Part shown: positions 1 through 64,000 of the stretch, one piece after another
Numbering within the stretch: the stretch's first letter is position 1
Layout: each line of letters begins with the position of its first letter
Assembly (NCBI GenBank): GCA_045863855.1
Contig: BTVV01000004.1
Location: forward strand, 5,353-69,352
DNA from: Planctomycetota bacterium
GTDB lineage: Bacteria > Planctomycetota > SZUA-567 > H5-PLA8
Direction of reading: 5' to 3'
DNA: 64,000 nucleotides
Translations under genes and position numbers: made by a program
The notes under the pieces: model-generated
Told to the model about the DNA's origin: nothing
The model's database searches: none
The model's input: only the letters and a program-made list of their open reading frames with translations

Positions 1-1106
1 TCGATTTTCCCCGTCTCCAGATTGACCGACAGGACCTGATACTTTCTCTGGCCGTAGCCATGGTATCCATAGTGGGTATAGGGATCGTCCACGGTGGCGC
101 CTAGAAGTCCCGATACCAGGTACGCTTGTGTGCCTGAGGGATCCACGCCGGCCAATCGAAAGTGGTGCCAGTAAATCGAATGATGGTCCACAGAGGCGAC
201 CTTCTTCCAGGCGCCCGTGAGCACCTCCGGCTTAATCCAAAGGGTAGATTCCAGCCGGTCCTCGGACAGGCGTTTTCCGTAGCAAAGCGCAACCACCCCT
301 CGCCCGGCAGGCATCGGACAAAGACTCGGCGTTGGGTCCGGAGGCAAGGCCAAGGGCTTGGAGATTTTACCCGTCGCGTCAAAACAGTACAGATGATGGC
401 TACTCGCGATCGCAAGCGTTCCGTCCGAAAGCGTGGTCATGCCGCTCCCGAACTGAATGTCGTATTGCGGGGTGAGCGGGATGCGGCCCATGCGCCCGGT
501 TTTTAAGTCCAGCACTTGCAGTTCCGTGGCGGTGCGCTGACCGGCCAGTTGCTGAATCGACCACCAACGTTCGTTGACCGCGTCGTGTCCCCAGGCCATA
601 TGGCCCCATCCGCCCCATCCCCAGTTCGCGTACTGATGCCAACCGGGCAGTTGCCCCACCAAACGCTCCGCCCCGGACTTCAAATCCCGTTCGTAAATCT
701 CCCGCATCTGGAGAACTTGGGCTGGGGACTTCCCTTTAGGCAACCGCTGCCGGCTTTCCAGATATACCTTGCTCCCGTCCGCGTTCATGCTTGCGCCGAG
801 CAGCCGCAAATTCACACGCCCCAAGGCCGGGTCGGCCACTTCGACGAAGGGCTTGGCGAGCGGACCTATCGTGCGGACCGTCTTCTTATGCAGGTCGATC
901 AGGTACAGTTTCCAGGCACCCGTTCCGTACTCGTCGTCCAGATCTTCATGCGCACGCAGGACGAGTCCTTCCGAAGCGTTCAGGAAATCGTACACGCCCA
1001 GCGGCAGCCAGCGCCCTGGCGGCGCGTTGCCGGAGGGGGCCTCTCCGCCCCTGGCAAGAGGCGTTAAGCACAACACCCACACCACGGCCCATCGCCTCAG
1101 TAGCAC
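1..1106 (-). CDS. Secreted hypothetical protein, partial (3' end runs off the left edge; absent from the supplied ORF track because no stop lies in the window)
   Basis: I hand-checked the minus-strand frame (plus-strand triplets starting at 3,6,9...). It has no stop from nt 3 up to the in-frame stop at 1218-1220. A GTG at 1106-1104 is preceded by GGGAGG (1117-1112) with a 5-nt spacer. The N-terminus MLLRRWAVVWVLCLTPLARG looks like a signal peptide. The body is W/G/Y-rich (..HQYANWGWGGWGHMAWGHD..) and carries no family signature I recognise. Confidence 0.55.
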   Translation of the reverse strand, partial: MLLRRWAVVWVLCLTPLARGGEAPSGNAPPGRWLPLGVYDFLNASEGLVLRAHEDLDDEYGTGAWKLYLIDLHKKTVRTIGPLAKPFVEVADPALGRVNLRLLGASMNADGSKVYLESRQRLPKGKSPAQVLQMREIYERDLKSGAERLVGQLPGWHQYANWGWGGWGHMAWGHDAVNERWWSIQQLAGQRTATELQVLDLKTGRMGRIPLTPQYDIQFGSGMTTLSDGTLAIASSHHLYCFDATGKISKPLALPPDPTPSLCPMPAGRGVVALCYGKRLSEDRLESTLWIKPEVLTGAWKKVASVDHHSIYWHHFRLAGVDPSGTQAYLVSGLLGATVDDPYTHYGYHGYGQRKYQVLSVNLETGKI

Positions 1107-1442
1107 AAACGCCTCCCGGGACGCCACTCCTGCGTCGTAGTCTCCAGGACGTACCAAGCCGAATTGGTGTGACCACCTGCCCCTCGCTGCGCTCTTGACC
1201 GCTCCCCCATCCTTCCTTACTATGGTGCCCGCCTTTGTTTAGGAGCGTCCCCAAGCACTATGCACGCCGTGGTTCTATCTCGTCTTCCTCGCCGCGCCGC
1301 GATTCTCGCGGTTGCCGGCACACGGGCAGGCTCCTGGCGGTCGATGCCGGGCTGTTGTTGCGCGCATTGATGGTCCCCCCTTGCGGGCCGAACGGCGGCC
1401 CGCGCCTGACGCGCAAAACAGCTCCCTAGGAATATCGACGCC

Positions 1443-3023
1443 ATGGAACTCCTCGAACGCATCCTGCACGGCTTTCTGCTCTTCGTTGCCGCGATGGCCC
1501 TTCTCAAGCTGGGTTTCGCGATTCTCGTCGCCTTCATGGCCGTCCTTTTTAAGCCGTCCCTGATCGGCAGCGTGCTGGCGGACTTGCGATGCATCCGAGA
1601 ACGCGACCCGGCGGTGGAAGGTTGGATCGCGGCGCTCTTCTATCCCGGTTGGTGGGCGCTGGCGCTGCATAAGCTGATCGCGCATCCGCTGTACCGCATC
1701 GGCTTGCGCACGCCCGCGCGGCTGGCCAACTTCGGCGCGCGTTTCCTGACCGGCACGGATATTCATCCCGGCGCGCAATTGGGCCAAGCGATCTTCATCG
1801 ACCATGCGCACGGCGTCGTGATCGGTGAAACGGCGATCGTGGGCGACGGCGTCACCGTCCTCCATCAGGTCACTTTGGGCGGCACCGGCAAGGAACACGG
1901 CAAGCGCCATCCCACGGTGGAGGACGGAGTTCTGCTCAGCGCCGGATCCAAGGTGCTGGGCAATATCGTCATCGGCGCCGATGCCAAAATCGGCGCCGGC
2001 AGCGTCGTCGTAAAAGCCGTACCCGCCGAATCCACGGTCGTCGGCATCCCGGGGCGCATCGTCGCCACCGGCGGCAAGCGCCTCCCCGCCAAATCGCTCG
2101 ACCAGACCGACCTGCCCGATCCGATCGTCGAACGCCTCGTGGCGCTGCAAGACGAACTCCGCGAATGGGAGCGCAAAGTGGAAGAAAAGAAGTCCAGCGG
2201 CGCGCGCTGGCCGAAGGCCGGTGAAGACGTGCTCGCCGAGATCGTGACGCATAAGCATGCCGAAGTGGCCGAAGCGCGCGCGCGCGCGCCGCTTCCCGAA
2301 CTGCGCAGTCAGCCCGGAGTGCGCGGTTCGCCGCGCGGCTTCGCCGCCGCTCTGCGCGGGCCGGGACTGCGGCTCATCGCAGAAATCAAGAAAGCCAGCC
2401 CTTCGGGCGGACTGCTGCGCGAAGACTTCGATCCGCAGGTCATCGCGCGCATCTACCAGGACGCGCACGCCTCGGCCCTCTCGGTGCTCACCGACCGAAA
2501 GTACTTCCAGGGCTCGCTCGAGTACCTGGCCCAGGTCCGCGCCGCCGTGGGCCTGCCGCTCTTGCGCAAAGATTTCGTGATCGACGAATACCAGATCGTC
2601 GAAGCCGCGCGCGCCGGCGCCGACGCGGTCCTGCTCATCGCCGCCTGCCTCGACGACGCCCAACTCAAGGGCTTCCGCGAAGCCGCCTCCGCCGAAGGGC
2701 TCGACGCGCTCGTCGAAGTCCACGACGAGGCCGAACTGGTCCGCGCGCTCCAGAGCGGCGCCGAGATCCTGGGCATCAACAATCGCAACCTCAAGACCCT
2801 CGAAACGAAACTCGAGACGACTTACAGGCTCGTCCGCGAACTCCCCTCCGACCGCAACGGGCTGCTCGTCGTCAGCGAGTCGGGGATCAAGACCGCCGAG
2901 GACACGCACCGCCTCATCGAAGCGGGGGTCAACGCCGTACTCATCGGCGAAACCTTCATGCGCGCGCCAGACATCGGCTCGAAGGTTCGCGAGATCATGG
3001 GGCATGGGGAGTACGCGATCTGA
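1443..3023 (+). CDS. cysE-trpC: Bifunctional fusion: serine O-acetyltransferase (CysE, hexapeptide-repeat) fused to indole-3-glycerol-phosphate synthase (TrpC)
   Basis: Residues about 40-210 match CysE (..IRERDPA..YPGWWALALHKLAH-like.., DIHPGAQLG..FIDHAHGVVIGETAIVGDGVTVLHQVTLGG..). Residues about 263-526 carry TrpC signatures (IAEIKKASPSGG, LRKDF, LVEVH, INNRNL, SESGI). The ORF is one uninterrupted 526 codons. The true start may be ATG 1536 (M32), which would remove a hydrophobic leader. Confidence 0.85.
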   Translation: MELLERILHGFLLFVAAMALLKLGFAILVAFMAVLFKPSLIGSVLADLRCIRERDPAVEGWIAALFYPGWWALALHKLIAHPLYRIGLRTPARLANFGARFLTGTDIHPGAQLGQAIFIDHAHGVVIGETAIVGDGVTVLHQVTLGGTGKEHGKRHPTVEDGVLLSAGSKVLGNIVIGADAKIGAGSVVVKAVPAESTVVGIPGRIVATGGKRLPAKSLDQTDLPDPIVERLVALQDELREWERKVEEKKSSGARWPKAGEDVLAEIVTHKHAEVAEARARAPLPELRSQPGVRGSPRGFAAALRGPGLRLIAEIKKASPSGGLLREDFDPQVIARIYQDAHASALSVLTDRKYFQGSLEYLAQVRAAVGLPLLRKDFVIDEYQIVEAARAGADAVLLIAACLDDAQLKGFREAASAEGLDALVEVHDEAELVRALQSGAEILGINNRNLKTLETKLETTYRLVRELPSDRNGLLVVSESGIKTAEDTHRLIEAGVNAVLIGETFMRAPDIGSKVREIMGHGEYAI

Positions 3024-3145
3024 GACGCGGCAGGCAACAGTCAAACGAGCGTGGGCCAGACAGGGCGCTCCGACGAACGGGTGGAACTCCACCGCGCACA
3101 GGGTCCGGCTTGGCGTCCTGCGGTCTTGCCGGTTAACATCGTGGC

Positions 3146-4546
3146 ATGGCAAAGCGCATTCTGTACCTCGATCCGTTCAGCGGCATCAGCGGCGATATGT
3201 TCCTCGCCAGCCTGCTCGACTTGGGCCTCGATCTGGCCCACCTCAAGCGCGAACTCGCCAAGCTAGGCGTCGGCGGCTATGAGCTGAAATCCTCGAAGAC
3301 CCTGCGCGGCGTCATGGCCGCCACTCAGTTCGAAGTAATCGTGAGCCACGATCCCGCCGTACATTCGCACGCATCCCAGCCCGAGCCTGCGCACAGCCAT
3401 GGCCATGACCACGGTCATGCGCACGATCATGGCCACAGCCATAGTCATGCCCACAGCCACGAACCCGCGCATACTCACACGCATCACGAGAACCACGGTC
3501 ACGGCCATGACGCGCATCATCACCACGACGTTCACGCGCATGTTCACCGGCCATTCAAAGAGATTCGCAAGCTGATCGATGCCGCGGCGCTCTCGCCACG
3601 CGTGAAGGCGCAAAGCCTCCGCGCGTTCGAACTGCTGGCGGAAGTCGAAGGCCGTATGCACGGGCAAACAGTGGACGAGGTTCAGTTCCACGAGGTGGGC
3701 GGGTTGGACAGCATCGTCGATTTCGTCGGCGTCTGCATCGGGCTGGAGGCGCTGGGTGTGGACGAAGTGTTCTGCGGTCCGCTGGCGTTGGGGGGCGACG
3801 GCGCGCTGGGCGGATACGTCCAGTGCGCGCACGGGAAGCTGCCCGTGCCGGCCTTCGCGACGCTGGAACTGGCCAAAGGTCTGCCGCTGCGCCACGCCGG
3901 CGTGGACAAGGAACTCACCACGCCCACCGGCGCGGCGCTGGTCCAAGCGCTAGTGAAACCAGAACACAGCGGCCCACTGCCGAATTTGCAGGTAGAGCGG
4001 ATCGGCTACGGCGCAGGCGCGCGCAACGACCCGAAGATTCCGATTCCGAACGTACTTCGGGCGGTGCTGGGTACGCGGGCTTCGAGCGAGACGGCATCCG
4101 CCGCCACGCCGGCAACGATCGTCGAACTGCAAGCCAACCTCGACGACGTTTCCGGGGAAACGCTAGGCTACGCCGCCGAAAAGCTCTTCGAGGCCGGCGC
4201 ATTGGATGTTTTCTTCGTGCCCGTGCAGATGAAGAAAGGCCGCCCCGGCACGCTGTTGACGATACTCGCCGCGCCGGACCGCCAAGCCGACCTGCTGAAC
4301 GTGCTCTTTCGCGAGACGACCACCTTCGGCGTGCGCTACGAACTCAAATCCCGCGCGATCCTGGAACGGGAAACGGTCACGGTGGATACCCCGTGGGGCG
4401 ATGTGCGCGTCAAGCTTGGCCGGTGGCAAGGCGCCACGGTGAGCGCGCACCCCGAGTTCGAAGACTGCCGCAAGCTCGCCGAACGGCACGGGGTGCCGCT
4501 GCGCGCCGTCCAGGATGCCGCCCGCGCCGCCGCCGCGGATCTGTAG
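3146..4546 (+). CDS. larC: LarC-type nickel insertion protein (pyridinium-3,5-bisthiocarboxylate mononucleotide nickel chelatase, DUF111 family)
   Basis: The N-terminus LYLDPFSGISGDMFLASLLDLG is the LarC/DUF111 hallmark. A long His-rich metal-binding tract and a conserved C-terminal domain (..FRETTTFGVRY..) are also present. Confidence 0.9.
   Translation: MAKRILYLDPFSGISGDMFLASLLDLGLDLAHLKRELAKLGVGGYELKSSKTLRGVMAATQFEVIVSHDPAVHSHASQPEPAHSHGHDHGHAHDHGHSHSHAHSHEPAHTHTHHENHGHGHDAHHHHDVHAHVHRPFKEIRKLIDAAALSPRVKAQSLRAFELLAEVEGRMHGQTVDEVQFHEVGGLDSIVDFVGVCIGLEALGVDEVFCGPLALGGDGALGGYVQCAHGKLPVPAFATLELAKGLPLRHAGVDKELTTPTGAALVQALVKPEHSGPLPNLQVERIGYGAGARNDPKIPIPNVLRAVLGTRASSETASAATPATIVELQANLDDVSGETLGYAAEKLFEAGALDVFFVPVQMKKGRPGTLLTILAAPDRQADLLNVLFRETTTFGVRYELKSRAILERETVTVDTPWGDVRVKLGRWQGATVSAHPEFEDCRKLAERHGVPLRAVQDAARAAAADL
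3361..3547 (+). repeat. His-rich low-complexity coding tract inside larC (HSHASQPEPAHSHGHDHGHAHDHGHSHSHAHSH..HHHHDVHAHVH)
   Basis: Direct reading of the translation shows cac/cat alternating with ggc/gac/agc codons. Confidence 0.9.
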
Positions 4547-4557
4547 CTGCCCGCGCC

Positions 4558-5118
4558 CTATTTCTTATCCAGTTCGGTCTCGATGGCTTTAACCACATCT
4601 TCCGCATCCGGCTTGGTTCGCGGTGCGAAGCGTTCGGCCAGCGAGCCGTCGCGAGCCACCAGGAACTTCTCGAAGTTCCAGGTGATCTTCCCCGGCTTGG
4701 GTCCGTCCACAGTCAGGTACTGGTACAGCGGGTCGATTTCGACGCCTTGCACGTGGACCTTGGACATCAGAGGGAACGTGACATTGAACTTGGTCGAGCA
4801 GAACTTTTTGATCTCTTCGTTCGTCCCAGGCTCCTGCGCGCCAAAGTCGTTGCAGGGAATCCCGACCACCACCAGCCCGCGGTCCTTGTACTTATCGTAA
4901 AGGGCCTGGAGCTGCGTGTATTGCGGCGTCAAGCCGCAGCGCGAGGCGACATTGACGAGAAGCACCACCTTACCCTTGTACTGGCTCAGCGGGTGATCGC
5001 TGCCGTCGTTGGCCTTAAGAGTGAAGCTGAGAGGCGATGCCGCCACGGTCTTTTCCTCCGCGTAAAGCCCACACGCCAGGGCCGCCACGGCCACCAGCAT
5101 CACAAGGCGTCGAGACAT
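4558..5118 (-). CDS. gpx: Glutathione peroxidase family protein (Cys-type) with an N-terminal signal peptide
   Basis: Canonical GPx blocks are present: VNVASRCGLTPQY, IPCNDFGAQEPG and WNFEKFLV. The hydrophobic N-terminus is MSRRLVMLVAVAALACG. Confidence 0.9.
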   Translation of the reverse strand: MSRRLVMLVAVAALACGLYAEEKTVAASPLSFTLKANDGSDHPLSQYKGKVVLLVNVASRCGLTPQYTQLQALYDKYKDRGLVVVGIPCNDFGAQEPGTNEEIKKFCSTKFNVTFPLMSKVHVQGVEIDPLYQYLTVDGPKPGKITWNFEKFLVARDGSLAERFAPRTKPDAEDVVKAIETELDKK

Positions 5119-5204
5119 GCGTGAAGCTCCTGAAATCGACCCGTTCTTGAAAGGTGTCCACCAGCTTGGCGGACGCTTCGTCGCGCCTTCAATTCAATCC
5201 GGCG

Positions 5205-5477
5205 CTACTGCTGCTTGGCTTTAACCACTTCGGCGATATTCGCCACAGTGCGGAATTTCTTGAGGCTGAACTCTTCGTCTTCCAGTGCGATCCCGAAAAC
5301 TTCTTCCAGCCCGATCACGATTTCCATCAACTGCACCGACTCGAGCCCCCACTTCTCCATCAGGTCGTCCGTGTCGCCGATATCCGCAGGCTGCGCCTTA
5401 AGCATCAAGCGGTCTACGATCATGATTTTGAGCTGAACTTCCAGGCTGTCGTCGGCCACGAGATGCTCCTTAAGCAT
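5205..5477 (-). CDS. Acyl carrier protein-like (phosphopantetheine-binding) protein
   Basis: The protein is 90 aa and acidic. It has an ACP-like helix II motif, ..DDLMEKWGLESVQLMEIVIGLEEVFGI.., where the Ser of the GLES variant corresponds to the DSL site. No acyl-transfer partner gene lies in the window. Confidence 0.6.
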   Translation of the reverse strand: MLKEHLVADDSLEVQLKIMIVDRLMLKAQPADIGDTDDLMEKWGLESVQLMEIVIGLEEVFGIALEDEEFSLKKFRTVANIAEVVKAKQQ

Positions 5478-5747
5478 GGCGGTTCATGCGGCTTACCAGG
5501 GAACCGTTTCAGACCGGCGTTCGTCAGGGAGTCGCCTCATTCGTATAAACCGAGATTGTAACGTGAGCTACTGCAAAGCCGCCACGGCCAAGGGAAGGGC
5601 CAAAGGGGGTGACCACAAAAAGTTCTCCGCGAGCCCGGTAATGACCAGGACAGTGCTTGACAGAAAACGAGCATCTTATAGTTTGCCCTATGTGCACTAC
5701 TCCATTTTAAAGACCTGCGGACCGGTCGAAAGCGACTAGGATGACTC

Positions 5748-6956
5748 ATGGTCCAAATCAATTTCGCGACGCGTGAGGTCAACTGCAAGATTGTGTTCTA
5801 CGGTCCCGGCCGATGCGGGAAGACCACGAACTTGCAAGTCGTCCACGCCAAAGCGCCGCCGAACAGCACCGGCGACTTGGTCTCCATCGCCACGGAGACC
5901 GACCGCACGCTGTACTTCGACTTTTTGCCGCTCGATTTGGGCCAAGTCGCGGGCATGCGGACCAAGTTCTCGCTCTATACGGTCCCCGGCCAGGTGTACT
6001 ACGACGCCACGCGCAAGCTGGTGTTGCAGGGCGCCGACGGGATCGTATTCGTGGCCGACTCCAATCCAGACATGATGGAAGAGAATATCGAATCGCTGAA
6101 CAACCTGGCCGTGAACCTGCGCGAGAACGGGCTGGACATCAACGAGTTGCCGGTGGTGCTGCAGTTCAACAAGCGCGACCTTGAGAATCCCGTACCTATC
6201 GAGGAAATGAACGCGAAGCTAAACCGCGCCAACTGGCCCGCCGTACCGGCCGTGGCAGTGAACGGCGACGGGGTGTTCCAGACGCTTAAGGCGATCTCCC
6301 AGTTCGTGATCAAGAAGTTGAATCGCGAACAGGGTTATTCGGAAGACGGCAGTCGCCGCGGCGGCGGTGCAGCCCGGCCTTCGGCGAAGTCGGCCGCCGC
6401 ACCGCCTCCGCCTCCGCCCCCGCCGCCGGGTGCAAAGGCTCCCCCGCCGCCCCCCAAGCCCGCTGCTGCACCGCCGCCGCCCAGCCCTAAGGCGCCGACT
6501 CCACAGCCGCAGCCGGCCGCAAAGCCCGCGACGCCCGCATCCGCCGCGTCGCTGCCCAAGCCTAAATTTCCGACTCCGGCCCCTCAGCCGGTGGTGCTGC
6601 CTAAAAAGGATCCGCCATCCGGTGCGGTGCTTCCCAAGCCTCAGGCTCCAGCCGCCGCTTCGGTGCCGGCGCCGGAAGTCGCCAACGAGCCCGAAGCGGC
6701 GGTCGAGGCACCGCCCACACCGGCACCGGCTTCCGCCCCGGCTCTTAACCCGGTGGCCGCCGAGATCGCCAAACGCAAGCGGGCCGAAGAAGAAGCGCGC
6801 CGAAACGCACCTGCCGAAGAGCCCGTAGAGGCCGCCCCACCGGCGGCGCCGGCCGGCGGAGGGGGTTCGAAAACCGTCGTCATCGTCTTGGCCGTGCTGG
6901 CTTTGGCGGGAGTGGCCGCCGCTTTGTTCTTTGTCTTTAAAGGGAGTGGGTCCTGA
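5748..6956 (+). CDS. mglA: MglA-like Ras-superfamily small GTPase with a Pro/Ala-rich C-terminal extension and a C-terminal transmembrane anchor
   Basis: Residues 1-192 are nearly collinear with Myxococcus MglA as I recall it. Shared elements are INCKIVFYGPGRCGKTT (P-loop), ETDRTLYFDFLP (Arg53 equivalent), YTVPGQVYY (Gln82 equivalent) and NKRD. Residues 193-375 are Pro/Ala-rich low complexity. Residues 376-397 (TVVIVLAVLALAGVAAALFFVF) form a hydrophobic helix. Confidence 0.85.
   Translation: MVQINFATREVNCKIVFYGPGRCGKTTNLQVVHAKAPPNSTGDLVSIATETDRTLYFDFLPLDLGQVAGMRTKFSLYTVPGQVYYDATRKLVLQGADGIVFVADSNPDMMEENIESLNNLAVNLRENGLDINELPVVLQFNKRDLENPVPIEEMNAKLNRANWPAVPAVAVNGDGVFQTLKAISQFVIKKLNREQGYSEDGSRRGGGAARPSAKSAAAPPPPPPPPPGAKAPPPPPKPAAAPPPPSPKAPTPQPQPAAKPATPASAASLPKPKFPTPAPQPVVLPKKDPPSGAVLPKPQAPAAASVPAPEVANEPEAAVEAPPTPAPASAPALNPVAAEIAKRKRAEEEARRNAPAEEPVEAAPPAAPAGGGGSKTVVIVLAVLALAGVAAALFFVFKGSGS
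6324..6872 (+). repeat. Pro/Ala-rich low-complexity linker coding region within the mglA-like gene
   Basis: The translation reads AAPPPPPPPPPGAKAPPPPPKPAAAPPPPSPKAPTPQPQPAAKPATP..., with a ccg/gcc-rich nucleotide periodicity. Confidence 0.85.
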
Positions 6957-7053
6957 CCCATGGACCGCGGCGCAAGCAAGCGCTATACTGCGCCTGCCCG
7001 CAGCGAAATGAGTACGCGGAGTCCCGACACACGTGGGGCTTGGGAGGTTTCCG

Positions 7054-7572
7054 ATGGCGTTTAGCGAAAAAATGCGGCAGGCCCGGCTGGTCTTCTACGA
7101 AGAAGATGTAGAGGATATCAATAAGCTCCTGGGCGATTTTCTAGAGCGTTCCCAAGCCAAGTGCGCGCTCTTGATCGACAAGGAAGGCCACCTCGTCACT
7201 AAAAAGGGCTTCACGAAGTCCTTCAATACCGATTCCATTGCCGCCCTCGTGGCCGGCTCCTTCGCGTCCACGCGCGAAGTCGCTAAGTTGCTGGGCGAGA
7301 CGGAGTTCTCGGTGCTCTTCCACCAAGGCAAGAACGAAAACATCCACATTGGTTTGGTGGCCGAACGCGCGCTGGTCGTGATCATCTTCGACGACCGCAC
7401 CACGTTGGGCATGGTTCGGTTGTACGCCGAAGAGCTGACGACCAAGCTTTCCGATACTTTGCTGAAGGCCATCGATAAACATAAAGACAAGAACGACGGG
7501 GTCGGCGCCGAGTACGAAAAAGCCGCAGAAAAAGCGCTCGACGACTTCTTCGGTTCTGACGAAAAGGCCTGA
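7054..7572 (+). CDS. mglB: Roadblock/LC7-domain protein, MglB-like (candidate GAP partner of the MglA-like GTPase)
   Basis: The sequence pattern is Roadblock/LC7-like (..ALLIDKEGHLVTKKG..SIAALVAGSFASTREVAKLLG..LVVIIFDD..). The gene lies immediately downstream of the mglA homologue. The ORF track begins at GTG 7033, but ATG 7054 has GGGAGG 6 nt upstream. The C-terminal tail is acidic. Confidence 0.75.
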   Translation: MAFSEKMRQARLVFYEEDVEDINKLLGDFLERSQAKCALLIDKEGHLVTKKGFTKSFNTDSIAALVAGSFASTREVAKLLGETEFSVLFHQGKNENIHIGLVAERALVVIIFDDRTTLGMVRLYAEELTTKLSDTLLKAIDKHKDKNDGVGAEYEKAAEKALDDFFGSDEKA

Positions 7573-7743
7573 TTCGAAGGCTTCAACGGACGATCGTGGC
7601 GGGGGCCGGAAGCTCCAGCAGGGAGCCGTGCCCCCAATCTACCTCCCCTTGCGCATATGCCGACGATATCTTAGTTTGCAGGACCAACGCGGCTAGGGGG
7701 TTAGGCGTTACGTTGCCGCGGGTTGCCAGGCGGCGGGTTCAAC

Positions 7744-10700
7744 ATGGGCTTCCAAGGAAGCGTCGAAAGCTTCAGTCTGGCCGACGTCTTCCAGAACCTT
7801 GCCATGAATCAGCAGACTGGCACGCTGCGCATCGTGGCGCCGGACGGTAAAGAACGGCATATCTTCTTCGACGCCGGCCAAGTCAAAAATCTTTCCCGCG
7901 GCACGCAGATTCCCTTGGTTTTGGGCGAGATGCTGGTCGGACGCAGCATTTCCAGCCCTGAGCAGGTGGAAGAGGCGCTGGCGGCTCAGAAAGAGCGGCG
8001 CAAGCCCCTTGGCGAGTGCATGCTCGAGTTGGGCTTCCTCGACCGCGACCGTCTGGAAGCCGTCCTTAAACACCAGATCGGCGAAGAGTTGTACGAGCTC
8101 TTCGGGTGGGAAAAGGCGAACTTCGAGTTCACCGAAGGACCGGCCAATCCGCAACTTTTCGTGGACCGGGGCCTCGGTAGCCCTTCCTTGCCGATATCCA
8201 GTCTGATCATGGAAGCCGCGCGGCGGGTGGACGAAGTCGAACGCCTGCGCGAGCAGATCCCGTCTTTCAAAGAGATCTACGTCGTCGATAAGGATGTTCG
8301 CGAAGCGTTGGAAAGCGGGGCGCTGGAAACGGACGCCATCGAACGCCGCGTCATCACGCTGGTGGACGGCAAGCGCGACGTGGACGACCTGATCGCCGAC
8401 TCCTTCCTCTTTCGCTTCGAGGTGCTTTCGACGCTGGCCGGATTCCTGCAGTCCTCGCTGGTCCGGCCAGCGAAGCTGGAGGAGTTGCAAGCGGCCACGC
8501 CCGAACTGCGCGAGGCCGGCGACAAGGGCCGCCTGTGCAAGAACCTCGAGCGCCGTCTCGCGTTGGGCGACGACACCGGCGACGTGCGCCGCGAATTGGC
8601 CGACGTGCTGGCGGCTTCCGAACAGGCCGAAAAAGCCGCCATCCATTACAGCGTCCTGGCCGACGGGGAACAGAAGGCCGGCAACGAAGACGGGGCCGTC
8701 GATCTGTACCGCAAAATCCTGCAGGTGCTGCCGCACCACCTTCCTTCGCGCGAACGCCTGGGCACGATCTACGCGCGCCGTGGACAGCTGCGCGAGGCTA
8801 TGGTGCAGTTCCAGGAAGTGATTCAGGCGCACCAACGCGCTCAAAATTTCGCCTCGGCCCGCCGCGTGGCTCAGCAAGCTCTCGAAATCGAGCCGACCGC
8901 GCATGACATCCGACGCGAACTCGTCCAGATCCTGGTCGACGAAGGAGATAAGGCGGCCGCGGCGCGCGAATGCGAGGTGCTGGGCGATATGCTGGCCCGG
9001 CAGGGCCAGTCGCGGGAAGCCGCCGAATGCTACCGCCGCGCGATTCAGGTCATGCCCGGCTTGGCGCACCTGAAGAAGAAACTAGCCAATGTCATGCTCA
9101 CGCAGGAAGACCGGCGCGCGCGGACGAAGCGCACGCTGATCGTCACCGTCTCGGTACTGGCCGTCCTGGCGATCGGCGGCGCGCTGGGCCTGCGCGAGTT
9201 CAATTTATACACCACGTGGCAGCGCACGCGGGAACAGGTCAAGCTGCTCCAGGGCACGGCGGCCGAGTTCGAGGCCCAAGAGCGGTTTAAAGACGCCGCC
9301 GACAAATACGAAGATGCCATTCGCCGCATCGCATCCAGCGAGATGAAGGACACGTTCGCCCCCATCACACGGGTCAACGACGAGGCACGCGCGCTGCATA
9401 ATAAGCTCGAGAACGCGCGCAACGCGGCGGTGCAAAAGCACGACGTCATGGCGGCCAGCGAGCAGAAGAACAGCAAGGAAGTGCTCGATCAGGGCCGCGC
9501 GCTCTGGAAAGCCGACGATCTATTCGCCGCGATCGCGAAGTTCGACGAGGTGCTGAGCAACCAGTTCGCTCCCGAGGAAGTGCGCACGGAAGCGGCCGAG
9601 TTGAAGGAAAAGACCGAGGCCAAAGCGACCGATTACAAAGCCGGTATCGCGCGCATGAAGAAACCGCCGCGCGAGTCCTTCAATGGAGTCCAGGAAGAGT
9701 ACCGCTTCAAGCTGGCCTTCTTCGAGCGCTTCGGCAAGGTGCCCGAGCTGTCCAAGGAGAAGCTTGAGTTGCCGGTTCTGGTGACCCTCAAGAACGTGGA
9801 CCGTGTGCTGGTGTACAAGGACGGCACATTCCTGGGGCCGGCGAGCAAAGGCGCCGAGAATGTCTTTCGCTACGACCGCGCCGAAGCGAAGCGGTTCGAG
9901 TTCCGCAAAGAAGGGTACAAGACCGAGTTTCGGCTGGTTCGCGAAATGGACGTCGAAGCGACGGTCAGCTTGCAGCGCGAGCCGGCCTTCGTGGCGCGTC
10001 TGCCGGTGAAGCCTTCGGGCGGCGCCGTCTACGATGGCAAAGACATCTGGGTCGGCACCGTGGAAGGCGGACTCCTGCAACTCACCCCCGGCCCTAAGGG
10101 ACTGACCGCCGCATGGGAATTCAAGCTTCCGGGCGGAGGCGGGCTGGATAAGGAAGTTTTCGGCAACGTCGTCGTGCAAACCGTAGGCGGCAAGAAGTTG
10201 CTGCTCTATTCCACCAAGGCCGGCGACCGCGTCGCGGTGGAACCGGGTAACGAGAAGCCGGCGCTTTTCGGAAAATCGAAAGACCGCTCGGTGCTGGAGA
10301 CGCCCGCGCGCATCCAGCATCTACCTTTGGCCGGCGATCAGCTTTTCTTCCTCATCCCGCGCGACCGGCGCCTGGAAGGCTACCGCGCGGAGCAGGATAT
10401 TCCGCTCTGGTCACGCGGTAGCGAAGAGTTGCCGAAGGCCATCACCTGCGGGCCGCTGCTGATTCGCCAGGAAGAACTGCTCGTCGTCGGCTGTGCCGAC
10501 GGCAATCTGTACGGGTTGTCGCTGCGCGACGGCACGCGCCAGCGCGTATGGACCACGCGCGGTCAGGCCATCGCGGGCGGCCCCCTGCTGATTCGAAACC
10601 TGCTCGTCGCCTGCGGCCGCGAGGGCAGCGTCTTCTTCTTCGACCTCAAGGGCGGCGGGGAGCTGAACACCGAGTCCATCCCCGGCAGCGTATACGCAGA

Positions 10701-11034
10701 TCCGATCGTGCAGCGCCAGATGCTCTTCGTGGGCGCCTCGCTTCCCGACGGGTTGTTCGCGATCGATCTGGATACGCAGCGCCTGCGCTTCGCGTACACC
10801 GGCGAACAGATCGACGGAGGCATCACGACCACGCCGGCGGTGGTGGGCGATTTCGTTTACTACGGCACCGAACGCGGCCATTTTTACGCTTTGAAGTACG
10901 ACGGCCAAGGTTACGAACAGAAATGGGATTACCGTGCTCCCGATGGAGCGCGCATGGTGTGCAGTCCTGTGGCGATCGGAACGCGTGCCTTTTTCTTTTG
11001 CGCCGATGGCCGGGTCTACGTCTTCGACGACTAG
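7744..11034 (+). CDS. Multidomain membrane protein: DUF4388 (PatA-N-like) + degenerate MshEN/T2SSE_N-like module + TPR repeats + TM helix + PEGA-like domain + PQQ-like beta-propeller
   Basis: The N-terminus [26 protein letters not shown] is the DUF4388 signature. Tandem 24-residue MshEN-like motifs lie at aa 66-118 of the ORF. A TPR-like helical region spans about aa 300-460 and a TM helix is [20 protein letters not shown]. The PEGA-like segment is ..[21 protein letters not shown]... The C-terminal repeats are BamB/PQQ-like (..[19 protein letters not shown].., ..[15 protein letters not shown]..). The ORF track starts at TTG 7723 and the first ATG is 7744. Confidence 0.75.
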
Positions 11035-11061
11035 GATCGATTGATAAAGGAGTTGGATTTC

Positions 11062-11580
11062 ATGTCCGCAGCGCCCCGTGTCATCGTGGTAATGGGTTCC
11101 GACAGCGACCTGCCCACCATGCGAACCTGCCTGGACGTGCTGACCAAGTTCGGCCTGCCTTGGGAAGTGCGGGTCTGTTCGGCCCATCGTACGCCTGAAG
11201 AAGCCGTGAAGCTCTCGCGCGAAGCCCGCGGCCGTGGCATCCAGGCGATCATCGCCGCGGCGGGCGGCGCAGCGCATCTGGCCGGCGTGTTGGCCGCGCA
11301 TACGACGCTTCCCGTGATCGGCGTGCCCATCAACAGCACACCACTCAACGGGGTCGACGCCTTATACGCGACCGTCCAGATGCCCCCGGGCATTCCGGTC
11401 GCCACCGTGGCCATCGGCGAATTCGGCGCCTACAACGCGGCGGTCTTGGCCGCCCAGATCGTCGGCGTAGCCGACGAAGATATGCAGAGCCGCCTGTCCG
11501 AGTTCAAGCGCGACATGGAAGCCAAGGTGCGCCAAAAGGATGTGCAGCTCCAAGAGAAGGTAAAATCCAGCGCACCTTGA
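11062..11580 (+). CDS. purE: N5-carboxyaminoimidazole ribonucleotide mutase
   Basis: [12 protein letters not shown] and [24 protein letters not shown] are PurE hallmarks. ATG 11062 is preceded by AAGGAG (11047-11052). The ORF track starts at TTG 11041. Confidence 0.93.
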
Positions 11581-11699
11581 GTGCTTTGACTGCCACGGAA
11601 CCGGCCTCCTGGGGTAATTAGTAACGTGTTGTCCCGTCACGGGTTGTGCTCCCGTGCGGCACACGTGCGGGAGCCGGGTTCTCAGCCGGGGGCGGGTGG

Positions 11700-14870
<3,171 letters not shown>

Positions 14871-14904
14871 CCCGCGGCGACTCGGCGCGACCGGCACGCA
14901 CCCC

Positions 14905-15786
14905 CTACTCCGCCAGAAGCTTCGTAAAATAGCGTCCCTGCGCGACCACGTACTTCAGCATGGTATCGAAGAGCGGTTCGGGAACGGACTGGAACGGTTT
15001 GCCCAGTTCGAAGGTCCAGGCGCCCTCGAAGCCCGCTTCTTTCAGGCCATCGAGCACGGCGTTCCAGTCGACGCCCTGCTTGCCGAACGAAAACGGAAAC
15101 TGGTGGTCGTCGCCCAAGCCGTCGTTCTCGTGGAAGTGAGTGACTTTCAGCCGCGCGCCCAGCGCCCGAAGTGCGGCGCGCTGGTCGAGTTGCATTAAGC
15201 GCGCATGGCCGGTGTCCCAGCAGGCGCCGACGAGGGGGTGCTTGATCGTGTCGATCAGTTCGCAGAGTTCGTCCGGCACCGCGGCGAAATACCGCGGACA
15301 GCCGCGTTTCTCGGCGGCGCTGTCGAAGATGTTCTCGAGCGCCAGGCCCACTCCGTAGCGCTCGCACGCCGGTAGCAGCCCGCGGAAAAACTCGACGTTG
15401 CGCTTCAGCACTTCCTTTCGATGCGTCGCGTCGTACGCGCCGGGAAAAACATCGGGGTGCAGGACCATCCAAGGCACGCCCAGCCGTCCGCACGCACGCA
15501 AGGCCGGTTCGCACAGCGCGCGGCGCTGCGGATGCGGGTCTTCCGCACCGAACATCTGGAACATCGGCCCGTGGGCCTGGACCCAAGCGAGGTCCGCGTT
15601 GCCGGCGGCGCGGCCTAACTGATCGACGAACGCATCGGCCGTACGCTCGTGGTGCCAGTCGAGCTGCGTCAGCAGATCCGCGAAGTTAAAGTCGATCCCG
15701 TCGAATCCGGCGGCCGCCAGACGCCCCAGGTGCGACGCGGCGGGGAAACGGTTGCCGAATACATTGAGCGAAGTAGCGATACGCAT
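14905..15786 (-). CDS. Sugar phosphate isomerase/epimerase (xylose isomerase-like TIM barrel) family protein
   Basis: The length and motifs are typical of the family: ..GFDGIDFNF.., CWDTGHA and THFHENDG (metal-binding His/Glu/Asp pattern). Confidence 0.75.
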   Translation of the reverse strand: MRIATSLNVFGNRFPAASHLGRLAAAGFDGIDFNFADLLTQLDWHHERTADAFVDQLGRAAGNADLAWVQAHGPMFQMFGAEDPHPQRRALCEPALRACGRLGVPWMVLHPDVFPGAYDATHRKEVLKRNVEFFRGLLPACERYGVGLALENIFDSAAEKRGCPRYFAAVPDELCELIDTIKHPLVGACWDTGHARLMQLDQRAALRALGARLKVTHFHENDGLGDDHQFPFSFGKQGVDWNAVLDGLKEAGFEGAWTFELGKPFQSVPEPLFDTMLKYVVAQGRYFTKLLAE

Positions 15787-16111
15787 GCGGATCTCCGAGG
15801 CATGAGCGCTTCTGCTCCATCAAATTACACGAACGCGCTCCGATTCGGCAGACTGGATGCCTTGAGAGTCGGGCGCACTTGTGAACCTCATTCCTCTCAC
15901 CAACCTAAACTCAATGGCCGCAAGGTGCCGCAGTGGAACGTCCTTTCCGACGCGGGTCGGATAGGAGTCACCGCGAGCCCGCGATGAGCGTCTAAGGATT
16001 GCGACGCTTTATCGAGAGATGGCCTGTGTTGCCTTAACCCTTTGTGCGGGATATGGTTGCAAGGCGCCTGCGCCCATCGAGGCCGATCCGGAAAGGAGGT
16101 CCGTGAACGCC

Positions 16112-20032
<3,921 letters not shown>

Positions 20033-20043
20033 AGGAAGCAGGC

Positions 20044-20469
20044 ATGAAAATCAGCGAAATCATGCGCGCGCCGGCGAAGACGATCAGTCCCGAAGCGGGC
20101 CTGGATCGCGCCTTGGTCATGATGCGGCAGCAGCGCATTCGGCATTTGCCCGTGGTGGAAAACGGGCAGCTCGTGGGGTTGATCACCGACCGCGACCTGC
20201 GGCTCTCGATGGTAGAATCCGAAGGCCCCGAGAAACATCCGCCCGGCATGTACTTACCCGCGCTAACCAAGGTGCGGACGGTTATGATCCAAGACGTGCT
20301 GGTGACCTACCCGGAAGATCCCGTGCCGGAAAAGGCTCAATTGATGGCCGAGAAAAAGATCGGCTGCTTACCGGTGCTGGAACCCGGAAGCCGGAAGGTC
20401 ATCGGCATTGTGACCGAAACCGACCTGCTGAAGTTCCTCGCCCGGTTGCTGAAGGAGAAGGCGTACTGA
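20044..20469 (+). CDS. CBS-domain pair protein
   Basis: MKISEIM..ISPEAGLDRALVMMRQQRIRHLPVVENGQLVGLITDRDL, plus a second CBS repeat ..KIGCLPVLE..KVIGIVTETDLL. The ORF track starts at 20029, overlapping the kinase stop. ATG 20044 gives the typical MK(I/V)S(E/D)IM N-terminus. Confidence 0.85.
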   Translation: MKISEIMRAPAKTISPEAGLDRALVMMRQQRIRHLPVVENGQLVGLITDRDLRLSMVESEGPEKHPPGMYLPALTKVRTVMIQDVLVTYPEDPVPEKAQLMAEKKIGCLPVLEPGSRKVIGIVTETDLLKFLARLLKEKAY

Positions 20470-20474
20470 ACCCC

Positions 20475-22097
20475 ATGGAACCCACCGCCGCCGCCGAAGA
20501 AGCCGCGGCCCCGGCCGCCGAAGTACTCGCGGCCCGATTCGACGACCTGAACCTCTCCGAACCGCTCCTGCGAAATCTGCGCGAAGCCGGGTACGAGAAG
20601 CCGACGCCGATCCAGGCCAAGGTGATCCCGCTGGCCCTGGATGGGCGGGACGTACTCGGACAAGCTCAGACGGGCACGGGCAAGACCGCTTCGTTTCTGC
20701 TCCCGATCTTCGACCGCCTGAAGCCCGGCCAAGGCAACCCCGGCGCGCTGATTCTCGCGCCGACGCGCGAACTGGCGATGCAGATTCAGGATCACGTCCA
20801 GAGCCTCGGAACCAATCTTGGCTTAAGTTCGGTGACGCTCTACGGCGGAAGCAGTTATGACCCGCAGATCGCAGCACTGCAGCGCGGCGTCGACTTGGTG
20901 GTCGGCACGCCAGGCCGCGTGATGGACCACATGCGCGCGCGCCGTCTGGATCTGGGCGGCGTGAAGTTCGCGGTGCTCGACGAGGCCGACCGGATGCTCG
21001 ACTTGGGCTTCCGCAAGGATATCGAATACATCCTGCGCCATTGCCCAGTGGAACGGCAGACCCTGCTGCTCTCGGCCACCTTCCCCGACGAGATCCAGAA
21101 GCTGGGCCGGCGCTTCATGCGCGATCCGATCCACATCGGCGTGGATCCCGAACGGCTCACGGTGGACCAAATCGAACAGTTCTACGTAGCCGTGGAAGAC
21201 GAACAGAAATGGGCGGCGCTGCTGAAGCTGCTGGACGTCGAACGCCCGGCGTTGGCGATCATCTTCTGCAACACCAAGCATGCCGCCAAGAAGCTCGCGG
21301 CGCGGCTGAAGGCCATCGGCATCGCGGCGCGCGAGATTCACGGCGATCTGGTGCAGAAGAAGCGCGAGAAGATCATGGCCGGCTTCCGCAGCGGCAAGGT
21401 GCTGCTGCTTGTTGCTACCGACGTGGCCAGCCGCGGCATCGACGTGACGGACATCTCGCACATCATCAACTACAACGTGCCGTTCAAGATCGAGGATTAC
21501 GTTCACCGCATCGGGCGCACGGGGCGCATCGGAAAGAGCGGCAAGGCGTTTACGCTCGTCAATCGCGAGGAAGCGCGCTTCCTGACCGAGATCGAAATTC
21601 TGATCAACCGCGAGCTGACGCCGGTGAGCTTCCCCACGCTGGAAAGCATTTTCTGGCCCAAGCCGCCCACCGATATCCCGCCCGAGTTCAGAACCGAAGA
21701 CCAGGACAGCGAAGTGGGTCAGGACGATTACATCGAAGATAACGATCGCGGCGGCGGCGGAGGGGGCGGCGGAGGCCGCTTTGGCCGGCGCGGCGGTGGA
21801 GGGGGCGGTCGAGGAGGCGGTGGGCGTGGCGGCGGGGGCGGCGGACGAGGTCGCGGCGGCCACGGCGGCGGACGACGAGACCACGGTCCGCGCGAACAAG
21901 CAGCGCCCGCACAGACTCCGGCGCCGGAAGTCTCGGCAAGTGCAACAGACACGGGGCCCAGCGCGAGCGGTGGCACGGGAGGCGCGGACGGCGAGCAGAA
22001 GCGCCGCCGGCGCAGACGCGGACGGCGTGGCAAAGGCGGAGGTTCGACGCCGGGCGGAGCGCCCAGCGAAGCCGCACCGCCTCAGGAAGCTCAATAG
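20475..22097 (+). CDS. DEAD-box ATP-dependent RNA helicase with a C-terminal Gly/Arg-rich (RGG) tail
   Basis: Helicase motifs present are the Q-motif (F..GYEKPTPIQ), AQTGTGKT, PTRELA, DEAD, SAT and HRIGRTGR. The C-terminal roughly 120 aa are Gly/Arg-rich. Confidence 0.93.
   Translation: MEPTAAAEEAAAPAAEVLAARFDDLNLSEPLLRNLREAGYEKPTPIQAKVIPLALDGRDVLGQAQTGTGKTASFLLPIFDRLKPGQGNPGALILAPTRELAMQIQDHVQSLGTNLGLSSVTLYGGSSYDPQIAALQRGVDLVVGTPGRVMDHMRARRLDLGGVKFAVLDEADRMLDLGFRKDIEYILRHCPVERQTLLLSATFPDEIQKLGRRFMRDPIHIGVDPERLTVDQIEQFYVAVEDEQKWAALLKLLDVERPALAIIFCNTKHAAKKLAARLKAIGIAAREIHGDLVQKKREKIMAGFRSGKVLLLVATDVASRGIDVTDISHIINYNVPFKIEDYVHRIGRTGRIGKSGKAFTLVNREEARFLTEIEILINRELTPVSFPTLESIFWPKPPTDIPPEFRTEDQDSEVGQDDYIEDNDRGGGGGGGGGRFGRRGGGGGGRGGGGRGGGGGGRGRGGHGGGRRDHGPREQAAPAQTPAPEVSASATDTGPSASGGTGGADGEQKRRRRRRGRRGKGGGSTPGGAPSEAAPPQEAQ
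21745..21885 (+). repeat. Gly/Arg-rich (RGG-type) low-complexity coding tract in the helicase C-terminus
   Basis: The translation reads RGGGGGGGGGRFGRRGGGGGGRGGGGRGGGGGGRGRGGHGGGRR, encoded by a ggc/gga/cgn-rich run. Confidence 0.9.
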
Positions 22098-22260
22098 ACG
22101 AAGCGGTGCTCTAGAGGGAAAGGGCGCTCGACGCGCGAGCGGGGGCGCCAAAATATCGCAAGCAGGGGCTTGCTCCCACACGGGGGCGATCACGTATACT
22201 GTAGCCGGCATCCGCGCACCATCGGGTGCGCCCTCTATGATGGCATGAAGGCGAATACTT

Positions 22261-22614
22261 ATGGAAGCCACCCAGCCAGAACGCAACCCCGACGACAAAC
22301 TCATTCACTGCACGGACTGCGGGAAAGACTTTCTCTTTACCGCGGGCGAGCAGCGCTACTACGAACAGCGCGGGTTTAATCCTCCGCGGCGTTGCAAGGA
22401 TTGCCGCGATAAGCGCAAGTCGGAGAAGGATTCCGGCCGGCAATCCGGCGCGGGCGTGGATTCGAAACGCGAGATGTTCCGCGTGATCTGTGCGTCGTGC
22501 GGCGTCGAGACGAGCGTGCCGTTCAAGCCCGATCCCAGCCGCCCCGTCTTCTGCCAGCGCTGCTATCTGCAGAGCCGCGAAGACAAGGCGGGCGGGCGCA
22601 CGCGCAGCGAATAG
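22261..22614 (+). CDS. Zinc-ribbon protein (zf-trcl-like CxxC...CxxC N-terminal module plus a second CxxC-x17-CxxC module)
   Basis: The first module is HCTDCGKDFLFTAGEQRYYEQRGFNPPRRCKDCR and the second is ICASCGVETSVPFKPDPSRPVFCQRC. This is the pattern I associate with the 'probable zinc-ribbon' proteins often found near RNA-metabolism genes. Confidence 0.75.
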   Translation: MEATQPERNPDDKLIHCTDCGKDFLFTAGEQRYYEQRGFNPPRRCKDCRDKRKSEKDSGRQSGAGVDSKREMFRVICASCGVETSVPFKPDPSRPVFCQRCYLQSREDKAGGRTRSE

Positions 22615-22648
22615 CGCCTCGGCATGCGCGCGGCGTGCGATCCCAACC

Positions 22649-23737
22649 TCAACGTGTATTGGCGCGGACGTGGACGATATCGGCGTCCTGGACCACGTAT
22701 TCCTTGCCTTCGAGCCTGAATTTTCCGGCGGCTTTGACGGCCTTCTCGTCGCCCGCGGCGATGAGATCGTCGTAGGAAAAGACCTCGGCGCGAATGAAAC
22801 CCTTGGAGAGATCCGTATGGATCTTTCCGGCGGCTACGACGGCGGTATCGCCGCGCTGGATCGTCCAGGCGCGGACTTCGTCTTCGCCGACGGTGAAGAA
22901 CCCGATCGCGCCCAAGGCCGCGTAGGCCTGCCGGGCAAGCTTCGCCGAAGCCGCTTCCTTAATGCCCATGTCCGCCAGGAAGACGGCGCGCTCGGCCTCC
23001 GGCAACTGGCCGATCTCCATCTCCAGCTTCGCGCACAGCGCCACCGAACCGGGGTGCTTCGCCTCGAGTTCTTCTCCCTTGCCGCCGGGACCTAAATCGC
23101 CTTCGCCCACGTTGAAGACGACGACCTGCTCCTTGTCGGTCAGGAACTGGAACGCGTCGACGTGTTTCTGTTCGTCCTCGTTGGCCGGCTTGAACTGGCG
23201 CACGGGCTTGCCGTCCTCGAGCAGCGCGAGCACCTTCTCCAGCGTCGCGAGTTCTTTCTTATCCTGTTCCTGGGTCTTGGTCGGCTTGGTGGCCTGCACG
23301 CGGAGCTTCTCGACACGCGTGGTGGTTTGGGCCAAGTCGGCGAAGAGCAGTTCGCTGTCGATCTCGCCGAAGTCGCGCAGCGGATCGACGCTTTCGAGCA
23401 CATGCGGTACGTCGTCGCTCTCGAAGGCGCGGACGATCTGGACGATGGCGTCGACCTCGCGGAGCTTGCCGAGGAGTTCGCCCTTGATCTCCTTCCCGCC
23501 GCCGCCGGTACCGCTGATCAGGCCGGTGAAATCGAGGCAGTCGACAACGGCCGGCTTGAAGCTCTTGGGCTTGTACATGTCGCGGAGCTTCCACAGCCGC
23601 GCGTCGGGGACGGTCATGATCCCAAGATGCTGCCCAGGCTGGTTGCTGTACTGCCCCACGGGCTGCGCGCCGCCGGTGACGGCGTTAAAGAGGCTGGTCT
23701 TACCCGAGGCCGGAAAACCGATGATGCCAAGCTTCAC
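22649..23737 (-). CDS. ychF: Ribosome-binding ATPase YchF (Obg-like)
   Basis: The P-loop is GIIGFPASGKTSLFNAVTG. A central coiled insertion and the C-terminal YchF/TGS-like block (..FFTVGEDEVRAWTI..GKIHTDLSKGFIRAEV..) are present. Confidence 0.9.
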   Translation of the reverse strand: MKLGIIGFPASGKTSLFNAVTGGAQPVGQYSNQPGQHLGIMTVPDARLWKLRDMYKPKSFKPAVVDCLDFTGLISGTGGGGKEIKGELLGKLREVDAIVQIVRAFESDDVPHVLESVDPLRDFGEIDSELLFADLAQTTTRVEKLRVQATKPTKTQEQDKKELATLEKVLALLEDGKPVRQFKPANEDEQKHVDAFQFLTDKEQVVVFNVGEGDLGPGGKGEELEAKHPGSVALCAKLEMEIGQLPEAERAVFLADMGIKEAASAKLARQAYAALGAIGFFTVGEDEVRAWTIQRGDTAVVAAGKIHTDLSKGFIRAEVFSYDDLIAAGDEKAVKAAGKFRLEGKEYVVQDADIVHVRANTR

Positions 23738-23893
23738 GAATCTTCTCCGATGGTTTGCCCAAGAACCTTCCTATTGTGCGACTCCGGCGCGCAGATGCAA
23801 CTGAGGTGGCGAGGTGCATTTACAAACGCTTGACTGTACTGCAGCGGGGAGGTCGCGGCAGGCTGAGTAAATCCGAGAGCAAAGGCGCCCCCC

Positions 23894-24313
23894 ATGATGA
23901 CCGCCTCCCTTACCTCAATGGCCTGCGGATTTTGCAACGGGTACCTGAGTTTTTTCCTGATGCCGGCTCTGCCCGCATGGGGAACCGTGTTTATCTTGTG
24001 GTGCCTGTTGTGCTGCAAGTACGCGGAGCCCGGAAGGAGTCTTGCTTGGGGCTGGTTGCTGGCAGCACCTTTCGTATTGGTCGTAGGCGCATTGGTATCG
24101 ACTGAAGTGTGGAGCTTTTTCCTTATCGCCTGGACCGTGGTGGTCTTCAGACGGCTCAGGCTGTGTAAGACGCAGGTGCATACGCTTATTTGCGATAAGT
24201 CGATCCAAAGGCGCTGGTGCTTCGCGGAGCGATTTCACCGAACCATCTTGTGGTTGCTCTTGGGCGGAATCGCCGGATCGGGCATGCGGTATTACGTGTT
24301 CCCACCCTTTTGA
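23894..24313 (+). CDS. Hypothetical Cys/Trp-rich membrane protein (about 4 predicted TM segments) in a compositionally atypical patch
   Basis: This is the only ORF filling a 580-bp gap. Its segments are hydrophobic and it has no family signature. GC is lower than in the neighbours and there is no strong GC3 bias, so coding status is uncertain. Confidence 0.3.
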   Translation: MMTASLTSMACGFCNGYLSFFLMPALPAWGTVFILWCLLCCKYAEPGRSLAWGWLLAAPFVLVVGALVSTEVWSFFLIAWTVVVFRRLRLCKTQVHTLICDKSIQRRWCFAERFHRTILWLLLGGIAGSGMRYYVFPPF

Positions 24314-24323
24314 CTGCAATTCC

Positions 24324-25781
24324 TTAAGGCTTCAACTGCGCGTCCAGCCAAGGTAAGCTGCGTGAGCCTTCGAAGAAATGCCCTCCGTCAAAAATGTGCA
24401 AGCGTAAGCGCTCGCGGGCGCCGGCGGCTTCGTACACGGCCTCGATCCGCCGCCAGGCTTCCAAGGCAAAGACCTCCGGCGATGTTCCGTCGTCGGCGCC
24501 CAGTTCCAGAAAAAGCGCGCGTGGCGCCGCCAGCGCGTACAAGTCCGGCAGGTCGGCTTCAGCCAGCAGCCCCGGCAGCAAGTACTTCACGCAGCCTTGC
24601 CCGAACAGCACGCGTTCGCGCAACAGGTTCAGCGCTCCGCTGACGACGACCGCCTGGACGCGGCGGTCGAGCGCCGCGCAGAGGCCGCTAGTGCGACCGC
24701 CCAGCGAAAGGCCCAGCACGCCCAGCCGTGAGCCGTCGACTTCCGGGCGCGCGGCGAGTACGTCCAGCCACGTGCGCCATTCGAGGGCCTCAGTCTGGGC
24801 CGGCCAGCGCCCGGCGGAAAGCCCGCGCAGGAACTGAACGTCGCACGGATCGCGCTTATAGCGTTCGGACTGCGCGAGCGGATCGCGGCGCGTGCCGAAG
24901 TTCCGAATATCGGGCGCCAGCACCACGTACCCGCGTCGTGCCAACAGCACGCCGTAATCGCGATGCCCGTCGGACGGCAGCGCGCCGGTAACGCGCCCGC
25001 GCCCCGGCCCGTGTCCGTGCAGCGCCAGAACACCGGGCACCGAACGCGTCAGACCCAGAGGCACAAGCAACGTCGCTTCCGCCGCCACGTCACCGGGCAG
25101 ACCCACAGAAAGTTCGTAGCGCTGCAGCCCGTCGGCCTCGCACGCATGGAGCACCGTGACATGAAGTGGCCGACCGGCCTCGAGTTGAAGCAACTCTTCC
25201 CAGTACGCACGCAGGCCTTCGGCCCAGCGCGCGGCGTCTTGTCCGCGCGTAAACTCGCGCGCGCCCGGCCGATTCAGCGCGCGGTACTCCGGCGTCGCGC
25301 CAGAATCGGCATCCGCAGAACTAGCCTCCGGAACGGCAACAACCACCGGCGCTTGAAGATCCGCCAGCCGCACGCACGCAAAGGCGCTGGCGGCGGCTTC
25401 GAACTCGAGGTCCAGTACGTTTGCGCCCGCAGCAAGCTGCAGCGGCCAGCGCGCGGATTCGGGAACAAGCGCCCAGTCCGGCGGGCGCGTCGCTCCCGTT
25501 TGGGTTCCGCACGCCCAGCGCACGCCGCGAAAGGTGCCCAGCTCCAAAGTTACTATCTGAACTGCACTGCTATGCAGGACACAGGCGATGCGGCAGCGGC
25601 CGTCCACCGCGTGGAGCTTGCGCGGCTGCAGAGAGAAATCGAGACCCAGGTCCACCGGCGCGGCGGCTAGTATTCCGTCCGCGTCGAGCGCCGTGCCGAA
25701 GGTTCCTGCGGGCTGCGCAAACCACGTCACGAAGCCTTCCAAGCCTGCTCTGCGTGCTAACGCGCGAACGAACATGCGCAC
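24324..25781 (-). CDS. Alpha/beta hydrolase (dienelactone hydrolase / acetyl-xylan-esterase-like) with an N-terminal roughly 200-aa domain of unknown function
   Basis: The nucleophile elbow is GLSLGG, preceded by ..LALHGHG.. and ..GYVVLAPD... A C-terminal ..FDGGHFF.. is His-containing. Confidence 0.7.
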   Translation of the reverse strand: MRMFVRALARRAGLEGFVTWFAQPAGTFGTALDADGILAAAPVDLGLDFSLQPRKLHAVDGRCRIACVLHSSAVQIVTLELGTFRGVRWACGTQTGATRPPDWALVPESARWPLQLAAGANVLDLEFEAAASAFACVRLADLQAPVVVAVPEASSADADSGATPEYRALNRPGAREFTRGQDAARWAEGLRAYWEELLQLEAGRPLHVTVLHACEADGLQRYELSVGLPGDVAAEATLLVPLGLTRSVPGVLALHGHGPGRGRVTGALPSDGHRDYGVLLARRGYVVLAPDIRNFGTRRDPLAQSERYKRDPCDVQFLRGLSAGRWPAQTEALEWRTWLDVLAARPEVDGSRLGVLGLSLGGRTSGLCAALDRRVQAVVVSGALNLLRERVLFGQGCVKYLLPGLLAEADLPDLYALAAPRALFLELGADDGTSPEVFALEAWRRIEAVYEAAGARERLRLHIFDGGHFFEGSRSLPWLDAQLKP

Positions 25782-25791
25782 AACTCCCTGC

Positions 25792-26961
25792 CTACGGTGT
25801 GGTCCGGTTAGGCGTCCAAGCCGGCAATACGATGCCGAGCTGCTCGAACAAAGCCGCGAGATCTTCCGGCGGCGGCGCGGTAAGCGTCAGCGGATGGGCG
25901 TGAATCGGATGCGCCAGCTCCAGCGCCTCGGCGTGAAGGCAAACGCGCGGGCGCACGTCGCCGAAGGCCGGGTGGGACTCCACGCCGCCGTACGCGATGT
26001 CGCCGACGAGCGGAAACCCGAGCGTTTTGGCGTGAATGCGAATCTGGTGGCTGCGGCCGGTGCGCGGATGTGCGCGCAGAGCGGAGAATCCTCCGCACTT
26101 CGAGACGGCTACCCGCACGTAGCGCGTCTGGGACTCGCGGGCGTCGATGCCGTCGATGGACATAACGTGCTTGTCCGCCGGATCCACGCCGATGGCCGCA
26201 TCGATCTCGGTCGCGTCCCACTCCGGCACGCCTTGCACGAGGCAAAGGTATGTCTTCTTAAGTAAGCGGTTCTCGAACTGGCGCGTCAGGTCGGCGTGCG
26301 CTTTCTTATCGAGCGCGTAGATCATCACGCCGCTGGTGGGCTCGTCGAGACGGTGGACGGTCCCCAAGTGGAAGGACGGGTCGGCTTCGAGCTGTTCGCG
26401 AAAGTAATGCAGCAAGCCGTTGTAGAGCGTGCCCTTCGCGTTCCCGCGCGCCGGGTGCACGACCACGCCGGCGGGCTTGACCAACGCGATGACGAATTCG
26501 TCCTCGTACAGCACTTCGAACGGAATCTCTTCGGGATCGTGCTTGCTGGGCTGATCCAGCACGATGGTGACGCGCTCGCCATGCGCGACATGCCGGCTCG
26601 ACTTCACCGGCTGCCCGTCGATCAATACCTTGCCGTCTTTGATCATTTGTTGCAGGAAGCTGCGCGAGTATCCGCGAAAGCGGAGTTGGAGGTATTTATC
26701 CAGTCGCCTCGGCGCGCCGGGACGCAGTTGCCCGATCTCGAACTCGTAGCACTCCGGCCCGCCGCGTCGCGCGCGGGGGAAATCGAACTTCGTCTTCAGG
26801 CCGTGCGGTCGAACCCAAACCGGTTCGCCGTCTTCGCCCATCTCGAGCCGCTCGGCATTGGAAGGATGCGACGCGCCCATGTCCGGTTCCACCGCGAACG
26901 CGCCGACCGCGCGCTCCGACACCCGTATGGTACCCGGGAGTCTGCGGGCGCGCTCAGCCAA
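25792..26961 (-). CDS. rluD: RluA-family 23S rRNA pseudouridine synthase (RluD-like) with an S4 domain and an N-terminal extension
   Basis: The S4 motif is RLDKYLQLRF..IKDGKVLIDGQPVK, the catalytic block is HRLDEPTSGVMIYA, and the C-terminal block is ..HQIRIHAK..GFPLVGD..YG... The track start is TTG 26961. ATGs at 26880 and 26841 are alternatives. Confidence 0.88.
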   Translation of the reverse strand: MAERARRLPGTIRVSERAVGAFAVEPDMGASHPSNAERLEMGEDGEPVWVRPHGLKTKFDFPRARRGGPECYEFEIGQLRPGAPRRLDKYLQLRFRGYSRSFLQQMIKDGKVLIDGQPVKSSRHVAHGERVTIVLDQPSKHDPEEIPFEVLYEDEFVIALVKPAGVVVHPARGNAKGTLYNGLLHYFREQLEADPSFHLGTVHRLDEPTSGVMIYALDKKAHADLTRQFENRLLKKTYLCLVQGVPEWDATEIDAAIGVDPADKHVMSIDGIDARESQTRYVRVAVSKCGGFSALRAHPRTGRSHQIRIHAKTLGFPLVGDIAYGGVESHPAFGDVRPRVCLHAEALELAHPIHAHPLTLTAPPPEDLAALFEQLGIVLPAWTPNRTTP

Positions 26962-27078
26962 GCCGTGGATGGCGCCGGACCGGGTTACTTCAATATAGCT
27001 TCCATCGCCGCGCGCTGTGGGTGCCCCGGATGCAGATCCAACGCCCGCCTGAGGAACTTACGGCGCTCCCTGCGAGAT

Positions 27079-28707
27079 TCAGGGCATTGCGTGTTTCGGT
27101 CCGCTTTCGCCCGGTTTACGCATGCCGGCTTGGATGCAGGCTTCCTTTAAGCGGCGTTTATCCGCTTCGGCAAGTTCCAGAATCTGCAAGCCCAATACCC
27201 ACGCGCCGGGCGAATCGGGTTCGTTGGTTTTCACGAAGCGTAAGCTGCACAGGCATTTCACCGGCTGCGGCTCGATCAACACCGTCATGCTCACGCATAA
27301 CCCGCGGCGGCGGAGGTCTTCGGGAGAGCCCAAGCCCGGATCGGGGCCTTCGATCGAGAATCCGCCTTCGCTGATGTCCACCGTGCGGCCCTGGCATTCG
27401 GCGTCGGCGACGACCCGGCCCAAGCGGTTACAGAATTGGTAACGCACCGGGAATTCGCAGCGATAGCGCATGTGGCGGCGTTCGTTGCGCTTTTCCTTGG
27501 GTCGCAGTTGATCGATCGCGAGCAGCACCAGGTCTTCCTGAGCGAGGAATATTTCGATATGCCTCTGCGAGATGCGTTCCATCTCTTCGAGCACGTCGGC
27601 GGGCAGCGGATTGGCCACGGCGATGCAGAGTACTCGGCGCGATTCGTCGAAGGGCACGAACTCATGCCGCTGCATCATCGGAAACGGAAAGACATGCGCC
27701 AAGGACTCTGGAATTTCTGCGCCCTGCAGGTCGGTCATCGGCAATCCGGACTGCAAAGCCAGCGCACGGCAGAGTTCGTCGGGCTGGATCAACCCTTCTC
27801 GAAGCAAGTAGCGGCCTAAGCGTTCGCCCGAAAAACGCGAACGCTCGACGGCGGCAGCGATTTCGTCGTCGCCGAGCTTGCCCATGTGGACCAGTATTTC
27901 TCCGACGCGCTTGCCGCGAAAGGGATCGGCAGCGCGCGGTTCAACATCTTCTTCGGCCAAAGGCGGCGGAGGCGGGGGCGCGAGCGGCGAACCATCCGAT
28001 TCGCTCGCGGCCTCCGTAGCTTCCGGCACTTCGGACGGAGGCGGATCCGGAGGAGTTTCCCGCGGCTGAAGAGCGTGCAATTCCGCAGCTGCTTCGGCAG
28101 GGCTCAATTCTTCCAAGGCCGGATACCCGGCCGGTGCGGCGTGGAGGCTGGCGTTGGTAGAAGGAACGGCCGGCGTGCGCGTGCCGCTGACCGGCGCGGG
28201 CGGCACATCCGGACGCGCACGGTCCCCGCGTTCGACGCGCGTCGTGGTCGTCGAGCCTTTGGTGCTGGCCCCCACCAGATAGGCCGCCGAATCGACCACC
28301 TTGCCGGTGCCGAACGCGTCGCGAACCTTGTCGGTGGCGAAAAAGAGCATCACCTTCTGAAGCAACTCGCGCTGCTCGCGCGAGACGTTGCGGAACTGCA
28401 AGCCTAGTTCCATGCCGCCGCCGGCGGTGGGATCCAAGCGGCGGATCTCGACTTCTAACGGCACATTCCTGAGATGGGGCGGACAGGTGAGTTCGATGTT
28501 CAGCGGACGCTGCGGCCCGAGCACGCGTTTCCATGCATCGGCGACGGCGGCATCCAAGGCGTGCAGCGGCGCGAGGCAGCGGCAGCCGCCTTCGCTCATA
28601 TCCAACAAGTTACAAGCTACGGAGGGAACCCCTCCGTAACGCAGCAGCACGATGCCATCGCCCACCCGGAGGCGGACGTTGGTCCTGAGCCGCTCTTCTT
28701 TGCTCAT
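27079..28707 (-). CDS. PilZ - MshEN/T2SSE_N - PilZ protein (putative multi-site c-di-GMP receptor)
   Basis: N-terminal PilZ: RTNVR (RxxxR) and DMSEGG (DxSxxG). Centre: two 24-residue motifs, RVGEILVHMGKLGDDEIAAAVERS and RLGRYLLREGLIQPDELCRALALQ, separated by 5 residues, followed by a GspE-N-like fold (..FPFPMMQRHEFVPFDES..LCIAVANP..). C-terminal PilZ: RNERR and DISEGG. Confidence 0.85.
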   Translation of the reverse strand: MSKEERLRTNVRLRVGDGIVLLRYGGVPSVACNLLDMSEGGCRCLAPLHALDAAVADAWKRVLGPQRPLNIELTCPPHLRNVPLEVEIRRLDPTAGGGMELGLQFRNVSREQRELLQKVMLFFATDKVRDAFGTGKVVDSAAYLVGASTKGSTTTTRVERGDRARPDVPPAPVSGTRTPAVPSTNASLHAAPAGYPALEELSPAEAAAELHALQPRETPPDPPPSEVPEATEAASESDGSPLAPPPPPPLAEEDVEPRAADPFRGKRVGEILVHMGKLGDDEIAAAVERSRFSGERLGRYLLREGLIQPDELCRALALQSGLPMTDLQGAEIPESLAHVFPFPMMQRHEFVPFDESRRVLCIAVANPLPADVLEEMERISQRHIEIFLAQEDLVLLAIDQLRPKEKRNERRHMRYRCEFPVRYQFCNRLGRVVADAECQGRTVDISEGGFSIEGPDPGLGSPEDLRRRGLCVSMTVLIEPQPVKCLCSLRFVKTNEPDSPGAWVLGLQILELAEADKRRLKEACIQAGMRKPGESGPKHAMP

Positions 28708-28846
28708 GCGCTCGTAAGCCGCTCCCCCGGCAGGCCGCTGCGGCGCAGACCGGTCCCATCAGGATAGCGCGCTAAGTGAAGGTGTACAACCGTCTTGCGG
28801 AAGGGTCCGGCGGCGGTTCGCGCCACCGCAGGACCGGTTCAGGGGA

Positions 28847-29590
28847 TCAACCAAGCAGCTTGGCGAGAAGAAATTCCCGATTGAGCCGCGCGATGTTGTC
28901 GAGGCTGATGGATTTCGGGCACTCGGCCTCGCAGGCGCCGGTATTGGTGCAGTTTCCGAACCCGACTTCGTCCATGGTCTGGACCATAGATTTCACGCGC
29001 TTGCGGCTTTCGGGCTGGCCCTGGGGCAGCAGCGCGAGGTGGCTGACCTTGGCGCTGACGAAGAGCATGGCGCTGGCGTTCTTGCACGCGGCTACGCAGG
29101 CCCCGCAGCCGATGCAGGCCGCCGCATCCATCGCTCGTTCGGCGTCGTCCTTCGGGACCGGCAGACCATTGGCGTCGGGCGCGTTGCCTGTGTTGATGCT
29201 GATGAAGCCGCCGGCTTGGATGATTTTGTCGAAAGCGCTGCGGTCGACCACCAGATCGCGCACGACCGGGAAGGCCTGAGCGCGCCAAGGCTCGAGCGTC
29301 AAGGTGTCGCCGTCCCGGAAGTTGCGCATGTAGAGCTGGCAGGTGGTGACCGCGTTGCGCGGGCCGTGCGGGCGGCCGTTGATGGCGATACCGCATGTTC
29401 CGCAGATACCTTCGCGGCAATCGTGGTCGAACGCGATGGGCTCTTCGCCCTTCGCTTCCATCTCGTTATTGACCACGTCCAGCATCTCGAGGAACGAAGC
29501 GTCCGGCGAAATGTCCTTGGCCTGATAGGTCACGAACTGCCCGGAGCTTTGCCCGTTCTTCTGGCGCCACACGTTCAAGGTGAAGTTCAT
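28847..29590 (-). CDS. sdhB: Succinate dehydrogenase/fumarate reductase iron-sulfur subunit
   Basis: The Cys clusters are [10 protein letters not shown] (2Fe-2S), [11 protein letters not shown] (4Fe-4S) and [12 protein letters not shown] (3Fe-4S). Confidence 0.93.
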
Positions 29591-29632
29591 CGCGTTCTCT
29601 CCCGGACCGCGCCGCTGCGCGAACCGATGGCC

Positions 29633-31546
29633 TTACTTGTAACTGCGCACGCTTAACGGAACGTGCTCGAACTCGAGCTTCTCGATGTTGCGCAGGGGCT
29701 TCTGCCCCTCGCCTTGGTACTCCCATGCCGCAACGTGGCAGAAATTTTCATCGTCGCGCTGGCATTCGCCTTCGGCGGTCTGGAACTCTTCGCGGAAATG
29801 CCCGCCGCACGACTCGCGCCGCTCAAGTGCGTCCCGCGCGGTCAGTTCGCCAAATTCCAGGAAATCGGCCACACGGCCGGCCCGCTCAAGCGCTTGGTTC
29901 AGATCGGCGTCGCTACCCGGCACGTTAACGTTCTGCCAGAATTCCTCCCGCAGCGCGGGTACTTTCTGGAGCAGCTCGTTCAGACCCTTTTCGTTGCGCG
30001 CCATGCCGCAATGTTCCCACATCAGCAGGCCCAGCTCTTTATGGAAGCTGTCCACGGTGCGCTTGCCTTTGATCGTGAGCAGCTTCTTGTTCATGCCGAC
30101 GACCTTGTTTTCGGCATCCTTGAAGGCCGCATGTTCGGTATCGACCTTGCCGGGCTTGGCGCTCGTGAGGTAATGGCCGAGCGTGTAGGGAATGATGAAG
30201 TAACCGTCAGCGAGGCCCTGCATGAGGGCGCTGGCGCCCAGGCGGTTCGCGCCGTGATCGCTGAAGTTGGCTTCGCCCAGCACGAAGCAGCCCGGAATGG
30301 TGCTCTGCAAGTGGTAATCGACCCACAGCCCACCCATCGTGTAGTGCACGGCGGGGTAGATGCGCATGGGCTGCTCGTAGCCGTCTTCGTTGGTGATGTT
30401 GTGGTACATCTCGAAAAGTTCTTTGTACTTCTCTTCGAGCTTCTTGCGGCCCTGGGTCTTGAGCGCATCGCGGAAATCGAGATACACGCCGCGCCCACCG
30501 GGACCGACGCCGCGGCCGGCATCGCATTGTTCTTTCGCGGCTCGGCTGGAGATGTCACGGGGCGCCAAGTTGCCGTAGGTCGGATATTTCCGTTCGAGGT
30601 AGTAATCGCGTTCGGCATCGGGAATCTGATTCGCCGGACGCTTGTCGCCAGCCTGCTTGGGCACCCAGACGCGGCCGTCGTTGCGCAGCGACTCGGACAT
30701 CAGCGTCAGCTTGGACTGGTAGTCGCCGCTGACGGGGATGCAGGTCGGGTGAATCTGCGTGTAGCAGGGGTTGGCCATGCAAGCGCCGCGCTTGTACGCG
30801 CGCCAGATCGCGGAGACGTTGCAGCCCTTCGCGTTGGTCGAGAGATAGAATAGATTGCCGTAGCCGCCGGTGCAGAGCAGCACTGCATCGCCCAGCCAAC
30901 GTTCGACTTTGCCGGTGACCATGTCGCGGGTGATGATGCCGCGCGCGTGCCCATCGGCGACAACCACGTCGAGCATCTCGTGGCGCGTATGGCTCTTCAC
31001 CTTGCCCGCGGCGACCTGGCGCATCAACGCCTGGTACGCTCCGAGCAACAGTTGCTGACCGGTCTGGCCACGCGCATAGAACGTGCGGCTGACGAGCGCG
31101 CCGCCGAAGGAGCGGTTGGCCAGGAGTCCGCCGTACTCGCGGGCAAACGGCACGCCCTGCGCGACGCACTGGTCGATGATGTTCACGCTGATCTCGGCGA
31201 GGCGGTGGATATTGGCCTCGCGCCCGCGCCATTCGCCGCCTTTCACCGTGTCGTAAAAGAGGCGCCAGACGCTGTCACCGTCGTTCTGGTAGTTTTTGGC
31301 CGCATTGATGCCGCCCTGCGCGGCGATGCTGTGCGCGCGACGCGGACTGTCCTGGTAGCAGAAGGTGTGGACGTTGTAACCCAGCTCCGCGAGCGTCGCC
31401 GCGGCGCTGGCGCCGGCCAGCCCGGTGCCGACCACGAGGATCGTGTATTTGCGCTTATTCGCCGGGTTGACCAGCTTCATGTTGAAGCGGTGCTGGTCCC
31501 ACTTCTGCTGGATCGGACCCGGGGGGATTTTGGAGTCGAGTTGCAT
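29633..31546 (-). CDS. sdhA: Succinate dehydrogenase/fumarate reductase flavoprotein subunit
   Basis: The FAD fold is [19 protein letters not shown] and the covalent-FAD His context is [14 protein letters not shown]. At 637 aa it is a typical long type-B enzyme. Confidence 0.93.
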
Positions 31547-31580
31547 GGCGCGCGAATTTCCTTGCTTAAAATCGAACCGG

Positions 31581-32264
31581 CTAGCGAACCGCTTCCGTCT
31601 TCTGAATCAGTTCCTTCACGCCGTCCGGAAGCGGCGTGCGCTTCTTACCGCTCAGCAGGCCGAAGAGCGGAAGCACCAGGAAGCCTAAGGCGATACCCCA
31701 ACCCAGAACCGTGCAGATCTGCTTCACCTTGCGGCGCTTCTCCGGCTTGATCAGCCCCAGCGTCTGAAAGAGACTCCAAAACCCGTGCGTCAGGTGCGTC
31801 CCGAGGATCAGCATCGAGAAGATGTAAAAGAGCGCCACTCCGGGATTGGCAAACTCGTTCATCACCAGCGCGTACAAACTGCCGCCGAACTCTTCGCGTG
31901 GACCGAACTTGAAGCCCCTCACATGCAGGATCACGAAGAGCGCCACGAGGACACCGCTGACGATCATGAATCGGCTAGGCGCTTCGGATTGATTATCGTT
32001 GACGGCGTAGCCTTGGGGACCTCGCGCGGCCTTATTCTCGGCAGTTAGCTTGATCGCCAGAACCACGTGCACGACAAAAATTGCCGCGAGCCCGATCTCC
32101 GCGACGATCAAAAGCGGACCCATCGCTTCCAAGCGCGCGGCATAGCCGTCGAACGCGGTGCTCCCGCCAAAAAGGAACAGGTTGCCTGCCAGGTGCGTGA
32201 CCAGGAAGCCGATCAGCGCCAGTCCCGTAAGCGCCACTAGCGTCTTCTTTAGAATGGAATTCAT
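31581..32264 (-). CDS. sdhC: Succinate dehydrogenase cytochrome b558 subunit
   Basis: A five-TM protein directly upstream of sdhA with the motif ..[18 protein letters not shown]... ATG 32264 has GGGAGAGG immediately upstream. The ORF track starts at TTG 32309. Confidence 0.85.
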
Positions 32265-32544
32265 GCCTCTCCCGCCCACGGAAGGTTTCGGACTCGATGT
32301 CGTCGCCAAGGCTCGCCCTTCCTTTTAGGTTTGAAGGGCACGCGCTGCAAGCTCCGAACGCTTCATCCAAGCTTTGGTCCTCAAAAGGTTAAGCTAATTT
32401 TGAACGAGCCTGAGGCCAGAAGAGCCGCAAGCGCCTAATAATGGAAGGCGGAAACGAATCCACGAAAGCGGCACGCAAGGCAGGTGCATACGAATCGTTA
32501 GCCTTTCGTCGGTTCGTTCTATTTCGAGCACTTGGAAATGCACG

Positions 32545-32823
32545 ATGAGCGAAACAGCCGAAAATCCACCGCCGGCCTCCACGCCTCGTACCGACAAGCG
32601 GACGGCTAAACCTTCAACCGCACCCCCGACCTCAGACAACCGCTTCGCGGCTTCTACGCCTCCGTTCACCCGAGCGGTAGGGATCTTCATCCTTTTCTGT
32701 GCGCTGGGAGTTTGTGGATACGCGCTCTATACGCAGCAATGGTTTCACGGGGCGGCGGTATTAGTGGGCGGCGGCTACTTGGGTCTTCGGCTCAGTGGCC
32801 GCCTGCCCAAGCGCAAAGCCTGA
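32545..32823 (+). CDS. Small hypothetical membrane protein (two TM helices, Pro/Thr-rich N-terminus)
   Basis: The ORF sits in an otherwise empty gap. Its hydrophobic segments are VGIFILFCALGVCGYAL and GAAVLVGGGYLGL. I see no recognisable family and no Shine-Dalgarno (SD) sequence. Confidence 0.3.
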   Translation: MSETAENPPPASTPRTDKRTAKPSTAPPTSDNRFAASTPPFTRAVGIFILFCALGVCGYALYTQQWFHGAAVLVGGGYLGLRLSGRLPKRKA

Positions 32824-32904
32824 AGCTTCAGGCATGTCCGGCGTTCGCCACATTTCCAAGTCTTGGGTATGCTGAACGCTCTTCCTGGCGCGGAGCGTCT
32901 GACC

Positions 32905-34518
32905 ATGGGCACTCTCACTTTCGATTGGCTGATTCGCGGCGCTCGCGTCATCGACGGGACCGGCAGTCCGTGGTTCCGTGGTGATGTTGCACTGACAGGC
33001 GATCGGATCGCCGCGGTCATGCCGATGGGCCTGTTGTCGCCATCGGATGCGCGGGAAGTGTTCGACGCCCAGGACCGAGCCGTAGCACCGGGCTTCATCG
33101 ATTTGCAGAGCCACTCGATCACGTCCCTGATGGCGGATGGGCGCTGCGTTTCGAAGCTGCTGCAGGGCGTGACCACCGAGATCATGGGCGAAACGTGGGT
33201 GCCCGCCCCGCACGGCGGCAAATGCAATGCGCTGCCGGGCGAATGGAAAGATCGCGCGAAGCATTGGACGCGCTTCCGGCACTGGTTCGACGATCTGGTC
33301 GGCCGTGGCGTGGGACCGAACGTCGGTTCGTTCATGGCCGCCGGCACGCTGCGCAGTTTGGCCTGTGGGATGCGCATGGGCCGGGCGAATGAAACGGAAC
33401 TGGAACGGCAGCGGCAGTTGATGGCCGAGACGATGCGCGATGGCGCGTTCGGGATCAGCTACGCGCTCATCTATCCACCCGATACTTATGTGGAGTTGGA
33501 CGAAATCGTGGAAGTCTCCGCCGTGGCCGCCCGATACGGCGGCGTTTACATCACGCATATGCGCTCTGAAAGCGACAAGCTGCTGGAAGGCCTGGACGAA
33601 GCGTTCGTGATCGGCCGGCGCGCGAGCATTCCGGTGGAAGTGTACCATTTGAAAGCCGCGGGCAAGAAAAACTGGCATCTGATGCCGCAGGCCATTGCGC
33701 GCATCGAGGCCGCACGCTCGACCGGCCAGGACGTGACCGCTTGCATGTACCCGTACATCGCGAGCGGCACGGGATTGAGCGCGATGGTTCCGAGTTGGGC
33801 GCACGCCGACGACCGGCTGTACGCGAACCTGCGCGACCCGGCGGTGCGCGCGACGATCCGCGCGGAGATGCTGAAAACCTATGGCGGAGGCGCGGAACTG
33901 GGTGCACGCGCCGAGGGCATTATGCCCGTGGGATTCACGCTTCCCGAGCATAAGGGCTATCCCGGAAAACGGCTTTCCGCCATCGCGGCGCTTCGCAAAC
34001 AGGACTGGATCGACGCGCTGCTGGATCTGCTTGCCGCTGAAGAGCAAAGCATCTTCACCATGTATTTCAGCATGAGCGAGAAGAACCTGCGGCTGCAGTT
34101 GCAGCAGCCCTGGATCAAGATCGCCAGCGACGCCGGTGGGCACGATCCGGCGGGATCAGAAACGCGCAATCCCACGCACCCGCGCGCGTACGGCACGTTC
34201 ACGCGCGTGCTGGGGCATTACGCGCGGGATCAGGGCGTGCTGACGATCGAGGATGCGGTGCGCAAGATGACCGGAGCGGTGGCCGCGCGGCTAAGCCTCA
34301 CCGACCGCGGCTACCTCCGTCCGGGCGCGTTCGCCGACGTGACGCTGTTCGATCCGGAAACCGTCGCCGACCGAGCGACGTTCGAAGAGACGCACCGAGC
34401 TTCGGTAGGCGTGCATGAAGTCTGGGTCAACGGGATCCGCGTCGTCTCGCAGGGAGCCGTGACTGGCACGCTTCCGGGGCGCTTCGTAACCGGGCCCGGC
34501 TATACGGGGCAACCCTGA
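32905..34518 (+). CDS. Amidohydrolase-superfamily protein, N-acyl-D-amino-acid deacylase (D-aminoacylase)-like
   Basis: The N-terminus FDWLIRGARVIDGTG..GDVALTGDRIAAV, then APGFIDLQSHS, QGVTTEI, and the C-terminal ..GYLRPGAFADVTLFDP..ATFE.. are typical of this family. ATG 32905 has GGAGCG 7 nt upstream. The ORF track starts at TTG 32863. Confidence 0.8.
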   Translation: MGTLTFDWLIRGARVIDGTGSPWFRGDVALTGDRIAAVMPMGLLSPSDAREVFDAQDRAVAPGFIDLQSHSITSLMADGRCVSKLLQGVTTEIMGETWVPAPHGGKCNALPGEWKDRAKHWTRFRHWFDDLVGRGVGPNVGSFMAAGTLRSLACGMRMGRANETELERQRQLMAETMRDGAFGISYALIYPPDTYVELDEIVEVSAVAARYGGVYITHMRSESDKLLEGLDEAFVIGRRASIPVEVYHLKAAGKKNWHLMPQAIARIEAARSTGQDVTACMYPYIASGTGLSAMVPSWAHADDRLYANLRDPAVRATIRAEMLKTYGGGAELGARAEGIMPVGFTLPEHKGYPGKRLSAIAALRKQDWIDALLDLLAAEEQSIFTMYFSMSEKNLRLQLQQPWIKIASDAGGHDPAGSETRNPTHPRAYGTFTRVLGHYARDQGVLTIEDAVRKMTGAVAARLSLTDRGYLRPGAFADVTLFDPETVADRATFEETHRASVGVHEVWVNGIRVVSQGAVTGTLPGRFVTGPGYTGQP

Positions 34519-35270
34519 TGCCGCTTCGACTCGATCGAATGGGCTTGGAGTTGTACGTTTTCGGTTCCGACGGCGGAAACGCGGAGGCGTTGGACCGGCG
34601 CATTTTGCCGGAGCTTCGCGCGTACGGATACGAATGCATCGAGGGCTTCGCGAAGCCGGACGGCCTGGGCGAACTGGCGCGACGGCACGGTCTGCGGTTG
34701 GCGGGCGTGCACGCCAGCACTTCGGCCCTGCAATCGCTGGCCGACCTGACTCGGTTCGCGAAAGCCAACGGCTCGCACGATCTCTGCGTCTCGGGTCCGC
34801 TATCCTGGAACGCACGCGGATTGAGCGACTATCTCGCCACCGCAAAGGTATTGAACGAGGCCGGATCCCGGCTCAGCGCCGATGGCCTGCGCGTGCACTA
34901 CCATAACCACGAATTCGAGTTCACTCCGCTGGACGGTTCGCGTACGGCCTTCGATGTGCTGATGGAGGCCACGGATTCGAATGCGGTGAGCGTCTGCGTC
35001 GACGTGGGCTGGGCTTGGGCGGCGGGCGCCGACGTACCCGCGCTGCTTGCGCGGTACGGACCGCGAATCGGCTTCGTTCATTTGCGAGACTTCGCTCGCG
35101 GACGCTCGGTCGCTCTGGGGGCCGGCGAAGTCAACCTGCGCGTACAACTCGAAGCGATCGCAAACCTGCCGAACTTACGTGAACTTATCGTGGAGCACGA
35201 TCCCACCACCGCCGATCCCTTGGGCGCGATGCGCGAAAGCCTCGAGTGGCTTCGCAATGCGTTATCTTAG
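34518..35270 (+). CDS. Sugar phosphate isomerase/epimerase (xylose isomerase-like TIM barrel) family protein
   Basis: HYHNHEFEF, VDVGWA and FVHLRD match the metal-site pattern of the family. Its start overlaps the upstream stop by 1 nt (TGATG). Confidence 0.7.
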   Translation: MPLRLDRMGLELYVFGSDGGNAEALDRRILPELRAYGYECIEGFAKPDGLGELARRHGLRLAGVHASTSALQSLADLTRFAKANGSHDLCVSGPLSWNARGLSDYLATAKVLNEAGSRLSADGLRVHYHNHEFEFTPLDGSRTAFDVLMEATDSNAVSVCVDVGWAWAAGADVPALLARYGPRIGFVHLRDFARGRSVALGAGEVNLRVQLEAIANLPNLRELIVEHDPTTADPLGAMRESLEWLRNALS

Positions 35271-35277
35271 AACGAAC

Positions 35278-38200
35278 CTAAGGCTGCGGTGAGGGTCCGG
35301 CCGTCGGCGCCCAGACGACCGGGCCGCCGTGATATTCCAGAAACACCTGCGCGCCGAAGTTCTGATCCTCGTGTACGTAAACTCTCTGCATGAAGAGCGT
35401 TCGATCGTACGCAAGGATGGCGTTGATCGGAGCGTTGAATTCCGGCGGCTTGAAACGATCGTCCGTTTTCCCGTCGGCCTGCCGCAAGACCGCGGGACCG
35501 GCCGAAGTGGGAAACAGCAGTTGAGAGCGCGTCGCGATCGGTTGCCCGAGAAGCCGGCCTGGCAAGGGGGCCATCCAGCGCACCCCTCCGTCCGTATCCA
35601 ACCACGCGGCTTCGCCTTGCTCGCTGGCGAAACAGATGCCTTGCGGGGTGACGACGGGGCCGATCGAGTGGTATCCGCTTAGCTCGCGCTTCCAAAATTC
35701 GCGTCCGGTGCGGAGATCGAATGCGTGCGCGACGCCCTTCTCGTCGCCAAGATAGATGCGATCATGAAAGATTGCGGGCGTCGCCCGCGTATGCGGCGCA
35801 ATGGGCGCGCGCCATGCGGCTTGGCCTTCTTCGGCGCGAACGGCGATCAACTCGCCATTCCCGCTGGCGAAGACCACCAATCCGCCAGCGACCGCCGGTC
35901 CGCCGCGAATTTTTCCGCCCGCCGAAAACTCCCAAATTACGGTTCCCGAGTGCACGTCCACTTTGTAAAGCGTTCCGTCATCGGACCCGAAGTAGAGATC
36001 GTCCCCCACCGGCGCGGGCGAACTGTACACGCGCCCTCCGGTCTTGAAGCCCCACAGGTAGGTTCCGTTGTCGGCGACCGCGTGAAGCTTCCCGTCGGCC
36101 GAACCCACAAATAGCCGCCGCGCATAGCGCGCGGGCGTGGACGTGGGCGTGATGGAAGCCAGTCCCCAAGCAGGTCCTTGGACGAAGGCATCGCTCTTGC
36201 GCTTGTTTTTCTTTTCCTCGACAGCGCTTTCCGTGCGCCGGTCGGCGATCGAGCGAATGGCGCCTCCCGCTTCACCGAAGGTGAACACTCGGTCCACGTA
36301 CGTCGCGCCGACCTGAAAGGCCGGTGTGGCGCCGATGCGGTTGGTATTCTGCTCGGTATACGCTCCCGTCACGTCCTCGGGAAACGCATCGGGCACCCTT
36401 CGTGGATTGGCCAGGAGCATGGGAAAAGCCAGCGGATCCGTGGTTCCGGCGAGCGGCGCGTCTTCGCCGTCCAGAGGGCCGTAGAGTTCCACTTCGGTAA
36501 GGCTTTCGTGGCGTCCCGGATGTTTGCCCGGAAGAATCTTGATCGCATCGGTGAGCATCGGTTTCGGCAGGCGCACCACCACGAAGCGCCGGCTGTTGCC
36601 CTTCACCAGCGCGATCGTTTTGGGCACCGGCGGCTGCGCTTCCAAGTCATTGGCAAGAATGCAAAGGTGCCGGTACGCGTTCTCGGGATTCGCGTTGTTC
36701 AGGTACAGGACGATATGCGAAATGAATGCAGGCTTGGCGAGGACGGCGCTGAAACCCATCGCGCGCGGCGGATAGGTCCAGATCGGGCCGACATCGTCAA
36801 GCCGTCCGTTGTGCAGGTAAGCCTGTTCTTCGACGAATTTCTGCGTGCCGGTTGTGGTCCCCGGAGCAAAGACCACCATGTGGTTGCGCGAAGCGAGACG
36901 CTTGGAAAGTTCGGGAGCGATGCGGTTGTACTGCACCCGAATGTCCTTCACGTACGTGGGCTCCACCGCGTGTAGTTCAGCATCGGCCAAGAGATTCGAA
37001 GACGGAAAGCGAACCGCGCGCAGGCTTACCGCGTCGACCAGCACCTCGCCGCCCACGGCTTCCAGACCTATCGTCAAGCCTTTGGTCTCGGCGTACGACT
37101 TGACCGCTAAGCGGCCGAACAACCATTCGCCGGTCACGCCACCGAAGCGCGAAACGGTAAATGTCTCCTTCTCCCCGGCCAGAGCGCCGCCGGCCACGAG
37201 CGCGGCTTGCGGCGAACTCAGCTTGTAACGAAACTCAAGCAGGTAAGTTGCTGACGGAATCGCTTTGCGCGGCAGCTTCTGCGTAACCGGCGTTCCGGGC
37301 AGCAGCCGCAAGGCGCGATTGCCGTCCAAACCTGGCTCTAAATAGGCCGGCGCACTCCCCTCGGCCTGCCAGCCTCCGTTCCCTTCGAAACTCGGCTGCT
37401 CGAGTTGCTCGACACCCAAGCGTAGCAGGGTGTCGTAATCGCCGGGCCGGTCGACGCTGAGCGGGAAGAATTCTTCGGTGCTGTCGCGATCGCGGCGCAG
37501 GGTTTGCCTGACGAATTGCGCATAGGGCAGATCGGGATACTCGACCAGATCGCGCAGGCGGACGCGCCAAACTTGCTTGCCCGAAGCGTCGAACTTAACG
37601 ACATCCCCGTTGATGGCTCCCGCCAGGAGCCCTTCGGTCAATGGGAGCAGCCGCGCGCTGAACGGCATGCGCGCTTCCCAAGCCGGTTTTCCAGACTCGA
37701 GATCGAGCGCCATGACCGCGCCATCTCGATCGCAACGGTACACCCGGCCGGACTTGGCGTCCATGCGATCGAGGCTCGGCATCCAGACGCGTGCATCGCG
37801 GTAGGTCCACATAGGTTTCCCGTTTGGCGCGCGGCGCGTGACTTCATACAGGCCGAACTCCAACGCGCTGCCATCGGCAAGAGTCTGGCCAGGACTTGGA
37901 GTAAGCGTGCCGAGCTTTCCGTCTAAAGGCCAAAGCGTCCACTGGCTGCCGGTGACGATGCGCGGCCATTCCTCACCGGCGTTCCAGGCCAGCGAGAAGT
38001 GACCGGATTCGATACTCTCCGCGCGCTCGTCGGCCAACTGGGCGATGCGTTCGCCCGTGCGCGCATGGAAGATTTCAGGTTCGAATCGCCATACCGTATA
38101 AATGTAAACGCCCATCTTGGTGGTGCCGGCGTTGCGCGACTGTCCCAAGGCGATTTTCTCGCCGTCCGGCGAAATCACCACATTGCCAAGATTTAGCGTG

Positions 38201-41200
38201 CTGGGGAATTGCGCGGCTCCCCGTTGATCGGCTTCTTTCGGGTACGCCGCGATAGCGTCCGAGCGGTCTATGTACCATTGCCGTTCGCCCTCGTAAGAAA
38301 CCGCCAACAATCCCGCGAGGCCCTTGATCAGAAGCTGGCGCACCTTCGGGTTGTCCAGGATCGTGAGGTGCGTGCTTACCGGTCCCTCCTCTTCGTGATA
38401 GCGCGGCCACAAGGTGCCTGAGAACTTGCGGAACACGAGGCCGTCTTCGCCGTTGAGCAGAAAGACCAGGCCCGGGTTCGAGGTAGATGCAATCACTCGC
38501 TTGCCTTCGTCGTACCAGCGCGCGTAGTAAGCGTCGTGCTCCGGAAGGAACGTTTTCCATAGCACCTCGCCCTCGCGTGACAGACAGTACAAATTGGTTG
38601 CGTAGCCCTCCGTGCCCACCAGCACGCGGCCGGTGGCGGGGTCTTCGTCCAACGTACGTACAAAATGGATTAAGCCCAGGCGTTCCCGCAAACTGGACGG
38701 TTCACGGTCCACTGAAGCCACCTTCGCGCCGAGCGTCTTGGGGTCGGGCATAGCTCCCGCGAAGGTTGGGCGCGACGGCCATGTTTCGGCCAGCGGCACC
38801 TCTTTTTTGAGCAGCGCCACCGCGCGCTCAAGGCCTTCGGCATCGTTCGCAAGCAGTGCGAGCGTGTCGTGTGCATTCGAGAATCCCCGGTGAACGCACG
38901 AGATCATGGCTCGACCGCGGCCCGGGAAATGCGTGCTGATGGGATGCGCCAACGCGCCGCGTTCCACCAAGCTTCGCACCAGGGGGCTGGCGTACGAGTT
39001 GCCCAGCACCACCACCGGCGTATCCATCATGCGGATCGGGTAGACCAGCGAACCGCGCCACATCCGCAAGGGGTCCACGAGGTCCGAAGTCGCCTGTGGA
39101 ATCGTTTGCGGACCGCTGCCTAGGCCGCCTTCCGGTTCGATGCGCGCTTCTCGTCCGGAACGCTCGAACCAGGCTTTCAGGCGTTCGGCTTGCGAACGCG
39201 TCCATGTCTGATCTTCGGGCAGCGCGATCACCACCGGAGATTTGTCCGATAAGAAACGCTGCGCCAATTCCGCGTCAGTGACCAGCACCTCGTCGCTCAC
39301 GACGGCGCTGGGTGGCAAACGCCAGTCCTGAACGTCGACGGTCGACTGCGCCTGCAAGCCCCCGATCAATTCTCGAACTCGAATCGCGAGTTTACCGTTC
39401 CCCGCGTTCACGGGCGCTCCGAACGCTCCAAGGTACTCGCCGATGCCGGCACGATAGAGGCGCTCCAGTTCATGGCCTGCGCCATCGGATATCACGATCT
39501 CGAAGGGAAACGCGGCGTCAATCGGGTTGCCTTGGGCATCCAGCACGGTTAGCCGATAGGTCAGGGTAGAGCCTCCGTCGACTTGCGCCGATGCCTCCAA
39601 ACGCAACTGCGCGGGTTCGGCGGGCAGAAACGCGAATATCTTCCCGGGGTATTCGCGCATGTCGGCTTGCAGAGTCATCCAATCGCCGTCGGAAGCCACC
39701 TCGATGCGCTTGTTCTCGAGAACATCGAAACAAACGGTCGAGCGCTTCGGGATGCGCAGCTTCTCGATCGCCGGCGCCTGGTAGAACGTCTTATGCAAAC
39801 CGGAGAAACCGGTGAAGCGGAAATTGGCGAGAATCAGGTACTCGCCCGCGCCGCCGCGCAACCAGTCGGGGCCGAAGAGCATCTCGTGCTCGGCGGCGGG
39901 AGGAATGCGCTTCGCAAGAAACTCTTTCACCAGCTTGGTCGTCGCCTCGGACTGGTCCACTACCATCTCCGTCTCGAAATCGATGAACTTGGGAAACGCG
40001 CCTCCCATCTTGTCGTCGTATTCGTCGAGATCCGAAGCAAGACGAACGAGGCCTTCGAGCGGAAGCTTGCTGGACTGCTCCACCGCCAGCACCTTTCCCG
40101 CCGACTGGAGCCGGCGCAGGCTCTTTAGAATCGATTCGGGTACTTCATCTTCGAGCGTGTAGCCCGGAACAAAGATCACCTCGTACGCCATCCCTTCGTC
40201 GGCCAGGATCTGATGGTCGTACAGATAGTCGGCGGGGAAGCCCGCGCGCAGGCACGCGACCCACAGGCCTTCGCATGTCGCTGCAAGCTTGGTGGACTTT
40301 TTGGGGCCGAGGTAATGCGCTTCGCGGCTGTAATACACGGCAACCTTTTTATAGCCGCGTTTTAGCTTCAGGAAAAAATCGCCGTATGGCTCCAGTAGGT
40401 GCTTGGCGATGTCGCGGTGCCCTTCGCGCGAATCGCCCTGATGCTGCGCGGAACCGCGGCCGCCTCGGGCGAAGCTTTGGTTAAAAAAGGTGATGCCTTC
40501 CACTTGTTGCGAAAGCGTCAAAAACGTGTTGCGCAGCTTGCAGGCGCCTAAATCGCCGGGAATGTAGTAGTCGGCGATCTGTGACCAAACGGGGATGTCG
40601 CCGCGAATGCGCATGACGTCCGCGCCCATCGGCCCCCAAACGGGACGGTCGCCCGCGCCGCCATCCTTGTAGCCCACGTTTACGGCGATATCGAGCGGTT
40701 CGAAAATTTTCGGCGCGCCGCCCAGCATGCCGATGTTGTCCCCGTTGCCTCCGAACATGCGGTGCTGAGTGAAGTTGAGCGCGCCGGGCATCACGGCCTT
40801 CGCGGCGCGCGTCATCTGCTCGGAAAGCATGCGCCATTCGTCGTCCTGAAACTGCGGCCAAAGCTTGTACTTCTCCAGATCCTTGGTGTTGCGCCGGCCG
40901 GGCAATCCGCGATACCAGCGCTCCAGCGCGCGCATGCTTTCGTCGCTGGCCATGCCTTCGTATTTCTCGCGAAACTCCAACTCCTCCAATTTGAGCATAT
41001 ACTCGGTGCTGGGCGTACCGGGGTTGGCGATGTCGTAGAGTTCGTCGTACAGGCACAATCCTTCGAAGGCCGGCGAATGGCGCATCGAAGCGGTTTCGAG
41101 CGCCGCGAACCGGACGCATCCGTCGCGCGCTTTTTGCCCGCGCGGGAGCAGGTCGTCAACATACGCGATCGTGTTGTGATACACGCGCAGGCCGCGCTTG

Positions 41201-43188
41201 GTGGCCGCATCCAAAAACGTATCCCGTCCGCTGGGTTGGTAAAAAGACTCCCATGGCCCCAGGCTGGGCACTTGCCGCGCCAGTTCTTCGATCAAGTTGG
41301 AATTGCGCCGATGGCGCTGGCTCATGTCGTACGTGAACGCGGTGAAGACATTGCTTCCGGCAGAAACCAAATCGTCCGCCAACGCTTCGGCTTCTTGCAC
41401 CGGGTTGGTCTGCTGGATCAGTTGCGCGTATACGCTCCCCAGATCGCAGTACTTTCCGTTTACATGCGCGGCGAAATGGCTGACGGGCTCGCCCGATACC
41501 ATCCGAATCGTCTGCGGAACCGTTTGCAACGCGCCCACCTTCGCTTCGACCCGGTAGACCCCCGGCGCCAGCGCCAGACTCTGCGTGCTCGTCACGTTCA
41601 GCAGAATCGTCTCCTGCTTCTCGACCGGCTTCGCCAGGGTCGAGGCATGCAGCACCAAGCGACGCGCACTGGAATCCACCAGCGCCACTTCGACGGGCGT
41701 GGCCGCCGGTAGCGCCGGACCGTTTACCTTGATGCCCAGGGCCAGCCAGAACGCTTCGCCGCGGCGGAAGCCCGTGCGCCCGCGTTGAGTGAATACGCCT
41801 GCGGAATAAGGAAGCTCCCGAGCCATCGCCACATGCTGTTCCGTCATCAGCGGCGCGATGTCTTTACCCGGCGCATAACCGACTCGCAGCACGTAAATTC
41901 CATTGGGCCCATCGGGAAGCGCGAGCGCGTACGTGCCGCCTTCACGCGATTCGACCGGCACCGATTGCCAGTCGTCTCCGTGCAGCGGACGCAATTCGGC
42001 GATGGGCTTGGGGCCCTCGCCGCCCTCGGGCACACCTTCCGGCAACAGCATTATCAAACGCGTCAGCAGCTTGGTCTCAGGCTGCGCAAGCAGGGTCTGC
42101 CATTCGGCCAGCAAACCGCGCTGCTTAGCGCGGCCGGGCGTGGAGCGATCCACACGCACCACTTTGTGCGGCCACTCTTTCACATCGAATCCGAGGTCTG
42201 CGTTTGGGCCTTCGGGATTCACGCGCAGCGTAAAGGGCCGGATATGGGGGTATAGAAACCCGATCTGCTCCGATTCTCCGGGCCGTTCCTGAAAGCTGTT
42301 CACACCATCGATCGCGGCTTTGCAGTCGTCGTCCAGCGAGACACGCATCGACCAAGCCGTCAGGCGTAACGAAAATGCCTTCGCGTCCAATCCTTCGGCC
42401 GGCTTGCCGCCCAACGTAAGGTCCGCTAGACCTGCAGGAGTTAGCTTGAATCGGTAGCCCAATGGGTAGACGGCATAGCCCGATCCGCTGGCATGGGCAG
42501 GCAGCCACAAGGTCAGATCGAAAAACGTACCGTGCTCCGGCAACACTTCGAATCCCGCCACTTTCATATCCGCATTGCGCTTGCGGTCGGACTCCGCTTT
42601 CGCACGCGCGGCAGGATCTTTCTGGGGCGGTACGGGTGCTTCGAGCGGATCGACGAGGGACGCATCCGCAATCGTGAGCCGCGGAAGAGTGACTATGCGG
42701 TCCCAATCCGGAGCGTCGGGATCGCCAGGGTTGCCCCACCGTGCGTCGATGCGTAACGGATAGGCTTTCAGCAGAATCAAGCGGTCGCGGACGATCAGCT
42801 CCGGGCTATTGGATTTGATCGACTCGTCTTTCTCGACGGTGAACGATGCGCCCCCGGGCTGGAATACATAGAGGCCAGGCTTCAGATCCTTGCGCACGCG
42901 CGGGCGGCGATCGTACAGTTTTCCGTCGATTCGTTTCTCGAATAGCGCCTCGCCATTCAACGTGACATTCTTGGCCCAGCAGACGACGGCTTTGGCGTCC
43001 ACATCCCCGCGATCGTTGATGCCGCGAACGCGCTGAACCGCGGTCTGTTCGAGCGCATCGACAGTCTGCTCAACGCGATCGTGCGGAACCATTCGGATTT
43101 CCACATCGAGTGCGTGCAAGCCGCTGCACAGACACGCGAGCAGCAAGGCAGGTCCTAGTGCGCGCGTGACCGTCGTAACGTGCCGCAT
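35278..43188 (-). CDS. Giant (2636 aa) secreted multidomain protein: signal peptide, Ig/beta-sandwich-like N-terminal region, glycoside-hydrolase-like TIM-barrel plus GH42-trimerisation-like segment, internal and C-terminal PQQ-like beta-propellers, CBM/discoidin-like modules
   Basis: The ORF is a single uninterrupted 7.9 kb. The signal peptide is MRHVTTVTRALGPALLLACLCSGLHA. PQQ/BamB-like repeats are unmistakable in the last 279 aa (..GSADGKLHAVADNGTYLWGF..GSDDGTLYKVDVHSGTVIWEF..) and around aa 1500-1950. The other domain calls come from weaker motif resemblance. Confidence 0.8.
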   Translation of the reverse strand: MRHVTTVTRALGPALLLACLCSGLHALDVEIRMVPHDRVEQTVDALEQTAVQRVRGINDRGDVDAKAVVCWAKNVTLNGEALFEKRIDGKLYDRRPRVRKDLKPGLYVFQPGGASFTVEKDESIKSNSPELIVRDRLILLKAYPLRIDARWGNPGDPDAPDWDRIVTLPRLTIADASLVDPLEAPVPPQKDPAARAKAESDRKRNADMKVAGFEVLPEHGTFFDLTLWLPAHASGSGYAVYPLGYRFKLTPAGLADLTLGGKPAEGLDAKAFSLRLTAWSMRVSLDDDCKAAIDGVNSFQERPGESEQIGFLYPHIRPFTLRVNPEGPNADLGFDVKEWPHKVVRVDRSTPGRAKQRGLLAEWQTLLAQPETKLLTRLIMLLPEGVPEGGEGPKPIAELRPLHGDDWQSVPVESREGGTYALALPDGPNGIYVLRVGYAPGKDIAPLMTEQHVAMARELPYSAGVFTQRGRTGFRRGEAFWLALGIKVNGPALPAATPVEVALVDSSARRLVLHASTLAKPVEKQETILLNVTSTQSLALAPGVYRVEAKVGALQTVPQTIRMVSGEPVSHFAAHVNGKYCDLGSVYAQLIQQTNPVQEAEALADDLVSAGSNVFTAFTYDMSQRHRRNSNLIEELARQVPSLGPWESFYQPSGRDTFLDAATKRGLRVYHNTIAYVDDLLPRGQKARDGCVRFAALETASMRHSPAFEGLCLYDELYDIANPGTPSTEYMLKLEELEFREKYEGMASDESMRALERWYRGLPGRRNTKDLEKYKLWPQFQDDEWRMLSEQMTRAAKAVMPGALNFTQHRMFGGNGDNIGMLGGAPKIFEPLDIAVNVGYKDGGAGDRPVWGPMGADVMRIRGDIPVWSQIADYYIPGDLGACKLRNTFLTLSQQVEGITFFNQSFARGGRGSAQHQGDSREGHRDIAKHLLEPYGDFFLKLKRGYKKVAVYYSREAHYLGPKKSTKLAATCEGLWVACLRAGFPADYLYDHQILADEGMAYEVIFVPGYTLEDEVPESILKSLRRLQSAGKVLAVEQSSKLPLEGLVRLASDLDEYDDKMGGAFPKFIDFETEMVVDQSEATTKLVKEFLAKRIPPAAEHEMLFGPDWLRGGAGEYLILANFRFTGFSGLHKTFYQAPAIEKLRIPKRSTVCFDVLENKRIEVASDGDWMTLQADMREYPGKIFAFLPAEPAQLRLEASAQVDGGSTLTYRLTVLDAQGNPIDAAFPFEIVISDGAGHELERLYRAGIGEYLGAFGAPVNAGNGKLAIRVRELIGGLQAQSTVDVQDWRLPPSAVVSDEVLVTDAELAQRFLSDKSPVVIALPEDQTWTRSQAERLKAWFERSGREARIEPEGGLGSGPQTIPQATSDLVDPLRMWRGSLVYPIRMMDTPVVVLGNSYASPLVRSLVERGALAHPISTHFPGRGRAMISCVHRGFSNAHDTLALLANDAEGLERAVALLKKEVPLAETWPSRPTFAGAMPDPKTLGAKVASVDREPSSLRERLGLIHFVRTLDEDPATGRVLVGTEGYATNLYCLSREGEVLWKTFLPEHDAYYARWYDEGKRVIASTSNPGLVFLLNGEDGLVFRKFSGTLWPRYHEEEGPVSTHLTILDNPKVRQLLIKGLAGLLAVSYEGERQWYIDRSDAIAAYPKEADQRGAAQFPSTLNLGNVVISPDGEKIALGQSRNAGTTKMGVYIYTVWRFEPEIFHARTGERIAQLADERAESIESGHFSLAWNAGEEWPRIVTGSQWTLWPLDGKLGTLTPSPGQTLADGSALEFGLYEVTRRAPNGKPMWTYRDARVWMPSLDRMDAKSGRVYRCDRDGAVMALDLESGKPAWEARMPFSARLLPLTEGLLAGAINGDVVKFDASGKQVWRVRLRDLVEYPDLPYAQFVRQTLRRDRDSTEEFFPLSVDRPGDYDTLLRLGVEQLEQPSFEGNGGWQAEGSAPAYLEPGLDGNRALRLLPGTPVTQKLPRKAIPSATYLLEFRYKLSSPQAALVAGGALAGEKETFTVSRFGGVTGEWLFGRLAVKSYAETKGLTIGLEAVGGEVLVDAVSLRAVRFPSSNLLADAELHAVEPTYVKDIRVQYNRIAPELSKRLASRNHMVVFAPGTTTGTQKFVEEQAYLHNGRLDDVGPIWTYPPRAMGFSAVLAKPAFISHIVLYLNNANPENAYRHLCILANDLEAQPPVPKTIALVKGNSRRFVVVRLPKPMLTDAIKILPGKHPGRHESLTEVELYGPLDGEDAPLAGTTDPLAFPMLLANPRRVPDAFPEDVTGAYTEQNTNRIGATPAFQVGATYVDRVFTFGEAGGAIRSIADRRTESAVEEKKNKRKSDAFVQGPAWGLASITPTSTPARYARRLFVGSADGKLHAVADNGTYLWGFKTGGRVYSSPAPVGDDLYFGSDDGTLYKVDVHSGTVIWEFSAGGKIRGGPAVAGGLVVFASGNGELIAVRAEEGQAAWRAPIAPHTRATPAIFHDRIYLGDEKGVAHAFDLRTGREFWKRELSGYHSIGPVVTPQGICFASEQGEAAWLDTDGGVRWMAPLPGRLLGQPIATRSQLLFPTSAGPAVLRQADGKTDDRFKPPEFNAPINAILAYDRTLFMQRVYVHEDQNFGAQVFLEYHGGPVVWAPTAGPSPQP

Positions 43189-43210
43189 TCCTTGCGCTCC
43201 AACGGATCGA

Positions 43211-44026
43211 CTAATGCGTGTAAACGAAGAGCAGCCAGTTGGTGGTTAGCTGGTAGGAGTTTTCGCGCGCGCGGTTGTCGCCGCCGTGCCCGATGCCTTC
43301 GCCAATGGGATTCGAAGCCGTCGGCGGCGTCGAGACTTCCCACGCGCAGCCATCGTCGTTGGGAGAAAAGAAAACCGCCGGGCGTCCGTCCAGATCGAAG
43401 TATTGCCAATAGCTTCCGGTCAGCGGCCGGGAACCGGGCGTGATGTTCTGATACGTCATCTTGAACACATCGGCCACTTTGGGATCGCTATCGAGCACCA
43501 CGGTGGCGTCCGCGCCCGGAATCAGCTTCGAGACTTCGGGGCGCACGCAGGTCGCGAAAGGACTCCCGCGGTTGTAGCAATCGTCGAGCAGTAAGGTGCC
43601 TCCGCGCTTGAGAAAGCGCGCCATGTTCTCGGCTTCCTTGTCGTTGAAGTTCCAAGCCACATGCGCGGTCAAGTACACCAACGTGTGCTTGAAAAGTTCG
43701 TCGCTGCTTACGTCGAGCCCCTTCGTTTCGACATGCACCGGCAACTGCGTGCGCTTGTTGAACTGGTACAGCAAATAAGGGATGGCGGTCGGGTCCGTAT
43801 CCCAGTCCACGTTCTTGCGCGCGGGCCGTATGATGCGCATGCAAATCTTGTTGCGCCGGTCGGGCTGTTCTTCGGCGTTTTTCTGCCGAGCGTCCTGGGC
43901 AGAAATCTCGGTACTGTTGCGCTTTCCCGCTCGCTCCGCCCAACTCAGGGCGCGTACTTGGGGCGACAGCCCCCCCAAGCCCACCACCAGTGCCACCCAT
44001 GCTAGGGCTAAGCCTTTACGCTGCAT
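43211..44026 (-). CDS. DUF4159-domain protein (secreted; a family typically associated with MoxR/BatA-type clusters)
   Basis: ..WDTDPTAIPYLLYQFNKRT...LVYLTAHVAWNFNDKEAENMARFLKRGGTLLLDDC.. matches my recollection of DUF4159. The signal peptide is MQRKGLALAWVALVVGLGG. GAGGAG lies 8 nt upstream of ATG 44026. Confidence 0.75.
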   Translation of the reverse strand: MQRKGLALAWVALVVGLGGLSPQVRALSWAERAGKRNSTEISAQDARQKNAEEQPDRRNKICMRIIRPARKNVDWDTDPTAIPYLLYQFNKRTQLPVHVETKGLDVSSDELFKHTLVYLTAHVAWNFNDKEAENMARFLKRGGTLLLDDCYNRGSPFATCVRPEVSKLIPGADATVVLDSDPKVADVFKMTYQNITPGSRPLTGSYWQYFDLDGRPAVFFSPNDDGCAWEVSTPPTASNPIGEGIGHGGDNRARENSYQLTTNWLLFVYTH

Positions 44027-44208
44027 GACCTTGGCTCCTCACACCCAACGCCAATTACTTTATTAAGTACACCAAACAAGTACATTGTTTGTCCAAATTT
44101 ACACTAACTTTCGAATATGAAACCATTTGTATAAAATACTATCAACCCAAGATTAATGTAGGGTAATGATCCATTCCTACCTTAATTGAGGTCCGTCACA
44201 TGACTTGG
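44027..44208 (-). promoter_or_regulatory. AT-rich (about 30% GC by hand count) intergenic island; probable promoter/operator region for the DUF4159 + 2636-aa gene unit
   Basis: GC drops sharply relative to the flanks and the island lies immediately upstream of an SD-supported start. It contains direct AAGTACA repeats (44065-44071, 44078-44084) and an inverted repeat (44073-44091). Confidence 0.55.
44073..44091. promoter_or_regulatory. Perfect 7-bp inverted repeat CAAACAA-N5-TTGTTTG (candidate operator)
   Basis: Read directly from the sequence: caaacaa gtaca ttgtttg. Confidence 0.4.
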
Positions 44209-44790
44209 CTAAGGGGCCCCGCGCACCACCACTTCAAAAGCTAGCACTACCATACCCGGATGCCCGTCCTCACCGTCCACTTTGGGCTCTTCGAGGACAC
44301 GCAGGTCCGCACCGGTTTGAGCCTGAGTAGGTTGCCAGCGGTATACGCCCGGATAGCTGCGGGAAAAATGATCCAGCAACCGGCCCTTGTGCGTACCGAA
44401 AGCCAGCGGTCGGGTCTTGGCGCGGAAGCGATAGAGTTGCCTGAAATCGGGCTTCAAGGCCACATCGCCCACCGGCGCAAACTCCAATTCCGCTCCGGCC
44501 AGTTCACCCTTAAGCTGCCCCGCCAACCGCTTGGCTTGGGCTTCGAACCAAGCCTTCCGTTCGGCAGGCTCGATCGCACCGTTCCCACTTCGGTCCATCC
44601 CGTGAAGTTCCATCAGCGCCGCGCGCTCACTAAGTTGCATCTCGTAAGTCAGCTCAAGATTTCCATCGGCGATCCACATGCGCACCGTACGCGTCACGTG
44701 ATCGACCGGAGACTCGTGCGCCTGGGGGTTTAACGGCCAAGCCAGCACCAGGAGTACACCCAATCCAAACGCGATGCAGGCACGTGTCAT
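44209..44790 (-). CDS. Small secreted protein with one EF-hand-like Ca2+-binding loop; last gene of the MoxR-led operon
   Basis: The signal peptide is MTRACIAFGLGVLLVLAWPLNPQA. The loop DRSGNGAIEPAE fits DxSxNGxIxxxE. Its start overlaps the upstream stop (ATGA). Confidence 0.6.
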   Translation of the reverse strand: MTRACIAFGLGVLLVLAWPLNPQAHESPVDHVTRTVRMWIADGNLELTYEMQLSERAALMELHGMDRSGNGAIEPAERKAWFEAQAKRLAGQLKGELAGAELEFAPVGDVALKPDFRQLYRFRAKTRPLAFGTHKGRLLDHFSRSYPGVYRWQPTQAQTGADLRVLEEPKVDGEDGHPGMVVLAFEVVVRGAP

Positions 44791-47543
44791 CGCCTCTCCT
44801 CCGGCCGGCCGGCGTTAGCAACTGCTCGATCCAGGAGCGGCGCAAAGTCGCGAATGTCGATACCGCTCTCGACAAGGGCTTTCACGAAGGGGGCATCGCG
44901 AAACGTTCGAATCGCTTCGGCATGAACCTGGGGCGCCCCGGCCAACGCTGCGTGCAGCGCCGCATAGACCACCGCGAACTCGCTCGACTGCAAGCCCTTC
45001 GCTACGATCGCGTGATCGCGCTTGATCGAAGCAAGCCCCATCAGCAGTGCCAGTTTGACGAACGGCGTTCCAGTATCGTAAATGGATTCCAGCTCGGCCA
45101 AAGTCGGCTCGTGGCCATGCTGCGCGAGGGCAAGCTTCAAATACAGCCACGCCTGATGCCGCTGCTCGTAATGCGAACTCGAAAGCTCCGTCTGTCTCAG
45201 GTCGCCGAACGAGGCGGCAAAATCGCGCTCAAGTTCCACGAGCACCGGCAAGACGCGCGGATCGGGAATCCTGCCGAGCGCCCAAAGGCACTGCACGCGA
45301 ACTTTCAGAGGTGCGGTCCGGTCGCGCGCCAATTCAAGCAAGGTAGGCGTCGCTTCTTTGAGAGGCATGCGCCCCGATATCCCGATCATGTATTCCGCCA
45401 GGAGCGGCTGATCGACCGCTTCAAGGAGTTCGGCAAGCGCTTTCGCGCAATCCGGTCCCCCTACCTTCTCCAGCGCGAGGACCAGTTTAATGCGCAACGC
45501 TACATTCTCTTCGGCCTTGAGCGCTCGGACCAACACAGGCGCGGCTTCGGCCGCACGATACTCGGCCAGCGCATCGATCAGCGTGGGCGGTGGGGACTCA
45601 TCGGGGTAGTCGCGCAGCAGCGCCAAGACTTTGGCCCGCAGTTCCGGAACCGGTCGGGCCGCAAGCGCCTGCAGCGCCGGGCCGGCGAGGTTCTCTCCGG
45701 AATTGCCAAGCGCTTTTTCGATCAGCGTGACGCGTTGCGCCCAGGACGTTCGCGCCGCTACGTACAGCATTGTGCGCTTCACCTGCGCCGATGCGGCGCG
45801 TTCGTACAATTTCAGCGCGGCCATCCCGGCTTCGGATGCTTCCGGCCACCCTTGAAGCGCCAGCGCCAACTCGTCCTGTGCGGCGGGATCCGCCTCAATC
45901 CCCGCTCGCTCCGATAGGGCCGCGAGCGCTCGTTCGCCGCCCAGACGACCCAGCGCATTCAAGGCCATCGCACGCACATACCCGTCGGCATGGGCGGCCT
46001 GAAGGACCGCAAACTCCAGCGCGCCTTGGGCTCTAACGTCCCCCACAAACCGCAACAGCGCGGCGAGCAACTCCGAGTCGCGCACCACTCCAGCGCTGGC
46101 CGCCAGTTCGACGGCCGCCTTCTGCAGTTCGACACGGTATTGCCGCTCGTGCTTGTACTCGACCAGCCCGCCCCAAGTTTCAAGCATAGCGCGAAGCGGC
46201 TTGGTGCGCGGCTCAGGTGCTTGAGCTTGTTTGTGCAGCCATTCCAAGGTGGGCAGCGGCGCCGCCAACGCCATCGCCCGCGGCGTATCGGCGGGCCAAG
46301 TTGGTATATCCAGCAGCGCACCCAAGCGAGCTTGGGCATTGCGGCCTTCGGGCTCGTAGAACCAGCGATGGGCCACCGGATCGTACATGCGCAGCAACTC
46401 GGCATGCGACTGCCGGGCCAACCCGAGCGCCGCCGCGAGCTTAATCAGCGTCTCACCGCGCGTGGCCTTTTCCTGATCGGCGTAGGGCAACGCGCCTTCC
46501 AAGGCCGCCATACCAAAGCGTGCCAGTTCCTGAATCTCCTGCGCAACCGATTCACCGCGCTCGGCCTTGGCAAACAGTTCGCCCATGCTCGCTTTCAGTT
46601 CCGCGGCTTCCAGCACATCGGGCGCTACGGGCAACAGTGCACCTTCCTTCGGGCCAGGCGATTGCAGCTCGAACTGAGGCCAATGCGCGATGCCCTTATG
46701 CATCCATGGATGCAGCGAGCGAGGCGCGTTGTGAAAGTACCGTTCTTTCTGGTCGCTGTCCTGAACCACCGCCAACAGTTGCAGCTTATGCCCCTCCAAG
46801 TGCCATGAAGCTTCGCCGTCCTGCCCCTTGGGTGGCTTCTTGAACTTGTCCTTTGGCGCATCGATGCTGCCCCAAGGAATGCGGCATTCGCCGGTGTAGC
46901 CGCTGTCTTCGTCCCCCGGCGCATTCACCGTGGACGGTTGGCCGTCGGCCTTGGGCTTAAGCTGTATGGCCATCCGTACCGTGTGAGCACCTTGATCGCG
47001 CAGCCATTCGTCTTCGAAGAAGAGGATGCCGAACTGCGCGCGCTGAGCTTTGGTCACGACCCAGTCATCGTCGGCCAATACGCAGTACACGTCGTTAAAC
47101 TGATTCAGCGCGTTGTGGTGCAGTTCCCAAAAGCAGCGCCGGTCGCCCAGAGTCAAAAAGAACTCCACCACATCCGGGTTGGGCTTCCCGCCCCAGATAC
47201 TGGCGCCGTCGCGCGGGCGTTCCGCCGGGCCTTCGCGCTTTCCACTGCCAGCGGCAACGAGTTGCTTGTCGAATGTCTCGTATCCGAGGTACAGATACTG
47301 GCGGTCCCAAGCCACGCGAACGGTCATGTGCGCCGCGGTATCCAGCACTCCCGTTGTATTCAGATGATCGCAGCGGATCGGCGCGGCAGCTTTCCAGACG
47401 GCCTCGTCGAGCTTGCCATCGATGGCCATGTCGGTATCGGCAAACGGCACCGGCGTCACCGGCGCGGCATCTTCCGTCAAGGCGATACCACCCAGCAGTG
47501 CGGAAAGCAGCGCCCAAGCCGGGATGTTCGATCGGTATTTCAT
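44787..47543 (-). CDS. Secreted CBM9-like (DOMON-like) domain + HEAT-repeat protein
   Basis: ATG 47543 gives MKYRSNIPAWALLSALLGGIALT (signal peptide). IDGKLDEAVWKAAAPI...VRVAWDRQYLYLGYE is the CBM9-like signature. The C-terminal roughly 600 aa are Leu/Ala-rich HEAT/PBS-lyase-like repeats. The ORF-track start 47654 would overlap the upstream gene by 106 nt. Confidence 0.75.
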   Translation of the reverse strand: MKYRSNIPAWALLSALLGGIALTEDAAPVTPVPFADTDMAIDGKLDEAVWKAAAPIRCDHLNTTGVLDTAAHMTVRVAWDRQYLYLGYETFDKQLVAAGSGKREGPAERPRDGASIWGGKPNPDVVEFFLTLGDRRCFWELHHNALNQFNDVYCVLADDDWVVTKAQRAQFGILFFEDEWLRDQGAHTVRMAIQLKPKADGQPSTVNAPGDEDSGYTGECRIPWGSIDAPKDKFKKPPKGQDGEASWHLEGHKLQLLAVVQDSDQKERYFHNAPRSLHPWMHKGIAHWPQFELQSPGPKEGALLPVAPDVLEAAELKASMGELFAKAERGESVAQEIQELARFGMAALEGALPYADQEKATRGETLIKLAAALGLARQSHAELLRMYDPVAHRWFYEPEGRNAQARLGALLDIPTWPADTPRAMALAAPLPTLEWLHKQAQAPEPRTKPLRAMLETWGGLVEYKHERQYRVELQKAAVELAASAGVVRDSELLAALLRFVGDVRAQGALEFAVLQAAHADGYVRAMALNALGRLGGERALAALSERAGIEADPAAQDELALALQGWPEASEAGMAALKLYERAASAQVKRTMLYVAARTSWAQRVTLIEKALGNSGENLAGPALQALAARPVPELRAKVLALLRDYPDESPPPTLIDALAEYRAAEAAPVLVRALKAEENVALRIKLVLALEKVGGPDCAKALAELLEAVDQPLLAEYMIGISGRMPLKEATPTLLELARDRTAPLKVRVQCLWALGRIPDPRVLPVLVELERDFAASFGDLRQTELSSSHYEQRHQAWLYLKLALAQHGHEPTLAELESIYDTGTPFVKLALLMGLASIKRDHAIVAKGLQSSEFAVVYAALHAALAGAPQVHAEAIRTFRDAPFVKALVESGIDIRDFAPLLDRAVANAGRPEERR

Positions 47544-47548
47544 GTGGC

Positions 47549-50500
47549 CTACTCCTGCCGCTGCAACATCGTCTCGCACCAGTTTGCGGCATCGAGCGCA
47601 TTCCCGTCTCCTGAATCTTCCACCACTAGGCGCAATCGACGCGCTGCATTGCAATCGACCGAGAACGCTTTGGCTTTGTCCAGGCCCGTCATCCGTCCCG
47701 AGGCCCAGACGCGCTTGCCGTCCAGGTAGATCTCGAACTGCACGCTGCCGCGCCCGCCCGTCACCGCATCGACACCGGCTCTACCGGTGAACCGAACGAA
47801 GCGACCCTCCAACGGATACTCCACCAGGCTGCGCGCCCAGACTCCCAATCCCGTGTCGAACGCATCGGTATCGACTCTCAACGATCCGCCCGCCGCGTTT
47901 CGGCCCCAGCGAATCGGCATCGGTACGCTCTGATCGCCGTGCAACGGTCCTATCGCCGTCAGCGGAAGCACGTTTGCCGCGGTCGCGGCCACGCGCCAAC
48001 CCACGCTGTTGCCAGCCTCGAGGTATTTAAAGCTCAACTTTGCCTTCGGCGAACCACTAATGGCATCGGCCGGAACCAGTAACGCAACTTCGCGCAGCCC
48101 GCTCGAAAGTTGCGTGTCCGACGCCTTCAAGTCCCATTCTCCGATCGGCTTCCCGTTCGCACGCACTTCCATCCGATGGCCGCTGCCTTCCAGAACGAAG
48201 GTCTTGCGCACCAACAGCGCTTGCCCTGCAGGAATTTCCACCGTCAGCGTCTCCGTGCCGCCGGCGTCAAACGCGAGGCCCTGTCCATCCACGGTAACCT
48301 TGCCCAGCGATTCGACACGTTTACGGTACGGCTGTCCGCCTTCCTGCGCGTAAGCTGAAGAACCGGACGCGGACCGCACTTCCAACAAGGCGCGCAGGAG
48401 CGGGGCCTTTTCGCCTGATTCCAGAATGGTGCTTCGATCCAGCGCGGCATCGACCTCTGCAGCCGACCCCTTGAATCGGAAGTACGCAGGCGCGCTGCCG
48501 ATCGCAAAGCCACCGGAACTTTTGGTGCGCCGTTCACCGAATAAGCCTTCCGCTTCAGCCGTCTCCAACCCCGCGGTGCCGAAATCGATCGTCCCGCCGC
48601 CGTCGATGCGCCAGATCGCCGCCACCGCCGAGCCTTGAGGATCCTTGAACAGCATGCCTCGCGTCCGTCCGGGCAATGCCTCTTCAAAGGTCAGCTCGCG
48701 CACGAACTGCCATCGCTTCAAGCGTTCCCGCAAGCCGCAAACTGCCCACCAAGATGGTTTCAGGCGATACGCGGAGGACGTCAATTTAAGCGGCGGAGCG
48801 CTGTAGCGCGTGCGCTCCATGAGGGCGGTTCCTTCACGTCCCTGAACGCCTGTCAGATCCAGCGTCGTTCGAGTGCCCAACGGATGCAGCAGCAACAACG
48901 CGCGGCTCAGACATGCGGCCTGACGAAATGCATCGGCTCCGCTCGCGCTTTCGTCCTGATCCCAATTCAAGTCTCCGATCAGGATCTGCTTGGGCCGCGG
49001 GCCGTACCGGTCCAGCAACGCTTGTAAGTGCGCGAGGGGCTGCGTGAGGTACGCGTCTTCGGCCGAGAGCCCGCCCATGTCCACGCGCAATTCGATTCCA
49101 TCGAGCGCTTTCAATACGCCCGATTCCTCCAAGCTTTGAAGATACGCCAAGACCGTCGGTAAGCGCATGCCGCCGATATACAGTTTGGTTGCGGGCGCAT
49201 ACTCGTCGCGCCAGCGGATCGCCGAACCCACCATCTCGGCAAATCGCGGCGGAGCCACATACAGCGGCCCGGGATTATCCGGACCGTTCCAGATCAGCCA
49301 GCCGGGGAGGCCGGCGCCCATCCCACGCAATGTTTCGCAAACGTAGTGATCCCAGTCCTCCTGGCGTTCGGGGGCCATGAAAATATTCACCGCGCCGCCG
49401 ATGAAACGTTTGCGCCGCGAGAAGGCTCCCGCTTCGGCCTGCTCGAACCCTGCCCCCGCCGCCCAATACGCGCTGAATCCCAGCAAGCCGTACGGCTCCA
49501 GTCCGCGACTCGTTGCGCGCCCAACCTTCTGCAAATAGCTCTGCAGTTGAAAATTTCCTTTATAGTGCTCGACCCAATCCCAATCTTCATCGACTCGTTC
49601 GAAGCGTTCATCCAGCGCTTTGCGTAGCGCGTTCAGATCCTTCAAGGCGGCGCCCGGATCGTCTCCAAGGGCGACTTTCAGATCGCCCACCACGAAACGC
49701 TGGGATGCTTCATCGGCTTTGGTTTCTCCGCGCAGCAACACGGCATGTGCCGCATAAGCGCCCGGCCCCAAGGTCTCGGCCAGCGTTACGCACCGGGACT
49801 CGCCCGGCGCCAGCGTCAGCCGCGCATCCTGCGATCCGACGGTCACGCCCAAACTGTCGACCCACTCAGCCTTCACCGTCGCCTCGGCCGAAGCCGATCG
49901 ATCCAGGTTCTCGACGCTCAACACCAGCCGACCGTCCGGTGAAAATCCGTTTACCGCGCCGGCATCGAGTTGCAACGAGAGCCGCTCGCCGAGCGGAAGA
50001 TGTGTCTGAACGCGAACATCGTCGATGAATATCCGGCCGGATGACATTTCGGAACCGCGCGGATCGAAGCCCAGGTGCAAGCCGACGGGGAACAGCGGCA
50101 GGAACGCGGCATTTTCCAGTGCCCGGTCGTCCGCTTCCCCCAAGAGAGGCAGATCGAAGGACACCTGCTTCCAGCCAGTCCAGTCGACGCGGTACGCGTT
50201 CTGCCAGTTCGAATCCACGGCGCGAGCAAGCAGGAAACTCGCTTCCAGTTGGAATCGCGTCGCTCCCGGTTCGAACCCTTGCAGCGCATAAAGCCAGCCG
50301 CCAGAACCGTCGCCATGCACCCAAAGGGAGACTCGGGTGGGCTTCCCAGGAAGCGCGCGGTCGATGTGAACTTCAAGCGGTTTCTTCTTTTCGTCAAAGC
50401 TCAAGACCAGCGCGCGCTTGCCCTGCTTGGCTTGTTCGCTCGACGAAGCCAAAGGCTCAGAGCCGAAATAGGGCCGGTCTTCTTCGAAGTCCGCGACGCA

Positions 50501-52393
50501 CGCTTCGCTGTCGGGCTTGGCGAGGACCAGCACGCGCTTGGCTTGTACCGAGGCGTCGGCCGTGTCGTGCACTTGCAACACCAACTGCAGCGGCCCAGGC
50601 ACTTGCTCCCATTTGCCAGCAATCGATTTCAAATCGATCGCGCGGGAATCGGACGCGCCAGCGGCCAAGGTAACGGCGTATCGCCCCACGCCCAGTTCTT
50701 CACCGGCTCCGTCGCGCACCGACCACACAACCTGGACATTCCGTGAGCCGGTCGTCCAACCGTTATGCACGGTCGCCCACGCATTCGCAGCGGGTGCGAA
50801 CGCATGTGCGGGCGCGTCGTAGCCCAGAAAGGCGCGCAGGCAATCGGCCTGCGCGAGTTGCGTCGTCACATACGCCGGCCCGATCAACACGCGCCCTTTC
50901 ACGGAGCCCTGTCCGTCCACGCGCAGCGCCGTCCATTCGAGCGGGTAATCGACGCCGCCCGTCGACCCCTCGGGCGAATTACCGCCCAAGCCGTTGCCCG
51001 GAAGCGCCACCTCCACATACTTCCAACCTGTGAAGTCGAGCTTGGCGAGTTCCAATTCTCCGTTCACCATGCGCTGCCAGATCTGGTTGTACGGTCCGAT
51101 GCTGTTGGTGTGGTCCAGGATCAGGACAGAGAGCTTCGCGCCGCTGCCGTCGCCGTGAACCCAAAGACCCAGCCGATAGGCGTTGCCCGGCAGGTAACGA
51201 TCCACACCGGTGAATGCGACAGCCTCGCCGTCAAAATCGATCGCCATCGCGTAACGAGCCTGAGGCGGCGCGCCTTCGTCGCCTGCCGGAACTTCGACGC
51301 GCGATAGCTTCGTCACCGTCTGAACATCGCGGGAGACGCGCTGTCGCTCCATCAGCACTTGTTCGATCCAGCCGCGGGTATTCTTGAATGCGGGCTGGCC
51401 TACGCCCGACGTCAGCCAGCGCCCTTCCACGTCGGAGAAGTCGTCGAGCAGCCATTTCGTATTCCCGACCACCAGCGGTTCATCGAGGCGCCGCTCGATC
51501 TCCTCGAAGTCCGGCGAGAGCACGTCGCCCGTCAGTCGGAAGGGCGGCAGGTACGCGCCCGGTTGTTCCGCACGCAGCACACATACGTGTTCCGCCAGCG
51601 GACCCGCGGGAACTGGAACGCTAAACTGCTGGCTCGCGACCTGCGCCTCGTTGCGGTCCAGCACCTTCAACCTGAGCTGAACCTGCGCCGCACTCTTCGA
51701 AAAATTGCGCACGTCTACTGCCACTTTGAACTCTTTTTCAAGTCCGCGCACTCGCGGTCCCAGCAGAGCCGCGGCCAGCGTTACACGAGGCTTATTGGTG
51801 AGCGGATAAAGTCGCAGATCGTCCAAGCCCACCTCGCCCTCAAGCACCGGTGGCTCGCCGTCCTTGGCCTTCCCCGCTCCCAACCCCACTCCCGCCCACC
51901 AGCCGAGGTGCCCGTCATCGAGATCCGGAAGCGTCACAGAAAACTCACGCCAGCCGGTAAAGTCCAGTTTCACGCCCAGCGACGGAAGATTCTTCCTCTC
52001 CTGAAAGCCACCATCCTTGGGTCGGCCGCTTTGAAATCGAAGTTCGAGGCCATGCCCGTTTCCACTACCTTTAATCCAAACTTTGAGCGTTCCGCCTTGC
52101 TTGAACGAAATGCGTCCGTCTTGAAACTGGTAGTTCACATGCGGCTGCTTCGGATCGAAGCGGTACTTGAGCCGGCCCGCAGCGAGCCCCACCTTGGGCT
52201 CCTGTTCGTCGGTATGAATGCCTCCGCCCTGCTGAAAAGCCAACGGTTCGGTAAAGTTCGCGAGCAGAAAATGCGGCGGCTCGGCGGCGGATTCCACGGC
52301 GCGCAGCACAGAGCCGGTTCCGCTCGCCAGCACGAGCGCGAAACCCAAGCGCAATAACCCGCGGTAAGCCCGCATGGCGTTCTCCGGATTCAT
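47549..52393 (-). CDS. Giant (1614 aa) secreted protein: signal peptide, three copies of a CBM-like beta-sandwich module, a GH-A-like TIM-barrel-like region and a C-terminal NPCBM domain
   Basis: The signal peptide is ..LLRLGFALVLASGTG... A module is repeated three times, marked by LKVWIKGSGNGHG/..LDFTGWREF, LGLWVHGDGSGAK/..LDFTGWKYV and VSLWVHGDGSGGW/..VDWTGWKQV. The last 139 aa match NPCBM (..GLGVWARSLVEYPLEGRFVRFTGRAGVD..GSVQFEIYLDGKRVW..VVEDSGDGNALDAANW..). Confidence 0.8.
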   Translation of the reverse strand: MNPENAMRAYRGLLRLGFALVLASGTGSVLRAVESAAEPPHFLLANFTEPLAFQQGGGIHTDEQEPKVGLAAGRLKYRFDPKQPHVNYQFQDGRISFKQGGTLKVWIKGSGNGHGLELRFQSGRPKDGGFQERKNLPSLGVKLDFTGWREFSVTLPDLDDGHLGWWAGVGLGAGKAKDGEPPVLEGEVGLDDLRLYPLTNKPRVTLAAALLGPRVRGLEKEFKVAVDVRNFSKSAAQVQLRLKVLDRNEAQVASQQFSVPVPAGPLAEHVCVLRAEQPGAYLPPFRLTGDVLSPDFEEIERRLDEPLVVGNTKWLLDDFSDVEGRWLTSGVGQPAFKNTRGWIEQVLMERQRVSRDVQTVTKLSRVEVPAGDEGAPPQARYAMAIDFDGEAVAFTGVDRYLPGNAYRLGLWVHGDGSGAKLSVLILDHTNSIGPYNQIWQRMVNGELELAKLDFTGWKYVEVALPGNGLGGNSPEGSTGGVDYPLEWTALRVDGQGSVKGRVLIGPAYVTTQLAQADCLRAFLGYDAPAHAFAPAANAWATVHNGWTTGSRNVQVVWSVRDGAGEELGVGRYAVTLAAGASDSRAIDLKSIAGKWEQVPGPLQLVLQVHDTADASVQAKRVLVLAKPDSEACVADFEEDRPYFGSEPLASSSEQAKQGKRALVLSFDEKKKPLEVHIDRALPGKPTRVSLWVHGDGSGGWLYALQGFEPGATRFQLEASFLLARAVDSNWQNAYRVDWTGWKQVSFDLPLLGEADDRALENAAFLPLFPVGLHLGFDPRGSEMSSGRIFIDDVRVQTHLPLGERLSLQLDAGAVNGFSPDGRLVLSVENLDRSASAEATVKAEWVDSLGVTVGSQDARLTLAPGESRCVTLAETLGPGAYAAHAVLLRGETKADEASQRFVVGDLKVALGDDPGAALKDLNALRKALDERFERVDEDWDWVEHYKGNFQLQSYLQKVGRATSRGLEPYGLLGFSAYWAAGAGFEQAEAGAFSRRKRFIGGAVNIFMAPERQEDWDHYVCETLRGMGAGLPGWLIWNGPDNPGPLYVAPPRFAEMVGSAIRWRDEYAPATKLYIGGMRLPTVLAYLQSLEESGVLKALDGIELRVDMGGLSAEDAYLTQPLAHLQALLDRYGPRPKQILIGDLNWDQDESASGADAFRQAACLSRALLLLHPLGTRTTLDLTGVQGREGTALMERTRYSAPPLKLTSSAYRLKPSWWAVCGLRERLKRWQFVRELTFEEALPGRTRGMLFKDPQGSAVAAIWRIDGGGTIDFGTAGLETAEAEGLFGERRTKSSGGFAIGSAPAYFRFKGSAAEVDAALDRSTILESGEKAPLLRALLEVRSASGSSAYAQEGGQPYRKRVESLGKVTVDGQGLAFDAGGTETLTVEIPAGQALLVRKTFVLEGSGHRMEVRANGKPIGEWDLKASDTQLSSGLREVALLVPADAISGSPKAKLSFKYLEAGNSVGWRVAATAANVLPLTAIGPLHGDQSVPMPIRWGRNAAGGSLRVDTDAFDTGLGVWARSLVEYPLEGRFVRFTGRAGVDAVTGGRGSVQFEIYLDGKRVWASGRMTGLDKAKAFSVDCNAARRLRLVVEDSGDGNALDAANWCETMLQRQE

Positions 52394-54219
52394 TTCTGAC
52401 CGGCGCGAGAAAGCGCATCGAAGTAACGACTGGTCGCATCTTCGTGCCGCGCCGGCGCTGCCGCCGCCGCCGCGCCGCCTTCGGCTTTCAATTCGGCTCG
52501 CACCACTTTCATCTCGGGTTCGTTGCGCACATTCTTGGGTGGCGTGACGAGCAAGTCTTTCGCGCGCTCCAGCCGCTGCAGCTTTTCCAAACCCAGCGCG
52601 CCGTCCAGCCCGCCAAGTGCAAAGCCCTTGTCCACGAAACCCGATAGATCGGGGCGCACCACCACGAGTTCGATCTGCTCCGAGCGCCCCACGCCGGGGC
52701 CAGTTTCGGTATTGTTATCTGTTGCGAACAGTTCCAACCGCACGCGATCGCCGGACTCCAACGGCGGTTGCAGTTCCTTGAAGACCTCCTTGAATACGCC
52801 ATGCACCCGGTCGCGCACCGGATCGATCACGCGCGTAGCCGAACCTTCGCGGGGCTTTCGGTCCAGGAACTCGTCAACCGTATCGATTTTATAGCTCAAT
52901 CGCACTTCGGTGACGCCGAAATCGTCCTCGGCTTTCCAGCCAAATCCGAAAGCCGCGGCTTGGTCCGCCAACAACAGGATTTTCTTCTGCTTCAGCTCGA
53001 TGCGCGCGCTGGGCGGCCGGTCTGAAAGCAGTTCGATATCGAACGCGACCGGATGGGGCATCTCGAATCCCTTGCCGTACTCGCCGGTCAGGTGGATCGC
53101 CACGCGTCCGGGCTCCTGCAGCCGGAACGTGAAATGCCCGAATCGTCCGCTGATCTGCAATGCCTGGCGCGTGCCGTCCTGCCAGGCGACCTGCGAGCGC
53201 TCGCCGTGAAGGTTTGTGTTCGCCTTGAAGCTCACCAATACCTCCGTGCCGGGAAGCCCCGCGAGTTTCGGCACAAGCCCGGTGAGCGTGTAATTCGGGG
53301 CGCCGGTGTACGGCGGAGGCGTGATCTCGAAGTGGATCGCTTCAACCACCGGAAGATCGCCCACTTTGACTTCAAAACTCGAAGCCGTCCGTTCGCCGTA
53401 CACGAAAACGTATCGGAACGCCGCCTGCGCGTTCTCGACGACGAACGTCGCTCGCCCGTCCACCAGCGTCAGCGCATGGGTTTGCCGTTCGCTGCTGGCC
53501 GCATCCTCCAGCATGATCTCGGCTTCTCGGCGCATGGCGCCTCGTACATTCAATTCGAGCCGCACCGAAGAACCGCGCACCACCGCGATATCGCCGGGTA
53601 GCACTTCCAGCTCTACGGGAAAGAGCGTCTCCCACGCCACGGCATACGCATCATGCAGGCGAGCCATGCGTTGCTGGAGCACCTGCGGCGCGCCAAAGGC
53701 CAGTGCGGCCCAAGCGAGCACCACCGCCAGAGCCAGGCCCAGTGCGCGCCGCGCGTCACGCAGATCGAGCAGACTTTCTAGACGCAGGCTCTCCAGTCCT
53801 GCCGCAGCCTGATCGACCAGCCGCTCCACGAAGCGCCGCGTATCGGGATGCCCGGATCCGGCCGCCAAATCCCGGCCCAATTGCAGTGAACCGATCAGTC
53901 GGTTGTCCAGCGATCCGTGAAGCCGCTCAGCCGCTCGCGCTTCGGACTCCAGATCCATGCGCATCCGGACCAGCGGCGCGAGCAGCACGACCGACTTCCA
54001 CGCGCTCCAGCCCGCAGCGAGAACGAACGTGATCAGAAGCGGCCACGCCGGCAGACCGGCCGCCGCATCCAGCAGCACCCAGCCCAGCAGCATGCCTGGC
54101 ACGCTGAGGATAAAGCGGCCCATCCCGTGCAACCGGCGCCAGCGCAACCGGAAGCGCCCGAAGCGGGCGAGCGCATCTTTCAAGCGCTCGTAGGCTTGAA
54201 CGGTCGTCGCCGCGCTCAT
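52390..54219 (-). CDS. Membrane protein of unknown function within the Bat-like operon (N-terminal TM pair, large extracytoplasmic domain)
   Basis: The TM segments are ..FILSVPGMLLGWVLLDAAAGLPAWPLLITFVLAAGWSAW... ATGA overlaps occur at both ends. I cannot name a family signature with confidence. Confidence 0.6.
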   Translation of the reverse strand: MSAATTVQAYERLKDALARFGRFRLRWRRLHGMGRFILSVPGMLLGWVLLDAAAGLPAWPLLITFVLAAGWSAWKSVVLLAPLVRMRMDLESEARAAERLHGSLDNRLIGSLQLGRDLAAGSGHPDTRRFVERLVDQAAAGLESLRLESLLDLRDARRALGLALAVVLAWAALAFGAPQVLQQRMARLHDAYAVAWETLFPVELEVLPGDIAVVRGSSVRLELNVRGAMRREAEIMLEDAASSERQTHALTLVDGRATFVVENAQAAFRYVFVYGERTASSFEVKVGDLPVVEAIHFEITPPPYTGAPNYTLTGLVPKLAGLPGTEVLVSFKANTNLHGERSQVAWQDGTRQALQISGRFGHFTFRLQEPGRVAIHLTGEYGKGFEMPHPVAFDIELLSDRPPSARIELKQKKILLLADQAAAFGFGWKAEDDFGVTEVRLSYKIDTVDEFLDRKPREGSATRVIDPVRDRVHGVFKEVFKELQPPLESGDRVRLELFATDNNTETGPGVGRSEQIELVVVRPDLSGFVDKGFALGGLDGALGLEKLQRLERAKDLLVTPPKNVRNEPEMKVVRAELKAEGGAAAAAAPARHEDATSRYFDALSRAGQK

Positions 54220-56480
54220 GCCATCCCGCTCCGTTTGCGTAACCAGCAGTCCAACGTCACGATTCCAAGCAGCAGGAACAAGACCAGCGGCAGGTTCCAG
54301 ACCGCCACCGCTTGCGTGCGTTCGGTGACCCGAGCTTTCTCATCCAGCTTGGCAAACAGTGACTCGACCGCCCGCGCCGGATCCAGCACCTCGCCCCCGG
54401 TCGCTAGTGCAAAGCGTTCCAGCGCCGCGCGGTCAGCCGACGTGTGGTCGAACTCCTGCCCCGTGCCGCCGGCATGCACCGTCTTCACGGCCTCCTGCCC
54501 GTCGTAGATGCTGCGGACTTCCCATGTGCCAGGCTCGTCGAGCCGCACGTCGTACTCGTACAGGCCTGGCGCTTCGCGGCCGTCGGCGGGAAAGATGGTC
54601 CATGCGCGTCCCGAGGGGCTCTTGACCTCCACACGCAGATTGGCCTGGCGCACGGGCAGGTAGAGCTTGTCGACCAGCCGCGTGCTCAGCGCCAGTGTCT
54701 CGCCCACGGCCGCTGAATCGCGCGTGGCTTGAATCTGCGGCCGGCCAGGTCGCACGCGCGGGTCGGGCGCCAACGCACGCACCGCATTACCCCAAAAGAT
54801 GCGGTAATAATCCTTCCCTTGCTCCGGGCGCTGCATTTCCCAATTCCAGGTCGTATCGACGGCCATCGAAAAAACCTGGCCTTTGCCGGCATGCTGGGCT
54901 GCCATGAGCGGAAGGGTCTCGTTCGATAGCGGCCGCGTGGCCAGAAGCATCGCGCCGGGCTTGACGCCGCCCACTCGATTGCAGCCTTCGAGCGGCGGCA
55001 AGTCGTCCCACGCTTCGCGATTGGCTTCGGGATCCGCCTCCAGCCGCATGAGCGGATGACTCAAGCCCAGGGGTGTGGCAACCAGTTGAAATTCCTTGGG
55101 CTCCTGAGCCTTAGGAGTTGTCTGCAACGTAAAGGGCAGGACCTGCGCCAGCGGCGAATCTTCGTAGCCACCGGCCTCGTAGACGCTGCGCCCGCCCAGC
55201 GTGATCAATCCGCCCCCGCGCCTGCGCACGAAGTCGGCCAACCAGCGCATTTTGGTCTCGGCCAAGTCCCCGTTTTGTCGAAAATACGAACGCGGAATGT
55301 CGCCAAGAACGATCACGTCGTAGGCATACAAGTCGGCTTCTTCGGCGGGCAACCCGGCGCTAACATCCTTATGCTTCAAGGCGCCCTGCGCGTACCAACC
55401 ACCGCTGGGGAGCATCGTCAGCATGGCCAGATCCACCACCGGATCGCGCGCCAGCCAATGCCCTAGAATCTTGCGTTCGTCGCGCGGGATATCGAGGTAG
55501 AGCACCTTGATCTTCTCGTCGAGCACCTGGACGCGATGTACGCTCACCAGCAACCGCTCGGCGGCCGATTCCTTCAGCCCTTCGGCCTCGATCCGGTACA
55601 TCGCCAGACCCGCGCGAGTCGGTACCAGCGCGAAATTGACGTCCAACGGAGTTTCGCCCAAGCGCAGCGGCCCGCGAATCTCAAGCGGTTCTTCCTTGCC
55701 GGCTTCGAAGAGCTTGAAGCGAACTTGCTGCTCTTCCTTCCGGCCGCCTTCCAGCCGCGCCGCCAGCGTTAGCGTATCGCCCAGCCGAACGAACGGGACG
55801 GCGAGCACATCCTTCAGTCGCGGGACGGGCACCTCTTCCGTGCTCCCCAAGCAGACGGGGTAGACCGGAAGGCCGCGCGCCGCAAACTTAGGAGCCACGA
55901 AACCACCGGTGTTCCGCGTGGTATCGCGCCCGTCGGTAAGTACCACAACACCCTGTACATCCTGTTCCCGAGCCAACGTCTCCTCGAGGGCCTCGAACAA
56001 GCGCGTCTGCTCTCGGAGGTCCGAGGCTTCGTCGTTCGCGGCAAGTTCGCGCCCGAAACAGTAAGGTGCGATCTCCACTCGGCCGGCCAGGCGCTCGGCC
56101 AACTCCGTGCGCAAGCGTTCCGCCGCGGCTCGGCGCGTGGATCCTGCCGCATCGGCGATCTGCATGGAATCGGAAACGTCCAAGAGCACCGCAAGGCGCG
56201 GCGGCGCGGAATGTACATAAGTGACGCGCGCTTCCAACTGCACCAGCAGGGCCAGAATCAATGCGCAACCCGCGAGACGCAGCAACGAAGTGTACACGCG
56301 CAACCGGGTCGGCATCGTATTCGACGGCAGCCAGCTCAAACCGGCCAGCGCCAGAAACCCCAGGCCCGCCGCCACCCACGCCCACACGGGCCACGGCGCC
56401 GCGGCGTACCAGTCCCAGTTCGCCAGCCGTTCGACGGCATGCGGTCGGTCCAGGCCGAGGAGATCGTACAGCCAGCCCAT
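54216..56480 (-). CDS. VWA-domain membrane protein with a glutamine-amidotransferase-like (class I GATase fold) domain and a C-terminal TM helix
   Basis: N-terminal TM helices are followed by the MIDAS motif LLDVSDSM and ..VVVLTDGRDT... Later ..DVIVLGDIP..FVRRRGGGLITLGG.. is typical of the GATase-like domain of BatB-type or 'membrane protein with VWA' proteins. The C-terminal TM helix is VWNLPLVLFLLLGIVTL. Confidence 0.7.
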   Translation of the reverse strand: MGWLYDLLGLDRPHAVERLANWDWYAAAPWPVWAWVAAGLGFLALAGLSWLPSNTMPTRLRVYTSLLRLAGCALILALLVQLEARVTYVHSAPPRLAVLLDVSDSMQIADAAGSTRRAAAERLRTELAERLAGRVEIAPYCFGRELAANDEASDLREQTRLFEALEETLAREQDVQGVVVLTDGRDTTRNTGGFVAPKFAARGLPVYPVCLGSTEEVPVPRLKDVLAVPFVRLGDTLTLAARLEGGRKEEQQVRFKLFEAGKEEPLEIRGPLRLGETPLDVNFALVPTRAGLAMYRIEAEGLKESAAERLLVSVHRVQVLDEKIKVLYLDIPRDERKILGHWLARDPVVDLAMLTMLPSGGWYAQGALKHKDVSAGLPAEEADLYAYDVIVLGDIPRSYFRQNGDLAETKMRWLADFVRRRGGGLITLGGRSVYEAGGYEDSPLAQVLPFTLQTTPKAQEPKEFQLVATPLGLSHPLMRLEADPEANREAWDDLPPLEGCNRVGGVKPGAMLLATRPLSNETLPLMAAQHAGKGQVFSMAVDTTWNWEMQRPEQGKDYYRIFWGNAVRALAPDPRVRPGRPQIQATRDSAAVGETLALSTRLVDKLYLPVRQANLRVEVKSPSGRAWTIFPADGREAPGLYEYDVRLDEPGTWEVRSIYDGQEAVKTVHAGGTGQEFDHTSADRAALERFALATGGEVLDPARAVESLFAKLDEKARVTERTQAVAVWNLPLVLFLLLGIVTLDCWLRKRSGMA

Positions 56481-58750
56481 CAGGCTTCCTCCCCCGCCCG
56501 CTCACGGCTGCGGCGAATGTTCGCCACGCACGCGGAGACCGCCTCTGCCGCGTACGCCAGCAGCGCCAATGCCGCAAGCCGCGGCCAAGCTTCGGCGCCC
56601 GTATAGACCAAGCTCGCGCCTGCATTCGGCGGAAGAATCTCGATCGGAATGCCGGCCGCCTGCGAGAACTCCTGCGGACCGGCCTTCTTCAGGCTGCTCT
56701 CGGCGGGCGGAACGAAGGCGGTCACCAGCCGGCCGTATCCGCCTCGCGTGGCGCCGCCAGACGTCGGCTTACGTAGTTCGTAGATGCCTTGGCGTTGCGG
56801 CGGGATCAGTACACGGCCCTGCGCATTCAGCGGCAGGCGTTCGGCCGGTCCGGCCGCATCTTCCGATCCCGCTGGCGCCGCCAGACCCAGTTCCAGCTCC
56901 TCAAGAAACGCGAACGCACGTTCCGAAGCATCGAGCACCGCGGGCTGCATCGCCGGAACGACATCCGCCGGACGCGCTTCATGCCGCTGCGTCAGGTAAT
57001 CCACCACGCGCCACATGAACGCCGGAAACGGGCGGATCAGCGCAAGGTTTCCGCGATCCAGTTCCAGCCCAAGCATCCACTGCAGGACGCGCCCCTCCCC
57101 CAGTTTCGATTCGAGTATCAGCGGGTGCCCTTGCGTGCTGAACAGGATGGATTGCGTTCCTTCGGCCATGGCGCGCACTTCCCGGATGCGTCCCAGCCGA
57201 ACCTTGCTCAAATCGCCGCCTTCTCCATCGACAAAGGGCCGCCAAAGCGCGTGGCGCTGGCCTTCCATCCGGAACGAAGCTGCCGGTTCGAGCGCGATCT
57301 CGTTCCCCAATTGGGCCGGCGCCAACGGCGGCGCGGAGGGCGTGCCCGAGGCCAGCGTCCGATTGAAGACCGGCGCCGAGCAGTGCTTCGAGCAAACGAT
57401 CAGGAGCGCGTGCCCCTCGTTTACGTAGGTCCGCAGATCCGCGAGGTTCTCGGTCGGCAACGACGAAACATCGTACAGGACGACGATGTCGTACTTGCTC
57501 AGCACCTCCGCGCGCAGTTCGGGCGCCAGGATCCGCTTCGTATGAATGCCGGTGCCTTCGGCGAGCCCCAATTCGCGGCCGGGATTAAGCACATATTGCA
57601 GGATGCGCCCGCCATCGACTTCGGAACCGGCGACGGCCTCGCCCGAATCGGCGGGTTGTCCCGGAAGCGCTTGGATCTGCGGTCCGGCCGCACCGCTTTC
57701 GCCCATCACAATCAGCACCCGGCGCAAGTCGGCCACCTTTAAGGGAACTCGAAACGCGTCGTCCAGCGCGTACGCGTCCGAGTCGATCTGAAGTTCGGCG
57801 ATCGTGCGCAGACTCATGTTGATCGGCTGCGTCAATTCGACGAAGGCTTCGCCCCCCGCCGCGAGGTTCAACGCTTTCGTGTGCGCGGCCTTTCGAGCGC
57901 CCAGCATCAACTGCACTTTGACTTCCGCCGCTTCCGGTCCGTGGTTCACCACATGCGCCAGCAGATGCGCATCGTCGCCCACGTTGACCTCAGGCTTGCG
58001 CAGACGGGCGTATTCGATGGCGACATTCCCCGCACGGTCTCCGTGCGAGACATCCAGCAGCGCGACACGCAGGCTGGCGCCGTGCGCTTCCGCCGCCGCG
58101 GCGATGCGTTCCAGGTCGGCCTGCTTGCGCGGATAAAGCGCGCTGGCCCGGTAATCGGACAGCAGCACGATCTGCGTGCAGCCTTCACGCCGCCCCGCCG
58201 CCAGTTCGATCGCCTTGCTTAGTCCCGCCGTCAGTCCGCAGCCTTCCCCATCGATGGGTTCCGCCCGCGCCAGCGCCTCGCTCGCCGCGGCCGTACCTTG
58301 CGTGAGCGGCAGGATGCTTTGGGCTTCGGTGCCGGCGAGTACGATTCCGCAGCGGCTCGCGGCATGTTCGGAATCCAGCAATTCCGCGCCGAGCGCTTTT
58401 GCGCGGTCGAAGTAGCGCTCCGCCTGGATCGTTCCATTCACCGTGACATGCCGCTGCATGCTCGCCGAAGCGTCGAGCACCAGGATCAGGTTTCGCGGAG
58501 CCGGTTCGCTGCCGGGCCACGCGAAGCGTGCCATCGCCAGCACCAGAAGCAGCATCGCCAGCAACCGCAGCAGCAGTTGAATTCGGTCGATCAGTCGCGG
58601 AGCGAAAACATTGGTTTGGCGCGTATCGGCCAGAAAGCGCAGCGACGGAAACTCGCGCACGGGAAAGCGCGCTCGATTGATCAGGTGGATCGCTACGGGC
58701 GCCGCCAGCCCCAGCACGCCCAACAGCATGGCCGGATAGAGCAGGCTCAT
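56480..58750 (-). CDS. BatA-like protein (aerotolerance-regulator N-terminal double-TM domain + VWA domain + large C-terminal region)
   Basis: ATG 58750 gives MSLLYPAMLLGVLGLAAPVAIHLINR (the BatA_N signature). The MIDAS motif is LVLDASASM. The start overlaps the DUF58 stop (ATGA). The ORF-track start 58840 lies inside the DUF58 gene. Confidence 0.75.
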   Translation of the reverse strand: MSLLYPAMLLGVLGLAAPVAIHLINRARFPVREFPSLRFLADTRQTNVFAPRLIDRIQLLLRLLAMLLLVLAMARFAWPGSEPAPRNLILVLDASASMQRHVTVNGTIQAERYFDRAKALGAELLDSEHAASRCGIVLAGTEAQSILPLTQGTAAASEALARAEPIDGEGCGLTAGLSKAIELAAGRREGCTQIVLLSDYRASALYPRKQADLERIAAAAEAHGASLRVALLDVSHGDRAGNVAIEYARLRKPEVNVGDDAHLLAHVVNHGPEAAEVKVQLMLGARKAAHTKALNLAAGGEAFVELTQPINMSLRTIAELQIDSDAYALDDAFRVPLKVADLRRVLIVMGESGAAGPQIQALPGQPADSGEAVAGSEVDGGRILQYVLNPGRELGLAEGTGIHTKRILAPELRAEVLSKYDIVVLYDVSSLPTENLADLRTYVNEGHALLIVCSKHCSAPVFNRTLASGTPSAPPLAPAQLGNEIALEPAASFRMEGQRHALWRPFVDGEGGDLSKVRLGRIREVRAMAEGTQSILFSTQGHPLILESKLGEGRVLQWMLGLELDRGNLALIRPFPAFMWRVVDYLTQRHEARPADVVPAMQPAVLDASERAFAFLEELELGLAAPAGSEDAAGPAERLPLNAQGRVLIPPQRQGIYELRKPTSGGATRGGYGRLVTAFVPPAESSLKKAGPQEFSQAAGIPIEILPPNAGASLVYTGAEAWPRLAALALLAYAAEAVSACVANIRRSRERAGEEA

Positions 58751-59658
58751 CGCGCGCGCTCCCGGCGGAAGTTCAGGTAATCGCGCAACGCGATTTCCAG
58801 CGGATCGGTGGTCGTAAAAAAGCGGTAATCGGCGCCCCATGCCGCACAGGCTTCGCGCAGGTCTTTGCGAAAGCGCCCGAAGCGGTCGAGGTACGATCGC
58901 TTCTGTCGCATCGCGTCGCAGGTCATCGTCGCGCCGGTCTCCGCGTCGCGAAACGTATTCATTTCCTCGAACGGAAACTCCACTTCGTCGCGGTCGGCCA
59001 CATGGAACAGAACCACCTCGTGATTGCGCGCGGCGACATGCCGCAGGCCGTCCACGATATCCTCCACTTCCCCGTAGCAGTCGCTGATCAGGATCAGGAT
59101 GCTCCGTCGCGGCATGCGCTGCGCGGTCTGCTTCAGCGCGTAGGATAGGCCCGTTTCGCCGTGGGCTTTCAATTGGTCGAGTGTCTTGAGTATGGCGAAC
59201 AGGTGCCGCTTGCCCTGCCGTGGCGGCAGGAAGGTGCGGATACGGTCGTTGAAGGTAAAGAGTCCCGCCGAATCCTGCTGGTGCGAAACCAGATAGGTAA
59301 GCGCCGCGCTCAAGTACGAACCGAACTCGATTTTACTGAAACGGCCGGGATCCACCGGCTGATAGCCCATCGAACGGCTGATATCCAACAGGCAGACCAC
59401 ATTCATGTTGGATTCCATCTCGAAGCGCTTCACGAAATACTTTCCGGTGCGCCCCAGCATGCGCCAGTCGATCGTCCGCGGTTCGTCGCCCACCACATAT
59501 TCGCGATGATCCACGAACTCGACGCTGAAGCCGTAGTTGGGGCTGCGGTGCCGCGAAGCGTACATCCCTTCCACCAGCAGCCGCGCTTTCAGCTCGATGG
59601 ACTCGATCGAGCGCAGCAGCTTCGGGTCGAGGTAGCGGGCTTGAGCGATGGCGTTCAT
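58747..59658 (-). CDS. DUF58-domain protein (VWA-like, MoxR-associated)
   Basis: ..EFVDHREYVVGDEPRTIDWR...VKRFE.. and LLDISRSM are DUF58 hallmarks. The gene lies immediately downstream of moxR. Confidence 0.88.
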   Translation of the reverse strand: MNAIAQARYLDPKLLRSIESIELKARLLVEGMYASRHRSPNYGFSVEFVDHREYVVGDEPRTIDWRMLGRTGKYFVKRFEMESNMNVVCLLDISRSMGYQPVDPGRFSKIEFGSYLSAALTYLVSHQQDSAGLFTFNDRIRTFLPPRQGKRHLFAILKTLDQLKAHGETGLSYALKQTAQRMPRRSILILISDCYGEVEDIVDGLRHVAARNHEVVLFHVADRDEVEFPFEEMNTFRDAETGATMTCDAMRQKRSYLDRFGRFRKDLREACAAWGADYRFFTTTDPLEIALRDYLNFRRERAR

Positions 59659-59701
59659 CGTCGCGGTTCATCCCTGCGGCTGGAAGGCGATACGGATGGT
59701 G

Positions 59702-60712
<1,011 letters not shown>

Positions 60713-61077
60713 TCCAGATTCCTCCTTCATCCTAGGCAGACTCGGGTACTCCGCATCGGCCTTTTCCCTATACACCAACACTTCATGCCATAGATCGATT
60801 TGTTAAAGTATTAAATTAAACCAACTAGGGAGCCCCTGGTAAAGTTTCGGGTCTCCAAACAGCCACCCCCTAAGACTCCCGAGCAATTGGGATTTGCACA
60901 AGCGCATGAGCACCAAGATAATCGTGCGGAGATTCGAGGAATCCATTCAACCCAAAGTATACCAACAGGATAGGAATATTTAACTTTATCAATTGTTTTG
61001 TCTGATTAAAGTACAGTTGCGGGTGTATACTTTTCCATTCAGTGAAGTAAAAACCCGCTAATCGGTGTCACGGCCCC
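60713..61077. promoter_or_regulatory. AT-rich divergent intergenic region between moxR (-) and the GntR-type regulator (+); probable divergent promoters/operators
   Basis: Several 60-nt lines here give about 30-38% GC by hand count against a mid-60s % background. It contains AAAGTATAC (60954-60962) and its reverse complement GTATACTTT (61025-61033), plus AAAGTACA (61008-61015) and ATTGTTTTG (60992-61000). Confidence 0.55.
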
Positions 61078-62175
61078 ATGAAACAGTCCGAGATCGCTCA
61101 ACTCATCCGCGACCAGATCGTTTCCAGCTCGCTTACGCCCGGCGCGCGGTTACCTACGCGGCTGGAACTCGAACAGCGCTTTGGAAGCAGCAGCGTCACG
61201 ATCCAGCGCGCACTCGATCAACTCAGCGCCGAGGGATTCGTCGAAGCGCACGGGCGCAGGGGCACCTTCGTTTCCGATGCACCTCCGCATTTGCATCGAT
61301 ACGGGTTGGTCTTCGCATCTCGGCCCGCGGCGGGCGGCGCGTGGAACCGCTGGTGGCAGACGCTCGTTCACGTCGCTCAGGATTTGCAAGCGCGCTCGGG
61401 GAAGCAGATCAAGCTGTTCTACGACGTTGACCCCCGGCTCAGCGGAAGCGCCGAATACCAGGCGCTCGAAGAGGCCGTGACCAGCCAGACCGTCGCGGGG
61501 CTGATCTTCGCCTGCCATCCGTACATCTTCGTCAATACCCCGGTGCTCGATTTCCCCGGCGTGCCGCGCATGGCGTTCACGGGCGAACCCTTTCGCTCGG
61601 ACATGGCGGCGTTTCAGTTCAATAACCAGGCGTACCAGGATAAAGCGTTCGATTATTTCCTCCGGCGCGGGCGCAAGCGCCTCGCGGTGCTGGGGCAGCC
61701 GATGTCCGACCGCCTGGATCTGGCCTGGACCGTCGCCGCTCAAAAGCGCGGCCTCGAGACGCGCCCGGCCTGGACGCTGGCCGTGCCGCTCAACGACGCG
61801 CACTGGGCTCAGAACGTCGTGATGCTACTGATGAGCTTGCCGCCAAGCGAACGCCCCGACGCGCTTCTGATCAAAGACGACAACCTCACCGAACAGGCGC
61901 TCTACGGATTGCGCGACAGCGGCGTGCGCGTAGGCGAAGACCTGGACGTGATCGCACACGCCAACTTTCCGGTGCAAGCGCCGCTGATCCTGCCGGCCAA
62001 GCGCCTGGGCTGGGACTCGCGCGAAATCCTGCGGCTGGGTATGGCCTACATCGACGCGCACCGGCGAAAAGAAAGCGCGCCCGACCGCTACCTGCTGGAC
62101 GCTTGGTTCGAAGAAGAATTGGCAGAACCGCTGTTCACGTCTCCGCCATGGCCTGCGGCGCGCGTCCACGCCTGA
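61078..62175 (+). CDS. GntR-family transcriptional regulator with a periplasmic-binding-protein (LacI/sugar-binding-like) effector domain
   Basis: The N-terminal winged HTH ..LPTRLELEQRFGSSSVTIQRALDQLSAEGFVEAHGRRGTFV is classic GntR. The roughly 290-aa C-terminal domain resembles PBP type I (AraR-like architecture). Confidence 0.82.
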   Translation: MKQSEIAQLIRDQIVSSSLTPGARLPTRLELEQRFGSSSVTIQRALDQLSAEGFVEAHGRRGTFVSDAPPHLHRYGLVFASRPAAGGAWNRWWQTLVHVAQDLQARSGKQIKLFYDVDPRLSGSAEYQALEEAVTSQTVAGLIFACHPYIFVNTPVLDFPGVPRMAFTGEPFRSDMAAFQFNNQAYQDKAFDYFLRRGRKRLAVLGQPMSDRLDLAWTVAAQKRGLETRPAWTLAVPLNDAHWAQNVVMLLMSLPPSERPDALLIKDDNLTEQALYGLRDSGVRVGEDLDVIAHANFPVQAPLILPAKRLGWDSREILRLGMAYIDAHRRKESAPDRYLLDAWFEEELAEPLFTSPPWPAARVHA

Positions 62176-62251
62176 TCGATTCTACGGCCACTCCGGTTAG
62201 GCGAGGTTCGTGGCGCGGGCAATCGACTGCGCGTCGAAACTACCCGCCATG

Positions 62252-64000
62252 CTAATCCATCTCTTCCAGCAGCGAATCCGCGGCGCTGGTTTTGCCCACC
62301 GCGCCGGGAATGCCAGGCGATTGCGATCCGTCCTGCTTGCTGCCGATGAAGCGCAAGTGCCCCCACAGCGACGGATCGAGGCGCGCTTCGGTCGGTTCGT
62401 CCGCCACGCCGGAAGCCAGAAGGTCGGCCCACGATTGCCGGTTGCGCGTCGAATGCCCGTCGTCGGTCATCATCACGCTCCAATCCATCTTGAGCGTCGC
62501 CGCGGCTTCAGGCTTCAGGCCCAGATCGGCGAGCGGAATGGAAGCTTCGATCGTGTACTTGCCGTCTTGATCGCGCAGCGCGATCTGCGCCGCTTTAAGC
62601 ACCGTTACCTGCTCGAACACGGCTGTACCGCCGGCCGGCGTGCTGGTCTCCCAGCGCGCATCGGCCGGAGCGCCCGGCGCCACAGCTCGATACAGCACCG
62701 CCACCGGCTTACCTTTGAAGCGCGCGATCAGCAGGCGCACATCGCCCGCGACCGGTTGCTTGCGGTCCGGCGGCGCGAGCGGGTCGGCGCCGAGCTTCAC
62801 GTCCACCGCCGCACCGGTCTTGAAGAGCCTGCGGAAATCCTCGCCACCATTTTGGAACGGTCCTCGATCCTTCACCTCCCAAGCCAGGTAGAGAAATTTG
62901 GCGTTGTAGCGCGCCCCAAAGCTGGCGAAGTCGTCGATCGACGCCAGGTCGGGCCATTCCTTTTCGCCGAACTCACCATCCAGACTGGGCATGCCCATGC
63001 GGCATGGAAGCAACTGCGCCTTGGCGAACACCTGCTGCCGCCCGATCGACGCCTCCCATTCGCGCGTCTGCCGGATCATTTCCGCAGTCACTACCAGTTC
63101 GCCCGACGCTCGGCGGAACAAGTCCAGGCCGCTCACTTCCATGACGCTGGTGCTGGCGTGCCCCGCGACGACGTAGCACTTCCCGTCGGCCGTCTGGCAG
63201 AAATGGTGGTGAAAGTGTTCCTGTCCCAAGCTCAGGTTTTCCAGCACTGTCCCGCGTGCATGTTCCGCGGGGAAGCCCTTGGCGCGCGGATCGCGCTGGT
63301 GCAGCGTGAGGTGCCCTGCCAGCAAACCGTCAGCGGTCCACAGATTCATCTGGCCGTTGTTGGCATGTATCACGAAGATATCGCCCAACTCGCCCACCTT
63401 CCGGGCTGTGCCGGAAAGGCCGTACTGCAAATCCACTTTGCCCGGCGCCCACGGATACACCTTGAGTCCGTCCATGCCGAGCTGGGCCGGATAAGACCAG
63501 ATCCGCTTTCCGGCGGGGTCCAGCACTTCGTTGACCCCATGCCCGAAGCGAAAATGATTTCCGTCGGGAAGCTGGAAGTCGGCCCCAAACGGCATCGGCT
63601 TGGCTTCGAACTCGGGCGTCCCATCGGTCAGAAAGCTCTTGGGCTCGTAGCGCTTCGAGCCGGCGCTGGTGTTGGCCCAGAGCCCCAGATTCGCATCGAA
63701 GCGCCCCAGCGCGACGCGGTTATCCTTGCCGGGCAACGGCTCGAACGCGACCTCGGGCACCTGCGGCAGGCCGTCGCCGTTGCGGTCAGTCCAGACGAAC
63801 TGGAATCCGCCCATTGGCTTCCCCCCCAAGGCCTTGAGGAACTCGGGCTTGGCCAAATAGGGAAAGGCGCCGGCCGTACCTACCGCCGCACACAGCCGCA
63901 GGCGCTTCGCCGTTTCGTCGTAAAGACAGATGACCGCCAGGTTCTGAGTCGAGCCGTGGCTCAGAGGGGCCGAAACGATGTAACGCCGGCCGTCCACCAC
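62252..64000 (-). CDS. Secreted protein, partial (5' end off the right edge), with a C-terminal CBM9-like domain and a Ca-loop-like DRNGDG motif
   Basis: The ORF is open to the window edge. ..LDGEFGEKEWPDLASI..FLYLAWEVKDRGPF.. (aa about 338-525 of the visible part) resembles the CBM9/DOMON-like signature. WTDRNGDGLPQVPE is an FG-GAP/EF-hand-like loop. Confidence 0.65.
   Translation of the reverse strand: MVDGRRYIVSAPLSHGSTQNLAVICLYDETAKRLRLCAAVGTAGAFPYLAKPEFLKALGGKPMGGFQFVWTDRNGDGLPQVPEVAFEPLPGKDNRVALGRFDANLGLWANTSAGSKRYEPKSFLTDGTPEFEAKPMPFGADFQLPDGNHFRFGHGVNEVLDPAGKRIWSYPAQLGMDGLKVYPWAPGKVDLQYGLSGTARKVGELGDIFVIHANNGQMNLWTADGLLAGHLTLHQRDPRAKGFPAEHARGTVLENLSLGQEHFHHHFCQTADGKCYVVAGHASTSVMEVSGLDLFRRASGELVVTAEMIRQTREWEASIGRQQVFAKAQLLPCRMGMPSLDGEFGEKEWPDLASIDDFASFGARYNAKFLYLAWEVKDRGPFQNGGEDFRRLFKTGAAVDVKLGADPLAPPDRKQPVAGDVRLLIARFKGKPVAVLYRAVAPGAPADARWETSTPAGGTAVFEQVTVLKAAQIALRDQDGKYTIEASIPLADLGLKPEAAATLKMDWSVMMTDDGHSTRNRQSWADLLASGVADEPTEARLDPSLWGHLRFIGSKQDGSQSPGIPGAVGKTSAADSLLEEMD

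What the first reader, a model, noticed from the sequence alone, without database searches (positions are those of the whole stretch)
5748..6956. Tail-anchored MglA: a complete MglA-type GTPase fused to a roughly 180-aa polyproline linker and a C-terminal transmembrane helix
The G domain (nt 5748-6323) retains the P-loop, the intrinsic Arg (R53), Gln82 and NKRD at the same positions as Myxococcus MglA. It should therefore be an active GTPase. MglA proteins are normally soluble and about 195 aa, and they cycle between cytosol and pole. Here the ORF continues for 210 codons, first as a Pro/Ala-rich region (PPPPPPPPPGAKAPPPPPKP...) and then as a hydrophobic helix (6873-6938) followed by KGSGS. 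A permanently membrane-tethered MglA on a long flexible leash would be a different mode of polarity or motility GTPase deployment. I am not aware of this having been described.
Basis: partly seen in the sequence, partly recalled or inferred. Interest (0 to 1): 0.65.

Follow-up and report, generated by a model that had tools for sequence, protein, structure and literature searches.

The report
Membrane-anchored MglA polarity GTPase
This is a real, conserved gene for an MglA-type small GTPase (a bacterial polarity and motility switch so far described as cytosolic) that is tethered to the cell membrane by a long proline-rich leash and a C-terminal membrane helix, and the same design occurs across Planctomycetota and some other phyla without, as far as I could find, having been described.

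Summary
Window 5748-6956 (+) is one uninterrupted 402-codon ORF. It encodes a complete MglA G domain (aa 1-195), a Pro/Ala-rich disordered linker (aa 196-375) and a 22-residue hydrophobic helix (aa 376-397) followed by KGSGS.

It is not a sequencing artefact. Contigs from three independent metagenome studies match it with 0 differences. A 94%-identical genome carries the same 402-aa ORF, with 62 synonymous against 3 non-synonymous codon changes and two in-frame 6-nt indels. Of the 116 listed homologues of at least 280 aa, 112 have a hydrophobic segment in the C-terminal extension, and 90 of them have it at the C-terminal end.

The catalytic residues are invariant in 60 such proteins. mglB lies immediately downstream. 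Next comes a conserved receptor-like protein with cytoplasmic PATAN and TPR domains, one membrane helix and a periplasmic beta-propeller.

Fibrobacterota relatives replace the membrane helix with a MinD-like basic amphipathic tail, so membrane attachment looks like the selected trait.

My best reading is a membrane-confined MglA/MglB switch coupled to the PATAN-TPR receptor. The architecture is shown. GTPase activity, membrane localisation and the partner are inferred.

The main survey of prokaryotic Ras-like GTPases excluded MglA-clade proteins longer than 240 aa, and I found no description of this form. I rate it a new variant of a known kind, interest about 0.6.

The parts
5748..6956 (+). 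Whole gene: 402-aa membrane-anchored MglA (stop codon 6954-6956)
   Evidence: Single ORF. Contigs from three independent metagenome studies are identical over it. 62 synonymous against 3 non-synonymous codon differences to L001.
5748..6332 (+). MglA G domain, aa 1-195 (P-loop G19-T26, R53/T54, T78-Q82 'TVPGQ', N141-D144 'NKRD')
   Evidence: phmmer against PDB: M. xanthus MglA 5ymx E 7.8e-75, T. thermophilus 3t12 E 3.4e-66. 58% ungapped identity to M. xanthus MglA. Catalytic residues invariant in 60 long homologues. AF2 models a folded G domain.
6333..6749 (+). Disordered Pro/Ala-rich linker, aa 196-334. It starts with the clade-conserved motif LNREQGYSEDG and includes the P9 (aa 219-227, nt 6402-6428), P5 and P4 tracts.
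   Evidence: Composition and tracts. No secondary structure in the AF2 model. Conserved post-G-domain motif. 37 synonymous against 3 non-synonymous differences and in-frame indels. GCC-period repeat at 6393-6428.
6750..6806 (+). Conserved juxtamembrane charged helix, aa 335-353 (PVAAEIAKRKRAEEEARRN; family consensus NPLxxEIRRRK)
   Evidence: Aligned across many homologues. AF2 helix 335-353 with pLDDT 73-87.
6807..6872 (+). Acidic and Gly-rich spacer, aa 354-375, ending GGGGSK before the membrane helix
   Evidence: Direct reading. Low pLDDT at 365-372.
6873..6938 (+). C-terminal transmembrane helix, aa 376-397 (TVVIVLAVLALAGVAAALFFVF), the tail anchor
   Evidence: Summed hydrophobicity -3.6 kcal/mol, the only such segment in the protein. 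AF2 helix 374-399, pLDDT 84-89. An equivalent hydrophobic segment is present in the extension of 112 of 116 close homologues, at the C-terminal end in 90 of them.
6939..6953 (+). Five-residue extracytoplasmic tail, KGSGS
   Evidence: Direct reading.
7033..7572 (+). mglB: Roadblock/LC7 GTPase-activating protein, 179 aa, no membrane segment
   Evidence: Pfam Robl_LC7 4e-10. NCBIfam MglB 3.4e-28, below the curated cutoff. phmmer against M. xanthus MglB 6izw_B 1.3e-27, including the C-terminal helix. Immediately downstream of the long mglA in L001-L003 and L005-L011. No TM segment.
7723..11034 (+). Receptor-like bitopic protein, 1103 aa. It has cytoplasmic PATAN (DUF4388/PatA_N) and TPR domains, one TM helix at aa ~472-490, and a periplasmic coiled region plus PQQ/BamB-like beta-propeller. 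It is the proposed membrane partner of the anchored MglA.
   Evidence: Pfam. TM segment with a basic N-terminal flank, conserved in L008-L010. The cassette mglA-long, mglB, PATAN protein is conserved in L001, L003, L008, L009 and L010.

Best explanation
The gene encodes a genuine Group-1 MglA GTPase whose G domain sits in the cytoplasm. It is held permanently at the cytoplasmic membrane by a C-terminal tail-anchor helix, through a disordered Pro/Ala-rich leash of about 180 residues that carries a conserved charged juxtamembrane helix.

The G domain keeps the complete MglA catalytic set. It most likely cycles between GTP and GDP, with the co-encoded soluble MglB as its GAP.

Because the protein cannot leave the membrane, the switch would act in two dimensions. 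It would recruit or activate partners at the membrane, rather than shuttling through the cytosol between poles as M. xanthus MglA does. From polymer scaling, the leash should let it reach roughly 10-20 nm on average, and about 55 nm fully extended.

The most likely partner is the protein encoded two genes downstream, which has cytoplasmic PATAN and TPR domains, one TM helix and a periplasmic beta-propeller. Together the three genes would form a transmembrane polarity or signalling module.

Shown: the gene is real and under selection, the G domain is MglA, the anchor is conserved, and the gene cassette is conserved. Inferred: GTPase activity, GAP action of MglB, insertion and topology in the membrane, and the PATAN-TPR protein as partner.
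For: The gene is real:
- Identical contigs in three independent metagenome studies, and a metatranscriptome contig that spans mglA, mglB and the start of the PATAN gene.
- 62 synonymous against 3 non-synonymous codon changes and two in-frame indels relative to L001.

It is MglA:
- E 7.8e-75 to M. xanthus MglA, with a gapless alignment.
- G19, K25, T26, R53, T54, T78, G81, Q82 and N141-D144 are invariant in 60 long homologues.

The anchor:
- It is the only hydrophobic segment in the protein, at -3.6 kcal/mol, and AF2 models a confident helix there.
- Of 116 homologues of at least 280 aa, 94 have a clearly hydrophobic segment in the extension. In 72 of these it lies within 15 aa of the C-terminus, and in 22 a longer tail follows it.
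- Another 18 have a marginal, Gly-rich C-terminal segment. Only 4 have none.
- Basic residues precede the helix in homologues, which fits a cytoplasmic N-terminal side.

Membrane attachment is the selected trait:
- Fibrobacterota relatives lack the TM helix but end in a basic motif with paired hydrophobic residues, such as KKKGFFSRLFGRK.
- This motif is found in 95 of 115 such proteins, against 1 of 1285 control windows.

Partners:
- mglB is always adjacent.
- The PATAN-TPR-TM-propeller protein is conserved in the cassette across G-domain identities of about 61-100%.
- PATAN and TPR genes also flank the Fibrobacterota version.
- A PATAN-MglB neighbourhood was already noted in the literature (PMC4316618).
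Against: - There are no experimental data on localisation, topology or nucleotide hydrolysis.
- TM prediction rests on a hydrophobicity scale recalled from memory and on AF2, not on dedicated software.
- The PATAN protein as a direct partner rests on synteny alone. PATAN domains are uncharacterised in this context.
- I could not check whether the same genome also encodes a short cytosolic MglA. If it does, the anchored form would be a specialised paralogue rather than the polarity GTPase itself.
- The metatranscriptome contig may contain DNA carry-over.
- The linker may be more than a passive leash. It has conserved motifs whose role is unknown.
Confidence: 0.7

Rival explanations
1. Artefact. 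The extension is created by a frameshift, a misassembly in a GC-rich Pro-codon tract, or chance read-through in GC-rich DNA, and the true product is a 195-aa MglA.
For: GC-rich DNA gives long spurious ORFs. The antisense frame across the linker also has no stops, and shadow ORFs exist at 6367-6828 (+) and 6641-6979 (-). GC3 in the linker (0.68) is lower than in the G domain (0.85).
Against: - Three independent assemblies are identical.
- A 94%-identical genome keeps the same 402-aa ORF, with 37 synonymous against 3 non-synonymous linker changes and two indels of exactly 6 nt.
- All 15 listed linker differences in a third allele fall on codon position 3 of this frame.
- More than 100 homologues share the architecture.
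- The low GC3 is explained by CCN and GCN codons raising GC1 and GC2.
Confidence: 0.01
2. Regulated-release precursor. The anchor stores MglA at the membrane, and a protease cuts the linker to release a soluble, canonical-size MglA, as happens with membrane-tethered transcription factors.
For: The long disordered linker is an accessible protease substrate. The motif LNREQGYSEDG directly after the G domain is conserved and could be a processing or recognition site. A signal-peptidase-family gene (Peptidase_S26) lies near the cassette in one relative, L008.
Against: - No protease gene is conserved in the cassette.
- The linker sequence is under purifying selection along its whole length.
- The juxtamembrane helix is conserved, which is not expected for a disposable tether.
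- Relatives with reversible amphipathic tails point to function at the membrane.
Confidence: 0.1
3. The C-terminal hydrophobic segment is not a stable anchor but a C-terminal sorting or secretion signal (PEP-CTERM/exosortase or sortase type) that is removed after export.
For: The layout of a low-complexity region, then a hydrophobic helix, then a short polar or basic tail superficially resembles C-terminal sorting signals. Planctomycetes are known, from my own knowledge, to have PEP-CTERM proteins.
Against: - There is no N-terminal signal peptide or other hydrophobic segment.
- There is no PEP or LPXTG motif before the helix.
- A GTPase domain needs cytoplasmic GTP, and its cognate soluble MglB has no export signal.
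- Basic residues lie before rather than after the helix in homologues.
Confidence: 0.02
4. The anchored MglA is a specialised paralogue. Its Pro-rich linker is the functional part, serving as a docking platform for proline-recognition domains such as bacterial GYF domains, and the G domain merely gates that scaffold.
For: PolyP tracts (P9, P5, P4) sit close to the G domain in many homologues. In M. xanthus the GltJ GYF domain binds the Pro-rich sequence of AglZ, and GYF proteins are over-represented in Planctomycetes-Verrucomicrobia (PMC11135422).
Against: - No GYF-domain gene was seen among the window ORFs I scanned.
- That paper found no correlation between ZnR-GYF proteins and mglA-mglB operons outside the Myxococcales.
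- Linker length and sequence vary widely, from 85 to 312 aa.
- Some homologues have only 8-15% Pro.
Confidence: 0.15

Closest known systems
MglA/MglB polarity module of Myxococcus xanthus and Thermus thermophilus (Group-1 MglA of Wuichet & Sogaard-Andersen 2015, PMC4316618)
   Same: The G domain is 58% identical to M. xanthus MglA and aligns without gaps. It has the same P-loop, intrinsic Arg finger R53, G3 TVPGQ with Q82, and NKRD. The mglB Roadblock gene is adjacent and keeps its C-terminal helix.
   Different: Canonical MglA proteins are 195-197 aa, single-domain and described as cytosolic. This one is 402 aa with a 180-aa linker and a C-terminal TM helix. The mglA-mglB pair is fused into a cassette with a bitopic PATAN-TPR-propeller protein.
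Eukaryotic Ras/Rho/Rab GTPases with a C-terminal hypervariable region and lipid anchor (own knowledge)
   Same: The same logic applies: an N-terminal G domain, a flexible poorly conserved C-terminal linker, often a polybasic stretch, and then a membrane anchor at the extreme C-terminus.
   Different: The anchor here is a protein TM helix, not a prenyl or palmitoyl lipid, so no GDI-type extraction cycle is possible. The linker is 4-6 times longer. The G domain belongs to the MglA clade, not to Ras, Rab or Rho.
Membrane-anchored eukaryotic and archaeal small GTPases: Miro (C-terminal TM, own knowledge), SR-beta (N-terminal TM) and archaeal ArcoA (N-terminal amphipathic helix; preprint 10.64898/2026.07.23.738820)
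   Same: Each is a small G domain held on a membrane by a terminal helix. JGI even labels these planctomycete proteins 'signal recognition particle receptor subunit beta'.
   Different: SR-beta and ArcoA anchor through the N-terminus. The window protein's best matches are MglA, with only weak Arf or SR-beta-like Pfam scores. That preprint explicitly contrasts ArcoA with 'cytosolic' MglA.
MinD/FtsA-type C-terminal amphipathic membrane-targeting sequence (E. coli MinD ...KKGFLKRLFGG, recalled from memory)
   Same: Long MglA relatives in Fibrobacterota end in KKKGFFSRLFGRK-like motifs. This suggests the same function, membrane attachment of the C-terminus.
   Different: The window protein has a full hydrophobic TM helix and so a permanent anchor, not a reversible amphipathic helix.
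Streptomyces conservon (CvnA-D): membrane histidine kinase, Roadblock protein and MglA-like GTPase (PMC4316618)
   Same: A membrane receptor-like protein is encoded together with an MglB-like and an MglA-like protein, and the literature describes these as forming a membrane-associated complex.
   Different: Conservon GTPases are Group-2 MglA and lack the Arg finger, and they are themselves small and unanchored. The receptor there is a histidine kinase, not a PATAN-TPR-propeller protein.

Membership tests
MglA family, Group 1 (Wuichet & Sogaard-Andersen 2015) | Significant full-length similarity of the G domain to characterised MglA | tested here: met
   E 7.8e-75 to M. xanthus MglA and 3.4e-66 to T. 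thermophilus MglA. The next best PDB hits (Ypt31, Arf6) reach only 1e-5 to 1e-4. 58% ungapped identity over 194 residues.
MglA family, Group 1 | Intrinsic arginine finger adjacent to the conserved G2 threonine (R53-T54) | tested here: met
   TETDRTLYF places R53 and T54 at the M. xanthus positions. Both are invariant in 60 long homologues.
MglA family, Group 1 | G3 motif TVPGQ (Thr in place of the Ras Asp, catalytic Gln82), G1 GxxxxGKT and G4 NKxD | tested here: met
   T78-V-P-G-Q82, G19-PGRCGKT26 and N141-KRD144. All are invariant.
MglA family, Group 1 | Genetic coupling to an MglB (Roadblock/LC7) gene | tested here: met
   mglB lies at 7033-7572, 76 nt downstream. The adjacency is conserved in 10 related loci.
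MglA family, Group 1 | Small single-domain cytosolic protein (the survey used 150-240 aa as its inclusion window) | tested here: not met
   The protein is 402 aa with a linker and a TM helix. The survey excluded MglA-clade sequences longer than 240 aa: 39 of 488, of which 14 were coupled to MglB.
MglA family, Group 1 | GTP binding and MglB-stimulated GTP hydrolysis | not testable with these tools
   This needs purified proteins. Only residue conservation is available.
Tail-anchored membrane proteins | A single TM segment within about 30 residues of the C-terminus | tested here: met
   TM at aa 376-397 of 402, leaving a 5-residue tail.
Tail-anchored membrane proteins | No N-terminal signal peptide or other hydrophobic segment | tested here: met
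   The best 19-residue window outside the TM helix scores +12.6 kcal/mol. The N-terminus aligns from residue 3 with cytosolic MglA.
Tail-anchored membrane proteins | Demonstrated membrane integration with the N-terminal domain in the cytoplasm | not testable with these tools
   This needs fractionation and topology reporters.
C-terminal sorting signals (PEP-CTERM/exosortase, LPXTG/sortase) | N-terminal signal peptide plus a PEP or LPXTG motif just before the C-terminal helix | tested here: not met
   There is no signal peptide, and the sequence before the helix is PAAPAGGGGSK.
SR-beta (the JGI database label of homologues) | N-terminal TM anchor and SR-beta-type G domain | tested here: not met
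   The anchor is C-terminal. Pfam gives only weak Arf and Gtr1 hits (1e-5), while MglA structures match at 1e-75.
MinD-type amphipathic membrane-targeting sequence | A short basic amphipathic helix at the extreme C-terminus instead of a TM helix | tested here: not met
   The window protein ends in a 22-residue apolar helix. The amphipathic motif occurs in Fibrobacterota relatives.

The most novel reading that the evidence does not exclude
The anchored MglA, MglB and the bitopic PATAN-TPR-propeller protein form a bacterial receptor-coupled small-GTPase pathway. In this reading a periplasmic signal or envelope contact sensed by the beta-propeller is passed across the membrane to the PATAN/TPR domains. 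These load or bind the membrane-tethered MglA and so set polarity, pili or budding sites in Planctomycetota. The layout of G domain, hypervariable linker and C-terminal membrane anchor, thought of as a eukaryotic Ras/Rab invention, would then have arisen independently, or earlier, in several bacterial phyla with interchangeable anchors (TM helix or amphipathic helix).
Probability: 0.25. Interest if true: 0.8.

Novelty: new variant of a known kind. Interest (0 to 1): 0.6.

Why it matters
MglA is the model bacterial Ras-like polarity switch. Current models depend on it being a soluble protein that binds the cell poles only in its GTP form.

A large natural family of MglA proteins that cannot leave the membrane would have to work differently. 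Candidate mechanisms are lateral diffusion, local activation by a membrane receptor, or reach-limited recruitment through a leash. Such a family is a natural experiment on how much of the Mgl logic depends on cytosolic cycling.

It also gives a first handle on polarity control in Planctomycetota. These bacteria have unusual budding and division modes and few characterised spatial regulators.

It provides a prokaryotic counterpart to the eukaryotic design of G domain, hypervariable linker and membrane anchor, which bears on how small-GTPase membrane targeting evolved.

On the practical side, these proteins are currently labelled 'hypothetical', 'GTPase' or 'SR-beta' and could be re-annotated.

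Tried and rejected
1. I first took ORF 5154-5561 (+) for a conserved upstream partner, because tblastn found it upstream of mglA in L001-L004. It is the antisense shadow of a real minus-strand acyl-carrier-protein gene at 5205-5477 (Pfam PP-binding 9e-9). It is divergently transcribed and not part of the module.

2. ORF 5476-5739 (+) is conserved only in the near-identical L001 and has no family hit. I treat it as spurious and regard the region as intergenic.

3. The promoter and terminator scan of 5400-7800 gave counts within chance and no terminator between mglA, mglB and the PATAN gene. It is uninformative beyond being compatible with an operon.

4. Two cluster-member look-ups intended to obtain taxa gave almost no names. 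The only one was Candidatus Schekmanbacteria for one TM-type cluster.

5. All 150 best hits in the 50%-identity representative search are long. I do not take this as evidence that short forms are rare, because cluster representatives may be the longest members.

6. Eight literature searches found no description of a membrane-anchored MglA. They combined MglA with Planctomycetes, transmembrane, tail-anchored, amphipathic helix, membrane-anchored, PATAN, or Ras superfamily, prokaryotes and MglB; one search used Planctomycetes, small GTPase and roadblock without MglA. The library lacks most subscription journals, so absence is not proof.

7. No GYF-domain protein was found among the window ORFs I scanned, so the idea that the linker is a GYF ligand stays untested.

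8. The two downstream Ser/Thr kinases are syntenic only in close relatives. I did not count them as part of the module.
Full report
OBSERVATION. Window 5748-6956 (+) is a single ATG-initiated ORF of 402 codons. Residues 1-195 align without gaps to M. xanthus MglA (phmmer against PDB: 5ymx E 7.8e-75; T. thermophilus 3t12 E 3.4e-66) and are 58% identical to it. Direct reading gives the P-loop G19-PGRCGKT26, R53-T54, T78-VPGQ82 and N141-KRD144, exactly at the M. xanthus positions.

Residues 196-375 are 29% Pro and 25% Ala, with P9, P5 and P4 tracts. Residues 376-397 (TVVIVLAVLALAGVAAALFFVF, nt 6873-6938) are the only hydrophobic segment in the protein. The summed biological-hydrophobicity scale is -3.6 kcal/mol there, against +12.6 for the best window elsewhere (scale values recalled from Hessa et al. 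2005). The protein ends KGSGS.

IS IT REAL? GC-rich DNA makes long spurious ORFs. The antisense frame over the linker is also open, and shadow ORFs overlap it. Three independent lines show that this frame is translated.

(i) The window is 94% identical at the DNA level to MAG 'Planctomycetota bacterium H5_PLA8' (L001). That genome has the same 402-aa ORF.
- The G domain has 24 synonymous and 0 non-synonymous codon differences.
- The linker has 37 synonymous and 3 non-synonymous differences.
- The TM region has 1 synonymous and 0 non-synonymous differences.
- Two indels in the linker are each exactly two codons long.

(ii) Logan contigs from three unrelated studies (sediment, bioreactor and aquaculture metagenomes) cover 5600-7097 with 0 differences and 0 gaps, and two of them (X1, X2) continue unbroken to 7700; in the third (X4) the mglB part is covered by separate contigs. 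A metatranscriptome contig of 2615 nt carries the L001-like allele with the same two 6-nt indels. It runs from 5645 through mglA and mglB into the next gene. All 15 linker differences listed for it fall on codon position 3. DNA carry-over in that library cannot be excluded.

(iii) The 120 best database homologues at the 90% clustering level are, apart from a few truncated entries of 223-272 aa, all long (up to 571 aa), and every named one comes from Planctomycetota MAGs.
- Of the 116 that are at least 280 aa, 94 have a clearly hydrophobic segment in the extension.
- In 72 of these it lies within 15 aa of the C-terminus. In 22 a longer tail follows it.
- Another 18 have a marginal, Gly-rich C-terminal segment.
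- Only 4 have none, and two of those end KKKWWQFWK.
- Linker length ranges from 85 to 312 aa, with a median of 158.

ANATOMY. An alignment of 60 TM-type homologues (A1) shows the catalytic residues to be invariant: G19, K25, T26, R53, T54, T78, G81, Q82 and N141-D144. Directly after helix alpha-5 there is a clade-specific conserved motif, LNREQG[YF]xxDG. About 20-40 residues before the membrane helix there is a conserved charged motif, NP[LV]xxEIxRRK, which is PVAAEIAKRKRAEEEARRN at aa 335-353 in the window protein.

AlphaFold2 run with A1 gives four regions:
- a folded G domain at aa 1-194;
- no secondary structure at aa 195-334;
- a helix at aa 335-353 with pLDDT 73-87;
- a helix at aa 374-399 with pLDDT 84-89.

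In homologues the residues before the membrane helix are strongly basic (KKKK, RRRR). This fits a cytoplasmic N-terminal side.

CONTEXT. mglB follows 76 nt downstream at 7033-7572. It matches Pfam Robl_LC7 at 4e-10 and M. xanthus MglB 6izw_B at 1.3e-27, including the C-terminal helix. It has no TM segment.

The next gene, 7723-11034, encodes 1103 aa with PATAN (DUF4388/PatA_N), TPR repeats, one TM helix at aa ~472-490 preceded by ARTKR, and a PQQ/BamB-like beta-propeller. By the positive-inside rule the PATAN and TPR parts are cytoplasmic and the propeller is periplasmic.

The cassette of long mglA, mglB and the PATAN-TPR-TM-propeller gene is conserved in L001, L003, L008, L009 and L010, across G-domain identities of about 61-100%. 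The TM helix of the PATAN protein is conserved in L008-L010 as well. L008 and L009 add a TPR-Roadblock fusion and a 115-aa Roadblock protein upstream.

Upstream of mglA in the window is a divergent acyl-carrier-protein gene at 5205-5477 (-). The apparent conserved '+' ORF there is its antisense shadow. Two large single-TM Ser/Thr kinases follow the cassette but are syntenic only in close relatives.

WIDER FAMILY. I ran an exhaustive phmmer search of the G domain against 1.84 billion 50%-identity representatives. It gave 2242 hits at E <= 1e-30, and all 150 best (55-84% identity) are 244-702 aa with the G domain at the N-terminus. One caveat applies: representatives may be the longest members of their clusters.

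Their C-termini fall into classes:
- a TM helix at the end (29 clear, 16 marginal);
- a TM helix followed by a tail (13);
- no TM helix but a basic stretch followed by a motif of paired hydrophobic residues, such as KKRGFFSRLFGRK, KKKGFFDGLFKK or KYKKNFLDNLFKK (34);
- a smaller group with a beta-strand-like end.

The amphipathic-tail motif occurs in 95 of 115 relatives of P0200 but in only 1 of 1285 random internal windows. The named members are Fibrobacterota: Chitinivibrionales, Chitinispirillaceae and Fibrobacter MAGs. The motif closely resembles the MinD membrane-targeting sequence (own knowledge).

In the Fibrobacterota locus L011, MglB also carries a Pro/Gln-rich extension, and it ends in the same YFTS.N...FLSKFFN-type motif as MglA. 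PATAN and TPR genes, both with hydrophobic segments, lie just upstream. One TM-type cluster includes Candidatus Schekmanbacteria. Attachment of the C-terminus to the membrane, reached by different means, thus appears to be the conserved trait. The association with MglB, PATAN and TPR proteins crosses phyla.

MECHANISM (inferred). The G domain has everything that Group-1 MglA needs for MglB-stimulated hydrolysis: the intrinsic Arg finger and the catalytic Gln (PMC4316618). It therefore most likely cycles between GTP and GDP. The tail anchor would hold it on the cytoplasmic face of the inner membrane.

The disordered leash of about 180 residues should allow a mean reach of roughly 10-20 nm, and at most about 55 nm if fully extended as polyproline-II. 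This is my own polymer-scaling estimate. The switch would then act by lateral diffusion and local recruitment rather than by cytosolic pole-to-pole relocation.

The co-encoded PATAN-TPR receptor is the best candidate partner, whether as effector, GEF or scaffold. Three points support this:
- TPR proteins are known MglA effectors in M. xanthus and Bdellovibrio (own knowledge).
- PATAN-MglB neighbourhoods were noted before (Makarova et al. 2006, as cited in PMC4316618).
- PATAN proteins co-occur with the MglA effector SgmX (PMC11580455).

Alternatives are regulated proteolytic release of the G domain and the Pro-rich linker acting as a docking site. The second is suggested by the GltJ GYF domain binding the Pro-rich sequence of AglZ (PMC11135422). 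Neither is excluded, but each has weaker support.

COMPARISON AND NOVELTY. By G-domain criteria this is a Group-1 MglA. It fails only the criterion of being small, single-domain and cytosolic.

The reference survey of prokaryotic Ras-like GTPases built its classification on proteins of 150-240 aa. It explicitly excluded the 39 MglA-clade sequences longer than 240 aa, of which 14 were coupled to MglB. It lists no Planctomycetes among the Group-1 lineages. A July 2026 preprint still contrasts membrane-binding ArcoA with the 'cytosolic' MglA family. Eight full-text searches found no description of a TM-anchored or amphipathic-tail MglA. Subscription literature is not covered.

In function it resembles eukaryotic Ras/Rab proteins (hypervariable region plus lipid anchor) and tail-anchored GTPases such as Miro, but it is not homologous to them beyond the Ras superfamily. 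I classify it as a new variant of a known kind. The sequences are in public databases, labelled 'hypothetical', 'GTPase' or 'SR-beta'.

VERDICT. The gene is real, conserved and under selection. The architecture is shared by a large, cross-phylum family, and the gene sits in a conserved three-gene membrane module. Activity, localisation and the partner remain to be shown. Interest is 0.6.

Noticed in passing
window 7723-11034 (+): 1103-aa receptor-like protein with N-terminal PATAN (DUF4388) and TPR repeats, one TM helix at aa ~472-490, and a C-terminal PQQ/BamB-like beta-propeller. The same architecture and TM position are conserved next to long mglA-mglB in distant planctomycete loci L008-L010.
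   Followed up: partly
L011 6001-8261 (Fibrobacterota/Chitinivibrionales metagenome contig); proteins P0141-P0260 and P0272-P0386: Long MglA relatives without a TM helix end in a MinD-like basic amphipathic motif (KKKGFFSRLFGRK, KYKKNFLDNLFKK). In L011 the MglB homologue (291 aa) also has a Pro/Gln-rich extension, and it ends in the same YFTS.N...FLSKFFN-type motif as its MglA. The GTPase and its GAP therefore seem to share one targeting signal.
   Followed up: partly
homologues P0008-P0039, P0120, P0163: A planctomycete subtype has an invariant polybasic stretch plus Cys ('KKKGC[FLM]G') immediately before a Gly-rich, only marginally hydrophobic C-terminal segment. P0080 and P0112 instead end 'KKKWWQFWK'. 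The meaning of the juxtamembrane Cys is unknown.
   Followed up: no
L008 5476-6988 and L009 5687-6970: Some planctomycete cassettes carry two extra Roadblock genes directly upstream of the anchored mglA: a TPR-Roadblock fusion (311-382 aa) and a 115-117-aa Roadblock protein reminiscent of MglC. Both are absent from the window.
   Followed up: no
window 5205-5477 (-), with shadow ORFs 5154-5561 (+) and 5476-5739 (+): A 90-aa acyl-carrier-protein-like gene (PP-binding 9e-9) is transcribed divergently from mglA. Its antisense shadow gives tblastn hits in related loci and could be mistaken for a conserved '+' strand gene.
   Followed up: yes
window 11646-14870 (+) and 16019-20032 (+): Two very large Ser/Thr protein kinases (1074 and 1337 aa), each with one predicted TM helix after the kinase domain, lie directly downstream of the Mgl cassette. 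They are syntenic only in close relatives (L001, L003).
   Followed up: partly
window 1443-3023 (+): A 526-aa fusion of a hexapeptide-repeat (LbH transferase-like) N-terminal region with indole-3-glycerol-phosphate synthase (TrpC). This is an unusual domain combination.
   Followed up: no
window 27079-28707 (-): A 542-aa protein that combines PilZ and MshEN domains. Both are c-di-GMP-binding modules linked to type IV pilus systems, which may be relevant if the Mgl module controls pili.
   Followed up: no
window 35278-43188 (-): A giant 2636-aa protein whose only recognisable domain is a C-terminal PQQ/BamB-like beta-propeller, the same propeller type as in the PATAN protein.
   Followed up: no
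window 52390-58840 (-): A run of genes resembling a Bat/aerotolerance-type cluster: BatA-VWA (786 aa), a GATase1-like/YtkA protein (754 aa) and a DUF4175 protein (609 aa). Next to it lies a 1614-aa NPCBM/CBM11 protein at 47549-52393.
   Followed up: no
window 3146-5118: A LarC-type nickel-insertion protein at 3146-4546 (+) and a glutathione peroxidase with a probable signal peptide at 4558-5118 (-) lie upstream. Both look like ordinary housekeeping genes unrelated to the module.
   Followed up: no
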